Below are positions 1-64,000 of a DNA stretch of 64,000 nt, one piece after another. The stretch comes from Neoechinorhynchus agilis (Eukaryota > Animalia > Acanthocephala). The stretch is taken from contig CM121343.1 in NCBI GenBank assembly GCA_051530055.1, forward strand, positions 5,674,389 to 5,738,388, read 5' to 3'. The stretch's first letter is position 1. Every line of letters starts with the position of its first letter. The notes under the pieces were generated by a model. It saw nothing but the letters and a program-made list of their open reading frames with translations. It was not told where the DNA came from and ran no database searches. The translations under genes were made by a program, and so were the position numbers.

Positions 1-361
1 ATCCATAAAGAAGTTCAATTTAACTCTTCTCATCTTCATACTTGATTAATGCTTTTTTATAAAAATTGGAAAAACATTAAATTTTGAATTTATGGTACGC
101 GGCGACGAAAATATGCGCATTATGTTTTATTGAGCGAATTCCAGTTCCATAACAAAAATAATAAAATTTTAAAATTGTATTGCATCAGCAGAATTAATTT
201 TTAGCAATGCTAAAATTATAGCAATATCAAACATGAACAAAAATTGAACTGTACGCCATGATCGTTAAAAATTATACTTTTGAACTGTTGTTCCTTTAAT
301 GTTATTTTTGGTGAATGCTCTTGATATCAGACTTCAGTTCTCTTTAAAATACAGCGATCCG

Positions 362-970
362 CCATTGCCATAGGAAATTTAATTTTGAAGTTTTGGCTTT
401 GTTTGGTATGTAACTTATTGAAGTAATTTCCTCTTTTAGAAGTCCCTGCTGTAAAAAGCGTTCAAGCCAGAGGGTTTAATGGATATAAAATATTTTAGCG
501 AGTGTCTAATAAGTCGAAAATTTCAAGATGCTACCAAAGTATTAATGCAATATTAAACGAATATGGTTTTACTACTATTTAAGAGGCAAACGGAGTTCGT
601 TTCTACACGCAAATTAAATGGAACTTTACGGTGATCCCTTTTGAGGCGACGAAAAGGTATTTAAATGTTTCTCCATTGCCATAGGAAATTTAATTTTGAA
701 GTTTTGGCTTTGTTTGGTATGTAACTTATTGAAGTAATTTCCCTCTTTTAGAAGTCCCTGCTATAAAAAGCGTTCAAGCCATAGGGTTTAATGGATATAA
801 AATATTTTAGCGAGTGTCTAATAAGTCGAAAATTTCAAGATGCTACCAAAGTATTAATACAACATTAAACGAATATGGTTTTACTACTATTTAAGAGGCA
901 AACGGAGTTCGTTTCTACACGCAAATTAAATGGAACTTTACGGTGATTCCTTTTGAGGCGACGAAAAGGT
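362..970. repeat. Tandem duplication of a ~298-bp segment (copies 362-658 and 673-970, period ~311 bp)
   Basis: Near-identical sequence from ccattgccataggaaatt to gcgacgaaaaggt occurs twice. Confidence 0.95.
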
Positions 971-1142
971 TTTTAGATGTTGGAATTGAACAAGTCTTAC
1001 AGAATCACGTAGACCTTTTGCTTAAAAGTCACACCGTTTTCTTTTTAGATGAACATTTTTGCAACTACGTGTTATGTTTTTCTTTGCTAAAAATGTGGAG
1101 CAAGTGTGTCGTTGGAAAGAAAAGGAGGACGCACAGCAAATT

Positions 1143-1953
1143 ATGGGGAATGCAAAATCAAGCAATCGTTTCATTAAAAAAGGCGAAATTACTGATGAAG
1201 GTATCCAACACTTGGTGGAACGCACTTCATTTCGTAAAGACGAGATAATTGATTGGTATAATAATCTACAATCGCAGAATGATATTGAGCCTTTTTCAAG
1301 GTTTAAAAAAATCACTCAGAACATTTCGAAGCGAGTCAGTCATGAGCCTGAAAACGATGATGTACTTGTTTTCATTTTTAACGCAATTTCAAAGAATCCG
1401 GATTTTGTTGAGATGGTTGATCTAGCTTATGGTTGGATCTGCGGCGACGATATTAACAAACTTTGCATAGCATTTCACTTGGTCACAACTTTTTAATGGT
1501 ACCTTCAATATGTTGCAGAAAATTCCTTTTAATAACTTTTTAAATCAACGTCAAGCAGCTTAGCTTTTCCTTTGCGTATCAATGGATGTTTGATGCTAAC
1601 CGTAGTGAGTCGAATAAAATCGATGAAATATCCATAATTCATAGCACTACTACAAATATTTGAGAAAACTTTTATGAAGTCCAAAGCAGGTTTTTTCAAC
1701 TTGCAACCGAGTAAAATGCTCAATTTTGTTTGATGCATGTGATTCAAACAAAAATGGCCAAATTGGAAAAAGTGCCATACAACGACTATTATCAGTGACC
1801 GATAAACATCATACGGAAAAGGGTTTATTTCTGAAAGCTAAAGAAATTCTAAGGCAAGCAGACAAAAATAACGATAAGCGTTTAACTCGTTCTGAATTTA
1901 TCAACGCTTGCATCCACAACGATACAATCAAGCATATGATAATGCCGAATTAA
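1143..1953 (+). CDS. Neuronal calcium sensor (hippocalcin/NCS-1/recoverin-like) EF-hand protein; at least 2 exons, junction between AFHL and CDSNKNGQI unresolved
   Basis: Myristoylation-like start MGNAKS, ERTSFRKDEIIDWY (cf. ENTEFSELELQEWY), KLCIAF, EF loops DSNKNGQI and DKNNDKRLTRSEF. Confidence 0.75.
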
Positions 1954-3717
1954 TCGATATGCACCTTCAGAGGACACCAATAACAATCGGGAGAGTGCAA
2001 TTCATATTCGACATCCTCTTCGGTCCATCGCTCATTCTCCAGACCTTCAATAACACCATCAGCATATTTTCTGATTAAATCCCAAGCTTGGTCTATATGT
2101 TTAAGATTTGAGTACTCAGCACCAACACATAACCGAATTATTCTGCGGGACTTAATCTCGCAACTGGTCAAGTATATTTTGTGCGAAACATTTAAAAATC
2201 GAACCAAAAGCCCAGTTCGTTTGTTGTCACTCATCCGAAAGCAGACAAGTCCTGTTTGAGGCTCATTGACTAAAAATAGATCATGATCTTTTCCTTGGGT
2301 TTTGATTCGAAGTGCCATATACTTTGCTAACATAACAGTTCTTCGAATATGGCTCCGAAGACCGGTTAAACCATAAGTGGAGAGCACCATCCAAACTTTT
2401 ATAGCTTTAGAGGGTCTGCTTAACATAAGACCGTAATCTCGCATATCACAAAATTCGTCAGAGCACCCAGGTCTAAGATACGATACATCAGATATAGACA
2501 TTGCAGCTTTTAGATGGACCGCATGTTTTGTCCATAGACAACAACATCCGAGACCAGTAAGTAACCACTTATATGGATTAACAGTGATTGAATCACATTG
2601 ACCAAAAGAGAGATCCGTCTCTGACTGGGCTAAAAAGCGGCGCATTTCGGGGCATATGCAAATAACGTTAATATTTAGAACCTTATTAATGTTACCAGGA
2701 TTTAAGAGAGCGGCGCCGGAGTAAGATGCGTCCACATGCAACCATAAACTATAAGATTTTGCCAAACTAGAAAGCATCGGGATCGAATCGTTAGAACAAA
2801 CCGGAGTTGTTCCCAATGTTGCATAGATCATCAGTGGTTCTCGGCCTACACTGATGTCGCCAAGAATTGCAGTTTCGACGGCCTCCCGACGTGTCAATCC
2901 CAGTGAAATGTCGTCCACGTCCAACGTGCGAATTATTATGGGCTTATTTGCATCGTATGATCTTGTAAGATTTAGGATTTTTACTGCTTTACGAATACAA
3001 CTGTGCGATAGTTCCGATACATAGACGACAAATTGTCGCGAAACTGGGTGCTTAAGCCATAAGTTCTCAGTTTTCAGAAATGAGTTTGAGAAATCATGCT
3101 CTAGAACCATCAGATCGGCTACTGAGCAAGTATTTAAAAACTTTTGCCAAAACTTGATAAAGTTGGCCATAAGTATGATTGGACGAGGAAGCGACGGTAG
3201 TACATTTTGCCCGGGATTGCAAAGCTGCAGCTAAAACAACGATTGCGGCTTCACTTGCTGATGTTAACATTACATTCATTCCACCCTTTTCAATTGAGAA
3301 CGAATCACAGAGACCAAATGCTCTTCGGAGCCATTCCAAAACGGTTAGTTCCAATTCAACGCTCATTGGACTGCACTGCCAGCTGAACGCTACATTTCCT
3401 AATCCATTGGCCAATAGATCACCAATCAGTGATGCAAAACATGCCCCACTAGGAAAGTAAGCAAAGAATAACGAATGCTGCCAGTTTACAGAGCCAGGCA
3501 AAACAAAATCGCTGAACTGCTTTAGAACATCCACTATGGGTACAGGCGTATCGGGTACTTCGCCACCCAGAACGCCTTTTAAGTAACCCGGCCGGATATC
3601 AGTGGACGATGGTGTTACATCCGTGGCATCTTGGATACCGTCTTTGTTTGAATTCCGATACTTGATTATAGTCTCGGCTACCATAGTTAAGGCAAAACGG
3701 AAACTGTCAGCATCCAT
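1950..3717 (-). CDS. Group II PLP-dependent decarboxylase (aromatic-amino-acid/histidine/tyrosine decarboxylase family), interrupted by two TA-bounded hairpin inserts
   Basis: Motifs PGYL, WQHSLFFAYFP, SPMSVELE, SASEA, LHVDASYSG, NPYKW (PLP lysine), KVWMVL; ORFs 3094-3717 and 1950-3170 lie in different frames. Confidence 0.9.
2655..2704 (-). other. TA-bounded hairpin insert (48 nt + one TA), in frame, in the decarboxylase
   Basis: TA at both ends; arms aacattaata/tattaacgtt (9/10 paired); removal gives SGAALLCPEM (family AGSAFICPE). Confidence 0.6.
3053..3103 (-). other. TA-bounded hairpin insert (49 nt + one TA) at the decarboxylase frame break
   Basis: Arms catgatttctca/tgagaacttatg; removal joins the two ORFs as DGSKHPVSRQFVVY. 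Confidence 0.65.
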
Positions 3718-5309
3718 GGACGTGCAACCAATGTCTCGAAAAGTGATGAAAATTTTCCTTTAATACATGAGTGAATCACGTAAAAAACACATCAAATTAA
3801 TATTACCATTGCAATGAGATTCCCGGTGCGACCTAAGCGAGTCACAAAATCACGACTTTTATGCTTTATCCTTACAATTTTCACGACCATTATTCGTGAT
3901 GATGGCATCAAAGGCATAAATGAAGCATCAAAAATAAAACTACTATTTCCAACAATCATTCTCAGTTCAGTACAACATCTTTAGAGCAAAACATTTTAGA
4001 AAAATCTTGGAAAATAATGCGAGATGGCTCATTTATTATAGAAACATTTCAATACCACAGGAAAACTTAGAACTGACACCTCTCATTTTTATCACCTACC
4101 CTTGAAAAAAATGAGCAAATGGATGCCAATTCAAAAATGGTTTAAATGTGTGAGATAAAAAATTATTTTAGTCACTAAAAATGACTTCATTCATTTTAAA
4201 TGAGAAAAATTGAGCTTCATTTGAATCCGAGAGTTAAAACTAATTATGTTTACGTTCAGATATAGTTTCGCAAATCCTCCAATATTTGGCTTAATTTATA
4301 TGCTCAGAAGGTTTGATTATTAACGAATCATCGAATTTATTTTTGCAGTTTATGTAGATTAAACAGAAACTCTTTAATTCGGCACTAATAACAAGTGGAC
4401 CTTGTTGGTGATCGTCTTACCGGAATGCATTACTGAACCTTATCTGTCCTTTCGACCGTTACACCGCTAATGAATGATCACAGATCAATTAACACAATCT
4501 CCAACATCCAGCAGAAATGTTGAAAACTTGCAGAATGATATTTAAACTTGAAAATTGGCGATTCTCTTTAGAAATTTAACATCAAAATATAGGACAAATT
4601 TTTGATACTTCAAAGCTGCAGAAAATCCTCAAACTTCACAGAGATGACTCATCTGATATCTTCAAATAGGAAAGCATCGATTTAATCGAAGTCAACGACA
4701 AGACGAGTAGGTCGCGATAATTTTAAATGCAGTAAAGCAGAATGATTTTGGTCGTTTTTCTGCTTCCAAAATTCATTCTAATTTCAAAAGCACTGAAAAA
4801 GTTCAGTGGTTGAGAAAGTTGCGATATCTACAATCTCATTGTAAGACTAAAAGTCGTACCAGAAAATCTAGTTTGTCCGAGACTGCAAGTCAGGAGTTGC
4901 GATTTGATTGCGACAATTGAGGACTTAGAAGAGTTCCTAAAAACATCTCATTTTATGCCTCACGGAATCTTCAGGAAACCTTTGTAAAAGTGGTTACCGA
5001 GTCTTTATGAACGAATTAAAATTTAGTAAAAAAGGCTGCATGTCAAAAGATTGTGGTGAAGGTCGTACTTAATGAGAATTAGGCGTATTTACTTTGTGGA
5101 CTATTAAGTGCATCAAATAATAGCAATTTATGGGAACTCTAATGTAATGGAGGAAAACGTCAATCGAGCGTATTTGATTTGGAAGTATACAGATGAATCA
5201 AGTTACACATGCACTCATGACAATGATTCATCTTTGCAGACCGGCATTGCCGGTTAAAACTTTGTTGGCAAAATACAACGCGCAATCGAATCAAACAAAA
5301 TAGTCCTCA

Positions 5310-8017
5310 TTAATGACCTTGAGTATGCTTCGAGGGTTGCGTGGATTTGCTAAATTGGGATGCTGAAGTCCTAACAAATGCTTCGAGATCGCCAAGGGCA
5401 ATACTTTGGTCCTCATTTGACTTAAAAGGATTTTTACCCGCAGCACCGTGGAGGCCAATCATTGGATCAGTTGCTTCCTGGCTCACAAATGGGTTATTTG
5501 ATTGTATGAAGGTCGGTTGTAGCGCGGAGGGCGACGGGTTTTTTTCCAATGTTGCGAATAAATCCTCCACTGTTGATTCAGAGTCCTTGTGTTCTTGAGT
5601 TTTCATCGTGGACGGGATTTCGAAGTCCAAATCCAGCAAGTCTTCATGATGACCGAGATCCGAGTCGTTCTTTACAATGCTTTGCATTTGAGGACTTTTC
5701 CGCTTCTCAACGAACCCAGGTGATTTATGCGACACACTACAGGAAATACTATTGTTACCTTTTGATGTTCTTGTTCAAAAAGAGATATAGCTTTTGCTTC
5801 GTCTTCGATCGCTTTAATTTGCTCATCAACATTAATACCAGTAATTGGTCTAGAAAAGGAAGACGATATTTAGTACAGTCTGTGGCTCCAACTTACTTTG
5901 TAACCAATTCACTTGGTACAACTCTCTGATGTTGACTTTCTCGGGGGCCGGATGTCCCTTCGAGAGAAGCACAGTAAGTCTCTAGTGTAGCTAGTAAGGA
6001 CTCCGGTGCTTTTTTGAGATCAGGGATTTCATTTCTTTGTGTTCCGAAATTTTCCGCTGTTTTGAGAAAGTTGGTAACACTATCACTTCGCAAAATAAAT
6101 CCTCGATACATTTCGAGAGCTTCTTTACATTGGGGTTTCCTGAGATCAAAGAAGCATTCTAAATCAAGCTTTTAAAGGTAAGACGCGGATTTTTTGATCA
6201 ATGCAGCGTCGGCGTAAAAAGCAGATTTACGGTCCCGACGCTAATCTATTAGATTTAAAATGATTTTCTTCCCTTTCAAAAGACGGGAGCAGTCGCCAGC
6301 CTCAGCGAGGAAAAGAAACGACATAAGTACTCTTCGCTTGATGGGCATCAATATATGTATTCATCCCGATTGCGGTGGAAATGCTGGGATGCCTCGGAAA
6401 AGAAGCCGATTATTTCTTTTCCCGACTGGGAAAGATGCTGAAATATGCCACCGGCGACATGCGCTCCAGCAGCTTCCTGATGCAGCGAATCAGCGCGGCA
6501 ATGCGCGGCCATCAACGAAGCTGCCGAACAATCATGACGACGGTTGCAGAATTGGATGAAAAGGAGGAATTCGTGAATGATTAAATTAACTGATTTAAAA
6601 AAATAAGAAAATTTATTGTTTATGATTTTATGTTACACAATTCTACCATACCAAAGTGAAACGATACCACGAAATGGCAAACATGAAGTGGAGCACGAAG
6701 CATTTCGCTGGATTTATCTGGCTATGAACAAAAAAATCCATCGCGACATTTAAACTGGAGTATTAAATTTTCACCATAATTTTTTTACTTTGGATTAATG
6801 GTGCAAATTTCTACGAAGAAAAAAATGGTCACGTTGTCCTGATGAATATTATTATATTTTTATTCGCTATCTTGTACCAGCAAAATGCATAATTTTTCAA
6901 CTAGAACGCATTAGTAATTGAATGCTAAAAAGATGAATTTACCACAAGTTATTAAGATTCAAAAATAAACAAATGCATAGTAGATCTTTCGTGAAATGCA
7001 CAAAAATTTAATTCGACTCATGGTAAGTTTTTATTGCAACAGAATGAATTGCAAAATCGCCGTAAAAAAAGTAGTGATATTTTGTAAAGGATTTTGATTT
7101 CCGCAAAAATAGATACCTACCCAATACAGTGGTCATGGCATCATTATAACAGGCATATAACCTGATTATATCCTTGAACATAAGGTAGCAAGCGGCGCAA
7201 ACGATAGAATTCATGATTTCTACGCTAGTTAACTAAGTAAGAAAAATAAGAAAGTCGAGATTATATAGGATCGCCGATTACCGTAAATCCAGTGATTGCA
7301 TCTATTTGGGTTTGAATAATCGGAGTTACTTTGGACAACTAAATGTATGAGTAAAAATCAGGTCCTTTTAAAATTTTACAAACCTTTTCGAATGGCATTC
7401 TTGCAAGGGTTCCTCCATCTTCTCGCCTATAATCGACAATTTTATAAAGATATTTCCTTCAAATACGCACCCTCGTTTGATACGGCAAAGATCGAAGCCA
7501 TTAATACGATAAGCTTCCCGTTTACCGTCCAGATAGGCTGCATATTTACGAATGTGGGTAGACATTTCGAATCCCGTAAGACTTGAGCGGTCCCAGAATT
7601 GCCCTAACTGGAACCGTTGACTGTAAGAAGCAATACAAGCTTCAAATCGTTCATTTCCGGAATTCATAAGATGATGTATAGTGATGAGGGCTTTAAAAGT
7701 AACGATCCAGCTCGAGGTTTTTAATCTTTCCAATAAAAGTTCGACCATCTGTGGCACGGACACATTTGATTGATTTGTGCAAAGCAGTACAAAATCGATT
7801 CTCGTGTATTCAGCATTCATACCATGAGAATCGATAGTTTTAAGTAGTTGACATGTTTCCGTTTAGGTGGAATAAGTTCCTCGGTAGTTGCCTTGCAGAC
7901 TGCTCGTCCGACTGCTGACCCCGTTAGTGTGTGTTTAGCGGCTTGCAAACGATCAGTAAGGCTCTGTCCCCCTCCACCGCCACCGGTAAGACCGCCGCCG
8001 CCGACGTTGTAGTTCAT
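5310..8017 (-). CDS. PICALM: PICALM/AP180 clathrin-assembly protein (ANTH domain), multi-exon
   Basis: [68 protein letters not shown]-terminal DLLDLDF and NPF motifs; GT-AG introns traced. Confidence 0.93.
6285..6584 (+). mobile_element. 3' fragment of a CRE-like (RLE) non-LTR retrotransposon inside a PICALM intron
   Basis: EEKKRHKY...IPIAVEMLG...[18 protein letters not shown] matches the RLE C-terminal FVPxAVETxG...FLxQRISxAIQRGNAA motif. Confidence 0.75.
7788..7842 (-). other. TA-bounded hairpin insert (53 nt + one TA) in the PICALM ANTH coding region
   Basis: Perfect 10-bp arms atcgattctc/gagaatcgat; contains a stop and frameshift; removal gives KHVNYLLLCTN (family KHLDYLIQCTN). Confidence 0.85.
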
Positions 8018-8999
8018 TTTCTGCAATGTTAGAGAGCAAGGCCTCGTTTGGTATGTGAAAGCGAAAATGTCGACTTTGAAAAGTGAGTTTTTTGAGAACT
8101 GGCGGCGGGATGTACGCCGCAAATGAATCGATTTTTTTGAAACCCCAGACTAGATTGCATTTATTCAGCTACACGAAATGGGAACAACATTCATAAGCTA
8201 CTCATTCCAATGCATTCACTTACACGGAAAAAAACTGCCACCAACACCACCACTCGATTATACATATCGAATAGACGAGGTGCAGCGACGATACGCATAA
8301 AGACTGCACAAAAAGCTCTTAAGAATTTTTACTCAAAATACGCCACATCACGCATTCGATCGATGTTGAACCAATTTTGAACGCTATTCAAACAAAGAGC
8401 GCACGCTAATGAGTGCGATCATCCTCAAGGTGTGTAAGCACCAATACACACGCGCGCGTCAAACTAACCGACCGCGGAAGAATGTGGATCATAGGATATT
8501 TTTCGAGATTGTGCCTCGTCGGTTCAACTCGTAATTTCTCTTATGAAAACGGTCGGTGCTGCTGCACAACCTCCAACTCGCTGAAGGATTTTCCCTTGAT
8601 CGTTTGAGGATATATGAAACAAACGTCATAAACACTTGCGAAAGAATCTTGATAAAAGCTCTGGAATGAGCCAACATATTGATTCAATAAATTTGCGTAT
8701 TTTCGTCGCCACTACACAACAATCATGAGCAGTTTCATTTTTCAATAATTTATTTACATTTAGACCATGGACACGTGAGTTTTAGTTAAGATACCATTCA
8801 TTAACTCATCGACTATCTAGGATTTGTCACTGATTTACATTTTATAATTTCCTAAATAGAATTATCGTAATATCACGGTAGCTTATCTCGAGTGTAAGGA
8901 AATATACAATTTCCTAAAAAATAATCCATGTTTGTTTTTAAAGAATCCTGTAAGGGTAAATAGGCATGATTATTAAAGTTATTCGATTACATTTCTTTA

Positions 9000-9165
9000 G
9001 AGATGTTATGTTTGTTCGGCAGCTTCCTTGATGGCCGCGGCATTGCCGCTTTGGATCGCCGCGCTGATTCGCTGCAACAGGAAGCTGCTGGATCGCATAT
9101 CGCCGGTGGCATGTTTTAGCATCCCTCCCAGTCGTGAGAGGAAATAATCGGCTTCTTTTCTCGAG
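9000..9165 (-). mobile_element. CRE-like RLE retrotransposon 3' fragment (same subfamily as 6285-6584)
   Basis: [51 protein letters not shown]. Confidence 0.75.
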
Positions 9166-9399
9166 TAATTGCAATATCGGACTTACCTTTCTGAAATCGT
9201 AGGCACATTAGATTTTGAGCGTTGAAGAAAAGTTTAACGAAAGTATATTTACAATTATAGAACCATATTTTAGACAGAAAGAATATAGCAAGCTTTTTAA
9301 TTAACATGTTCATAGAATCATAAGATAAAAATTTAATTTTCTTAATATTTGGTAAAAATTTATAAAACGTGTTTAGCCTATGCTCCGGCGATGGTACTA

Positions 9400-12300
9400 A
9401 AAATAAGAGTCTTAGTTATTCTCAATGGCGAATTGTAACACACTCGAGCTTTATTGAACTGTTCATTGCGAATTTTCAAGGCCTCAGCCTCCTTCTCAAG
9501 CATCTAAAAATGGATGTGGTGGGGGTACCTAAGTTGGTAGATTTCTATAAAACTCGGGTGTGTTACAATTCGCCATTGGGAATATACATCCAATCGAAGG
9601 AACAATTGGATAGTCTTAGTTATGTTAACGATGAATCGTTGGTTGTCTTAGTCGTTAGGCCCTCTTGTCCACGCATTTGACTCTTTTAATAACGCTTCGG
9701 ATCCTTCCCAACTTATACCTAGGAAACGTTAGTAAAGGGATTTGCAGCCCAAGCAGCTTATTATTTTGTACCACTTTGGGTACATCTGTGAGATTGGATA
9801 AAAGAGTAGAGATCCTGATATGGTAGCCTTTTTCCGATTATTAGGAACTATAAAACAGTTTTGTAAATTGAGAGACAAATGAGCTTTACGCAAAAGCTTG
9901 TTGATCTCACTTAAACATTTCTTAATTGTTTCAGCGATATTTCTTAAAAATTTCTCTGATAAGAAAAGTGATATGTCATCCGCATAAATAAATAATTTGG
10001 ATCCACTTTTTAACTTAAAACACTTAAATAAAAAGCCTAGCTTTTAACAAATAAAATTGGGGAAAGAGGCGACCCTTGAAGGACTCCATATATAGGTTAA
10101 AAAATTCTCCTATCCTTATCGAGATCAAAGAAAACTCTTGGTTTCTAATAATATCATAATGTGATAAGTTTTTTGGCATTTTAAAAAAACGTAGGGCCTT
10201 AGAAATGAAGGCTTGATCAATTTCATCGAAGGCTCTGGATATATCTATTTGTAAAATCACGTTTGCAGAATTTAATTTGGCTCTAGTAAGCTCATAAGTT
10301 CCCCCATTAAGGAATGTACACCTCTGTCTGGAACAAAACCGTGCATAAAATCAGGAAACAATCATTTATCCTTCATATATTCCAATAGCTTTCATGTAAT
10401 TACGCGCTCAATTACTGAGATCAGTGGATCTTGAGGAGATATGGGTCGCACTCCACCAGTTGATAAATTCTTAAGTTAAAAAATATTTTTGAGATTAAAC
10501 TCGCTTTAATATCGTCATTTTTAATTTAAAAATAGCCGGTGGTGTCGAGAACTGATCTACCCATTGACCAGGCTTTAATAAAATCTCCAAAGCATGGAAA
10601 ATAATCGGTTTCTTTAATATTATCATTAAAATTGATTGGTCCCAAATATGGAGCAAGGCGTATCTCGCCCACATGGAAGTTTAAAATAGATTTGACAACT
10701 TCTGGATATGAGGCGATTCAAATCCATGAAGCCGCTTTTGATTTCCAATCCACAAATTTTTTGCTTAAAATAATATTCCACCACTTTTTGGAATGAGTAG
10801 CGCATTTTAAAAGTTTATCTCTCTCTTCATTTCATTCCAGTATAGCGAAGTAAAATATTTGTTTTTAAAAAAATCAGCTATTGAATGGTAACCGGTTTCT
10901 TTGGCCTCAACCTCCAATTTGAGAAGATAATTTAGATTAAAATCATGTCTCCAAAAACCGAAAACCTTAGTCTTTCTTAAAGACGACTCCGAGGCGAGAG
11001 AGCATAAGTTATGGACGTTGAGGAGGGCTGAATCTTGACTTAAAATTGCAGGTAATTTAGATAAAATATATTTTTTAGATAAAATAATATTGTTAAAAAA
11101 TAAAACCTTTCTATTATTAATAATGTAAGACTTTTGCGATACACCTCCGATGCTGGTGAAAACCATGGCATCATGTCCCAAGCGCCATTTCATTCTTATT
11201 TGCATTTCCAATGAGAATATAACATTAATTCGTTTGTTAAAGAATGTACCATCAATAAAAGAATGACACCCTGTGGACCGATTATATAACGATGGTTCCT
11301 CCGGTAAAATAATATAATAATCGGAAACGAATATGTTTCTAAAGGCATTCAAATAGTTATTGTTACTCAAGCTTGATTTCTGATTCCGATAAAAATTAGC
11401 CCATGTCAGACGCTATGGTCCTCCTTACTTTACTTTAAGTAGAAAAGGGTTCAAAGTGGACATAATTTGAATGGCAAATTCATAAGTGTGCTTTTCGAAA
11501 AGTATTTTAGGAGAAATTTCTTTTCTGAGGTAAGACTGTAAACCTCCAAAGAAGTTTGTTCGAGATGATAGAATGTACAGAGTTAAAAAACATTGAAAAT
11601 CAAATAAATTCAAAGAGGGTCTTAGTCACGTTTCTTGTAAAAAACATGCACAAAAGTCATTTTGCTTTCTTATTATAGAATCTTTTTCCTCAATATAAAG
11701 GATTTGCCTATGTTACAAGAGATAAAACGAAAGCTATCCATTTGCATGTGTTGTTTCTGAGGTCTAGAATACATCTGACTTAATTCTATACTGGTAATTG
11801 ATATGGCCCCCTTGAGCTTCCACAATTTTTGAAGCAACCTTCTCTTCTTTATTGGGTTTCTTATTCCCACTACTATTCCTAATTTCCTCCAAGGATTTTG
11901 ATTTTAAATCGTTTTCTTTCTTGAAGGCCTCTAATTTATTAGAAATAACATGCAATACCTTCAATTCCTCTTTTAAAGCGCAATTTTAATTTTTCAAGAT
12001 CCGACGCCACGTTTCTAATTGCATTTGGATTATTACCCAGGCGAGCAGGTTGGCTATAGGATAAAGGAGAAACCATAGACTTGCCGGGATTGGGAGTATT
12101 ATTGTTCATAAAGAAGTTTAGATATTTTTTGGCTTCGACGCACCTTGTGTCATAGGCTTTGTGGTCTAGACCACAATTAGCACATTTTCTGTGGAATTTA
12201 TTTGAACATCGACTGGAGAGATGAGCACCACTACAGTGCGTACAGATAACAGTGTGAACGCATTTGAACGCAGCGTACCCCATCGTTGGCATTTCCGACA

Positions 12301-12900
12301 TTGGTAAAGGATAAAATCATCCATGGTATTTTTAAATACCGTAAAAGTAGCACTAAAGCCACAGAGTCCGATTGAAATACCGTTCCTCTTGGTAGCGTTG
12401 TCTATATCAGTTTGACCTAATATTACATATAGTAATTGGGAATTCGACTTGAAAAGATACTTCAGAAAACTTATTCCTAACTCATCCTTCATATATTTTT
12501 TAGGGCAATTATTTCATGAAATGAGTTTTATATTTTTCTGAAAATAGTACTACTTTTTGAGAGAATTGGTTGGCAAATATTTTTTGAAAATTTTAGCATC
12601 ATAAGGATGCACTTTCGCGAATTCTTTAATTATCCATTTGATATCAATTCCTGTTTTCTGTATATCTTCATTTTTCAGCACAACGATGTAGTCTTCTTTC
12701 CTTATGGGGCGAAGAGTATACCCATTTGAAACCTTATTTTTCATAATTTCATTAGTAACTGGAAACAAACTGTCCTCGCCAAAGACCGAAAACCGTTGAG
12801 CGATCTCATTGCCCTGAACATTATATACAGCAACATCGACAGGCATTCTTTTTGTCGGTCTCACTCTCGCGCAAACAAACCTCGGAAACCGAAATTAGCG
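9400..12900 (-). mobile_element. Decayed non-LTR retrotransposon (Jockey/I-like): gag-like ORF1 with three zinc knuckles, ORF2 APE endonuclease + RT, many stops and frameshifts; ends approximate
   Basis: CRKCQRWG, CTHCSGAHLSSRC, CANCGLDHKAYDTRC; FISCNIG, SFIDGTF..LGHDA (APE); VRPIS, HGFVPDRG, IDISRAFD, YADD (9975-9986), RFLGI. Confidence 0.8.
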
Positions 12901-14289
12901 TGCATCAATTTTTTGTTCTCAAACAACGAAAAGGGGGTTATTTATTTCATAAGACGCATACAAACAATACACAATGTGAAACGACCAGTCCAATCCTTCG
13001 TATCTTAATTCGTTTAGTCTTCTCTCCCGTATTATTTCCTTAAGGCTGATCTCCGAGCCATGACATCAGGACGGCTTTTTTAAGGTGTCAAAACTCTCTC
13101 CTTGCTCCTAGCCGAATAATTTTCAGCAAATAACAAAAGATTTTTTTAGGAAGTACATCCAACCGGATGGAAAATATAGTTAGTAAATAAATAGCAAATG
13201 GCTCACTAACTCTTTTTCTTTAAGTCCGTCTGCCGTCAAGGTTTTAATGCACTGAAGCGGGTAGCACAAATCAGTTCCTAATTTTAACATTCTGTTTGAT
13301 AGACTTTTAACTTCAAAAAATGTACTATTTACGGCGGAGGTCAAACGGAAAAGTGAAATCTCTAAAGGCTGACTATGTTGCCATTGAGCGCACAAGCGAT
13401 GCTAAAAATGTAGATATTGTGAGTATCGAATCGCTATTAAATGGGACCCCTGCAATGTCAAAGAATGTCGAAAGGCGAAGGACCCACATTATGATAACGA
13501 GGTTCGTGAGTGCTTCTTCAAGCAACGATTCAAAGACTGAAGATGATCCTATTTTAAACATTGAGTCGAATGAAGTAAACAAAACTACGAAGAAACCCAA
13601 ATCTGTCACTATCGCTTTAACGATCTATCAAAACAGTATAAGATACATCCTTATTTTTCTATCCTAATTCTTATATATTTGTACGGTTATTATTTAGCCA
13701 AGAACGTAAAGGACTCATACGGCTTCTAATAAAAAAACTGGTTTTTAATTGCAAGATTGTTGGTTGCGAACAGCAAAAAATCTTGACAAGTGCGCAATTG
13801 TATTTTTAAAGTATACTAGAGAATCAGAAACCGTTGCGGATGATAAGTTGTACTTCCTTTTGGACAAATAAAATAGGAATTTTCTCGGGAATCGATAACA
13901 GCCCTTTGAATAAAAGGCTCACATATTTTTCATAAAAAATTACAATTTTACATGGCAGCGCTATTAGCTCAGAGATAGGTGCAGCGACCTACGTTGAATT
14001 TTAATTAAACTTTATTTAATACAAATAAGCTAATTCGAGTAACAATATCAATGACCGATTTCAAATGTACATTGCAAGTTAGGAATGCCGATTAAATGAG
14101 CATTACTAAAAACGATTGTGGTAGTGGGTGGCGTTACCATTAGAATTTAACATGAATACGCGACGACCACTAACAGGTCTACGGAACATCCTTTTCGGAC
14201 AAGAAAAAAGCCGCCATTGAACACTTCTTTAGAGTCGACGTTGTATTGGTGAATCAAGGTTGTTTTGGTTAGCATTCCCATTTTGAATA

Positions 14290-14830
14290 CCGGAATCCGC
14301 TCTTGCAGATCCTCTCGCCTATGATGCACACTACCGCCACCATAATTCTTCGTATCACTCAACTCCTCTTCCCTCACTAGCATTCTGCATTCCCCCCCCC
14401 GCTAACAACTGTTGTAAGCATTACATGCAAAAATCCCTTTAGCCCGCCCCACGTCTTCTCAGAGTAACTTTTAATTAACCGCTCATAGCCTCTCTTCCTT
14501 AAAAGGAGATACAAGCTCCTCACTTCACAGCTTCCTTTTTGAATCTACCCACATAAAAACTCATTACAAAATCTTTCCACCGCTCCTTCAAACTCAATCC
14601 AGAACACATCTTCCCAATGTCATCCTTAACTCTTAGCGAACACCCTCGAGCATCCTTTCCATCCCAAAAACTCGAAGAATAAGCTTCTCGCCAATTTTGA
14701 CAACGTGCAACTCCACCGGCGCCCGGAAAACCATAAAAGACCGTCACCCTGTCCTTCTACATTAAACACAATCAAAAAATTATCACTCAAACCCTTCACA
14801 AATATACCATAAATCGGCATATCTCATCGT
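14290..14830 (+). mobile_element. Decayed L2/CR1-type ORF1 fragment, homologous to 45030-45560
   Basis: Colinear similarity with the 45-kb copy; PRLLRVTF motif; C-rich strand bias. Confidence 0.6.
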
Positions 14831-15976
14831 GGCTAATCCATACCAATTCCCGACTCAATACTCGTTCCTCGCATGGCCAATCACTCATCGACTTCTCTTT
14901 TTGAGATGATCAATCAAGTCCCAAATTCCCTTATCGTAATGCACTCCAAGACTCGAAGCATCCTTCCTAAACTAGATGAAATTTCATGCGTGTCAATCGA
15001 ACATTTTAGGATTAAGCAGTAACTTCCAACGAAATCGCAATCAATCACTTAAATCGAATTGGCTTGGTCAGAAAAATGGACAGAGTAAACAAATTGGAGA
15101 TAATGAGGATCAAAAACAAAACACCGAAGATGTTTCTCACGAACAAAGAGACAACTGGCCATTTATTAACCTTCAAATAAGAGTTTGCTTTTTAATTTGC
15201 TTATAAGGAGGTTATATTGTCCTCCATAAATTCCGATTTCAGCCCACACTCCAATGTTTTCAAAAGGCAATCTTAAATTGCTTAAATATCCACTCATTTT
15301 TCAACCAATGTGATTGTATCATTCGATCGATTGATCACACCGTGAAAATGTCTAGCACAATTTATTTGAACATTACGTGTTCGTTTAAATAAACAATTAC
15401 TAAAAAACAAGCTATCCGCCGATACGTGAGTTGAAAACTTAATAATAAAACCGACATAAGATCAACACCCAATCACGGTCTCGTAATTACAGATTGGGAG
15501 GCAAAAGCTTTGTTTTGCTTCTATGTAAACTGCGACACCTCATTAAGAGTTCCTTGCGTTTCTCTAAAGATAGTCTCTATTGCCCTCAGCGCTGCTATAT
15601 TCGTGTGAAAGCAAACACGCCACGTATGTGTATAGCATCTACCACCGTCAATGTGAAATGCTAGAAGTGGATCGATCGTCCGAGGTTCTTTGTTTGATGG
15701 CGCTTGTTTAATGATCATGTAAACTCTTAGAATCTGTGTCCCATGCAAAGCGGAATAAACAAAAGCTTCTCTCTTATCGGAAGATATTTAGTCCGCGCCT
15801 CGTCCGCCTTCCCTCACCCTCGGTCATTCGATTGCACTTTATCAATCGGTTAAGCGCCACTTTTTACGGATACGCGTCGGCGTCCATTGTTATGTTGTTT
15901 ACTAATTGTTTTTTCGTGTGTTCGTGAGAAAAGTTATTTAGGTATCTCATTTTTGAAGATTTTGAGATAAACTTCA

Positions 15977-17470
15977 ATGAGCAACAATAAGCATTTGCCC
16001 TGCTTACAAGATGAAGAGAGTGGATCGGCCGTAGACTCAGTTCGTTCCTATTGCATAGAAGATGCCGATAGTCAAGACCGATGCGTTCGTTCAGCGTTTA
16101 TTGGAACTGGTCGGGGATTTCAAAAACACAAGATAAACTCGAGGAATCACTCTAAAGCCGACGATGAAGAAGCTCGCGTGGGCACTCCGGCTAAATCTTC
16201 TGATCTGTGTGAATCGATATATCGAAAACAGGCTGCTGATAACCTGTTGTCTATGAAAAATGACAAAATGTTTATCATTCCTTCGATGGAAATAGATGCG
16301 TTTGGAGAATATCTTCAAAATGAGACTGGATCGCGGGTTGCCTTGGAGTTCTATCTTGCCTGTCAAGCGATAAAAACTATACCGGACGATGACGAGTTTT
16401 TACGAAAATCCGTGAAATCGATGTACCGATTATTCGTTAGGAAATATATGAAGACCGATGCAACCATTGATGCCGACAATTACGTTAGTATGGAAACTTT
16501 GAGAAAGATTAGCGAGGATATAGCCGTAAAGAAGATTGGTTCACGTGAAATGTTTGAGCCTGCCGCTCAAGAACTTTCCTATGTGATTGACAAGCATTTT
16601 AAAAACTATTTGGCTTCTAAAGGGCGACTGGATTGTGCAGAAAATAATCAAGGACGTTTTCGACCTAATGAACTCGGTCTAGACACGAATTTATTTAATT
16701 GTGAAACTGATGACGATATAAACGCACTGATGGATGAACATTGCAGTCGTGTGTTCGAGGCGCCTTCTGATCGTAACTCATGCAATTTGATCTCGAAATC
16801 CACGCGGCCTACTCTCAATAATCACTTATCGACACTCAATCAATCTGTTCACTACAAACAAGCGGATTTTTGTCGATCTGTTAGCACTACCTTGTTAGGT
16901 TCGGCCTATAAGAAAAAGGAGAAATGTGGACCAAAAGTAGCTAACGAGAAGCGATACGATGATCGTCTTTTTTCTTCAGCCTCTAAGCGAACGATTAGTG
17001 GTGTTCATAAATCTGTCCTGCCTCATTCGAAAAGTGTATCGGTAGCTGCTAATCAGGCTTCAAAACATAAATCCACCGCTAAACTTTATGGAAATGACAA
17101 CCGCGATCGCAAACAAAAGCATGCATCCTTCAATACAAAATGTATACAAAATAAACCAAGTGCTAAACAAGCAAGATTGAACTATGAAGATACGGTTGAT
17201 AATGATGGTTCCAATGAAGGGATAACTGTTGTATATTACATGCCAGGAGAATCTATTCCATTTATGACTCCATATTCAGGCGCTATAATAACATTGGACG
17301 AATTTAAGAGATCGATAGTGTGCAAACGACTGGAGAACTGCAAGTTTTTTTTCAAAACGAGAATAGATATGGACGAATGTCAGGTCGTGTATAAAGAGAT
17401 AAGCGATCCTAACGAATACCTACCGTTATTCAAGCGCAAAATAATTGCCAAGATCGAAAGATTTGAATGA
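15977..17470 (+). CDS. AXIN: Axin (RGS + DIX domains), single exon
   Basis: RGS (FGEYLQNE..ALEFYLAC), LMDEHCSRVF beta-catenin-site-like motif, C-terminal DIX (ITVVYY...FFFKT...LPLFKRKIIAKIE). Confidence 0.9.
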   Translation: MSNNKHLPCLQDEESGSAVDSVRSYCIEDADSQDRCVRSAFIGTGRGFQKHKINSRNHSKADDEEARVGTPAKSSDLCESIYRKQAADNLLSMKNDKMFIIPSMEIDAFGEYLQNETGSRVALEFYLACQAIKTIPDDDEFLRKSVKSMYRLFVRKYMKTDATIDADNYVSMETLRKISEDIAVKKIGSREMFEPAAQELSYVIDKHFKNYLASKGRLDCAENNQGRFRPNELGLDTNLFNCETDDDINALMDEHCSRVFEAPSDRNSCNLISKSTRPTLNNHLSTLNQSVHYKQADFCRSVSTTLLGSAYKKKEKCGPKVANEKRYDDRLFSSASKRTISGVHKSVLPHSKSVSVAANQASKHKSTAKLYGNDNRDRKQKHASFNTKCIQNKPSAKQARLNYEDTVDNDGSNEGITVVYYMPGESIPFMTPYSGAIITLDEFKRSIVCKRLENCKFFFKTRIDMDECQVVYKEISDPNEYLPLFKRKIIAKIERFE

Positions 17471-17618
17471 GTTGTCAACATCGTAAGCAAGAAAAGAACG
17501 TAAATCAATTGTAAAGTCTTGATGTGCAAGTGTCATTGGGGAAGGGTTTTCTCGCTGATTTTCACATTAATCAAATAGTGATTTATTGATCGTACATGGT
17601 TGTATCTCTAAAATATCA

Positions 17619-18944
17619 TCAATAGAGGATATATGGACGTCTGGTACGTCTTCTACCAACACGTCCATGGAAATCAACGAGCGGTGAACCTAGTTCCTGC
17701 TGCGGAATGTCTAAACAAAGCGCTCTCTTGGCATCTCGTGCGAATAACTGAGTTCCCCTTTGTCGGTTCAACTGCATTCCATTCTCAACACAAGCACCAA
17801 CATCAGCCATAATCGCATCATGGTGAACCACATAAACTTGAAATGTCGGTGACTGGAGTTTAATGTATTCTCTATTGAGATTTACTATCTTTTCATAGCC
17901 TCCTTTCCTGCCCCTCCATGGGATTTGTAGGGAAATGTGTATTTCGACGTGAGGAACAATGGCTTTAATCGCGACAATGAGGCCTTTCATTTTTGTTACT
18001 ATCGTTTCTTGATCCACATTGAACTGCATTAGTTCAACAGAGCCTACATGCAGCATAATCCTTTGAGTATTAAGGAACCTGGTCGATAGGATAAATTGTC
18101 TTATTGCGTTTGTTGATCCTTCAGAAAAGGTCCGGACGTAAGTCGTTCTTTTTCTGTCCAAAATACGAGGATTAATATGTTGAATCGCTCGATCGCCGAA
18201 GATCACGTTTGCGAAGTTTAGCGTACGTTCGACAAAAATCGATATGCTGTCTTCGCTCGCTTGGACGAATTTCAGAATTTGTTGAAGCTCAACGTCTTCA
18301 TCAATGGCTGTTTGTTCTAACGTATCTTCTTTTTCTGATTGATTCGCATTGTTATTAAAATCGTTAATACGCTCTTGTTGACTTGTTTCCTCGGAATAGA
18401 TTTCATTTGTATCAAATGACCACATTGGTTGAAACCAATCATCAACAGTACCTCCTAATTTCTGTGGTGGATTCGAAGTAAATGCGGACGATGTCGTTTT
18501 CATGATTGCCGAGTCCATCAAGCAATTTACAGCATTACTCATATTGTTGTTGTTACACATCAGAGGCTCCAGTTTGATTTGACCCATGCGATTTTTTAAA
18601 TTTAAATCTTCAAATCTTAAACTATTGAATAACAAGTCAGCAGTGTCTTCATCGTTCGGTAGTCCGTTTACTCGCTCGCTATCAACTTTGTCTTCGTTCA
18701 AGCCGTTTACAATGGACTCATCAGGATCCGTGGACGTCTCTGTAAGAGAATCATAGAACTCTTCATCACTAACCGACGATTTTCCACAATCATCGATTGT
18801 GCCATGCGGGTTGTCCTCCGATGGCGGCGGAACAGTGTCGACATCTTCACCTGAACCATTCTTGTTTTCTTCATAATCAACATGAGAAATTGGATGTCTT
18901 GGACTTGATATACTGTTTGCCATACCTATCAATAATGCGATCAT
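17619..18944 (-). CDS. Intronless 441-aa protein: acidic low-complexity N-terminus plus degenerate SGNH/GDSL-hydrolase-like C-terminal domain
   Basis: Long uninterrupted ORF; blocks VIFGDR, IMLHVGSVEL, ISLQIPW, NGMQLN..GTQLFA follow the order of SGNH blocks I, III and V. Confidence 0.65.
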   Translation of the reverse strand: MIALLIGMANSISSPRHPISHVDYEENKNGSGEDVDTVPPPSEDNPHGTIDDCGKSSVSDEEFYDSLTETSTDPDESIVNGLNEDKVDSERVNGLPNDEDTADLLFNSLRFEDLNLKNRMGQIKLEPLMCNNNNMSNAVNCLMDSAIMKTTSSAFTSNPPQKLGGTVDDWFQPMWSFDTNEIYSEETSQQERINDFNNNANQSEKEDTLEQTAIDEDVELQQILKFVQASEDSISIFVERTLNFANVIFGDRAIQHINPRILDRKRTTYVRTFSEGSTNAIRQFILSTRFLNTQRIMLHVGSVELMQFNVDQETIVTKMKGLIVAIKAIVPHVEIHISLQIPWRGRKGGYEKIVNLNREYIKLQSPTFQVYVVHHDAIMADVGACVENGMQLNRQRGTQLFARDAKRALCLDIPQQELGSPLVDFHGRVGRRRTRRPYILY

Positions 18945-19259
18945 CGATTTCTACGTATCGACGCACTAACCTTTTGTACCTGTCAACGGTCGATTTTGAT
19001 AGAGGCGCGCTGAAATGTGTTCGCCGCTTATTTATACTACCGAAGGCACCATCTCCATGTGATGTATATTTTGGCGCTAATTAAGTGGCCGTGCACACGT
19101 ATCGTGATGAAGGGCGCTAATGACAGTCGATCCGAAATGATGCAGCTTTTGAACTCGGATTGCAGGCATCCTATCTCGAGTTATCTTCAACGGAAAATGA
19201 ACACATTGAACTGTTGGAATATTGAGTCTTTCAAGTTCCGAAAACTACCTTAAACAACG

Positions 19260-19938
19260 AATATTTGTTCTGGTGATGAGGTGATTCCTACTCTCCGGAC
19301 AATAAAGATATCGATTCATTGCGATATTTCGCCGGGCAAATCCAACATTCTCAAACAATTTTGGATTAATGCTGGATTTGCCCAACGAAATATCGCAATG
19401 AATCAATATCTTTATTGTCCGGAGAGCAGGAATCACCTCAGCAACACTATAATACCTCCGAGGAACCTTTTACATCAGACTAATATTTGTTCTGTTGCTG
19501 AGGTGATTCCTACTCTCCGGACAATAAAGATATCGATTTATTGCGATATTTCGCCGGGCAAATCCAACATTCTCAAACAATTTTGGATTAATGCTGGATT
19601 TGCCCAACGAAATATCGCAATGAATCAATATCTTTATTGTCCGGAGAGCAGGAATCACCTCAGCAACACTATAATACCTCCGAGGAACCTTTTACATCAG
19701 ACTAATATTTGTTCTGTTGCTGAGGTGATTCCTACTCTCCGGACAATAAAGATATCGATTTATTGCGATATTTCACCGGGCAAATCCAACATTCTCAAAC
19801 AATTTTGGATTAATGCTTGAGAATGCTGGATTTACCCAGCGAAATATCGCAATGAATCAATATCTTTATTGTCCGGAGAGCAGGAATCACCTCAGCAACA
19901 CTATAATACCTCCATGGAACCTTTTACATCAGACTAAT
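19260..19938. repeat. Tandem array of three 222-bp units, each a ~176-bp foldback hairpin plus spacer
   Basis: gtgattcc at 19281, 19503, 19725; arms tgttgctgaggtgattcc...ggcaaatcca / tggatttgccc...ggaatcacctcagcaaca. Confidence 0.95.
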
Positions 19939-20540
19939 CTTGTTCTTTTGAACGTTTTTATATTTCCAGAAGATCTCAAACCGATATTTGCATGATCAAT
20001 GAGCAAAATTGGACGTGCAGCCAATCAGAGTCCGTGATATACTTTTGATCGAAGTTGAGATGGTAAGTTTATTCGTTCTTTTGAGCAGAAATTGCTAATG
20101 TTGGAGCGTTGTAATAGTTCGTTTCTCATTAAAAAAAGATTGGATTTTAAATTGTTTAAAAATGACTTTATTAAAGATTCCGTGGTTCACTGCAATTGTA
20201 TATGTTAGCGTGTTTTTTTCATAAATTAGGTGAAATAGTGTTTAAGGTTTTTTGATTTTAGAATACTCACTATTTCTCCAAAGTGCAACGCCTAATGCGT
20301 ATTTGCGGTTCTTTGTTTGGCGTTCATCCGCATATTTTTTGCCTTGTTCCCTATTGACAACTAGTGCCACGCTTGCAGAATATGAGACGAAGAGCGTGTG
20401 GGTTATGCAATGCACCACCACCACCACCACCGAGTGCTGCACAAGTTTATCTTATTCATCTTTCCGCATTTTTTGTGCCAACTTTAGGCAATTCGTTGAT
20501 TCATCTCAATCAAATCCACAATAAACTAAAATCAAACCGA

Positions 20541-23500
20541 ATGGGTTGTATATTTTTTGGTGCATTGTTGCTGTTAAGCGACCTAATGATTCCTGTTAAA
20601 CTTGACAAAATCAAAGTGGAAAAACTCATAGCTTATACTGCAGACACCGGGCTGCCTCCATCAATCGATCTCAGTGGCGGTGGAAAATTCAACAAGTTCG
20701 CATTCATGCCATAGACAATTCGGATTTCTTTATTTTTTTCTTATAAACCTAGGCAGGATTTCAAGGATCGATTTCGTTCAAATATTGAAAATAATTGGCG
20801 AACAACCTTGTTACATGCTGAGGAACATTCGCAAGTTAATACATTTCAAAAGGTTCGACCATGATATGAGGAGCACTTGTAAATTAAAGGATGAAATATT
20901 CATAAATTAGATTTACAAGGAAAATGACATATTCTATGTGAAGGAAAGGGATTTGATCGGCTTGATAAAAGAGATGGCTGACGATATGAACCAAGCAATC
21001 ATGAAGAAGCTTAAGGCAGTCGAGGTATTTTTGCTTTATAATCAAAAATTAAAATGCTCGCGTATAAGAATCTGGTCAGAACTACCGAAAAGTCATACGT
21101 ACAATTTATGGGAAAGCCGGAATCAAATCAGCAGAACTACCATCGCCATTATTACAATGCCAAACTACTGCAAATTTGTAATAATTCAACCAACCAAACT
21201 ACTTCGGCACCAACCACTGAAGAGCAGGTGGTCAAAAGTTCCAAGTTAGTTTCTTAAAATTAACTTTCGCAGTTTAAACTTTAAGATTAGTGGGCAGTGT
21301 CTAATTTTGGAAGCTGATAAACATTTCATGGATTTAGCAGTGAATCTTTCTTATAGTACTGTTCACGTACCAACGATAATATATGATCAAAGTATGCTTG
21401 TATATAAAATCGTATGTCTTTAACGTTAAAAAAAGGCAAAGAAATAATGGATTCTGCTGCATGGAGCTTTGATTTGAATCGAGCATTTTCAGAAAATTAC
21501 ATGAACGATCCTGAGATCACTTGGCAGTATTTCTGCAGTGCCACGGGTTTATACCGAACCTGGCCTGGTGAGTTTTTCCTAATAATTGACTGACAATGTT
21601 ACACCGATTAAGGAACTCGATGGACATATCCGGAGAATATGCCTCCGAATAATCAAGTGGATTTGTTTGATTGTCGTGTGAGGACATGGTATGTCAAGGC
21701 GACATCATCACCTCGGGATGTGATAATATTGATCGACAATAGTGGATCTATGACTGGTATAAAACGATCCATTGCGGTCCAGACTGTAGAAACCATCTTG
21801 GATACGTTGAGTGATGATGACTTTGTGAATATACTTTCTTTCAATAATGAAGTGAAATATGTTGACAAGTGCTTTGACCATGGTCTTATTCAAGCCACCG
21901 TGGAGAACAGAAAGGTTTTTGTAATTTTTATATATTTGTGTTAAATATATACGCATTTTAGCATCTCCAAGAAGCGATTGCACAATTACAAACTAAGGAT
22001 ATCGCCCATTTTATAAAAGCTTTCGAAATGGCTTTCAAGATACTTAATCAGGTTTATATATGTGATTTAGTGCATATTGCCGATAAAGTGAACGTATATG
22101 TAGGCACGATTGGGGATATCAAGAACTGAGAATGTTACATGCATTTGTCAGAGTCATTACACCAACAGTAGTCCATCCAGTGATGAACAAAATTGCAGAG
22201 CTTCTCCGAGCGCAAGTGAACAAAGGGAAATGTTTCTGGACAGTTCTGGCTGCAACAAAATGATAATGGTGGTGACGGATGGTTCAAGTGAAACTGCTGA
22301 ACAAGCATTCCGAAAATATAATTGGTTTCAGGACTATAACACCACGTGTCATCCAAAAGAGGTAAGGTTCTGAACGTTCAATATTATTTTAAACCTGTAG
22401 ATTCTGTGTAGACAAGAGTTTTCACGTATTTAATTGGACGCGAAATTAGCGATGAAAGGGCAGTTAAATGGATGGCGTGCTCTAATAAAGGTCTATTTTA
22501 AATTCAAGCCTAGTAATCAATATTCAATTCATTAGGTTTCTACGCTCACGTTTCAACACTTGAAGATATTCAAGATAATGTTCAGGTTTGTGTTTATATG
22601 CTGTGACATTTGCGTCAGCTTTTGACTCTGCTTAAAAAATTTAAAAAGAACACTACATGTACGGCTAACCAGGGAAATTTCATTTTTTTAAATATCTCTA
22701 AAGCATTTAATACCTTTAAGAGATCTTCTCTTTCATGCAGCTAATGAATTTGAATAAACAGTGTATACAAAAACAACCAAGTACGTCGAAACTATAACTC
22801 GTAAAGGCACTTTTTGGTAATCGTTTAAATATTTCCCTTAACCCTGAATGGAATTAGGCAATATATTGGAGCCAATGTTTTGTACAAAAGCTAATTTTAT
22901 CAGCTTTGAATCAATATTTGCGTTCGCGAGATCGGCTTACATGTAAAATGTCGGTACAAAAAAACGGACTTCACTACTCCAAGTTTTATCCAGCACACCA
23001 CGTAAGATTCTATTTCTAGCAACGGACTGGGACCATGAAATTAAGTAGTAACGGCGGTAGTGTTGATAATCCCTGCAAAAGTCTTAAGAAGCATCCAAAG
23101 TAGTATTTTTGCACACTACGCGGGGTTTCGATTGATGTTTACAAGAAATGGGTTCCCCTTTTCTATGCTCAGCTCGATGGTAGAAAAACCATATAAGAAA
23201 TCGGTTTGATCTTAAATGCATTATTTTTCAGCATTAATTTTCTGTCAAAACGTTTATTTCCGCTTACAATTTAAAGGATTACATTCCAGTCATATCAAGA
23301 CCAATCGCACTGTCCAATGACCACGTCACAGTGTGGAGCAGTGTATTTCTGGACATTGAGGTTTGTGTTTGAGTGCTTTACTATAATTCTACAGATCTTA
23401 TAGAAAAATGACCCACTGAAGGAATACAAGTGGTATCCATACAAGTTGACAGATCGTACAATGCCAATGGATGCTTTCAAGGCATGTTTTGGTCGTTGGT

Positions 23501-26500
23501 ATTTGAATCATATTTCTTTTAGGCTAAGACAAAGGTATGGAAGATCAGTAAATGAAAAATCAATGGCATTTAGAAATACCACTTGATGATATCCGTTGCG
23601 CAACCTGCCTTTCAAAGAAAATCAAATAAAAAGAAGGTAGTCTGATTTTTTGTTCGACCTCTTTATTATGTCAACTTAGGATAAACTTGGTGGGCTTCTA
23701 GGAGCGGTTGCGGTGGACATACCTGTTCGTTTACTTCATGAATTTGCACCTGCTCACAGGGTAGAAGCAACAGCTTACCATATTGTGCCCTTTGTCTCTT
23801 TTAATTTTTAGCTAGGCGTAAACGGCTATTCCTTTTTAATCAATCACAATGGCTATGTGATATATCATCCAGATCTTCGGCCTGTTGTAAGTATTTCATT
23901 GCAATTTCCGTTTAATATGTTTTTGTTCAAAGCTTGGTGAATATCGTAAGCGTAATTATAACAGTATAGATATTGATGCACTCGAAATACCATTGGACCT
24001 TGAAAATTATACCTATGTAAGAACTAAGTCTTTTTAGTTAATTCTAAGACCTTTTATTGTAGCCATTACCTGAAAGCCCAATTCAACAGGTACCTTAAAA
24101 ATTCTAAATTTTATGTGTTAAACTTGATTTTTTAGTTACGTCGAGAAATGATTAAAGGATACACGGGGAATCTTTCTGCAATCGTTAAGAGAGCTTATGA
24201 TGACATGAGACGGGTTGAGGTCACGAAGATCTCATATTATTTCTCGACTTTAGGAGACAAGGATTCTAACCCTTTCAGGTAAAATTTAATTTCATTCCGT
24301 ATTTAATGATATTTAGTTTGGGCATTGCAATACGTGAACCATACGGTCGATATGAGCCTCGCCCAAAGCAGATCGATAAAGCTATGGTTCAAAAAGGTTT
24401 TCACGGTTTACTGCGTTGGACAAAATTGTAGTCACATAGCATTTAGCCATCGCATTTGCAAATGAATCTTTCGTACAGTTTTCTGATTGGGTTCATTGTA
24501 ATTCTACAATCGAGAATCGACCGGAATATGCAATGAATCCGGTTTTGCATTACTTAAACGAAAAGCTTCAAAAGAAAAACCTACCGTCATGTATTTAGTC
24601 TCTTCCTTACCCTGAATCTGAACTTATTGATCGAAAACGTGTTTTAGGCTCGACTAATTCTAAGCGATACATTATCGATCGTGTTATTGGAGATTTGTAT
24701 TTAATGTCCAAATTTAATGAATCCTTCAACAAAAAGAAACACGAGTCGCATGAGTAATTATCTATTAAAGCTCTACTTTTCGCTACAAGCTTTCTTCTAT
24801 TATTCAAACAACAGTGTTGGATCTAAAGTTATATTCGCATCATCGAGCAGTGGAATCAGCTCCTACTGGTGTCCAGGGGGATGTAACGATGCTAAAAGAT
24901 CGATTATTGAGTTAGCCATTCCTTTTAAGCATTAAAAAATTTAAAGGAATTTTGCGCTTTAGTCAGTATTTGAGCAACTCAGCAGTCAATATTGAATCAG
25001 TCATTTATGGACGAACAGTTAATTTTACATTGGAAGAGAGAACCAGGAATACTTTGATGGAGAATAATGTCGATGCCACGTTTCTCTTTTCCCTATTTTT
25101 CGTGGAAACTGAAAGCGATGGTTTGTTTACCGAATTCGCATCCATCTAAGCACTAAAGTTCATCTTAGGTATTGCAAAATACTTCCCACATATCGTTGCT
25201 ACGACGGCTGTCTGGTTACCTTCGGATGATGGCAAAATTGACTTTCCTGTTGCCGTAGTAGGCGTTATAATGGCCTACGATTATGCATTACAATTAGATT
25301 TCCTTATGAAATTATACGACTATTGCGTTTGGTCATCATGCATAATATCCTTTGTAGCTCAAAAGTGTTCATCTAGACGAATGAGAATAATGGAAAGAAG
25401 CATTGTTTCATAACGGACGAAAACGGTTACATTATGGCTCACAATAGTGTTCCCGAATTAATGGATAATCGTCAGCACGTAAGATGGACCGAGGATACCC
25501 CTTATAAAATATGCACTTAGATTGGGAAATTCTTTGGTGAAGTCAACGGAATAGTAATGCATGATCTCGTCAAGCGAGGAATCTTTGAAAAGTTGGTCCA
25601 CTTGAAATGCGAGTTCTTTTTAAATCAGTTATAGCTGTGTTTTGTTACTCAAATCTTGATTTTTCTAACAATGTTTTTATTCGCCATTTAAATTTGCGAT
25701 CACCACCCTGATGGTTCCACTAGTTTCGAATAATTTTTGTTCGTATAAATTCAAACGCGCTTTTTGTTTCCAGTTTTTGAAATTTCGAACAATCATTGCG
25801 TATACAAATGAGCCGGAGAAACTTGAACATTGTTGTTACAAGCGTGTAAACATAATTTTAAACATAAAATACCGGATTAGTCGTCTGATGTTTTCAATAA
25901 TATTGAATTTTGATCGTGTGCACTGATTTTTTGTTACTTTTGAATGATGAGCCATTCCAGAGTGCGAGTATTCGACTTTCAAAGTGTTTGTGTTTCAATT
26001 GGTATTAAGCCAAAATCCGCAACCTCAAATAGTCAGGTAAAGGCTCCTCGCTCGTAAAAGTAATCAATCCGTCATTTAGTTGGTGACAGCATTTTCGCCG
26101 TTGATGGTGATTCATAGTATATGGTAAGTTTATGTACTAAAAGTAACAGATTAAGATCCTTGCGTTCAGGGTTTACTTATTGGGAGTACTTGTGTTGCTT
26201 TCTCGTGCAATGAAATCCATAGCGCAGCGTTTGTATACTTTCAGGCACCGAAATTCTCAATGATGTACTACATTCAGAGAGCTTAACCGACATACTACCA
26301 ACTCACATCGACTTCCAAGAGCCAGCGAAATATTACACACCTCACAAAACAATCGCTCGGCAACTTGAGGCATGCATCGAGGAATTCTATCTCTTCCAAA
26401 CAAGATATCGTATAGATGGCATTTTAGCTTTTGAAGCCCAATGCACAAACCCTATTCACGAATGCTCCGTAAGGTGTGTGGATTCTGTAGGCAAATATGT

Positions 26501-27664
26501 TCAAATGAGCTCCTAGTTTTATTCTTGAATGAATTTCGAAAATTTAGATCGATTAAAGACGTTCTGCGAACTACGTAAGGGATTCATCCTCTCAGTTTGT
26601 TAGTTATTAGTAAGCGTCTATTAATAACTAACAAACTGAGATGATGAATCCCTTACGTAGTTCGCAGAACGTCTTTAATCGAAAAAAAATCATTTACAGA
26701 TTGAACACTTCTAAACAATAATCATATACTCCCCGGTACCTTCTCATATATCGACATTTTGACGTAAATTTCATGAGTTTTTATATAATTTTTTTAACGA
26801 TATACAAAATTATCGTGGCATTTGCAGATTGCAATCTAACAATTTTTTCTCACCGGAAGCAGCATCACACGAGCGTTAAAAGTTCGTACTTACAAAAACG
26901 AAAAGTTTGGATACGAATTAACATTCATCTCCGTTTTTAAGATGCTATTGAAGAAAACTGTAAAGCGGATTTTCTAAACGCTTTTTATGTAATCAAAGAG
27001 TAAAATGTAGCATGTGCCCAAACCCGTAAAATCGATGAAAAAGTATTTTGCTCTCAGCGCATTGATGGTCATCTACTGTCAAAAGAATGTTAAAGTTGAA
27101 CGGAAATCTTTCGATAATACCGAATCTACTATATTATTTATAGTATTTTTTCGATGAAATAAAAAACGTTATAGTTTCACGCTGCTAGATCCCTAGATGA
27201 TGTTAAACTTCTACCTTCAATGCCAATTTCTCTGCCTTAGATTTAGACTAAAATTACATTTGCATCCACGAGGTTCCTGTATGGATTTTTTTTCGACATA
27301 TTGTATTTATATGATTTTTCTGTGGGATCCATTTACCAATGCTTTTGCAAGTCTGAATAATATTCAACTTTTTAGTTACACAATTCAAGGACTGCCACGT
27401 ACGAACATGTACCTCATTCATTATGATGACTGCTGCTCTGAATGTCAAGCAGAAATGGCCTTGAAGATTGTCAAGAAACCCATAAAGTTAAACGAAACTG
27501 AAAAATGTATACGACTAAAGTCAACTCCATATCGAGAGCGGCCGCAAAAGTGTTACTTTGTTAACGATGAGGAGATATCAGCAGCATGCTCAGGAGCGTA
27601 CCTTGTTAAATTATCAATTGTAGTGATCGCAATTCAACTAATGTTATTGATGTCCGCGCAATAA
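20541..27664 (+). CDS. CACNA2D: Voltage-gated calcium channel alpha2delta subunit (CACNA2D3/4, straightjacket-like), many short introns
   Basis: Signal-peptide-like start, YYNAK, DPEITWQYF, FDCRVRTWY, VWA MIDAS DNSGS, TDG, FTYLIGRE, YHPDLRP, GKFFGEVNG, hydrophobic C-terminus; most exons traced with GT/GC-AG introns. Confidence 0.93.
26549..26682. repeat. 134-bp near-perfect palindrome (61-bp arms, 1 mismatch) in the last alpha2delta intron
   Basis: tcgattaaagacgttctgcgaac...gttagttatta / taataactaac...gttcgcagaacgtctttaatcga. Confidence 0.95.
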
Positions 27665-27757
27665 TTACACCACTTTTTACTTTTGATCTGCACCAGCGAA
27701 AGCAAAATCAATATAAATTGTACTTTTGAAGTCTGGCTAGCCAGTTACATTTATTCT

Positions 27758-27836
27758 GGCTGACCATTTTTCCTTGGGTAAACAGCCCACCATGCACTTC
27801 CTTGAGGGCTGTATGCCCAAGGAAAAATGGTCAGCC
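27758..27836. repeat. 79-nt hairpin (31-bp arms) just downstream of the alpha2delta stop
   Basis: ggctgaccatttttccttgggtaaacagccc / gggctgtatgcccaaggaaaaatggtcagcc. Confidence 0.9.
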
Positions 27837-28442
27837 GTGAAAAAGGCCACACTTTGACACAGAATAAATTGTATTTTTTCATTGTCATTTAAATTTACAA
27901 TGTGCTAAACGTCCTCGTCCCGTGAGCAAAGAATTTTCACCATTTCGAGGCAAAAAGCAACAATTTTTCATTCATAAAGAAATTAGACTAGAAAAACTTA
28001 CGATGAGGCGAAGTTACCTCGTGAAATATTTCCAATAAATAAAATATGCCATGCCCCGGAATGTGCTCACAACAATTCTAATTTGATATCCCGAAAGGCT
28101 TTCTATCGACGAATAAAGAAATTGCCGTATATTTTAAAAGCTTTAATTGTAGCAATCAAACTTTAGACATTTTCGGTCATGAGAACCAAATGAAAAAATA
28201 AAAACGACATAATTAAATTTGCAAATTCAAATATTGGTTCACTTTTACGAAAACCGAAATATCCTTCCTCACTCGTTCCCCGAATAACGTTTATGGGTAA
28301 TATTTTAAATAAGTATTGCAAGTTGAGATCGACGTTTATATATACTCCTAATCTGTGTGATTGACAATGTTCGAATGCCTTAAGTAAAATCCACAATCGA
28401 TTTTACAGCGTTCCCTCAGTAACCGACAATGTCAAATCATGT

Positions 28443-31400
28443 TTATTTCCCAACATAGCGCTTAAACAATCTCCTAGAAATGCGTTTTAAATGATCAATT
28501 GATTTTAATTGATTACCTAAACATTTTCTTCGATTTCACCAAATCCTCAAAATATTTAGATCGCTTTTTAGCCAATGATATGATCTAAAGATTGGGTAGA
28601 AGAATATTAGAAACATTTCTGACTAAAAAATTGATTTTTACCTCATCAGGAAGGCCTGCCAATTTCGCAACATTAAACCCGTGACTCTTGTTGCACGGGC
28701 CGCTGGTGTCCATTCGATATAGAAGGGTAATTGTGTTAGATTTCTCATTCATAGTAAAGCTCTAAATTACACTTCCAATTACGGCACCCGAAATTAACAC
28801 AACAAACCATATGAGCCAATGTAACATCTCTCTTCTCAAACTCAGCTACGATTGAGTGATAATGAGTCGAAAAAATGACTCGGCATTTTAATCGAACGCA
28901 GCGATCGAGTACAGCTGAAGCAATTGCAGTTCCATCGAACGTAGATGTTCCACGGCCAAGTTCATCAATCAAAACAAGAGACTGGTGCGTAGCAACTTCC
29001 ACGATGGGCTTAATTTCAGCCATTTCGGCAAAAAAAGTACTGATTCCTAATGTCGAGTCGCCGATGCCAGCACCGATTCTGGTAAATATACGGTCACAAG
29101 CACTAAGTACCATTTTCGAGCAGGGCACATGGATTCCGACGTGAGCCATCCACACCGAAATTCCCACTTGTCTAAGTAATGTGCTTTTACCGCCCATATT
29201 CGGTCCGGTTAAGACTATTGTACTGGGCGAATCACCTATGCCACCCATCTTTATATCATTCGGAATCAGATTAGAAGGAGAGGAATATAAAAGGATAGGA
29301 TGTCGTGAATCAAGCATTTCAAGATAAGAGCATCCATTGTTCACAAATTCAGCCCGGCTCACAGAATCGGAAAACAAAGAAGAGCAGTATTGCAACCATT
29401 TTGCCAATGAACACAGTACATCTAACACGGAAACAAAGTCCAGTGCCTTGATCCAGTCGCAGTAATCCTTATCGAAGGTACTAAGCATCCAACGAAATGA
29501 TGAACCACGGGCTAAATCGAGCTTTATCTCCGCTTCAACCAACTCATCTAATTGCTTATTTATCCAATCAGTTTTGTATCGACTAACATTTTTCTTTGTG
29601 GATGTTAAGATGAAGCAAGCGGGCAGTTTGTGGCCTGTGGAATCATTTCGTATTTCCATTTGATATCGATTACGACCTGTTCCCACATATTTAATGGACA
29701 ACTGTGTTAAAAGTGATGATTAAAAATGTTTATGGTTGACTAACTTTGGCTTTGGCCTCTTGATCTGCACGATAAGCCTCTAATTTCTGTTGTATCTCAA
29801 TGACACGATTATTGGCCTCGTTGAACTCAGGGCTTGATTCCGTAGACTCGAACGTGGAGCTTTCAAACCTACTTAGTTTCTCACGAATGTTTTCAAATTT
29901 GAAAGATGGGAGAAGTCGCCTCAGCATGATTGGACAATCTTCCAACAGTTCAAACTCCTCAATAATGTCAATCATTACCAAAATCGCATTTGCACTTTTC
30001 ATCAATAACGAATGCTTTCTACGCGTATAAGTATCCTCTTCAAACAGTACAGCACGATTCTCGGGATGAGTTACTGGTTTTGCACTCAATGAGTGAATCC
30101 TAAAAGGAAAGGTGAATGTAATAATGTCGATATTTGCGAGGAGGTACCGGGGAATGTGATTGGAATCATTATGGTTAGAAGTCTACACCCGCGGTAAATG
30201 GTTATTTCGATTAAAAACGTTCTGCGAACCTCGTCGGGTTCATCATCATCAGTTTGTTGGTAGTATACGCTATCGATGTTTAGTAGATGAAATTAATCCA
30301 ACACAAAATTGCATCGATTTGTGGTGTATTCCCTAAGCAGCTTTCTTGTTTAAACAATAGGCAATTAAAAACCAGTAATCCTAACAAGTGTCCGTATATG
30401 ACCATAAAATCTTGCAAACTAAGCATGCAATACTAAAAATCGATTGGCTTAGAAAAGTATCGAAATCTAGAAGGAACGCGCTTTGGATTTTCAATTAATA
30501 AATTGTTGAGGATACGAAATTACAATTACTCACTTTTCTTCACCACTCTTAATTTTTCGACCTCCGTTACTCGTTCAATGATCCACTGTTAAATCGTGGT
30601 TTGCAATTCTACAAAAAAATATTTAAACTTTGGATCAAAACCCATTCTGGTTTACGTTTCTAGAACTTGGTTTAGCTGAAAAACCGCAAAAATTTGTTTG
30701 CAGTGATGCGTTTTAGATAACTGAACAGTTTTAAGCTGAGTAGACAAGAAAACCTAAAAATGACCACCAGTTCTTTAGACAATTTAATATTAATATGGAG
30801 ATCAAAATATATGTATGATGCAAAAGGTCGGGTGAAAGATGTGAAGGACAATAGAAAACTGTAAACAACTTAACGTTGAAATTTGCAATAAAACTAGTGC
30901 ACAATACTGGCGTTCGATTATTTCGGACGTAAGCTTAAAAGTCACTTTGTATTACGGTGATTTGATCCAATACTCGAAGAAGAACAGATACTTCTCAAGA
31001 ATGGTTGGCGGATTGCCTCATAAAGTAAGCTAAAGTTTTAGCAGATATCTTGGATTAAACAGAACTTTAAATGATATTTCTCTAGGAATTATTCGCAGAT
31101 AAAAGAATGAATAGGAATGACTGAGTCAATACAGATTTATTGCTTTCATGAAATCAGCTAGAAAAGTGATTAAAAATTAGAGCATAAATATTACTTTAAG
31201 TGTTTATGTGAACATCCCTTACGCGGCTGATTTTTTGGGCACACAGCCCACCGAAGCGATTTGTACAAACTCATAACCGTGTATTTCAGAGTTTAAGTGA
31301 CTCCATGGGCTTTCATAATCCAAATCGGAGGACTGTGTGCTCAAGAAATCAGTAGTGCAAGCGATGTTCACTTAAGTACTTAAAAAATGACCGGTAGCCA

Positions 31401-33432
31401 AACATGAGGAAAAATAAATACTACTTCTAAAAAATGCTTTGAGCATTCAAAACCTAATTTGGCAAATAAAGAATCGTAAATTATGATGTGTTAATTGAAA
31501 CCAAATACTAACTTCATGAGCATTCTTTGCGTATCGGAAGGCAATTGCTTTATCTTGTTTACAATATCTTCACAACGTCCATTGGAAATCCACTCTATGG
31601 CATCAACTCGTTCGTTTATGCCAGTTATGTTCTTTAATGGATTTAGGAGCCAATCTCTGAGCATTCGACGTCCACTATTGGTCACGCACTTATCCAAGCA
31701 ACTGAACAACGAATCGGTTTCTTCACCGCTGTTTCCAATATGACCAATAATTCCAAGACTGAGAGCGGAGCTGGAATCCACGACCATTCTATCGCAATCT
31801 TCATCGACAATGACAAATTCCCGTCTGCTAAGAAGCTCTTGGTCGATGAGGCAAAATCTTAAATATCCAATCAATAAACCTATTGATGTCATTGTCCTTG
31901 AAAAGGGCGGGTTCTTGAGCTTTTCTAAAATATCCCGCTCTACATGGGGTTTTAAATATTCAACAAGTTCAAGACTGCTCCACGTGTTGTACTTACAAAA
32001 CGAATGAATTTCGCGAAAAAAGAAGCAACAAATGCGAATTCATTCGTTTGTTATTTAATGATGCATTTTCAATAAGGCATTTTCCATACATGTTCAGTGT
32101 GTTCCACAGCTCAGTTGAAACTTTCAATCGATCACATAAAATCTGTGAAGCCGGGTGATTAATCAAACACGTTCGGACAGTTCCGTAAAAACGGTCAGGG
32201 CAGCATAGTCTTACGAAAAATCGCCCTTGGGACACATCCACAAAGACTAGGCAAACGCTCATATCCAATAATTCCGTCACAGCGTACATGTACCCATTCA
32301 GTGGTCCAGAGATGATATCTTCATTCAAAGATTCGAGATCGTAGGTGAATGTGCCTGGAGTGGTGATTTCACATATTTCTCGGTTCACAACTTGGGAAGA
32401 TTTACGGCGATCAGTTTTCGTGCGCTCAGACATTGCTTTCTATCGCGACTTCTGATTTTACCCGGATTTACACGATAAAAAAAGAAGCCACGATCTAGTT
32501 GACTCAGTTTGTTCAACTCTTGCGATTTTATAACCCTGTTTCACCAAATGATTGGCAGCTTTGGCAAAAGCAATCTCGGGAAAGCCGCAATGAGCAAATC
32601 TGCCTTTCATAAACGTCATGCTCAACTCTTTGGCCACAATCATAGCATCCATGTGATAAAATTCGTAAAATTTGCCTACCTAAACATAGAGCAGAGGAAA
32701 AAATTTAAGAAATGCAAGGGGAAAATATCGATTATTGCTTAAATCTGATGTTTTTGGAATCGATCAAGCACACAACAATGCGAAATTAGACTAGAATTTT
32801 AAGCACGACTATTAATGAATTATTTACGAAGCATAAATGGACGGAACGATTGTTGTACCTTAAAGCATAAAAGAGTATCGAAATTGGCACTTTTCAACGT
32901 CCACCATTGCTGCATGGCCTAAAATTCATAGACAGATTTATGATTATAAGAATCTCTTACGGGAGATTGTTGCGATAGAAAGGAAGATGGAACATAAAGG
33001 GTGGATGGATCATAGTCTGGATGAGTTGATAATCGCTTCTTGGAATCTTTAATGTTCTTTGGGAGTATAAAATCGAGCTTGGTGTGAATGAAATCTCGAA
33101 AGTTGTCATCCTCTATAATCTGCGAATCTTCATTGGAGTTCAATTGGCTGTCTGTGAGTTGAGTGGAAAATGATTGGCATTCAAAAGAAGTGTCTATCTT
33201 TCCTATATAAGAAGATTAAATTCTTTAAATATACTATTATCTCACCGCACGAATCTAAAGTCTGAATTTCATAGTTCCTCGATGATCGAAGTATTTTATT
33301 ATGGCCAGGCGAGCTGTTTTCACAATCACTAAATGATTGAGACTGCATAGCGGGCATCTCTATCGCAGAGGTTTCACTATCCGTTCGAGAGAAATAATCC
33401 CTTATTGTCCGACTCTTCCTTGCTCGTTTCAT
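28443..33432 (-). CDS. MSH6: DNA mismatch repair protein MSH6, multi-exon, with two hairpin inserts in coding sequence
   Basis: PIP-like [93 protein letters not shown]. Confidence 0.95.
31994..32053 (-). other. TA-bounded hairpin insert (58 nt + one TA) in MSH6
   Basis: 13-bp perfect core aaacgaatgaatt/aattcattcgttt; removal restores frame as ENASLNKYNTWSS. Confidence 0.85.
32441..32497 (-). other. TA-bounded hairpin insert in MSH6 (frame needs a 54- or 57-nt removal, not the 55-nt TA-TA removal)
   Basis: 12-bp stem atcgtggcttct/agaagtcgcgat (2 G-U pairs); two in-frame stops between VEQTEST and KAMSER. Confidence 0.65.
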
Positions 33433-33686
33433 TCTTCAAAAATCTGATTAAACGAACTTGCAGAAGAACCCCCACCACCCGCAAGGCGAAGTGGATATGC
33501 GCCCACGAATACGGCGTCTATTAGCCGTTTGTGTATATAGAACAAACATTGCTGCGTACCATAATTTACGCAATTGATTTGCGGCGACCAAGAGACGGCA
33601 GATACCAACTTAGAGCTGTTAGAGCGCATTTATGAGAGATGAAATTTTGTAGAGATCATTCGCTGATTTCAAGACTAACATAAAAT

Positions 33687-33876
33687 TATTTCAGTTTCAA
33701 TTATCGGTGTCGTCAAAACTGTTATATGCCTAGCCGCACTCGTCCTCAATTGTCGCCGAATGCTTGCAGTGTTGCCTCTCAATACGGCGATGCTGATATT
33801 TTGAACCAGGTATTGACCTGACCTTGATGTTAAATCTATTTTCTAAATCAAACATCGCTAATTGAAACTGAAACTA
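33687..33876. mobile_element. TA-flanked ~190-bp MITE with ~23-bp terminal inverted repeats
   Basis: TA-tttcagtttcaattatcggtgt ... acatcgctaattgaaactgaaac-TA. Confidence 0.65.
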
Positions 33877-34249
33877 TAATGAATAATTTCTTTACCTTAA
33901 AATTGCTGTCCACTTGGTCGCTGACGGTCTTTTAAAAATGAAGATTCTCAACAGTTAAAAATCGAAGTTTCAACTCCTTTGGATTTGGTTGACAAAAAAT
34001 CCCGTGTTATTTTCATACTATTAAATCCGATATTTCGGAGGCAAAATCGCGTGCCTTAGATACTATAGCAAAAACAACCTTAACGAAGGCACAATAATGT
34101 GACGAAATATCCGATTTAATAAATTCCTTCAAGCATTGTAATATTTGGCAATACTCTAACAAATGTTCGTTCACTTTTTGACGCATAAATTAAGACGTTT
34201 GAAGGTTGAACTATCCGTGTTTTTATATGGCCGAAAAGTAAAATAATTT

Positions 34250-35524
34250 ATTGTACGTTGGCGAATTCTGTCCCCGGTGTTATCGATACTCATTTATTTG
34301 AGAAATATTTCACAAGGTTTTCCTTGCCTCTTCAGTCGCTATTGCTTGTAATTTTTTAATGTGTGAGTTTGTGTCCTGGCGAATCCTGTCCCCGGTGTTA
34401 TCGATACTCATTTATTTGAGAAATATTTCACAAGGTTTTTCCTTGCTTCTTCAGTCTCTATTGCTTGTAAGTTTTAAATGTGTGAGTTGGTGTCTTGGCG
34501 AATCCTGTCCCCGGTGTTATCGATACTCATTTATTTGCGAAATATTTCACAAGGTTTTCCTTGCCTCTTCAGTCGCTATTGCTTGTAAGTTTTTAATGTG
34601 TGAGTTGGTGTCTTGACGAATTCTGTCCCCGGTGTTGTCGATACTCATTTATTAATTGCGAAATATTTCACAAGGTTTTCCTTGCCTCTTCAGTCGCTAT
34701 TGCTTTTAAGTTTTAAATGTGTGAGTTGGTGTCTTGGCGAATCTGTCCCGGTGTTGTCGATACTCATTTATAATTGCGAAATATTTCACAAGGTTTTCCT
34801 TGCCTCTTCAGTCGCTATTGCTTCTAAGTTTTAAATGTGTGAGGTGGTGTCTTGGTGAATCCTGTCTCCGGTGTTATCGATACCCATTTATAATTGCGAA
34901 ATATTTCACAAGGTTTTCCTTGCCTCTTTGGTCGCTATTGCTTCTAAGTTTTAAATGTGTGAGTTGGTGTCTTGGTGAATCCTGTCTCCGGTGTTATCGA
35001 TACCCATTTATAATTGCGAAATATTTCACAAGGTTTTCCTTGCCTCTTTGGTCGCTATTGCTTCTAAGTTTTAAATGTGTGAGTTGGTGCTTTGGCGAAT
35101 CCTGTCTCCGATGTTATCGATACTCATTTATTTCTTTGAGAAATATTTCACAAGGTTTTCCTTGCCTCTTCAGTCGCTATTGCTTGTAAGTTTTAAATGT
35201 GTGAGTTGGTATCTTTGCTAATTCTGTCCTCGGTGTTGTCGATACTCATTTATTTGCGAAATATTTCACAAGGTTTTCCTTGCCTCTTCAGTCGCTATTG
35301 TTTCGCAAGTTTTTCGACTGAAGAGGCAAGGAAAACCTTGTGAAATATTTCGCAATTAATAAATGAGTATCGACAACACCGGGGACCGAATTCGCCAAGA
35401 CACCACCTCACACATTTAAAACTTACAAGCAATAGCGACTGAAGAGGCAAGGAAAACCTTGTGAAATATTTCTCAAATAAATGAGTATCGATAACACCGG
35501 GGACAGGATTCGCCAATGTACAAT
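34250..35524. mobile_element. Foldback-like element: ~9 forward 118-121-bp tandem units, an inversion at ~35300, ~1.7 reverse units, unique inverted termini
   Basis: Unit ggcgaattctgtccccggtgttatcgatac...gtgtctt; ends attgtacgttggcgaa / ttcgccaatgtacaat. Confidence 0.85.
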
Positions 35525-36240
35525 CAAATGTACCCCGAGGACAATGATATATATGAAAAAATAGTTTATTGTTCATATATTTCGGCAGAATCTTTTGGAT
35601 TTATCTAGGCGTCTTGTATGTTTTTCAGATATGTTAGTGCCGAAATATCGGAATCATTAAAAAAATTAAAATTTCTACTATATAAAAACATAAATTAAGA
35701 ATTGAAAGTGATTATGAATACTTTTTCTATAGTCTTAAGGATGACAACTTTTTAAGTCACGTGTAAATTTGATGTTTGCAGTCAATTATTGACCGCGAGT
35801 ACCAACAATTGATGATTTTCTTTATTTGTGCTTACGTGATGTTTGGCAAATGCACTCGCATAATAAGCGGTTTAGGAAGAGAAATCTCAAGCTCCTTTCG
35901 ATATTGGCTTACGATACAGGGGGATCGCTACTGACTCTGCGTGTTTTCCCAATCGCCCGCATTCTTTTAAGAGAGTCTTGGTATAAAGAGTGACCACGAA
36001 GGACTTTCGGGATTTCCGATCCTGTAGTTTCAATATAATCGGAGCTCGAATAGATGCAACCTTTGACTACCAAAGCTTTACTTTCACTCTCATATTCATC
36101 GATTTGCAATCAAAAACTACTTTAGGACCAAGCAAAAATGAAAAATTATTATATGTGCTGTTAGATACCCACTCACTTCATGTTCTGTGCAAAAATCGGT
36201 ATATTTCAAGCCGGACCGAAGTTAAATCTGCAACCGACTC

Positions 36241-37473
36241 TTAAAATTTACTTGTCTGTTCCGAATGCCCATTCTTTGAATCGCAATGATCGCTTCGAGG
36301 TGACGGGCTCGGAGCCTTGATCGTATCGTTTGTAGTGGTTGTATTGACGGCAGGCGGTCTTTCTACATCTCCCGGAGCTACAAGCTCATGATCTCCCATA
36401 TTGGACGAAGTCTGAAAAACACCACCATTGCTTGATTTATCAGGTTTCAAATCTCTAATTTGCTTGATAAGATAGGCTTTTTCTTCGTTAAATTGCTCGT
36501 CATCGGCACGGTCTGCCGTAAATCCAAGCAAAAAGTCGATCAGTCGCTCCCGGTTTCTGAGAAGAATGTCAAAAATTGCCTTTGGTTTGTTTGGATTTGC
36601 TACAAATATTTTAAATACGTGAAATGTCTCAAACTGAATGTGCGAGCTTTTCTCCCTAAACAAATTCATCATCATCTTAAGATTATCGACATTCTCAATA
36701 AATCGATACATAACATCGGTGAAGTTTCGGTCTAGCATCAGTTCACCCAATAGTTTGAGTGACTGTCGCCGAGTTACGTAGTTGTCCGAAAGCAATAGTC
36801 GTTCATAATTGCTAAAGAATAGATCGTAGTTTTCCTGAATATACGCGGCGGACATCGCTCGATGTCGGACCAAAAATTCCTAAATTAGACAATGAAAATC
36901 GATTTAATATCACGCAATTACCTTAAAGGTCGAGAAGGCATCTGACGAAACGTCAAAAGTGTTCATTTGAGCGTAGGCGAAGAAGTTATAAAAATCTCCA
37001 GATTCCAGAACTTCCTTTGCGAGTTCCTCGTGTCTAGCGCATTCTCGGAGCATTGTTCCGCAATTTAAGGCAATTTCTGAGTTTTCGTATCCTCGAATCA
37101 GCGTCTGCAGAATCTGTTTATGAGCCATTATATAATCAACTGTCGGATACACCTTCCCAATTTGGCGTCGCAGCATATTATTGAAAATATTTGCCATTTC
37201 CTTTTTGTCCTCGAATGATACTCTGGTTAAATTTGTTATCAAAGTCAGCAGAAGATTAGAAGCGTAAATCTCTTGAGCTAACGTCGCAATAAGTTCACTT
37301 TGTGGATCTTGTTCAGGAGTACCATAGAGCATGCCTTTGATGGTTGTCAAATGCTTCGAGATTTCATCATGTGCCTTGTCGATATTTTTGCCTCCTTTCT
37401 CCAATACATGGAGATTGTCCCGCAATGAACGCACGACGTCCGCTGGTTTCTGACGACCTTTAAATAACGGCAT
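36241..37473 (-). CDS. CAB39: MO25/CAB39, two exons
   Basis: [77 protein letters not shown]; one GT-AG intron. Confidence 0.95.
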
Positions 37474-37569
37474 TTCTATATGTATAATCTGAAGAAAACG
37501 GAATAAGGTTCCCGGAAAGAGCTATTTGAAAGGAAACCGGACGCCCGATTGTTTTACTATTAGAGCCCA

Positions 37570-38034
37570 CTATTCAATAGAACACACTCCGCCGAGCGGT
37601 TCCAGTCGTTTTACGATCTCTTCTGCCTCGTCCTTACCAATGTTGTCCTTTAAAACGTGAGGTAACGATTCAACAAACTTCTTAGCCTGAACCAAATTCA
37701 TATCGGGCGCGATTCGCTTCACTTCTTTAATGATCGCAACTTTCTTATCTCCTTCAAATCTCTTCAAATGCAATGTGAAACTAGTCTTTTGCTCCTTTGG
37801 TCCATCGTCGTCGTCTTGATTTTCATTTGCGGACATAGTAGCCGCCTGTATTGTCTGCTGTTGAACGAGCCACTGCTCCGGCAATTTCAATCTCTGCGAA
37901 AGCAGTGTGCTCAACTCACATGCATCGATCATACTCAAAGAAGCGATCTCCTCGGCTAACAAATGTAGCCGTTCTGATTTGCCGGAAGTTTGACTCAGAA
38001 GTCGGTATAGAGGCAGTCGAAATCTCTCAAACAT
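37570..38034 (-). CDS. MRPL12: Mitochondrial ribosomal protein L7/L12 (likely start MFERF at 38034)
   Basis: EEIASLSMIDACEL..L, KVAIIKEVK, NLVQAKKFVESLP, LEPLGG. Confidence 0.9.
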   Translation of the reverse strand: MFERFRLPLYRLLSQTSGKSERLHLLAEEIASLSMIDACELSTLLSQRLKLPEQWLVQQQTIQAATMSANENQDDDDGPKEQKTSFTLHLKRFEGDKKVAIIKEVKRIAPDMNLVQAKKFVESLPHVLKDNIGKDEAEEIVKRLEPLGGVCSIE

Positions 38035-38308
38035 ACTTAAGACATTCCACACGAGCGAAAAAGGAACAAAAAGTCTTAGAGCGAAATTACGCACATCCCC
38101 AATCAAACGATCCGCAACGACTACCACGGCTAGATCCGCCGCCGTTATCGTTATTTTCTGATAGAGAGGCAGACGCGCACCACGATGCCTACTTTTGCCG
38201 TAAACACAGGATCTCAAAAACGCGGAACTTGGTTTCTTCCGCGTTCTGAGCGCATTTGAAACTCTAAATGTATTTATACTGCTACGTATATTTTTCCTTT
38301 TAGGGCAA

Positions 38309-38902
38309 ATGCGCCTGTTTGCCCTTCTCATTTTGTATAAAGACGCTTCTGAGGCTCGCCTTCTCAAAGATGCACATGACCTGTCGACATTTGGGTTTTT
38401 CCAGAGATCTGGAGTAAAAGAATTTATAATCTTTACTGCCCGGACGCTAATCGATCGTTCACAACTTGATTCAAGGTCAACGGTTCAACAAGGTGAATAC
38501 ACCATGCACGCTTATGTCCGGAAGGATCGATTATCGGCAGTAGCCGTATCGTGCAATAAATACCCTCGTCGGGTAGCCCACAGCCTTCTAGTTCGTCTTT
38601 TGATGGATTTCGAAATCGCGTGTCCTAGTTCTCAGTGGCATACTGGTGATCCTTCGCGGATTTTATTTGAACGAATCACTCAATTGCTTAATGAGTACCA
38701 AGAACCGTCTCAGGCGGATAATATTTTAAAAATACAAGCGGATTTGGATGAGACAAAGATTGTCTTACACACTACAATGGAATCATTACTTCAACGTGGA
38801 GAAACCCTGGATGATCTCGTTCAGAGAAGCAGTCTACTCAGCCTAGAATCGAAGGCGTTCTACACCGTAGCGAAAAAATCCAATCGATGTTGTTCCCTAT
38901 AA
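38309..38902 (+). CDS. YKT6: Longin R-SNARE YKT6, single exon
   Basis: DLSTFGFFQRSGVKEF, YPRRVAH, DLDETKIVLH, LLQRGETLDDLV, C-terminal CCSL prenylation box. Confidence 0.95.
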   Translation: MRLFALLILYKDASEARLLKDAHDLSTFGFFQRSGVKEFIIFTARTLIDRSQLDSRSTVQQGEYTMHAYVRKDRLSAVAVSCNKYPRRVAHSLLVRLLMDFEIACPSSQWHTGDPSRILFERITQLLNEYQEPSQADNILKIQADLDETKIVLHTTMESLLQRGETLDDLVQRSSLLSLESKAFYTVAKKSNRCCSL

Positions 38903-38919
38903 TATTGATCATCTTTCGT

Positions 38920-39660
38920 GCGTGTGTGTGTGTTTTGCAAGTGTAACCAACACTCAATATATATATATATATTTTTGTATACGTTTTTTATATGAACGTT
39001 GCGACGTATTTGTTTTCCGCTTATCTCGAGGGTTTCGCTTACACCAAAACAACACACGGGAGTCGCGCACGCGTGGCGCTCGAGATGACACCGTGCGCGT
39101 GGCTGATGATCAAATGTGTGTGTGTGTGCGCGATGAGGATGGAGGGAAGATTGGCGGGCTCAAGAGCATGTCATTGTCGTCGTCGTCGTCGCAAAGGGTG
39201 AAAAAGGCATCTAAAAATCGTTGTGTATGCACGCGGAGACGTGCGCTCAGACCGGCAGATTATCTCTCTCCGTCACTTATGTGAGTCGTCGAAGGGGTCT
39301 TTGAGACCGGTGGCCATCAGGCGAAAAGATGCGCGCTAATCTGACGCTACGTCATGCGTTCTACAGATCAATTTTGGGCGCGGCGTGCAAGGCAGGTCGC
39401 CTCCGCCGCTTCTGGTTTTGTTGGTGTCGCGTGCGAGTATACGCAACTCTGCACCACACACACACACAGAGGCGCGTGCACCACCACCACCACCACCGCC
39501 GCCGCCATCACACCCCCTCCCTCCCTCCTCTCTCTCCCAAGCCTGCACGTGTGCGCCGATGATGGAGGGAGAAAGCACGCAGATTGCGTGCGCGCGCCTT
39601 GCGCGACGACTAACACGTCGTCGTAGCTGTGGTGTGCGGGGTAGTAATTAGGACACACGA
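38920..39660. repeat. Microsatellite-rich GC-rich region ((GT)n, (AT)n, (TCG)n, (CA)n, (CAC)n) upstream of ARID1; may include an upstream poly-Pro exon
   Basis: Runs directly visible; ORF 39385-39651 could splice in phase (TGT G|gtgtgc...cctag|AG ATG). Confidence 0.6.
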
Positions 39661-39751
39661 GGAACCAGTCTGCTTCTCGAACCTACCTTTTCCCATGCAC
39701 GCTTTGTCATGAACGATTTTTGTAGATTTTTATGCTATTCTCTTCCTAGAG

Positions 39752-42684
39752 ATGATGCCTGACGACACAGCCGGAGACAATCTCGATTCGGTCGCAGTGG
39801 TACACGGGGGCAATAATCAGAGGCACTGCTCCTCGAACGCTGCCGTTCATCACCAATTCCCCAATTTTGATCCATCAAGAATGTGCTACCCGCCTGCACC
39901 TCCACCGAATGACGGCATCCAAAATGGAAACAATGAAATCGCAGCCATTGACATAAAGGCGTCATCGCTGACCGTTGGTCAACTAGCAGCCTCAAACGCT
40001 CCACTCTGCTTCTACGCACCGCAACAGCAGCAGCAGCAGCAGCAGCAGCCTGTACCGCAGTGCCCCTCGTCATGTAACCGATTTATCGCAGCCCAGCAAC
40101 CGCCGCCCCAACAAAAGAATCTGACCATTTCGCTGAACAACGCCCGGTCGCGCGGACCCATTGGGGGCGGCGGCGCCGGTGCATTGCCTTCAACGTCTCT
40201 TGATACACTCGATGTACTCGCTCAACTTGATAACCATCCGGATCGACAAGTATTCGTTGATAATCTAAGACTCATATGGAGCGAACATAATATCAAATTC
40301 CGTTCACTTCCGACAATATCCAAAAAGTCTATTGATCTATATCTTTTATACCTTTTGGTCAAGGATCGAAACGGATTTCTTGAGGTTACACGCAAAAAAC
40401 AGTGGAAGGAAGTGGCAAATGCTCTCGGCATTACAAATTGCGGAAGCGCGGCCTTTGGGGTTAAACGAAACTACAGCAAGTCGGGTCTATTTTTCTATGA
40501 ATGCAGATTCGAATTGAACAATGCTGATCCTAAGGTAGTGATTGCTGATTATGAAAAACAACATGGAACCAATCACTCATTCGCATCTGCCGTTGAAGGT
40601 TCCAGCAGCTACCATACTCAACAACAGCAACAGAGGAACTCGCCTTGTACGGCCGGCACGGGTTGTCCTTCTCGAAAGAGAAAACGGACGTCCATTCCTG
40701 AAGGAGGATTCAAATCTAGTCCTGAATCTGGGAGTGCTCAAACACCCCAACAGTCGCAAACTGTAAGGCAACCGAACGTTAACCACAACAGCAACAGTAT
40801 GATGCCTAAGCAGCCACCGTTTGTTCCTTGCAGCAGCGCACCGTCTGCCCCAATGGGAACAAGCATGGGGAACTACTATCCCGTCAATACTCCGTCTTCT
40901 CGGATGATGCAGCTTGACTGTGGCACTGTCTGTCAACCATTGACTGTGCCACCAGTTCCATCATCGAACAATTACTATTTGGGCGCGATGCAAAATCACT
41001 GAGTGATTCCTTCTGATATGTATATTTTGCATCGACCACATACATGCATCCTCAACAGCAACAGGGGTGGGTACCACCATCTCAGTTTCGACCGAATGAT
41101 ATTCGATTTGGCACAGTCCATTCAGTCGATGATCCAACCAGGCAATATCCCGTCTCAAATCATGCTGGACTGGTTATGACAGCCCCTCAGCTTGTACAAC
41201 CACGAATGTTTTATCCACATGCAACCCTTCCTGCACACCACCACCATCAAACGAATGCTTATCCAACGTTACAAACAATGCAGCCACCGCCTTCGCAGTT
41301 GGAAGAGCACTCATCGGATAATCCAGTCTCTGGTCCAACCGGACCTGTTACTCAATCTCCACCGCCCAAAGTTGTCAGCCTTTCCGCAACGGAAAAGCGT
41401 ACTTCAATCATAGCTCCAATGGCGATCGCCCGCATTCAACCAGGTACCCACTTGGGACATGAACCGATTAACTTGAGCAGAGTATACATGTCTTTGAAGT
41501 GTGGATTAAGATCTGAGATTAAGTGGTCTTTAGAAGCACTAGCGTCTTTGCTGGTCATAGATGGGAATCCATCGCCGATTCAGTACATGGACTTGAAAAA
41601 TTTGCCGAGATTGCTGGAGTTAATTATAGATCTTACTCATAAATCCATCGATCGTATAGTATGCACCAGTTCGTCAAATATTGAGGAGACACCGTTCGAT
41701 CGAGACTTCGCGGAGTCATGTATAGTAACTTTGTCTTTAATCATAAGGAACCTATCTTTTCTACCGCAAAATTTCTCAATTCTAGCATCTTGTTCCGGTT
41801 TGGTACAAGCTCTTGATTGGATGTTAGGCGTACAATTTCCCGTTGTTATATCAAAGAGCTCTCGTGACATCGTGACAGAAAGCGCCCTGGTAACATTGGC
41901 TAACATCGGAGGATGTCTTCGACTTGATCCGTCGAGCATAAATCGGTCATTGATCAGGCGGTTGGTCGTGTGGTCCTCTGATGCAAGAGTACTCGAAGCA
42001 GCGAAAGATTCTGATCCTTGTACGAATCTAACCGGACAGAGGCTTGCGATCGAATGCATGGCGAAAATGAGCGTTTATGAAAATAACATGAGACTTCTAT
42101 CTCAAGTTATTTCGGACAAATTATTAGAGTCACTGCTGCTAACCCTGAACGAGTGGCTTGATGAACCAGTTGGAGTTTTGTTCAGTGACAAACATACGCT
42201 TAATGAATTGAGCGTCAACATGATCAATGGAATTCTGAGTGCAGAAGACTCTCCGAGGATAAAAAACATCCTATCATTGGTTGCTTTATCAACACTTAAA
42301 AACAGACTACTCAAACATTTCGTGTTCGAGCTCAGTAGACTTGTTGGGAAAAGCCGTGTCGATGAAAATGACTTTGCTTGTGCACTCAAGTGCTCCAAGT
42401 GCCTTGTCCAGTCCTTGAGACTTGCAAATCGGCAGGAAAAAAGGCGATGGAGAAGACGGGCCATGTTTGAAAGATTGCTCCTCAATACTGTCTCCAAGTA
42501 TCCAACAATGCCGCCAAAGCTCAGCGTATCTTTACATGAATGCCTCAGTCTAGTCGCTCAACCCGCCAACACAACCCGACCCACATCATTCACCTCGTCT
42601 TTATCATTTGAAAGCGACGGTGGAGGCGACAGAGGAGGCGGTGGCGCCGTCGTGAGCTGCAACAGTAGGCAACGGGCGACGTAA
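39752..42684 (+). CDS. ARID1: ARID1/Osa/BAF250 SWI/SNF subunit; two ORFs joined by removal of a TA-bounded hairpin
   Basis: ARID domain (IDLYLLYLLVK..QWKEVANALG..SAAFGVKRNY..FYECRF); BAF250_C (RVYMSLKCGL..W.LE.L; LSLIIRNLSF; LAIECMAKMSV.ENN). Confidence 0.88.
40976..41042 (+). other. TA-bounded hairpin insert (65 nt + one TA) in ARID1
   Basis: 11-bp perfect arms cgatgcaaaat/attttgcatcg with further pairing out to both TAs; removal fuses the ORFs as NNYYMHPQQ. Confidence 0.8.
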
Positions 42685-42869
42685 ACACAATTGTAAATTT
42701 GTTTCAACACAAATCTTAACGGGATAAACGAACGTAGTTAAAATGAGCGTTTAATTCCTGTTCCCACCCGGTGTAAAGTGAATGCATAAATTTTAGTTGT
42801 TCGAATATTTCTAAACCTGGATTGGGCTTTAGACGTGTGAGCGTTTCGAAAACCAATATTAAATTTACC

Positions 42870-44230
42870 AATAATAACACGTTTATTTGTTATTTAACAA
42901 AGAATAGAACCCATGTACCTTTGGGTCCTCATAAATACTTGAGTTCAGATTTGTTCAATGAATGTGGTTGTTGATTCTAGAGTGAATTACGGGTTCGGTC
43001 GGGTGGGAATATTCTGTCGGGGGATGTCCGTTCGGGTGGGGATTGACGATCATTGATTGCAGCAGAGCTTTTGACGTTGGTCTTTCCTCAGGTTCACTTC
43101 GGGTCATGATATCCGAAAAGATTGGGCAGTACGGCGAGTGTTGTGCTCATGTGAAAAGGAGATGATATGTGGTAAAAATTGTCCTGGTCGCGTTCAGGGG
43201 CGTTTTGATTATTTGACGAAGATTTCATAAAGGCATTTGACGAGCGGGTGAAAATCAACTGCGCAACTTTTAGAGGCTCTTCTCCGTGAAACGTTCCAAG
43301 GCAACGAATTTGTGATTGGGAAAGGTTGCAAAAGACGGGATAACCGTAGGTGGGGGAGGGTAAAATAAAGCTGAAGTAACTTTTGGAGATATCGGGCGAA
43401 GGAACTCATAAATGGCCGAGGAGTTTGAGGAGGTCGATTTTAAAGGTATTGCGTTTCAAGGAAGGTGTAATAGCCAGAATTCTGAGGGGGTGATTCCCAG
43501 GATGTCATTTTGAAACTCGGGGTAGTATATGGGGTTGCGGGAGAGAGGGAATCATTTCGAAGCATTTAGAGAAATTCAGGTGGAGTTCTTGGTTGGTCCT
43601 GAAATTTTTGATGTGGATGATTTTGTTAGAGGTAAAAGAGAGGTGGAGTGGTGAATGGTTGATATCGTCGGCGTATAAGAAGAGTTTAAAAGGGAAAGGA
43701 GAGAGGGTTGAGGTCGTTTAGGAAAATATTACAGAGAAGTGGTGACAGCACAGCACCTTAATGTACGCCTTTGGTAGGGGATAGGCTAATAGAGGAGGCA
43801 GATCGACAGTGAATGTATTGTTTGCGATTGTGAAGATAAAATTCGAGCCAGCGGATCTGCCTTACGTAGTGAAACAAAGATCGGAGTAGGCTTGAAGTAG
43901 TAGTAAATGGTCTACGGAGTCGAATGCTTTAAATAAATCCAGTTAAATGAGACGGGTGACGCGATAGGTATTATTGTCGAGGTTCCGTAGGAGCGCGTCG
44001 TAAATGCAAAATATGATATCCGTTACCGAAAATCTGGGTCGGAAGCCAAATTGTAGGGGCGATAACGCAGCCGAATAGACACGCGGTCCACCTATTTAAA
44101 CACTTACAAGCAATGATTGATGAGGCGAGGTTACCTCTGTCGAAATATTTCCAATTAATCAAAATCAAATAGATTATGACCGAGAGTATGTTCACCAAAA
44201 TTATACTTTGACTTACCCGAAGAATTTTCT
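42870..44230 (-). mobile_element. 5'-truncated, decayed L2/CR1-like LINE (RT + 3' UTR, (TTA)n tail)
   Basis: QFGFRP (~44030), YADD (43664-43675), DILGIT; 3' end aaataaacgtgttattatt. Confidence 0.8.
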
Positions 44231-44241
44231 ATCGATGATTC

Positions 44242-44783
44242 TTCCAAGAATCTTCAGGTCGTTTTGGTCGGCAAATACGTCAATGGAAGGCCTTCAATCG
44301 TGAATCCAATCGATTAAATAAAAATTTAAGCTGATGACTCTCGACGATTTATGTCGTCATCAGAAGTGGTCGATTCTTCTTTGATTTTTTTCGTACAATT
44401 TTCGACCTGCTGCTACAAAATTAAAAATATTTCCAATCAAATTGATGACTTAAAAATAGACAATTTTACTAATATCGGTACCGTGACTATTCTTCGGTTT
44501 ATACGTAACACAACTTGCAACCAATCAAAATCTCGTCCGTTCAACTTAATCGTGAACACCGGGACTTGAGTGGAACGTCGTCACCAGAAGCGAAATGTAC
44601 ATTATTCCAAGGACCTTCAAGTCATTTTGGTCTGCGAATAAATCAAAATTTAAGCTGATGACTCTCGACGATTTATGTCGTCATCAGAAGTGGTCGATTC
44701 TTCTTTGATTTTCGTACAATTTTCGATCTATCCCTCAAAAAAACAATTTTACTAATATCGCTACCGTGAATATTCTTCGGTTA
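44242..44783. repeat. Imperfect direct duplication (44242-44500 and 44605-44783) with a small ctgatgac...gtcatcag hairpin in each copy
   Basis: aaaatttaagctgatgactctcgacgatttatgtcgtcatcagaagtgg at 44321 and 44645. Confidence 0.85.
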
Positions 44784-45029
44784 AAGGTCGAAGAAACATC
44801 TGAAGGAGTAGTAACAAGAGCAAAAGGAGGAACGAATAACTATATGGATATAAGGTTGATGCGAACACCTTGAAAATCAATCAACCCTCCGATCCATTTT
44901 TGTGATGATACGCCCTCTCCACCCTGCCAATCATCCCTCGCCGCTCTGAATTCAACCCATCGTATCATGCACTCCTCCCTTAAGGATATAAATTACATCA
45001 ATTTTATTTCTGGTATACCGCAAGCCTAA

Positions 45030-46200
45030 GTTACAGATCCTGCTGATGCACACAACCGCCACCAAATCCCTCGTATCGGTCAACTCCTTTTCCCCGACAT
45101 TCACTCTACCATCAACTGTTATTAGCATTCAATCAGGATTTCCCTAAAATCCGAGACCACGTCTCCTCAAAGTAACTTTTATCTCACCACTCGTTGCCCC
45201 CCCTTCTTGACAGGAGATACAAACCTTTTCTTTACTTCACAACTTTTCGTATCGATCCACATAAAAACTCATCACAAAATCTTTCCACCGCCCCTCCAAA
45301 CCCAACCCAAACCTTATCATCTCAATATAATCCTTCACTCTTAGCGAACACCCTCCCCATCCCAAAAACTCGAAGAGTAAGCGACTTCCCATCATCTTTG
45401 ATTACGTGTAACTCCACCGGCGCCTGAAAAACCACAATGGTTAATCTCCCAGCCCTTCCACGTTAAACACTCTTTCTCCCAAATAAATAATTATCACTCT
45501 ACCCCGACACAAAAACACCATCCGCAGCTGATCTATACATAGTCTCAACTCTAAACTCGTTTCTATCATTGCCAATCACTCATCCCAACACAAGCTTTCA
45601 TTTTGCTTTCGGATTTCTCTCTTTGGGATAATCAATCGTTCTATGTCAGCAACTAGTAAGGATTCTTATATTAATCCATCACCCGTGACGAACAATACAA
45701 CCTCAATCTCCCTCATTTTCGCGCCCGGTTCAGCGAAATCAAAAATTCCCTTCCCCACCGTTTTCTACTCCAATACTCGTAGCCTCTTTCCTAAACAAAA
45801 TTTCACTCATTTCATCTACCTCAAAAGCCGACGTAGTCATCTTAACAGAAACGTGGCTTACCCTCTTCAACAGCAATTCAACCGTCCTTCCCGGTTGCTA
45901 TGCCTTCCATATGAACCGCGAGGACCGTCCAGGAGGGGTCTCAATTTACGTACGACAATCGATACCATACTCTTTTACTCTCATAGGCTCTCTACAAAAC
46001 ATCTAGAATTCATCGCAGTCCATTTCATAGCTCCTCTTAGAAACTGCCTTAGATAATTCACCATTCCTCGCATCTATCGCCCTCCTGCCTCTCGTCCTCT
46101 TTGCTCCAACTTGTTTCTATTATGCAGCTCATAAACTCCACAATATCACACCATTTCTTAATTACAGGGGACTTCAATAAACTATTTAATCATTTACCCT
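45030..46200 (+). mobile_element. Decayed L2/CR1-like ORF1 end plus APE endonuclease
   Basis: PRLLKVTF; YSNTRSL, VILTETWL, GGVSIYV, IYRPP, GDFN. Confidence 0.8.
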
Positions 46201-46227
46201 TCTCCGAGTTGCGTCAACTTATTGAAT

Positions 46228-47420
46228 TATAATAACACGTTTTATTACTGCGCAAAGAAGAGGACCAATGCAATTTGGGGTCCTCATAAACACTCGAGTT
46301 CTGATTGGATAAATTGACCTGGCTATTGATTTTGGAGTTGATTACGAGTCCGGACGGGTGAGGATATCCGGTCGGGTTAGAAGGTAGGTCCGTTATGATG
46401 GGAATTGGTCGTTATTGTTTGCAGGAGTGAGCGTAAGGTTGGCTTTTCCTCAGGTTAATTTCGAGTAATGATATCCTAGAAGATTGGACAGTAAAGAAAA
46501 AGGAGCGTATTTAGAAGATGCAAGGTGAAGAAGGATAAAGAGAAATTGGGATTGCGAGTGTTGTGCTTGTGTGAAAAGGGGGCGATATGTGGTAGAAATT
46601 GTGATGGTAAGGTTGGGAGACGATTTGATTGTTTATTGAAAATCTTATGAAGATATTCGGTGAGAAACATTTCAAGGCGAAGGATTTGAGATATGGAAAA
46701 GTTGCAAAAGACGGGATAACCGTAGGTGAGGAAAGGTATAAAATAAAGCAGAAGTAAAATTTAGATAGATCGGGTGAAAGGATTCCTAAATGGTTGTTTT
46801 ATGGCGAATAAATTGAAATGATCTTATTTTAAATCCAAAATCTCGACACAAAGGTTGTTAGCAGAGGAAAATTTGCCCAAGTATCGGATTTAAAATAAAA
46901 TCATTTCAATTTATTCGCCATAAAACAACCAATATGATTCCTAAATGTCGGAGGCGTTTGAGAAGATAAATTTTGAAGGTGTTGTGCTTAAGGGAGAAAG
47001 TGATGTGCGAGTCCCATTTTAAGAGGATATCCGTTACCGAAAATTTGGGTTCCAAGCCGAGTGGTAGGAGCCATAAATTGTTGTTGAGAAGTGAAAGAAG
47101 GCGTTATTTAAAACATTTTTCGATGATTTTTGAAAGAGCGGGTAGAATGGATATTGTATTGAATGATTCGGCGGAAATAAGACGTCCTTTTTTGGAACAA
47201 GGATAACTTTAGCAGTTTTCAGGCCGGAGTATCGGCTAGTTGACAAAAGTTTCAGATGTGGGTTTTAAAGATTTTGTGTAGACTGATGTGGAGCAATGAT
47301 TGTAATTTGAGTCAGCGCAGAGTTTTTGATTGATGGAATCTAAAACCTGTTTTAATTCAGTGGAGGTCAAATTAGGGAAGGGATCCGGGTGGCGTAGACC
47401 AATAGCATCTTTGACGGATC
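46228..47420 (-). mobile_element. Second truncated copy of the L2/CR1-like LINE (3' end plus RT fragments), internally deleted, carrying a nested MITE
   Basis: Colinear with 42870-43450; KTAKVILVPKK; same 3' tail. Confidence 0.75.
46792..46935. mobile_element. ~144-bp MITE with ~45-bp TIRs and an 11-12-bp target-site duplication
   Basis: TIR ggttgttttatggcgaataaattgaaatgat...; gattcctaaat(g) duplicated at 46781 and 46936; host LINE is colinear across the site. Confidence 0.85.
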
Positions 47421-48385
47421 ATCCCATATTAAATTGCCGCTCGAACGAATTTTAGAGAAAAGGAAGTTTATGCGGGCAACAATATTTGCGGGCGTGCATG
47501 CCTATAGCGATCTGTAGGCACTTTATATCATCCAAAGTGAACAGTAAATTCTAACAGTGAAACAATTCAGCTGTAGATCGAACACGACAAAAGAAAAGGA
47601 TTGGAATTTTATCCCTTGACTTGTTTCTCATGCAAGGCGCACATCTACCCCGTCGGATTTTCCTAACAAAGGAATTGTTGTCTTCGAAAATTAGGATAAG
47701 GTAATGGGGTCATAATTTCGTCGAGATGATCATCGAGAAAGACGTGCCTTTTCTTACAACACTTGCTTCCGTCGCATCAACTAAGGCTCATGGACACAAA
47801 GGATGCATCACAAAACGTTCAATTGTCTTATCAGTCATATCATAAGATTATCACATTCACTTAAATGTTTCTAGGACGTGGCTTTTCTTGGGTGTCTATT
47901 GAATTCGAATTAAACACTCTGAAACGAGGACAAACGTCTCCATCGTTCACTTCGATGGATAATCATTTAGACAGCAACCACGGTCAAGAATTTAAAAACC
48001 CAATCACCAAAGGGAGGAAACAATTATAAAAACTTTGAGATTGGAACCTCATCAGCGGATCACGCATTTAACGCGCTCTTAATCTTCGTGTAAAAACAGT
48101 GTACTGTAGAGAACAATGCGCATTAGCGGTGTAGACTCGCCATGTTCGGACATAGTTTTGTGTAGAAACGAAAGAATCGCAGTACGACATGACGTCATAG
48201 AAGACATTAGAAGGTTTGCAAGTTCGTCAAGTCCACTTTAAATCGGTGATGCGTGTTTAATTTTCAAAAGCGCATAATGTGTGACATTATTGAACAGTTT
48301 CTTCGCTACGCGATGTTCGACTTAATTTATTAATGGTTCAGCCTTGATTGTTCAATATCGTCAAGTTGCGGTCAATAATTTGCGT

Positions 48386-48482
48386 CTTCCTGTTGCAGCG
48401 AATCAGCGCGGCGATCCAACGCGGCAATGCCGCGGCTATCAAGGAAGCTGCCGAATAAACATAACATTTGAAGACAACAATT
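48386..48482 (+). mobile_element. CRE-like RLE 3' fragment
   Basis: FLLQRISAAIQRGNAAAIKEAAE* plus 3' UTR shared with 50523-50632. Confidence 0.75.
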
Positions 48483-48739
48483 TGCGAAATAAATAATAAA
48501 CGATATGACGTTATATGGATATTTTAATTGATGTAAAAACTTCACAGTTCAGATGCATTGCGCAAATGGGACGTTTTCAGCGGACTTCGATAAACGTAAC
48601 AATGAACGCAACGTGAATGGATACATTCCGTGGGCCTAGAAATCCTTTTTCACATTATCCACTTTGTCCCGAAGCAGACCTGCATCGCCTCTGTCATTAC
48701 GTTCATCTTTAAAACCACGCATTCCACATAGACCAATTT

Positions 48740-48850
48740 TAATAATAATAACACGTTTATTTGTTTATAAACAAGGAATGGAGGGTTCCTCTGGTACATT
48801 TGGGTTTTTAGGAACGTTAATCCCGGTGGTCCCGGCGACCCCCGGTTGAT
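48740..48850 (-). mobile_element. Short 3'-terminal fragment of the L2/CR1-like LINE
   Basis: taataataataacacgtttatttgtt identical to the tail at 42870. Confidence 0.6.
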
Positions 48851-49227
48851 TGTACTCTCGAGCAACAATTAAAAGTTCTACATTTCCGTTTTCGCCTTGC
48901 GATCAGAACAATCTCTGGAAAGCCGGCGGCGCCTAGGAAAATCACTGAAGAGCATACCCCGTTTATAAAATTTGATGGTTTTGAACATCAGGGTGCTGAA
49001 GTTTAAGACATTTTTTAGGATTTTTAACGCTATATTTTAAGATGACTTCGTTTGTGTCCTTACGACGGTGTCGAGTGGTAAAGAGATGGATCTGGGAGGC
49101 TCGTAGATACATGAGACTTGATTTGCTGTGAGCTTAGTTTTGTATGAATTAAGTTTGTCTACTATACTTCGTTTTCATTCATTTTTAAAGCACAGCGTCT
49201 TTTATATAGCAAAAAGAAGAATTTAAT

Positions 49228-49779
49228 TTACCACGAAACCTTCATAATCAACTGTTTATCTTCAAGAGACAATTTCGACATCAATAAAGCTTTCCGTTCC
49301 TCAGATGTATCAAGCTTAAGTGAATCATAATAGCGCATTAATTGTCTTCGAAAGGAACTGTTTGGATCGATAAAGGGTCTCTTAACCCTGATAAAATCTA
49401 AGGCTCGATCAGATGAAATTCCAGTACTCCACATTATATAGGCGGCAACAAATGTCGGCGCTCTCGAAACACCTGCGGCGCAATGTACTAGAACTTTTTG
49501 TTTCGCTAATCTTGCTTTATGTATAAAGGCATTGGTGCTATCAAAATGTCGCAAGACGTTTTCGATCAACATGTCACGAACTACAACACACTTGTGTTCA
49601 ACTCCCTTAATAGGCTCTTTATTCGCTGGACATAAACTTAAAACTGTTTCTATTCTCTCAACATTTACTTTTCTAAGAATATCGTAGTCATCAACTGATC
49701 CAATGTACAAATAAGGCAGGATTCTACTTGTACCGACGTATTGTGACCATCTATCATTCACCATCGTTACAGCTGGCAT
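49228..49779 (-). CDS. Atypical dual-specificity protein phosphatase, single exon
   Basis: SRILPYLYIGS, VLVHCAAGVSRAPT (HCX5R), KRPFIDPNSSFRRQL. Confidence 0.92.
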   Translation of the reverse strand: MPAVTMVNDRWSQYVGTSRILPYLYIGSVDDYDILRKVNVERIETVLSLCPANKEPIKGVEHKCVVVRDMLIENVLRHFDSTNAFIHKARLAKQKVLVHCAAGVSRAPTFVAAYIMWSTGISSDRALDFIRVKRPFIDPNSSFRRQLMRYYDSLKLDTSEERKALLMSKLSLEDKQLIMKVSW

Positions 49780-49924
49780 CGTTAACTAATAAAATGAAAA
49801 ATCCTTTAACAACAACAACAACAACTTTGTTACCATAGTGATCCAATATTTTTGAAAAAAGTCAATAAAAGTTTTTTCCAGCGTAAAAAAAGGTTTTACA
49901 ATAATGAAGTACAAAACGTGCAAT

Positions 49925-50232
49925 CACCACCGTCCGCAAAATTGGAGCTTCTCTCCTTCCTCGGCTGTCGCTATCACGCTGGCAGCATTGCCTCGTTGTA
50001 CTGTATGGGAGATATTTTGTCCTGCTCGTTCGTCGCCGGTCGTTTCTCTCAATTTCTTCGAGAGATCCTGGAGCAGAGTGCCGAGCTGCCAAGCGCTACG
50101 AAAATATAAGAATTTAGCAAGGACCCACTATTTTGTCCCCTTCGGAGACGTATGGAGCGCTTGGCAGCTCGGCACTCACTCTGCTCCAGGATCCCTCAAA
50201 GAAATTAAGAGAAACGGCCGGCGACGCACGAG
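49925..50232 (-). mobile_element. CRE-like RLE 3' fragments (second subfamily, two overlapping partial pieces)
   Basis: HYFVP..ETYGALGSSAL; VQRGNAAS; colinear with 53606-53850. Confidence 0.7.
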
Positions 50233-50522
50233 TAAACTTTGGGCAAAAATTAAAGTCAAACGGTTTTTTTGTATTGATGCCGTTCCGAAATTTCGATGCG
50301 CGCAATTTTTTGTAGAATTATTCAATTTCTATTAAAAAATCATAAGGTTATTAATAAATAAACATACCAAAATATAGTCAAACGAATTGAACACACAATA
50401 ACCTTTTTTGTGTGAGACTAAAGGAATTGAACGCTAGATCGTCCCCGCAAATCGAATGAAAGAAGTTAGCATCTCATTGACGTTCCCAAAGTCCTTGAAA
50501 AAGTCAAACGAATTGAACATAC

Positions 50523-50632
50523 AATTTGTTGTCTTCAAATGTTATGTTTGTTCGGCAGCTTCCTTGATGGCCGCGGCATTGCCGCGTTGGATCGCCGCGC
50601 TGATTCGCTGCAACAGGAAGCTGCTGGATCGC
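50523..50632 (-). mobile_element. CRE-like RLE 3' fragment, near-identical to 48386-48482
   Basis: SSSFLLQRISAAIQRGNAAAIKEAAEQT*. Confidence 0.75.
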
Positions 50633-51898
50633 TATTTAAAAATAATTGTATAAAATCGAAATAACTACGGCGCCATAGAAGCTTTCTGCGATATCGAGAA
50701 CATTAACATAATTCGATTACTTAAATATACAAAATAAGACGACCATAACGAGCGCCCTTTTAAACAGACAAATTTCTTTATGTTTACCATGTAAAAGAGC
50801 CATGAAAATTTTAAATTTGGCCTAGAGAAATTGCGAAGGTATATCATGCACGTTTATTAGAATTAAGCGATATCTCCCATCGTGACAAACTCTTTCGAGA
50901 ACATAAAATGGCTATCAGCAACAAAACATTTCCCCTTTAGACGAATTTGGTCGATTTTTTGGCGTAATCTCGGCTATTCTGCAAAACCAAACCCGGAATG
51001 CTAAGAGAATTCTATTCCTTAAAAAGACAAAAAGGACCTCAAGGTGCATTCTATTGAATAACGAGCGCCTTTATCGTCTTTGTGACGAGAGCGATTCTGA
51101 GAGTCGAAATGCTCCAAATGGACTTGAAGCTATAATGGTCAATCTGCAATTTAAATTGCTTATTCAGCTTATTTTTTCGTTTAATTTCACATATTTTTCA
51201 TTATTTTATCATAATACCCGAAATCCAAAGTCAAAGAGTATTAAAAGATGAAAAGATTTACCTTTTGTGAATAAAAGCATTTCCACAGAGACGGCAAGTT
51301 ATGCCCTTTCGGCCACTAAGATTGGGAAAGATACAAAATGCAACTGATGTTCAGAAGTGCTAAGGGAATCGAATTTGCAAAATTCTCTGATTTTACGCGG
51401 CTTTGGTTAATTTTCTGAGACCACATGCAAGGCGCATAAAGATCCTAAATCGAGCAAACTGTTTCTGTGATGGTATATGGGTCGTCCCACGGTACAGGTC
51501 GACGAAATTTTTTTGGTAAAATCGCTCATCTTCGACAGCACGGTTACGATTTGGCAAATTGCACAAAGCTAAAAATAATGAGCGATCAATTACCATATTA
51601 AACTGTCTGAATTTCCGGAATATTGTTAAGTGAACGTGGCATCTTTTGAGGTGCGTGCCATGCATTTAACTCGACCACACAAAGTCAATACGGCACAATA
51701 GTCTACGCCTTACGTTTCAAAAACTTTAAGGATCATTCGGAACTTCTTGTAAATTGATGTTATCAAAAATAAACCCGCCATTAAGAGCCGCCGTTAAAGA
51801 GGTTCATGATAAACACTTTCTCTGTGAAAATGACTCTGCAAATGGCTCACAAAATGTAATCGCGGATTTTGAGTTTTAATCGCATGTTTGAGGTCTTT

Positions 51899-52579
51899 TC
51901 AAACGTTTGAAATAAAATCGTCTTGAGTTTGGCGGGTTCGTTGATTCCGTTTGCGTTTATCTTTAAACTTCTTAGAAGATTTGCTTTTAGATTGTACTAC
52001 CGCCTCCTCTTCTTCTTCGAGCTCATCGTCTTCCTCTTCATCGGGTGACGAATACTTCATGTTTTGATTCGTGATGGTCGTTGGAAAATCCCCTTCGACG
52101 GCGTCTTCATTACTACCTGAATCCGAAGCATCGTCGTCGTTATCCTCACTTGATACGGCGGCGCCTTCGGCATCGTCATCAAAAATGACGTCATCAGTAG
52201 TATGCTTCTCGATTCCAGTAGCAGCAACGTCAGCAATGCTGATGTGAGCGGGAATGTGGCCCAAATTTTTCAATTGACGGGCCTCTTCTGGTAAATATCT
52301 CAATATAACGTCCGCTTTGTTGTCTTGAAAGTCTCTAAGGCCCAATAAGACAAGATCGCCCACGTTAATCCATACTTTTTTTCGTAGTTTCCCGCGGATA
52401 TGGCAGAGTCGTTGTTGTCCATCGATGCACATCGCTTCCAACCGTCCATTACCGAGCATCCGCCGAACTTGGGCATATTCCTGCCCACCTTCCTTCAGGA
52501 TTAATTCCCGTTTAGCACTGTCGGTTTCGTTCTTACCGCGACGGCGGTTCTTCCCCCCCTTACCCTTGTTTTTGGCCAT
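51899..52579 (-). CDS. EIF1A: Translation initiation factor eIF1A with an extended acidic/basic tail
   Basis: [61 protein letters not shown]. Confidence 0.97.
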
Positions 52580-52904
52580 CGATAATCTGAAACGCGAATA
52601 GCAACCTGTTCAAGCGCATCAAAAGCGTCTTCAGACTCTTGTACGACCAGCAGTAAGGAAACGTTGTTGTGAAATTGCCACATTCAGGAAGGCCCATCGC
52701 AGTTTCTTTCGTGCTTCCTACGAACTGTGAGCAACGCTGCTGTTCATCATGGAAAAAAAGGATTTGATTGGTTATTTAGGCGTTATTTGACCGAGTTCAA
52801 TCTGGATTCGTTCAAATGCCCAATTAAACGAGGTGTAATTAATTCGGGCGTCACAAACTCAACCATAATCAATAGCGTTCAAAATATAGAGAGCTCCTAA
52901 GGAA

Positions 52905-53075
52905 TTACCATTTCGTCCCTTTTGCCGTGGAAACGTGTGGAGTCTTGGGACCATCAGCGCTCACTCTCCCGAAGGACGAAAAGGATGACGGGGGAACTGC
53001 GTTCGAGAAATTTCCTCGCTCAACGAATCGCGGTACAGCGAGGGAACGCTGCCACTATACTCGCAACGTCGGGAT
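52905..53075 (+). mobile_element. CRE-like RLE 3' fragment (third variant)
   Basis: HFVPFAVETCGVLGPSAL...FLAQRIAVQRGNAATILAT. Confidence 0.7.
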
Positions 53076-53605
53076 GTTCACAGGAATGAAAAACGAAATA
53101 GTAAAATAAACGATTTAGAAAACTAAAAAAATATTCCAAATCAACCAATGCCAAAGATACTACCACATTTATCCTCTCAGCATTCGAGTGTTCATGCGGA
53201 CCCAAACTGGCACATGGATACTCCTCGTTGTGACTTTCTTGTAAACGTAATATTATTTACAGATCTCAAATGAGGTCGAGTGGACATTTAAGCCTATCAT
53301 AAGAGAGGAAGTGCAAAACCTGAGTTAAATCAAAAAGAAAAATCACGAATTTTCTAATCTATATCACTGAGTTCTGTCCAAATCAAAATGGAAATCTAGC
53401 AGCAATGTTTGCGTGTGCCTTAAAAATGTATTAATAAGCGCGTGTTCGCATTAATACGACGCTGTTTATTTTACCTTTAGCATCGGTGGACTTTCTACAT
53501 TCATGCCAGCAAATCTCCGAAAATCAGTGGAATTCAAGCGCACTGCGTATTGAAAGATCAAATAAATGTATTCAATCAATCTTCATTTCTCGACAATTAA
53601 CACAC

Positions 53606-54005
53606 TCACCACCTCCCGCCGAATTCCAGCTTTTGTCCTTCCTCGACCGTCGCCATCACGCTGGCAGCATTGCCCCGTTGTACTGTTAGCGAGATATTTT
53701 GTCGAAGGAATACGCCTGTCTTGAGTCTCCGGTTGCCTCTCTCAATTTCTTCGAGAGATCCTGGAGCAGAGAGAGTGCCGAGCTGCCGAGCGCTCCATAC
53801 GTCTCTACCCCAAAGGGGACAAAATAGTGAGCCCTCGATAATTGAATATATTTCCGTATTTTCCTCCCTTCCGCTGCACTGGCGGCACAACCGGCGATTT
53901 CGAGGGAGCAGGGGATGTTGCTGGCTGCGAGGGTATCCACACACGTGGCGTCCCAGAGAAGGCATTTGTCCTCCCGCCACGGGAAGAGTCGAGTTCAATC
54001 AGCAT
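53606..54005 (-). mobile_element. Longest CRE-like fragment: most of the restriction-like endonuclease domain
   Basis: PWREDKCLLWDATCVDTLAAS...AAEGRKIRKY..L..YFVPFGVETYG...FLRQNISLTVQRGNAASV (one frameshift). Confidence 0.8.
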
Positions 54006-54844
54006 TCAGTCGTGTGTATATTCCGACTTCATTTTCAATTGCTCCCGATCTAGCGAAATTTAAACTCCCCTTAAAAGCTGGCCAACAAAACGAAAACAAG
54101 CATGCTGCCTCGATCAAAAAGCGACAAATCAATGTTTATTATCTTGGATCATTTCGCTAGCACAGTTTTTCTCACAGGTTTGTTCACATGAACATGTCCT
54201 TAGGTTCAAACGCTCCATCCTTAATGCTTTAAAAAACGCGGAGTTACATCGTAATCGATTTGGAAAGACCGAAGTGCAATCGCGAGCTTTAAAATAGGCA
54301 ATGCAAAGTCATGAAAATCATAACTAAAGAAACCTCCGACTTTATGCCAAATCGTTCCTGTACAAATAAGTTGTTATTTTTCAAGTGCCGATGAGTACCG
54401 GCCGGGAATTTTGATTCTACGGACCTAATTGAGCACAAACGATTAACGCCACTACGTAAGAGAATGTGACACCTTTATTCGTCACATTATCCCTTGCGAA
54501 GCTGCGCTGACGGTTCACGCCATGATGCCCTCTGAACAACCGTCGTTCATGAACGTAAGCAAAGCGCATTTCGAAGATGGGTTATATAACGGGCCAATAG
54601 AGACGCAAATGTGTCATTACTCAAAACGCCCTTCACCACGAAACAACAATCGGTGTATCCTCCCCATGTATATTTATGCATTTACAACCGACGCGATCTG
54701 TCAATGAATACAAAGACGTGATGTCTATGCCATCATTATATATTCTCGAAGACGATGCAAAATTTTTTGGACAGTTGCGCAAGGTATGATTTGTGGTAGG
54801 GAAAATTGCAACCCACGTATTGCGAATATAAAACATGGTCGTGG

Positions 54845-55850
54845 TCGAAATAAACTAGACGCGCACTACTTCGAGGACTAACGGTAAAGTTTTAAAGAAG
54901 TTGATAGCATTCACGAACCGCGATAAATGCGGCGGAAAGAAGAACATATTTGGAATCAGCGGATTGAAATGGACTAGATGCGCACTACTTCGAGGACCAA
55001 CGGGCAAATTGAAGCGAAGTTCATAGATCGCATGAACCGTGATAGCTGCGGGGAAAAGAAGACAATATTAGGAATCAGCGGATCGAAGTGGGCTAGACGG
55101 ACACTACGTCGAGGACCAACGGTCAAGTTTAAGCGAAGTTCTTAGAACTCATGAACCGTGATAGCTGCGGGCAAAAGAAGACCATATTTGGAATCAGCAG
55201 GTGGAAATGGACTGGACGGAAACTACTTTGAAGTCCCACGGTAAAGTTTTAAAGAAGTTTACATAAATCACGAACTGTTGTAGCAACGACCAAAAGAAGA
55301 ACATATTTGGAATCGGCGGGTCGAAATGGACTGGACGGAAACTACTTTGAAGTCCCACGGTAAAGTTTTAAAGACGTTGATAGGATTCACACACCGTGAT
55401 AACTGCTGTGGAAAGAAGAACATATTTGGAATCAGCGGATCGAAATGGACTAAAAGGACACTACTTCGAGGACAAACGGTCAAGTTTAAGCGAAGTTGAT
55501 AGGATTCACGAACCGTGATAGCCACGGTGAAACGAAGAATATATTTGGAATCAGCGGATCGAAACGGACTAGACGGAAACTACTTTGAAGTCTCACGGTA
55601 AAGTTTTAAAGAAGTTGATAGCATTCACGAACCATGATAGCTACGGCGAAAAAAGATATTTGGGATCAGCGGGTGGAAATGGACTAGACGGACACTACTT
55701 CGAGGTTCCACGGTCAAGTTTAAGCGAAGTTGATAGGATTCACGAACCGTGATAACTGCGGCGAAAAGAAGAACATATTTACAATCAGCCGGCGGAAACG
55801 AACTAGACGGACACTGTTTAAAGTTAATATAATTCACGAACTGTATTATT
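54845..55850. repeat. Tandem array of ~8.5 units of ~119 bp with two interleaved sequence variants
   Basis: ctagac/ctggac-type anchors at 54855, 54974, 55093, 55212, 55331, 55450, 55569, 55684, 55803. Confidence 0.93.
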
Positions 55851-55891
55851 TTCACAAATACACGCAAGCACTCTAGCCGATAAAATGCCTC

Positions 55892-58800
55892 CTAACCTGT
55901 TTGGGAGGCGGTGATAATATCCGGATCGCCGTAATTGTGCTCCAATCGCACTCGGGCCTTTCGTTCTTCTTCCAAATCCCTTTTCAGATTTTTTAATGCA
56001 GCACGGAATTGAGTCATTTGTTGGTTTAATCTTCGGATTGCGAGATGAAGATCATGGCTCCTACCTACTCCACTCGAAAACGAGGGTGAAGATGAAACAA
56101 ACGACTTCTTTTTCGCCGCATTTTGCTGCTGCTGTGTCATCATAAATCCAAGAATAGTTTCCGTTTCGGCAGCATCTATCGATTCCTGAAACCGCTCGTA
56201 GCCAACGTTGTAGTAAGATTCGATCAAGGACAAAATCATCGCATCAGACTCGCAATTTTGCAATCTTTTCGAAACTTCGTCCATGACCGAATTGGAGGCG
56301 ATGATGTCCGGAGCAACGCACCCCCTTTGTCCAGTCTTAGGTTTCTTGGAAATTATATTGCGACGGAAGTGTGATGGCGTCCACGCAAGTTGGGTGGGCT
56401 TGTGAAGCGGAGCGCACGTTCTGAAAGGTCGGATACCTCTGTTTTTTGAAATGGGGAGACTTGATTGCTCAATGGGCGGTTCTGGCTGATGCGTGTATCG
56501 AGCTAAGAGTGATTTCCAATTCATATAATCGACACTGGAAGAGAAAGTTAAGAAAAATCTTTTTAGAACCGTTCCTGATCGGCAAAATGTTTGAAGAATC
56601 GCTTTAAAGTTCAAAAAAACTACCTGATAGCTCAATAAGCCTATTATGGTCCTGGGAATCGGTTACGACCATTTTAGATAATGGATGTTCGCTCTCAAAT
56701 TTATAACGATTTTGAGGACAGTCGTAAGAAAAGCAAACGAGCACGTAAGGATAAAGCAGCGTAATTCGTTCAACCATAGATTGCTGAGAATGCTTTCGCT
56801 CCTCGTTTCCAGCAGTAGTATAAGACTCCCATAAGACATTGGCAACAGCAAGTGGACAACCAGATCCTTTTTGTTGCTTAATACAAGTAGGAATCAATGC
56901 AGCAAAGTGAAAAAGGCTCAGCAATATCCTTTTTTCTTTAAAATAATAGTTCACCTTGGTTTTCACAAAGACTACTTAATTTTTAAGACAGTAGATCAGC
57001 AAGCGAAATCATCGAGAGAGAAAAAATTTTCGATGTGAATGTGGCGATCATAATTCTCCAGATAAAAATACCTCCATCAAGTAAAATAATCAGTCGTGTA
57101 AGGGATAATCACTTCAAATACACTTAAAATGTAACAGGCTAGCTATTCAAAAAATCAAACAATTCAATAAAATATGCGCTTTATTCGGGGTGGATATTAA
57201 GCGAAATATAGTCAAATCTGGTCATTACGACTAAAACGATCGCGTCCCGATGTGATCCGACTAACCAAAATCGACAAAGTGTATAGTGCATTAAAGTACA
57301 AAGAACCTTAGTTGATTGTGGACAACACGATCAAGTTTCATTGGCAATTATACTGCAATCCGGAATGTTGGAACAAATACTGTAAATACCAGGCGCTATC
57401 TAATACAAGTGCCCAATTTATGTGCACCTATAATTTATAGAGTATTTAAGATGATATCAGAAACATTTTGATGGAGAAGCAAAAGGAGAGTTCACTTAAA
57501 ACTTCACCATAATTACCTCTCGGTCCCAGCCAGCAACTGGGGCAGACAGTACTTCTATCTCCAGTTCCTTTCGCCTTCTAGTGTCTTCAATGTGTGGCTG
57601 GTAATCAGAGCGGATAAATGCCAATTCTTAGGTTCTCAAGGTTAACTCACCGACATATCTTTGTAGTATTGAATTGCCCTTTGTATATCGCCTCGATCGG
57701 GATGATGCTCCTGTTACTGCGAAATGCGTTTATAGACTGACAGTTCATGAGGTACCTCGTAGGTTCTTTCTAGATCTCGGAGTAACAGTGGGTATTTCGC
57801 GATGGCACGAAAAGGACTCGATAAATGTCGATTGACGCAAATAATGAACTGAGCGGCGAATCGCGTACTGTTTTTAGATGGCGATTGCAGTTGGGCGATA
57901 GGAAAAGTCTCGCTTCCCTCTCCTCCTTGATACTTGGTCATCAGGGCGTATATCTCTTTGCTGCGACAAAAATGGGTAATTGTGTAAAAAGACCACCATT
58001 GATACCTTTTTATGTTCATCAGTCGTATCAAGCACGGATGAACGGACGCGTATTGCTCGAGACATGATTGTATTCGTGGAGCCGCTTGCAAAAATAATGC
58101 TCCCGCGTGGCCGGTTGAATAAGATTGTTGGTGGTTTCTGGTCGTCAAAACCACGAGTGAGTTTGCGATGGCAGATTTGATGTGACAGTGTTCATCTAGG
58201 ATGGACTTTACGGACGTGAGGAGGGCGACATCGTCTTCGTCGAGTCTTGAAAAGAGAGTTAGTTTCGAAATCGTGAAAACGAGACTAACATTGACGGTGA
58301 TTGTTGAATCAGAGGCTTCAAGAAAGTGTTGAGAAACGAATTAACCTCATTACAGTGCCCATGAATGAATTTGATTAGAACCACAGTTGACTGAATGAGA
58401 AGGAATATGATACTTGAGAAGGTGTGTACTGTGTCCCTTCAAACCTGATTTCGCTCGTCCTGTTGTTGATCGCGATTAGAAGGAGGAGGAGCCCATTGCT
58501 GCACCACGGATGCTTGGGAATTGTCGGAATCTAGACAAGGGTGTTTTTAGAAATCGTCTTAAGAAACCAAGTTGGTTTTATGTACATTCACAGAGCACGA
58601 ATACCCGTTTCTGTGACGACGTAAAACTCTGTTTTAAATGGTTCAACCACAAGCTCTTCGACGCACCTTCTCCCGTTCTATGGGCGAGAGAAGAACAACA
58701 TCGGCAGCTCTCAAGGCAACACCTCATACCAATGGCGTTCCACAACCAACACTACTGTCGATGCTTATTACCCTTAGTGTAAGAAGCACTTCGCCTTCAT

Positions 58801-59301
58801 GGTGGCACTTGTCAAGCAGTTTTTATGGCGGAAGTGGGAGGATGACAAGGGATATAGCTGTACAGTGCGGTTCTATTGCAGAATAGCACACTGGCAACGG
58901 TGACTGATGCGCCTTTGATCGGAGGAGGAGGAAGCGGAGGAGAAGGAAAACGTTGCGCACGAAAGAGCGCTGAGAGCTAAATGTCAGTCACTAATGTGCC
59001 CCACAATCGCGGACATCAAGGATACGTGCCTGAAACCAAAGTTACGTAATTGCTAGGAAACCATCCGGTCAATCCATTCAGAGTGCCTTCCCACCATCCG
59101 CCATCGGGCGTACGTGTTGGCGTCAAAACGTCGCCCACTTTCAGGTTCAACTGAACAACTCACTGCGTTAAATCACTTCAAATAAAGCGTCACAGCTACC
59201 TCGTCATTATGCGTCGCTCTGTAGTTATAAAGAACTCGCACTTGCCGACTCCTGCTCAATTCGATTAAGAGTGATGCGTCATTACTTTCACCTTCTTCCA
59301 T
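55892..59301 (-). CDS. ARHGEF7: SH3-DH-PH RhoGEF with C-terminal coiled coil (beta-PIX/ARHGEF6/7-like); linker and PH exons not fully resolved
   Basis: SH3 (GGWWEGTLNG.TGWFPSNYV), DH (LSSPFRAIAKYPLLLRDLER, HPDRGDIQ, RRRKELE), tail LKRDLEEERKARVRLE. Confidence 0.85.
57842..57900 (-). other. Candidate degenerate TA-bounded insert (57 nt + one TA), in frame, in the RhoGEF DH domain
   Basis: Extra ~19 aa before LSSPF; partial arms gcaatcgc/gcgattcgc and aactg/cagtt; no in-phase GT-AG pair found. Confidence 0.4.
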
Positions 59302-60015
59302 ATCTCAGTTCATTAACGCTATAAATCTGAAAGAAATCAATAATCCTTCTCCATTTCCACAATGTCGCTTCAAAAAGTGGACAAGTATTGTTAATGATTT
59401 CCCGGTGCTCATTTGGATTCTAAATGCATTTGTGACTCAAACGGGAAAATTGAACGTAACTGTTAAGAACGAACGGTACGCGTTAAATAGAACAAAATTA
59501 ATAGCGAATGCATGACGAAACTAGGTCGGAATCAACGTGAAGACGTTTCACGCCGATGAAATTCTTAGAATCTTGCCCGAATGCAGTGAAAGTGCCGCGA
59601 TCTAAAGTCGGTTGATATCCAACTGTGATTCTTTCGTTGTTAGGAGAAATTTTCCGATAACATTGCGCGCTAAGAATATGTTTTCTTCGTCAGCAATCGA
59701 TCGCCTGATTTTCTGTAATGATCAGTATGTTTTAGGGGATATTGCCGCGATTCCAATGATTGATCAATTTTAGGATAAAAATTGTCGTTTCGTTGTGATC
59801 CTAATTATTGGAAAATACGGAGAATTAAGCACTTTTACACCACTAAGCGTTCAACAAATCCAATTATGTTGCCAATTTTTCACGATCAACTCTTAGATTA
59901 AGGAATGGAGGAGATCATTGTAGTGATTGGGATAAACGTATCTCTCAAAAAAATTTAGGTTTCAAATGCCCCTTTCAACAAATTTATCCATTGGTCTTCT
60001 TGAGTATTTCATCAC

Positions 60016-61834
60016 TCAGCATGCACTTTCCTTCGTATTCTTGACGGCTTCTTCATTGAATTCCACCGCCCAGACCTTAAACGGTCGATTGAACGATGGG
60101 GAGGTTACACGGATATGAAATTTACTTTGAGTGATCTATCAGAAGCAACTGTTAAAATGCGGCGGCTCTTCAGATCAAATCCTATAATGGAAATGGGATG
60201 TCCAGCATCGCAAAAGGAAGCTTGACTGATTTTGCTGGAGTATTTGTATAATTCGAGAACAGTACTGAAGTAGACATACCATTCTGGACGGATGGTGCCG
60301 CAGCACCCCTGACAGAGCCTAATTGGAACTTCGTATCCGTATATGGGCAGAACTGATCGATGAGGTGAGCAGGAATCACATGCGACATCGCTTCTCAGAT
60401 ACGAAGACTATTTTGAGAATCGATGACATAAAGCTTTGCCGCACTTTCTGCAGTGATGCTGATTCCGGTCTTTTAGAAAATATCTTAAAATACACTAAAT
60501 ACCTGACGAACGCCCATGGTTTTTTTCTCCCACATATCCTTGAGACACCAAATGAACGGCTTTCCACATATCTCACAATTGTCCGATCTCGACCACTCGG
60601 CAACCTAGCGAAGAAAATGATGAAACATTAAGAAGGAGCAGTAAAAGGGCTCATTTGGACGGTATCGAAACTTTGAAAACCTAGAAAAACATCCAAAGGG
60701 GAGCTTTTTTTAAATGAACAGGGCTATTTCCGTTGAATTTCCCGAACGAAGTAATTATGTAGTCAAACGGGGGGGGCGGGAAGATGGTTCAAAATGAAAC
60801 CTGCATTCGATTCACGTTTTTGGAGATGTTCCAAAATGCAACAACTCCATTTTCATAAGCAGCAATGAGGTGAGAAAAGCCGGTTTCACTGTCGATCTTC
60901 ATAAGTGACAGTCCAGTTGCGACGTTCACATCGTCCGGCTGTCCATGTAGTTCAAATCGTTCGCCTCGTTTGTTACCGATGTCCCATACGATGATTACAT
61001 CACACGATGCCGAAAAGAGTCTTTCCGTTTCTGCATCCCAACAGAGGCACTTTACTGATCCTAGAGAAGAACTTTTTTAGGCAGAATGTGAGTACAGGAG
61101 TAGCAAACCCGAATGACCGACTAGACAAGTAGCTGCCGTCGTTTCGTCTTCTTCCCTTCGATAGGAATTCAAGAATTGAATATGTCCACATTGTTCGCCA
61201 ATGAACACACATCCACTAACTTCGTCCACACTTTTTGTTTGTTTCATAGTTCAAAGCGGCAAGCAAAAATAGGAAAGTACTAACCAAATGCAGGTCGTTG
61301 GTGAGCTGAATGACAACGAAGAGATTAAGGCCCCATCCTGAGTAGAATGATAACACAGCAATTTGTCCTGCCCGGTACTCAAGAGCCAATGATGCTGGTG
61401 ACTGTTTGTGAGTGCACTGAGTGTCTTCGAGTGACCGATGCAATCGAAGACGTGACTAACGCTGTTCAGATCATCACTCAAAAGGTAACCCTAACGAGTT
61501 CAAACGTGAACACTCAAGAACGTGGACACAAACCATTATTAGGCCGTCTTCGAGACCTACGAAGATCTGTCTGCTGTGTTCAACGTACTCCAAACAGGAC
61601 GGTAGTACCGGAAGGTATTGACAGACACTCGGCCAAAATCGTCCGCTCTCGCGCTTCAGCCAAACACGTACTGATCTTAACAAAAACGAGATGAACGCTC
61701 AGTTTGACAAATGCTCATAAGTACCTGTCGCTCGATATTGTTATGAACCCATCGTCGTCCGAGATTAATGCCGCGCCCGTAACCTCCCGAGCGAAATCAC
61801 TGAGTCTGCACAGAAGGTTGAGTTTGATGGCCAT
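60016..61834 (-). CDS. WDFY2: WD-repeat and FYVE domain protein (WDFY1/2-like), multi-exon
   Basis: SDRSVRVWLKRESGRFWPSV, VFIGE, IVWDIG, FYVE EWSRSDNCEICGKPF.W..K.MW..RQHHCRKCGK, GYEVPIRLC. Confidence 0.92.
60381..60430 (-). other. Hairpin insert (48 nt; TA left, CA right) splitting the FYVE zinc finger
   Basis: Arms catcgattctca/tgagaagcgatg (11/12); in-frame TAG; removal gives HHCRKCGKALCDSCS. Confidence 0.8.
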
Positions 61835-62046
61835 TTGCCGATTCGCACTAGTTTGACAGCTCTCAAAACTACAGCTCATATGTTCCTCTTCCACGAGACG
61901 GCAGGAAGAATTTCCACAATCTGCTTGGAAACGTCGGGCAATCGCTTTCTGTCCTGTTTTCTTTTTCCTACCACTCCACTGAACGGTTTTGATCGTTCAA
62001 ATCTGGAAGGGCGGGTCCGCGAAATTTAGGTGACCCATCATCCGTT

Positions 62047-62579
62047 GGATGATTCAGACATTTTCTCAAGGATTGTCATTGTTTTCAGGAATAACCGAAA
62101 AAAATATCGGGCGAATGTTTAATTCAAGTTCGCCATGTCAAAAATATGAACTGCGATTCGTACCGAATGATAGTCATATTGATTTTTTCTTCTAATAGCT
62201 AACTGATTGCCGATATTTCACGTAGGATGATTCCGACATTTTCTCAAGGATTGTCATTATTTTCGGGAAAAACGAAAAAATATCGGGGCGAATGTTTTAT
62301 TCAAGTTCGCCATGTCAAAAATATGAAGTGCGATTCGTACCGTACGATAGTCATATTGATTTTTTCTTCTTCTAATAGCTAACGGATTGCCGATATTTCA
62401 CGTAGGATGATTCCGACATTTTCTCAAGGTTTGTCATTGTTTTCTGGAAAAAAACGACAAAAAATATCGGGGCGAATGTATAATTCAAGTTCGCCATGTC
62501 AAAAATATGAACTGCGATTCATACCGTACGATAGTCATATTGATTTTTTCTTCTTCTAATAGCTAACTGATTGCCGATA
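62047..62579. repeat. Three tandem 178-180-bp units
   Basis: ggatgattc at 62047, 62225, 62405. Confidence 0.93.
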
Positions 62580-62959
62580 CCAAAAAAACTTTTGTGACAA
62601 TGTAAATTAAACTTCTATATTATGAAACGATGAACACGTTTCTGCGAACAATCTTCGGGGAAAGGCCGAGATTAAATTTAAGACTTTAAAGCCATTAATT
62701 TATATAAAAGAGATGCTATAAAATGATAGACATGGTTGAGAGAAGGTTTTGTCAAGAGAGGAATTTCAGTTAATGAATGCGCTTGTTAATTCGATGATCT
62801 TTTCTTATCGTTGCCATCATTTACGCTGACAGTAATTTGTCATTTTCGTATGCGTATAAATCGAACTTAAGTTTGCTATCATTTCAATCCGCCGCCGCCG
62901 CCCCATAATGTGTTTTTCAATATTTCCAAAAGAAGTATTTCTTACACATTTTATTGGTC

Positions 62960-64000
62960 ACATAAAAGTTGGCCAACTGAGTTAAACCAATTGTTTCTAG
63001 AGTAAACTGTCATAAAACCACGCAGGTCAATTGGGTCTTAATCCCAACGTACTTTTGGAGACAATGGTACCAAAAATAGTCGATTTGCCGACTTCAGTGA
63101 GTATGCAAGGGATGGATAGACTTCCACTTTGGAGAGACCTTTGGTGGAATACGATGTTCATTGTATATTATAGAACCGGGAAAGGAGAGAATCGAACCGT
63201 ATTGTAGAGTTGTTTTCGCCTGAACGGTTGATATTCGACGCCGAGGTGAGAGATGTTCCATTGATAGAGACGTTCATTTCATATTGATTCAAAAGGGAAC
63301 GGCATTGATGCTGTATAACAAAGACGAGTGCCGATGTTAAAGTAACACAGCAAGTTCAAAAAAAGAAAACTCAGTTTCTAGGTGGTACTCACTAATTTTA
63401 GACATGAGTATAAGATTTGTTGACCTTAAATTTGCCAAAAAGCATTTTTTTTAATTTGCATTGAATCTTGTTTTAGGCGAATAATTGCTTTTGTTGAGCA
63501 AATCGGAATCACTAAAAAGGCTTAAAATTAGATCGCTTCATAAAAAATATTCTGTCCAAAATTCAGGTGGTACTTTATTGAATTAAGATTGGGTTGAATT
63601 TTTATTCGATCCTGTAGATCGCAACTTTTTTCTATTAAATGTCGACCAAGAACGATATTCCGTCTCTTTATTTCTAGTAACACGATAATTAACCTTTAAC
63701 CAAAATACAGGCGTAGGTTTGAAGAATAGCGAGTACCGCTCAAAGGAGTAGGAAACTCACTGATGAGTACTACCTCTTCGGAAGGTATCTGAGGATCCGG
63801 AAAAATGTGTACAAACTCGTAACCGTGATAGTCGAAGATATTCAACAGTTGACTGTTTACCTAAAGGAAAAAGAAGGGACGGGATTGTTGCGACAAAAGC
63901 AAATGAAATTACTGAATATCATCACATCTTTGTACAAATGCAAACCTGGACGTTCTCCACTGAATGGCGGAAGCGAGGATTTGCACATTCCTATGACATC
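62960..64000 (+). CDS. Probable multi-exon gene of unknown product, running off the window; start not located
   Basis: Open exon-like blocks bounded by gtgagt/gtgaga donors and ag acceptors (QLGLNPNVLLETMVP; NRERRESNRIVELF) and an open frame from ~63730 to the end. Confidence 0.4.

Follow-up and report, generated by a model that had tools for sequence, protein, structure and literature searches.

The PICALM gene of the acanthocephalan Neoechinorhynchus agilis raises the question of whether, and how, a full-length protein can be made from a first exon that is interrupted by a frameshift and a stop codon. The gene lies in a stretch of 64,000 nt (GCA_051530055.1, contig CM121343.1, positions 5,674,389-5,738,388), which is referred to here as the window; the assembly is a hybrid MaSuRCA/ONT one, built from short and long reads of pooled animals. 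The gene has seven exons and six GT-AG introns of 44, 45, 49, 962, 47 and 53/56 nt, and its C-terminus carries a DLL and two NPF motifs. Its relevant parts, with positions counted within the window, are:

5310..8017, minus strand: PICALM/AP180 (CALM) ortholog, from start to stop codon, identified by the exon model, a 484-aa ORF and the ANTH alignment
7841..8017, minus strand: exon 1 part a, codons 1-59, with the KRKH phosphoinositide-binding motif, identified by its CALM match
7788..7840, minus strand: 53-nt insert in the register AA...TA, whose removal restores the frame and a gap-free ANTH alignment
7826..7835, minus strand: 5′ arm of the insert, ATCGATTCTC
7804..7825, minus strand: 22-nt loop of the insert, with an in-frame stop TGA at 7817-7819
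7794..7803, minus strand: 3′ arm of the insert, GAGAATCGAT
7471..7787, minus strand: exon 1 part b, codons 60-165, followed by the 44-nt GT-AG intron

The insert splits exon 1 between codons 59 and 60. An earlier, sequence-only reading of this DNA had described it as carrying both a stop and a frameshift, and this is correct: it translates as KLSILMV followed by TGA, and its length of 53 nt (2 mod 3) shifts the frame by +2. That reading had also proposed that deletion of 53 nt restores the protein. Exact removal indeed gives an ORF of 484 aa, in which the ANTH domain (residues 16-304) aligns to residues 9-295 of mammalian CALM with an E value of 1.8e-93; there is no gap at the junction, which aligns to CALM KKKHLDYLIQCTNEMNV, and the expected join CAACTACTTACTGCTTTGC is right at the sequence level. 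Because the TA is repeated, the registers 7789-7841 and 7790-7842 are equivalent to the one listed and yield the same joined sequence. The rest of the gene was said to be intact, and we find the same: the ORF is continuous through six GT-AG introns, a second lesion is absent from all seven exons, and the exon model 3′ of the insert is identical to that of the GenBank protein KAL7669181.1. Part a alone matches CALM residues 9-52 (E 5e-14), and codons 1-59 are ~70% identical to the mammalian sequence. The exact restoration, the gap-free ANTH domain and the CALM-like upstream 59 codons suggest that both halves of the gene are still under coding constraint.

The GenBank model of 435 aa starts at an ATG within the loop of the insert (7818-7820), which overlaps the stop codon as ATGA. 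The annotated gene boundary is accordingly at 7820, and part a, with the first 59 residues, is excluded. A truncated product of this kind would be missing helices 1-2 together with the KRKH lipid-binding motif. The restored protein of 483/484 aa is absent from a collection of 15 billion proteins, where only the truncated GenBank model is present.

On the coding (minus) strand the region reads cTTA/AAACT ATCGATTCTC atggtatgaatgctgaatacac GAGAATCGAT TTTGTA/CTG, with slashes at the borders of the insert. The perfect 10-bp stem that had been reported at 7788-7842 is there, with arms complementary at 10 of 10 positions (92% over 13 nt). The insert folds as RNA with -14.8 kcal/mol (z = -3.56), a value that none of 200 shuffles equalled, and a perfect 10-bp stem arose in 5 of 5000 shuffles of the 53-mer; the hairpin is non-random. 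The earlier label of a TA element stands only in part. TA does flank the insert on both sides and the arms are inverted, but pairing of the outermost 5-6 nt is imperfect (TAAAACT vs TACAAAA), and the repeat carries no statistical weight, because 2-nt direct repeats abound round every insert described below. In addition, one related insert (in WDFY) has no 3′ TA, and in another (the first in MSH6) the TA-TA register of 55 nt is out of frame. A known structured RNA or ribozyme was rejected, as a scan of the whole window brought no Rfam family up to its gathering score. By eye, the fold contains no IRE1-type or bulge-helix-bulge motif, and the flanks are unpaired or extend the helix.

A hairpin of the same build lies ~80 nt past the PICALM stop codon, probably in the 3′ UTR:

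5191..5233, minus strand: second hairpin, with 10-bp perfect arms AGATGAATCA/TGATTCATCT and a 23-nt loop

Could the insert be an ordinary intron? We enumerated all GT-AG, GC-AG and AT-AC pairs whose donor lies inside the insert or ahead of it, and none rescues the frame without the loss of at least five conserved residues. The closest candidate uses a GTATGA donor (GTATGAAT...CCACAG), for which the first frame-restoring AG is 74 nt away; such an intron would delete 13 conserved residues and substitute KLSILM from the insert. The sequence-only reading had singled out this donor and noted that it has no in-phase AG until past those 13 residues, with which the enumeration agrees. A canonical U2 (GT-AG or GC-AG) or U12 AT-AC intron was therefore rejected, since none keeps the conserved residues. 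The possible borders for exact removal of 53 nt are TA..TG, AA..GT or AA..TA.

The PICALM insert has company. Elsewhere in these 64 kb, MSH6, ARID1 and a WDFY FYVE finger are each split by a robust sibling hairpin insert, with lengths of 48-65 nt, and a fifth hairpin insert, also in MSH6, is ambiguous:

60381..60428, minus strand: insert of 48 nt in a WDFY-like FYVE finger, in frame but carrying TAG
40976..41040, plus strand: insert of 65 nt in ARID1/Osa, with 11-bp perfect arms CGATGCAAAAT/ATTTTGCATCG and TA on both sides
32441..32497, minus strand: first MSH6 insert, in domain I, between VEQTES and AMSER
31994..32051, minus strand: possible second MSH6 insert, 58 nt, with 13-bp perfect arms and a TA/TAA repeat (ambiguous)

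In WDFY the length of the insert is set at 48 nt by the CGxxxCxxC spacing, and the FYVE score rises from 42 bits with the insert to 52 bits when the sequence is restored. Its arms, CATCGATTCTC/GAGAAGCGATG, agree in sequence with those of PICALM and enclose an 18-nt loop, and an ATGT repeat is found at both borders. Removal of the ARID1 insert joins ORFs of ~421 and ~500 codons, which are annotated as two genes (ARID and BAF250_C) abutting the insert; a stem of 11 was seen in 2 of 5000 shuffles. The first MSH6 insert contains a 53-nt hairpin with a 12-bp stem and two in-frame stops, and the removed length must be 54, 57 or 60 nt. Two mismatches of its stem in DNA become G.U pairs in the sense RNA only, the fold has -23.2 kcal/mol (z = -4.32), and the restored MSH6 residues 1-351 align to human MSH6 91-486 with an E value of 3.6e-48. 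The annotation breaks MSH6 at this insert. The second MSH6 insert is ambiguous because the GenBank model reads through it, using the GTAAGT donor that follows.

In each of MSH6, ARID1 and WDFY, a hairpin insert of comparable size is the sole break, and its removal restores the gene. With about four of some 14 genes in the window carrying a breaking insert of this kind, there are too many for lethal lesions. The three robust siblings in conserved genes, together with the ambiguous one, strengthen the case that the PICALM insert is removed. Other apparent breaks, at Mo25, PLP-decarboxylase, the PIX SH3 domain and the MSH6 III/V junction, were rejected as examples because they are normal GT-AG introns; ordinary GT-AG introns were checked in Mo25, PLP-decarboxylase, PIX, MSH6 and WDFY.

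PICALM and WDFY have the arm sequence in common, and their loops and spacers are not shared, which points to old, diverged relatives and not to a fresh burst. BLAST of all five inserts against the 64-kb window (of a 46-Mb genome) found no further copy of any. A single MITE family was rejected on these grounds: no further copies in the window, and arms that coincide only between PICALM and WDFY. In two of the five inserts the fold is no better than that of shuffles (ARID1, z = -0.89; WDFY, z = -1.06). For PICALM, ARID1 and WDFY, there is among the equivalent registers one in which the excised segment begins and ends with bases that can pair with each other. The inserts have no end dinucleotides in common (TA..TG, AT..AT and TG..CA). 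Two general rules were discarded: a universal TA or direct-repeat rule, since 2-nt repeats are everywhere and neither WDFY nor the first MSH6 insert obeys the TA rule; and a fixed distance from stem to junction, since no single offset fits all inserts. A search of Pomphorhynchus laevis for orthologous sites returned no PICALM or MSH6.

We infer from these sequences that the PICALM insert is removed, that this would take place at the level of RNA, and that the hairpin would be the signal. The 53 nt may be a miniature inverted-repeat insertion within exon 1 of a functional gene, resembling an internally deleted DNA-transposon remnant or MITE, and may belong to a class of 48-65-nt hairpin elements resident in N. 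agilis coding exons. In the proposed scheme, pairing of the arms in the pre-mRNA would place the two exon ends side by side at the helix base. A reaction guided by structure and independent of sequence, which could be either SOS-type splicing or the work of a very permissive spliceosome, would then excise the closed hairpin and ligate the ends. The product would be the join ...AACTACTTA/CTGCTTTGC... We consider it about an even chance that the insert is such an exon-resident miniature inverted-repeat element, which a hairpin-guided, non-GU-AG reaction akin to SOS splicing cuts out of the transcript. In the broader sense, N. agilis probably removes the inserts by an unusual route that is undescribed for Acanthocephala. 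We searched the literature on this phylum and found no report of non-canonical introns, of MITEs residing in exons or of DNA elimination, and the supplement of the published N. agilis study contains nothing on these genes.

[quoted passage not shown] It is triggered by pairing of the repeats whatever their sequence, its junctions are at or near the repeat ends and rarely GU-AG, and it rescues gene function if the product is in frame; copies in 3′ UTRs are also substrates (PMC12779559). It depends on AKAP17A, CAAP1 and RTCB (PMC12779559, which states no minimum repeat length). PICALM exon 1 is similar in having pairable inverted repeats with 10-bp perfect arms and, as judged from the protein alignment, a homology-required junction that is non-GT-AG and 4-7 nt outside the arms; the similar hairpin just downstream of the PICALM stop would be comparable to the 3′ UTR substrates. 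There are also differences. SOS splicing is described for Tc1, Tc3, Tc4 and Hsmar2, whole or deleted, that had inserted recently or were introduced by experiment and that have long ITRs (PMC12779559), whereas the N. agilis elements are ~50 nt with arms of 10-13 bp (PICALM 10, or 13 with one mismatch), and they appear long-resident in essential conserved domains where a precise join would be needed. Several points weigh against hairpin excision: the stems of 10-13 bp are far shorter than SOS ITRs (54 nt in Tc1); SOS splicing is imprecise, whereas the ANTH helix would need an exact join; neither a common terminal dinucleotide nor a fixed stem-to-junction distance is found across the siblings; the ARID1 and WDFY folds do not surpass those of shuffles; and the restored PICALM protein is absent from the public collection. 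A weak hint in favour comes from published BUSCO scores of N. agilis, which are higher for the transcriptome than for the genome (54.9 vs 47.1% for metazoa; 71.0 vs 58.4% for eukaryota), the direction expected if inserts are excised from RNA.

Two further systems bear comparison with the proposed element and its removal. The nonconventional introns of euglenids likewise lack conserved border dinucleotides, have short direct repeats, and have ends whose pairing juxtaposes the splice sites; however, euglenids are protists, and their pairing is at fixed positions (+4..+6 and -8..-6, CAG/CTG), a motif absent from the N. agilis inserts. Stowaway-like (Tc1/mariner-type) MITEs have inverted-repeat ends, TA flanks and no coding capacity, and a common arm with unrelated internal filler, as in the PICALM and WDFY copies, is what a MITE or a deleted remnant might look like. 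Unlike in MITEs, the outermost 4-7 nt vary between copies, the 64 kb showed no multi-copy family, and we identified no autonomous partner.

Of the alternatives, the one that survives best, although we judge it unlikely, is a spliceosomal non-canonical intron of MITE origin, spliced by a permissive U2 spliceosome with the hairpin merely juxtaposing the ends. The insert sizes of 48-65 nt match the short canonical introns of the genome (43-56 nt), and metazoan MITE-derived non-GT/AG introns spliced by the major spliceosome are documented (PMC11282704, PMC13326754). The nearest parallel is Fritillaria borealis (Henriet et al. 2019; Soo et al. 2026, PMC13326754), in which short inverted-repeat elements without GT-AG are found in genes of a compact genome. 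There, however, non-canonical introns make up ~95% of the total, prefer AG/AC and AG/AT ends, and are handled by modified U2 machinery with duplicated U2AF; in N. agilis, GT-AG introns dominate (six of the seven intervening sequences of PICALM), and the inserts have no common end dinucleotides or other shared end motif. A Fritillaria-like genome was rejected for these reasons, the other introns being GT-AG and the ends of the PICALM insert not AG/AC. By eye, there is also no obvious polypyrimidine tract with an AG and no branch-site motif.

It is rather unlikely that the insert is simply retained, either as a recent or polymorphic insertion that inactivates an allele, or with a truncated protein made from the loop ATG. 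An in-frame ATG does exist and serves the GenBank model, and its overlap with the stop as ATGA might permit reinitiation. Insertion polymorphism is possible because the genome is from pooled worms. Moreover, 40-45% of metazoan BUSCO genes are missing in N. agilis, which the authors read as gene loss. Against retention, the product would be without its first helices and lipid-binding motif; the 59 codons upstream remain well conserved; the seven exons contain no other lesion, and MSH6, ARID1 and WDFY show the same single-lesion pattern; and the window has no near-identical copies that would indicate a recent burst.

Removal at the level of DNA is a less probable alternative again. The assembly would then represent germline-type DNA, from which TA-bounded internal eliminated sequences (IESs) would be precisely excised in somatic nuclei. 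The inserts do resemble the IESs of Paramecium in being tens of nt long, in lying in coding exons with stops or frameshifts, and in having TA borders of which one TA would be kept: excision to one TA is exactly in frame for PICALM (53 nt), ARID1 (65 nt) and the second MSH6 insert (58 nt). We also reason that adult acanthocephalans are rich in germ cells, so that germline DNA could dominate a whole-worm extract; the N. agilis species paper describes proliferating ovarian balls and enlarged testes. On the other hand, the TA rule fails for two of the five elements, WDFY and the first MSH6 insert, as described above, and a single arm-recognising excisase is hard to picture when the arms differ among inserts. 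Paramecium IESs are removed in a ciliate by a domesticated piggyBac transposase, their ends follow a weak TAYAGYNR consensus, and they contain no internal stem of 10-13 bp; the ends of the PICALM insert, TAAAACTA and (as reverse complement) TACAAAAT, do not match this consensus. No report of programmed DNA elimination in Acanthocephala or Rotifera turned up in a search of the literature.

An assembly or polishing artefact is very improbable: the hybrid of short and long reads from pooled animals might invite one, but long-read artefacts are 1-2-nt indels or kilobase-scale fold-backs and not 50-nt novel palindromes, the loop of every insert is unique and not copied from its flanks, and the five cases are consistent in architecture. 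Translational bypass, known from phage T4 gene 60 and the yeast mitochondrial byp elements, would have ribosomes hop across the 53 nt; it is scarcely credible and was rejected. A gap of ~50 nt with a hairpin and a stop would suit it, but the take-off and landing codons do not match (UUA vs GUA), the stop is eight codons past the junction and not directly after take-off, and PICALM is a nuclear metazoan gene.

Extrapolating from this window, we tentatively suggest, as a possibility that we hold at rather less than even, that N. agilis (and perhaps acanthocephalans generally) may have hundreds to thousands of ~50-nt exonic hairpins in core genes, which would be removed precisely and constitutively by a spliceosome-independent SOS-type cut-and-ligate pathway, or else excised from somatic DNA. 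By either route, they would constitute a second, structure-defined class of intervening sequence in a metazoan. Excision from RNA would make N. agilis a natural system in which hairpin-guided non-GU-AG splicing is routine for essential genes, and in which the choice and precision of cut sites would be open to direct study; such a reaction has been known only since 2025, as an emergency measure against transposons (PMC12779559). For animals, excision from DNA would be the first case of a ciliate-like short-IES system.

There are also practical consequences, because the published annotation truncates PICALM and splits MSH6 and ARID1 at the inserts. Part of the reported gene loss may be affected by such breaks, as may drug-target lists drawn from the N. 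agilis proteome. The PIX SH3 and RhoGEF domains are annotated as split models as well. Finally, we note that a 118-bp satellite matches the PICALM arm sequence at 12 of 13 positions.

The window lies on chromosome CM121343.1 of the Neoechinorhynchus agilis assembly GCA_051530055.1, and the product of its Mo25 gene matches a GenBank protein from that species at 100% identity. Exon 1 of the PICALM/AP180 (CALM) ortholog (5310-8017, minus strand) contains a 53-nt insert at 7788-7840. On the coding (minus) strand, the region 7788-7842 reads cTTA/AAACT-ATCGATTCTC-atggtatgaatgctgaatacac-GAGAATCGAT-TTTGTA/CTG, with slashes at the insert borders; the 10-nt arms (7826-7835 and 7794-7803) are perfectly complementary, and complementarity is 92% at 13 nt. 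A perfect 10-bp stem appeared in 5 of 5000 shuffled 53-mers, and the predicted RNA fold of the region (-14.8 kcal/mol, z = -3.56) was matched in stability by 0 of 200 shuffles. Translation into the insert meets a stop, and the 53-nt length shifts the frame. Deletion of the 53 nt gives an exon 1 with matches to Pfam ANTH (E 7e-29) and to mammalian CALM (E 4e-51) that run through the junction without a gap. A sequence-only reading had proposed the stop and frameshift, the perfect stem, the restoration of ANTH by a 53-nt deletion and the exact exon join, and each of these holds. Insert junction registers were inferred from protein homology; because TA is repeated, three equivalent registers (TA..TG, AA..GT, AA..TA) yield one identical product.

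The same reading took the remainder of the gene to be intact, and was right to do so: in a model of the whole gene assembled by hand, PICALM minus the insert is a single 484-aa ORF with six introns (44, 45, 49, 962, 47 and 53/56 nt), all GT-AG. Its ANTH domain aligns to residues 9-295 of CALM (E 1.8e-93), and DLL and NPF motifs are found at the C-terminus. The GenBank protein KAL7669181.1 (ACOME3_009847; 435 aa; 5310-7820, minus strand) is identical to the hand-built model at every residue 3′ of the insert. Its start ATG (7818-7820) lies within the insert loop, and its first 11 residues are therefore insert-encoded. It is missing the true N-terminal 59 residues, among them the KRKH lipid-binding motif; by themselves these residues match CALM at E 5e-14. 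The stop of the upstream reading frame and the start ATG of KAL7669181.1 overlap as ATGA. Some 80 nt beyond the PICALM stop codon, in what is probably the 3′ UTR, lies another hairpin:

5191-5233, hairpin built like the PICALM insert, 10-bp perfect arms AGATGAATCA/TGATTCATCT, 23-nt loop

The splice-site search for the PICALM insert took in all GT-AG, GC-AG and AT-AC pairs that leave the frame open and whose donor lies inside the insert or 5′ to it. The nearest GT-AG pair combines the GTATGA donor with an AG 74 nt away and removes 13 residues, a cost already recognized from the sequence; the nearest AT-AC pair removes HVNYL and is without U12 consensus. The PICALM insert lacks the defining features of a canonical intron for which it was tested. 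No Rfam families were found across the whole window.

Screens of the window for hairpins whose excision fuses long ORFs, together with inspection of genes split in GenBank, gave four further inserts:

40976-41040, ARID1/Osa, 65 nt, 11-bp perfect arms, TA on both sides
32441-32497, MSH6 domain I, 53-nt hairpin with two in-frame stops, between VEQTES and AMSER
31994-32051, MSH6 second site, 58 nt, 13-bp perfect arms, ambiguous
60381-60428, FYVE finger of a WDFY-like gene, 48 nt, in frame, containing TAG, between CGKAL and CDSC

Removal of the ARID1 insert fuses ORFs of ~421 and ~500 codons, and two GenBank genes adjoin the insert on either side; at the MSH6 domain I insert, one GenBank gene stops and the next begins. 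Once both inserts are taken out, MSH6 shows an unbroken alignment to human MSH6 91-486 (E 3.6e-48). The second MSH6 site is ambiguous because the BRAKER model reads through the insert and uses a GTAAGT just after it. The length of the WDFY insert is set by zinc-ligand spacing, and the FYVE score of the gene is 52 bits when restored versus 42 bits with the insert. Breaks were also suspected at Mo25, PLP-decarboxylase, PIX SH3 and MSH6 III/V; all four proved to be ordinary GT-AG introns, which makes the insert phenomenon a specific one rather than a sign of annotation failing in general.

The inserts are 48-65 nt long, near the short-intron size of the genome, with a 10-13-bp stem set a few nt in from the borders. 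Each brings a stop or frameshift, lacks canonical splice sites and sits in conserved coding sequence of an otherwise lesion-free gene. The arms ATCGATTCTC/GAGAATCGAT are common to the PICALM and WDFY inserts (one mismatch in WDFY), while loops and spacers are unrelated; the arm 10-mer has no further exact copy within the window, and the two inserts are thus related and, to judge from this comparison, evidently old and diverged. For PICALM, ARID1 and WDFY, the first and last excised nucleotides form a base pair in one equivalent register, so that excision in that register would release a closed hairpin with its base at the junctions. The end pairs of ARID1 and WDFY are present in the predicted folds; that of PICALM (U1.G53 plus AAAA/UUUU over a CU bulge) was read by hand, because the predicted fold leaves these flanks unpaired. 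The ARID1 and WDFY folds are no better than those of shuffled sequence. The stem of the MSH6 domain I insert has two mismatches at the DNA level, and both are G.U pairs only in sense RNA. The five inserts have no end dinucleotides in common, and no fixed stem-to-junction distance was found among them. Nor is a TA rule general: at the WDFY insert the borders carry ATGT repeats and a 3′ TA is absent, and in MSH6 domain I the TA-TA (TAG-TAG) register, at 55 nt, falls out of frame. Repeats of 2 nt around the inserts are too frequent to be informative.

In ~4 of ~14 genes in the 64 kb an insert is the sole defect, and the coding sequence on both sides is still strongly conserved; our inference is that the inserts do no lethal harm but are neutralised. 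The known process that fits best is SOS splicing, the hairpin-guided removal of exonic transposons from RNA. Repeats of any sequence can trigger it by pairing; the junctions fall close to the repeat ends, seldom with GU-AG borders, and it acted on insertions in exons and 3′ UTRs but on neither of the two intronic ones tested (PMC12779559). By analogy, the arms of an insert would pair in the RNA and the hairpin would guide excision, a reading to which we give roughly an even chance. There are important differences: the stems fall well short of the 54-nt Tc1 ITRs; SOS splicing is imprecise, yet an ANTH helix and a FYVE finger demand an exact join; and the N. agilis elements look long-resident, unlike SOS substrates. 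In appearance, the PICALM element is closest to a miniature TA-flanked MITE remnant; in function it would most resemble a substrate of SOS splicing, or a non-conventional intron of Fritillaria or euglenids.

A permissive, Fritillaria-like spliceosome is an unlikely route of removal, and the PICALM insert lacks the defining features of such introns for which it was tested. It is slightly less probable that there is no removal, with genes broken or truncated or the inserts polymorphic. Less probable again is DNA-level excision like that of Paramecium internal eliminated sequences (IESs); one-TA removal fits three of the five elements but not the other two, the PICALM insert does not match the IES end consensus, and a literature search found no such process for the phylum Acanthocephala. 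Assembly artefact and translational bypass are together very improbable; the PICALM insert lacks the tested defining features of bypass. The acanthocephalan literature yielded no description of hairpin elements resident in exons, of non-canonical introns or of DNA elimination; excision, if confirmed, would make the N. agilis insert a surprising variant among known kinds.

A concrete consequence already is that the inserts affect the public annotation of the genome (46.2 Mb, assembled from pooled worms and annotated with BRAKER; PMC12690905). ARID1 (39752-42684, plus strand) is annotated as two genes, ARID (416 aa) and BAF250_C (546 aa); MSH6 (28745-33432, minus strand) as three, of 236, 286 and 271 aa; and a PIX-like GEF (55892-59301, minus strand) as separate SH3 (78 aa) and RhoGEF (589 aa) genes. 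The break in ARID1 and the first in MSH6 fall at hairpin inserts. BUSCO scores are higher for the transcriptome than the genome (metazoa 54.9 versus 47.1%; eukaryota 71.0 versus 58.4%), and the low scores were put down to gene loss (PMC12690905). The direction is that expected under RNA-level repair, but limits of gene finders could also explain it; the low scores may owe something to inserts within exons that gene finders are unable to span. A single-exon, intact YKT6-like longin SNARE (MRLFALLILYK...CCSL; ~38300-38902, plus strand), whose 5′ end overlaps the opposite-strand MRPL12 gene, is missing from the genes called at the locus.

The window contains 53 perfect hairpins with stems of at least 9 bp, compared with 14-42 in 20 shuffles. 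Its larger repeats are:

362-981, tandem array, period 312 nt
19260-19950, tandem array, period 222 nt, two nested palindromes per unit
34258-35313, tandem array, period 118 nt
54845-55815, tandem array, period 119 nt
62043-62579, tandem array, period 184 nt
9436-9565, 26549-26682, 27758-27836, 34019-34121, 46791-46931 and 50076-50177, longer palindromic MITE-like elements, 17-40-bp arms

Within the 118-nt unit, TATCGATACTCAT agrees with the PICALM arm region at 12 of 13 positions; the array of this unit terminates in a palindrome with 41-bp arms (35254-35355). Several of the longer palindromic elements are TA-flanked, and all lie outside ORFs with protein-family matches; one arm of the 26549 element is found again at ~30205-30228, inside an MSH6 intron. 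A ~70-nt repeat (GGCAGCTTCCTTGATGGCCGCGG...) occurs at 9019-9088, 50555-50624 and ~6450-6530, with one copy within PICALM intron 4. Degenerate reverse-transcriptase fragments (9732-10350, minus strand) lie in an unannotated 8.8-13.7-kb stretch. Local GC skew swings strongly within 14001-16000 and 42001-46000, with values of -0.23 (14-16 kb), +0.24 (42-44 kb) and -0.31 (44-46 kb).

Follow-up and report, generated by a model that had tools for sequence, protein, structure and literature searches.

At least six short hairpins interrupt the reading frames of five homology-confirmed genes within a 64-kb stretch of DNA, each at a frame break or over an in-frame stop codon: two in MSH6 (E1 and E2) and one each in an ARID1-like gene (E3), an ANTH gene (E4), a decarboxylase gene (E5) and a FYVE-domain gene (E6). 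It is somewhat probable, in our estimation, that these elements are tiny MITE-like inserts, with a TA target and inverted-repeat ends, that are excised from the transcript as non-canonical introns; as such they suggest that this animal has a type of non-standard intron not previously reported.

The whole 64-kb stretch analysed, called the window below, comes from Neoechinorhynchus agilis (Acanthocephala) and is part of CM121343.1 of assembly GCA_051530055.1. A protein search with a joined MSH6 fragment matched two NCBI proteins of this species, at 90-97% identity.

Features of the window: position, strand, structure and predicted join after removal
Feature	Gene	Position	Strand	Description	Predicted join
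MSH6 gene	MSH6	28513..33432	-	manual model with 7 GT-AG introns and two hairpins, giving 994 aa	
E1	MSH6	31995..32052	-	58-nt stretch; removal restores frame	TCATTAAATAAGTACAACACG
E1, 5' arm	MSH6	32034-32051	-		
E1, loop	MSH6	32015-32033	-		
E1, 3' arm	MSH6	31995-32014	-		
E1, flanking TAs	MSH6	32052-32053 and 31994-31995	-		
E2	MSH6	32440..32496	-	AG-ATCGTGGCTTCT...AGAAGTCGCGAT-AG; hairpin 32442-32494	GAGTCAACTAAAGCAATGTCT
E3	ARID1-like	40977..41041	+	core 40986-41034; perfect 11-bp stem; TGA inside	AACAATTACTACATGCATCC
E4	ANTH/PICALM-like	7789..7841	-	core 7794-7835, ATCGATTCTCATG...CACGAGAATCGAT; 53 nt TA to TA	GTCAACTACTTACTGCTTTGC
E5	pyridoxal-dependent decarboxylase	3054..3102	-	core 3058-3098, CATGATTTCTCA...TGAGAACTTATG	GATGGTTCTAAGCACCCAGTT
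E6	WD/FYVE gene, FYVE domain	60382..60429	-	core 60386-60425, CATCGATTCTCA...TGAGAAGCGATG; in-frame TAG	GGCAAAGCTTTATGTGATTCC
E7 (candidate)	calcium-channel alpha2-delta, N-terminal part	20876..20919	+	12-pair hairpin; one in-frame TAG	

Judged by its predicted protein, MSH6 apart from the hairpins is a complete, colinear gene. Its introns are all plain GT-AG, with sizes of 42-57, 179 and ~1407 nt, and with both hairpins taken out the 994-aa product contains MutS domains I, III, IV and V and aligns with human MSH6 in a single stretch (residues 94-994 on 19-996, E = 4e-160). Upstream of E1 the frame is 148 codons long and is stopped by the TAA at 31995; downstream of E1 it continues for 182 codons, offset by one. 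On the minus strand the element reads GAAAATGCATCATTAAA-TA-ACAAACGAATGAATTCGC-(19-nt loop)-GCGAAATTCATTCGTTTTG-TA-AGTACAAC. The original prediction described a TA-bounded hairpin with arms of ~18 bp breaking the MSH6 frame at 31994-32053, and both the sequence and RNAfold agree with it: the perfect core of 13 bp extends in the predicted fold to 18 pairs with two 1-nt bulges, at -17.9 kcal/mol. Folded from TA to TA, the element has a z-score of -4.0 and none of 200 shuffles is equally stable; with longer flanks, z is only -1.8. Removal of 58 nt leaves ENASLNKYNTWS, which brings ENASLN and KYNTWSS into one frame, and gives the join TCATTAAATAAGTACAAC exactly as forecast. The proposed match of the restored segment to FWDASK of MSH6 was likewise borne out, as a phmmer alignment with human MSH6 crosses the join gap-free and sets Trp over Trp. 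Four registers (e.g. 32052..31995 and 31996-32053) give the same product because TAA is repeated at both ends. We infer that E1 is excised exactly from TA to TA, for which the five further exon hairpins in the window provide strong indirect support.

What had been said of GT-AG alternatives at E1 stood insofar as no GT-AG, GC-AG or AT-AC intron in frame preserves KYNTW; it had overlooked a weak GC-AG intron of 73 nt (32064-31992) that preserves YNTW, and a strong in-frame intron of 100 nt (31996-31897, GTAAGT...TTTTCAAG) that the deposited model uses. The earlier interpretation of E1 as a whole is partly supported.

The second MSH6 hairpin, E2, has a stem of 12 pairs (two of them G.U; z = -5.0) and places two in-frame stops, TAA and TAG, between VEQTES and MSERTK. 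Taking out 57 nt gives the spacing found in the flatworm and human orthologues; the canonical alternative, a 36-nt GT-AG intron, alters the protein. The direct repeat TAGA...TAGA was considered as a border and rejected, as it would delimit 55 nt, out of frame. In the Logan contigs with MSH6 relatives (L004 and L005), there is no hairpin but an ordinary GT-AG intron.

The ARID1-like hairpin, E3, separates frames of 425 and 550 codons that differ in phase. The frame is restored by removal of either 65 nt (TA...TA) or 47 nt (40986-41032, with a CGA repeat), and a GT-AG or GC-AG intron joining the two frames was sought and does not exist. At E4, Pfam scores removal of 53 nt highest, at 101.1 bits; a 47-nt removal reaches 95.8, the best GT-AG intron 81.8 and the protein with the deposited start 75.6. 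Across PKRKH-x3-L-x2-CT, whose length does not vary, the product of the 53-nt removal lines up without gaps with seven homologues. No GT-AG or GC-AG intron in frame keeps CTNQSN. The homologue alignment and Pfam together fix the predicted removal at precisely 53 nt, from one TA to the other, independently of E1. Removal of 49 nt from TA to TA at E5 restores the frame, with a Pfam match spanning the join; a weak GC-AG intron, also of 49 nt, is an alternative. Removal of 48 nt at E6 (ATGT repeat; U|A...C|A) gives CRKCGKALCDSCS and a profile score of 51.5 bits; reading through the hairpin or removing other lengths yields 42-43.6. A GT-AG or GC-AG intron of at least 30 nt is not available in frame. 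At E4 and E6, profile scores single out exact removal of the hairpin as the predicted event, and at E4 homologue alignments do so too.

As a class, the six elements measure 48-65 nt and all have stems of 10-18 pairs. Their sizes match the normal short introns of N. agilis (42-57 nt), and they form a distinct class because the ordinary introns of the same genes are plain GT-AG. Every one of them allows an in-frame, stop-free removal in which exon 1 ends in U, the insert starts with A and exon 2 starts with A. The borders are TA...TA in four of the six (E1, E3, E4 and E5), TA...CA in E6 and TA...GA in E2, which makes the 5' junction U|A throughout and the 3' junction U|A or C|A in five and G|A in E2. 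The U|A...N|A rule was found post hoc, and given the number of candidate sites the chance of all six conforming to it is ~0.2, which is not significant taken by itself. The restored junction is TA in all six, which is what insertion into a TA target should leave. The direct repeats at the borders are TAA (E1), TA or CGA (E3), TA (E4 and E5), ATGT (E6) and a lone A (E2), and no consensus of end dinucleotides was found across the six. A fixed-offset rule of one base plus the hairpin fits E1-E3 and fails for E4-E6, and no constant distance from cut to stem holds for all six elements. E4, E5 and E6 have the arm CATCGATTCTCA in common, although the arms have diverged, and their loops are unrelated; a covariance model of the three (R1) scores 53-62 bits on its members and detects no further copy in the window. 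No second copy of E1, E2 or E3 occurs within the 64 kb.

E4-E6 came from a hairpin scan for ORF-bridging positions followed by reading of the candidates. Strong hairpins bridge long ORFs in 4 of 18 cases, against 5.6% of random stretches (P = 0.016). At a looser threshold 36 were observed against 17 in shuffles, and because about half would then be expected by chance, only the stronger stems were counted. A fold-energy screen of TA-to-TA segments gave ~300 hits per strand, which was far too permissive, and it was dropped; a listing of all adjacent ORF pairs was too noisy and went unused.

The elements were compared with known intron and RNA classes. Their predicted removal does not follow U2-type GT-AG or GC-AG borders, for which the options are protein-altering (100 nt at E1, 36 nt at E2 and a 49-nt GC-AG at E5). 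The U12-type combination of a 5' ATATCC and the branch site TCCTTAAC 10-20 nt from the 3' end was not found: AT-AC pairs that are in frame at the elements lack the ATATCC start, and the motif TTCCTTC occurs only in E3, ~30 nt from its end. An Rfam scan of the window gave no family over threshold, the GT-AG ends of mirtrons are also absent, and a tRNA scan of the window found nothing. Neither the two 3-nt bulges 4 bp apart of a bulge-helix-bulge nor the twin 7-nt CNGNNGN loops of IRE1-type substrates were found; RNA folding predicts single continuous stems with 1-nt bulges.

The closest resemblances are to introns of other eukaryotes that lack GT-AG ends. The introner elements of the parasitic dinoflagellate Amoebophrya have no GT-AG and no fixed end dinucleotides, as validated by RNA-seq; inverted repeats of 8-20 nt pair their ends and define MITE-like families, and direct repeats of 3-5 nt overlap the exon/intron borders (Farhat et al. 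2021, PMC7789003). The N. agilis elements likewise have end-pairing inverted repeats (10-18 pairs in all six) and no fixed end dinucleotides, but they are shorter (48-65 nt), belong to an animal, and mostly repeat TA, with direct repeats of 1-4 nt. The nonconventional introns of euglenids and diplonemids have variable non-canonical borders, terminal pairing and TSD-like repeats; in euglenids they have pyrimidine|purine junctions and coexist with GT-AG introns, and nonconventional introns are stated to be absent outside Euglenozoa (PMC6221363, PMC12501133, PMC11282704). The N. agilis elements resemble euglenid introns in their paired ends, in the pyrimidine|purine step (six of six at the 5' junction, five of six at the 3' junction) and in their occurrence beside ordinary GT-AG introns. 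They differ from them in stem length (10-18 bp vs ~3) and in the euglenid signature N3-CDG...CH'G-N5-6|R, since E1 starts with AACAAAC and E4 with AAA-ACT. RNA-seq backs the Amoebophrya introners, and circular products and late removal are features of the euglenid introns; removal of the N. agilis elements is predicted from genomic sequence. The tunicate Fritillaria borealis, according to a summary (in PMC11282704) of Henriet et al. 2019, has MITE-derived introns without GT-AG that prefer AG-AC and AG-AT ends, make up the majority of the introns of its genome and are handled by a modified U2 spliceosome. So far as that summary goes, the likeness lies in an animal carrying transposon-like inverted-repeat elements in genes without GT-AG ends; the gene positions of the Fritillaria elements are species-specific, and the N. 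agilis elements differ in their U|A...Y|A ends and in being a minority next to GT-AG introns.

Among mobile elements, Stowaway MITEs, which are related to Tc1/mariner, share with the N. agilis elements the TA duplication (E1, E3, E4 and E5), terminal inverted repeats, noncoding content and palindromic form. Unlike them, the N. agilis elements are far below the usual MITE size at 48-65 nt, two of the six have no intact 3' TA, and all that were recognised lie in coding exons, although the scan targeted ORF-breaking hairpins. No transposase source for the hairpin elements was identified. The TA-bounded IESs of ciliates are also short, run from TA to TA within coding sequence and leave one TA after exact removal; they are cut from the DNA of a separate somatic nucleus, whereas N. 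agilis is an animal with the standard genetic code, and E1 reads TAACAAAC in place of the ciliate end consensus TAYAGYNR.

What we infer comprises the removal itself, its RNA level, the exact cut sites and the machinery. The 58-nt hairpin E1 would be a very small MITE-like insertion with a duplicated TA target, lodged in one coding exon of an MSH6 gene that is intact in all other respects, and would belong to a class of 48-65-nt hairpin inserts frequent in the coding exons of N. agilis. Each insert most likely leaves the pre-mRNA exactly, taking one of the two target copies with it; the stem would bring both ends of the non-canonical intron together, and after the cut exon 1 would end with U and exon 2 begin with A. 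The cutting might fall to a spliceosome that recognises intron ends less strictly, as in Fritillaria, or to a structure-guided endonuclease and ligase, as suspected for the nonconventional introns of euglenids; either would be compatible with YpA steps at the two cuts. Removal at the RNA level appears to be the most economical reading because the genes are otherwise intact, the sizes are like those of normal short introns and the same anatomy is seen in Amoebophrya, euglenids and Fritillaria. In the window there is about one element per 10 kb. A more far-reaching proposal, which we regard as speculative and rather unlikely, is that Acanthocephala have thousands of TA-flanked exon hairpins of 50-65 nt that are excised by a structure-guided route independent of GT-AG, for example by an endonuclease and a ligase acting at YpA at the base of the stem, in convergence with euglenids. 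If true, this proposal would also account for the fragmented gene models and the low BUSCO score of N. agilis.

The paper describing the genome reports a 46.2-Mb hybrid assembly (ONT R9.4 and Illumina, with Illumina super-reads as the base and k-mer completeness of 96%) annotated with BRAKER; introns are nowhere mentioned in it. The DNA came from whole worms, egg-filled females among them, and part of it from a pool of ~50 worms. The genome is described as reduced, with many BUSCO genes missing, and BUSCO completeness is 47% for the genome and 55% for the transcriptome. The lower value of the genome was counted in favour of the best explanation. Deposited gene models are broken or truncated at four of the six hairpins. 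The deposited MSH6 annotation (NCBI/BRAKER) consists of three models, containing MutS_I, MutS_III and MutS_V, one of which terminates within E2 and another of which translates E1 and then splices at GTAAGT. The ARID1-like annotation consists of two models (ARID and BAF250_C) with 42 nt between them, and the ANTH model takes as its start an ATG within the loop of the E4 hairpin and loses the N-terminal exon. A search of one literature library found no paper linking acanthocephalans to introns or splice sites, rotifers and acanthocephalans are absent from the text of a recent introner survey, and protein database searches returned no transcript-derived N. agilis sequence spanning a join.

At E1 alone, the hairpin could be translated and the transcript spliced canonically from GTAAGT at 31996 to AG at 31897, which is what the deposited model ACOME3_009852 does, with no unusual removal there. 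The donor is perfect, the acceptor tract (CCCTTTTCAAG) is good and the product is in frame, with a phmmer score against human MSH6 equal to that of the removal model (166.8 and 167.0 bits, respectively); homology alone barely separates the two predicted proteins. Pfam was tried as an arbiter and discarded: because E1 falls in none of the stretches that the MutS profiles match, the two models score alike. The canonical splice would, however, drop 33 codons after E1 that appear to be coding, with a codon usage of +6.7, which is the coding mean, and a GC content of 40% vs 24-37% in MSH6 introns, and that include the Trp aligned to human FWDASK; it would add 19 residues without homology, and its intron, at 100 nt, would be double the length typical of short introns here (42-57 nt). 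This argument cannot be carried over to E3, E4 and E6, where taking out the hairpin is either the sole solution or plainly the best one. On the strength of the coding-like codons, the aligned Trp and the analogy with those three elements, the hairpin-removal model is favoured at E1, and the canonical splice is considered unlikely.

Precise excision might also take place in the DNA of somatic nuclei, as a programmed elimination like that of ciliate TA-bounded IESs, the assembly then representing the germline or unexcised form. The TA...TA borders of four of the six elements and the short end repeats (TAA, TA, ATGT and CGA) are consistent with this, as are the whole worms with egg-filled females from which the DNA was sequenced and the higher BUSCO score of the transcriptome, but E2 and E6 are without an in-frame 3' TA, E1 misfits the ciliate consensus TAYAG, and two G.U pairs of the E2 stem pair only as sense RNA. 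To our knowledge no animal practises precise intragenic DNA elimination, and we deem it improbable here. Disabling mutations, in the form of recent or polymorphic transposon insertions or of pseudogenes in a gene-losing parasite, would accord with a reduced genome from which many BUSCO genes are absent, with DNA drawn in part from a pool of ~50 worms and with the resemblance of E4-E6 to one mobile family. They are very unlikely nonetheless: the five genes otherwise have long intact frames and full-length homology (425 + 550 codons in ARID1, a colinear 994 aa in MSH6), six knock-outs of core genes within 64 kb are implausible, and the arms of E4-E6 have diverged and therefore are not those of brand-new copies. 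Least credible is that the hairpins are assembly errors or are bypassed by the ribosome as at phage T4 gene 60. An ONT R9.4 and Illumina hybrid leaves some room for error, but the Illumina super-read base with 96% k-mer completeness argues against it, and errors would not yield unique 50-nt hairpins with shared arms exactly at frame breaks. Stop codons inside the hairpins recall bypass sites, and E3 alone is flanked by matching TAC codons (UAC/UAC); matching take-off and landing codons were not found overall, the pairs being AAU and GUA (before AAG) at E1 and UUA and GUA at E4. We know of no translational bypass of 50-65 nt in nuclear mRNAs.

Inverted-repeat introns without GT-AG are known so far from euglenozoans, Amoebophrya and one tunicate. 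If excision of the hairpin inserts as non-canonical introns is confirmed, N. agilis would represent a second lineage of animals with such introns, in which the examples are short, easy to synthesise and found alongside GT-AG introns. It would offer a compact system for testing structure in place of splice-site sequence, a live case of the change from transposon to intron, and a way to test the idea that such introns are a peculiarity of protists. The consequence for annotation is that a gene appears broken wherever an element sits: MSH6 is divided into three models and ARID1 into two, and ANTH is without its N-terminus. For this fish parasite, the number of genes, the BUSCO genes scored as 'missing' and the lists of drug targets may need revision.

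The candidate E7 has no bridging GT-AG intron in frame, and a search of it against solved structures gave no match. Elsewhere in the window, an ordinary intron contains a palindrome of 134 nt (26549-26682) whose ends are similar (TCGATT...).

The short hairpin inserts that interrupt coding exons in the window (E1-E6) affect the deposited annotation: the BRAKER gene models of the MSH6, ARID1-like and ANTH genes are broken up at hairpin sites, and the ANTH model is short by about 60 N-terminal residues. Because no in-frame GT-AG intron spans the hairpin in the calcium-channel alpha2-delta gene, this element (E7) may be the seventh of the exon-hairpin class. An ordinary GT-AG intron of the same gene contains a near-perfect 134-nt palindrome, the ends of which (TCGATTAAAG...) are similar to the ATCGATT start of the arms of E4-E6, a sequence resemblance suggesting that the exon hairpins may have a larger relative in this palindrome. 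The 141-nt palindromic element in intergenic DNA looks like a conventional MITE.

Features of the window and of one Logan contig (positions on the window unless stated)
Feature	Position	Strand	Details
ANTH gene	7371-8020	-	deposited model begins within hairpin loop
MSH6	28513-33432	-	deposited as three models
ARID1-like gene	39752-42684	+	deposited as two models, ARID / BAF250_C, gap 42 nt
E7 hairpin	20876-20919	+	alpha2-delta gene; 12 pairs; one in-frame TAG
Palindrome, 134 nt	26549-26682	+	60-bp arms
Palindromic element, 141 nt	46791-46931	+	46-nt arms, 98% complementary
GT-AG intron, 42 nt	36874-36915	-	Mo25 gene
GT-AG intron, 38 or 44 nt	60530-60580	-	FYVE gene
Intron in MSH6 relative	L004 4585-4647		GTGAGT...CATAG
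Satellite, 118-120-bp unit	34258-35313 and 35130-35482		about 9 copies; directly upstream of MSH6
Tandem repeat, 222-bp unit	19260-19950		3 copies; between 434-aa unknown gene and alpha2-delta gene
Tandem array, 312 bp x2	362-981
Tandem array, 119 bp x8	54845-55815		copies 79% alike
Tandem array, 184 bp x3	62043-62579
Retroelement pieces, decayed	9732-11412 (-) and 45689-46003 (+)		weak RVT_1 and endonuclease/exonuclease/phosphatase matches; YADD motif
YKT6-like SNARE ORF	38309-38902	+	Longin and Synaptobrevin domains; C-terminal CCSL

Very short canonical GT-AG introns occur in the N. agilis genome, and two examples within the window (Mo25 and FYVE genes) match the hairpin elements in size range. 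The MSH6 relative on a Logan contig (L004, ERR10899966), which has the VVNREVC motif in common with N. agilis, contains a plain intron at 4585-4647 and no hairpin. Genes are densely packed on this contig.

Inverted repeats are also found within the tandemly repeated DNA: the satellite upstream of MSH6 terminates in an inverted copy, creating an inverted repeat with 125-nt arms, and the 222-bp tandem repeat is made up of nested inverted repeats with arms of up to 176 nt. The decayed retroelement pieces fall in the two long stretches without a gene among the gene models listed. The YKT6-like ORF, which is intact and consists of a single exon, is not among the gene models listed for its stretch. 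On the opposite strand, the start of a mitochondrial-type ribosomal L7/L12 gene overlaps this ORF at its 5′ end.
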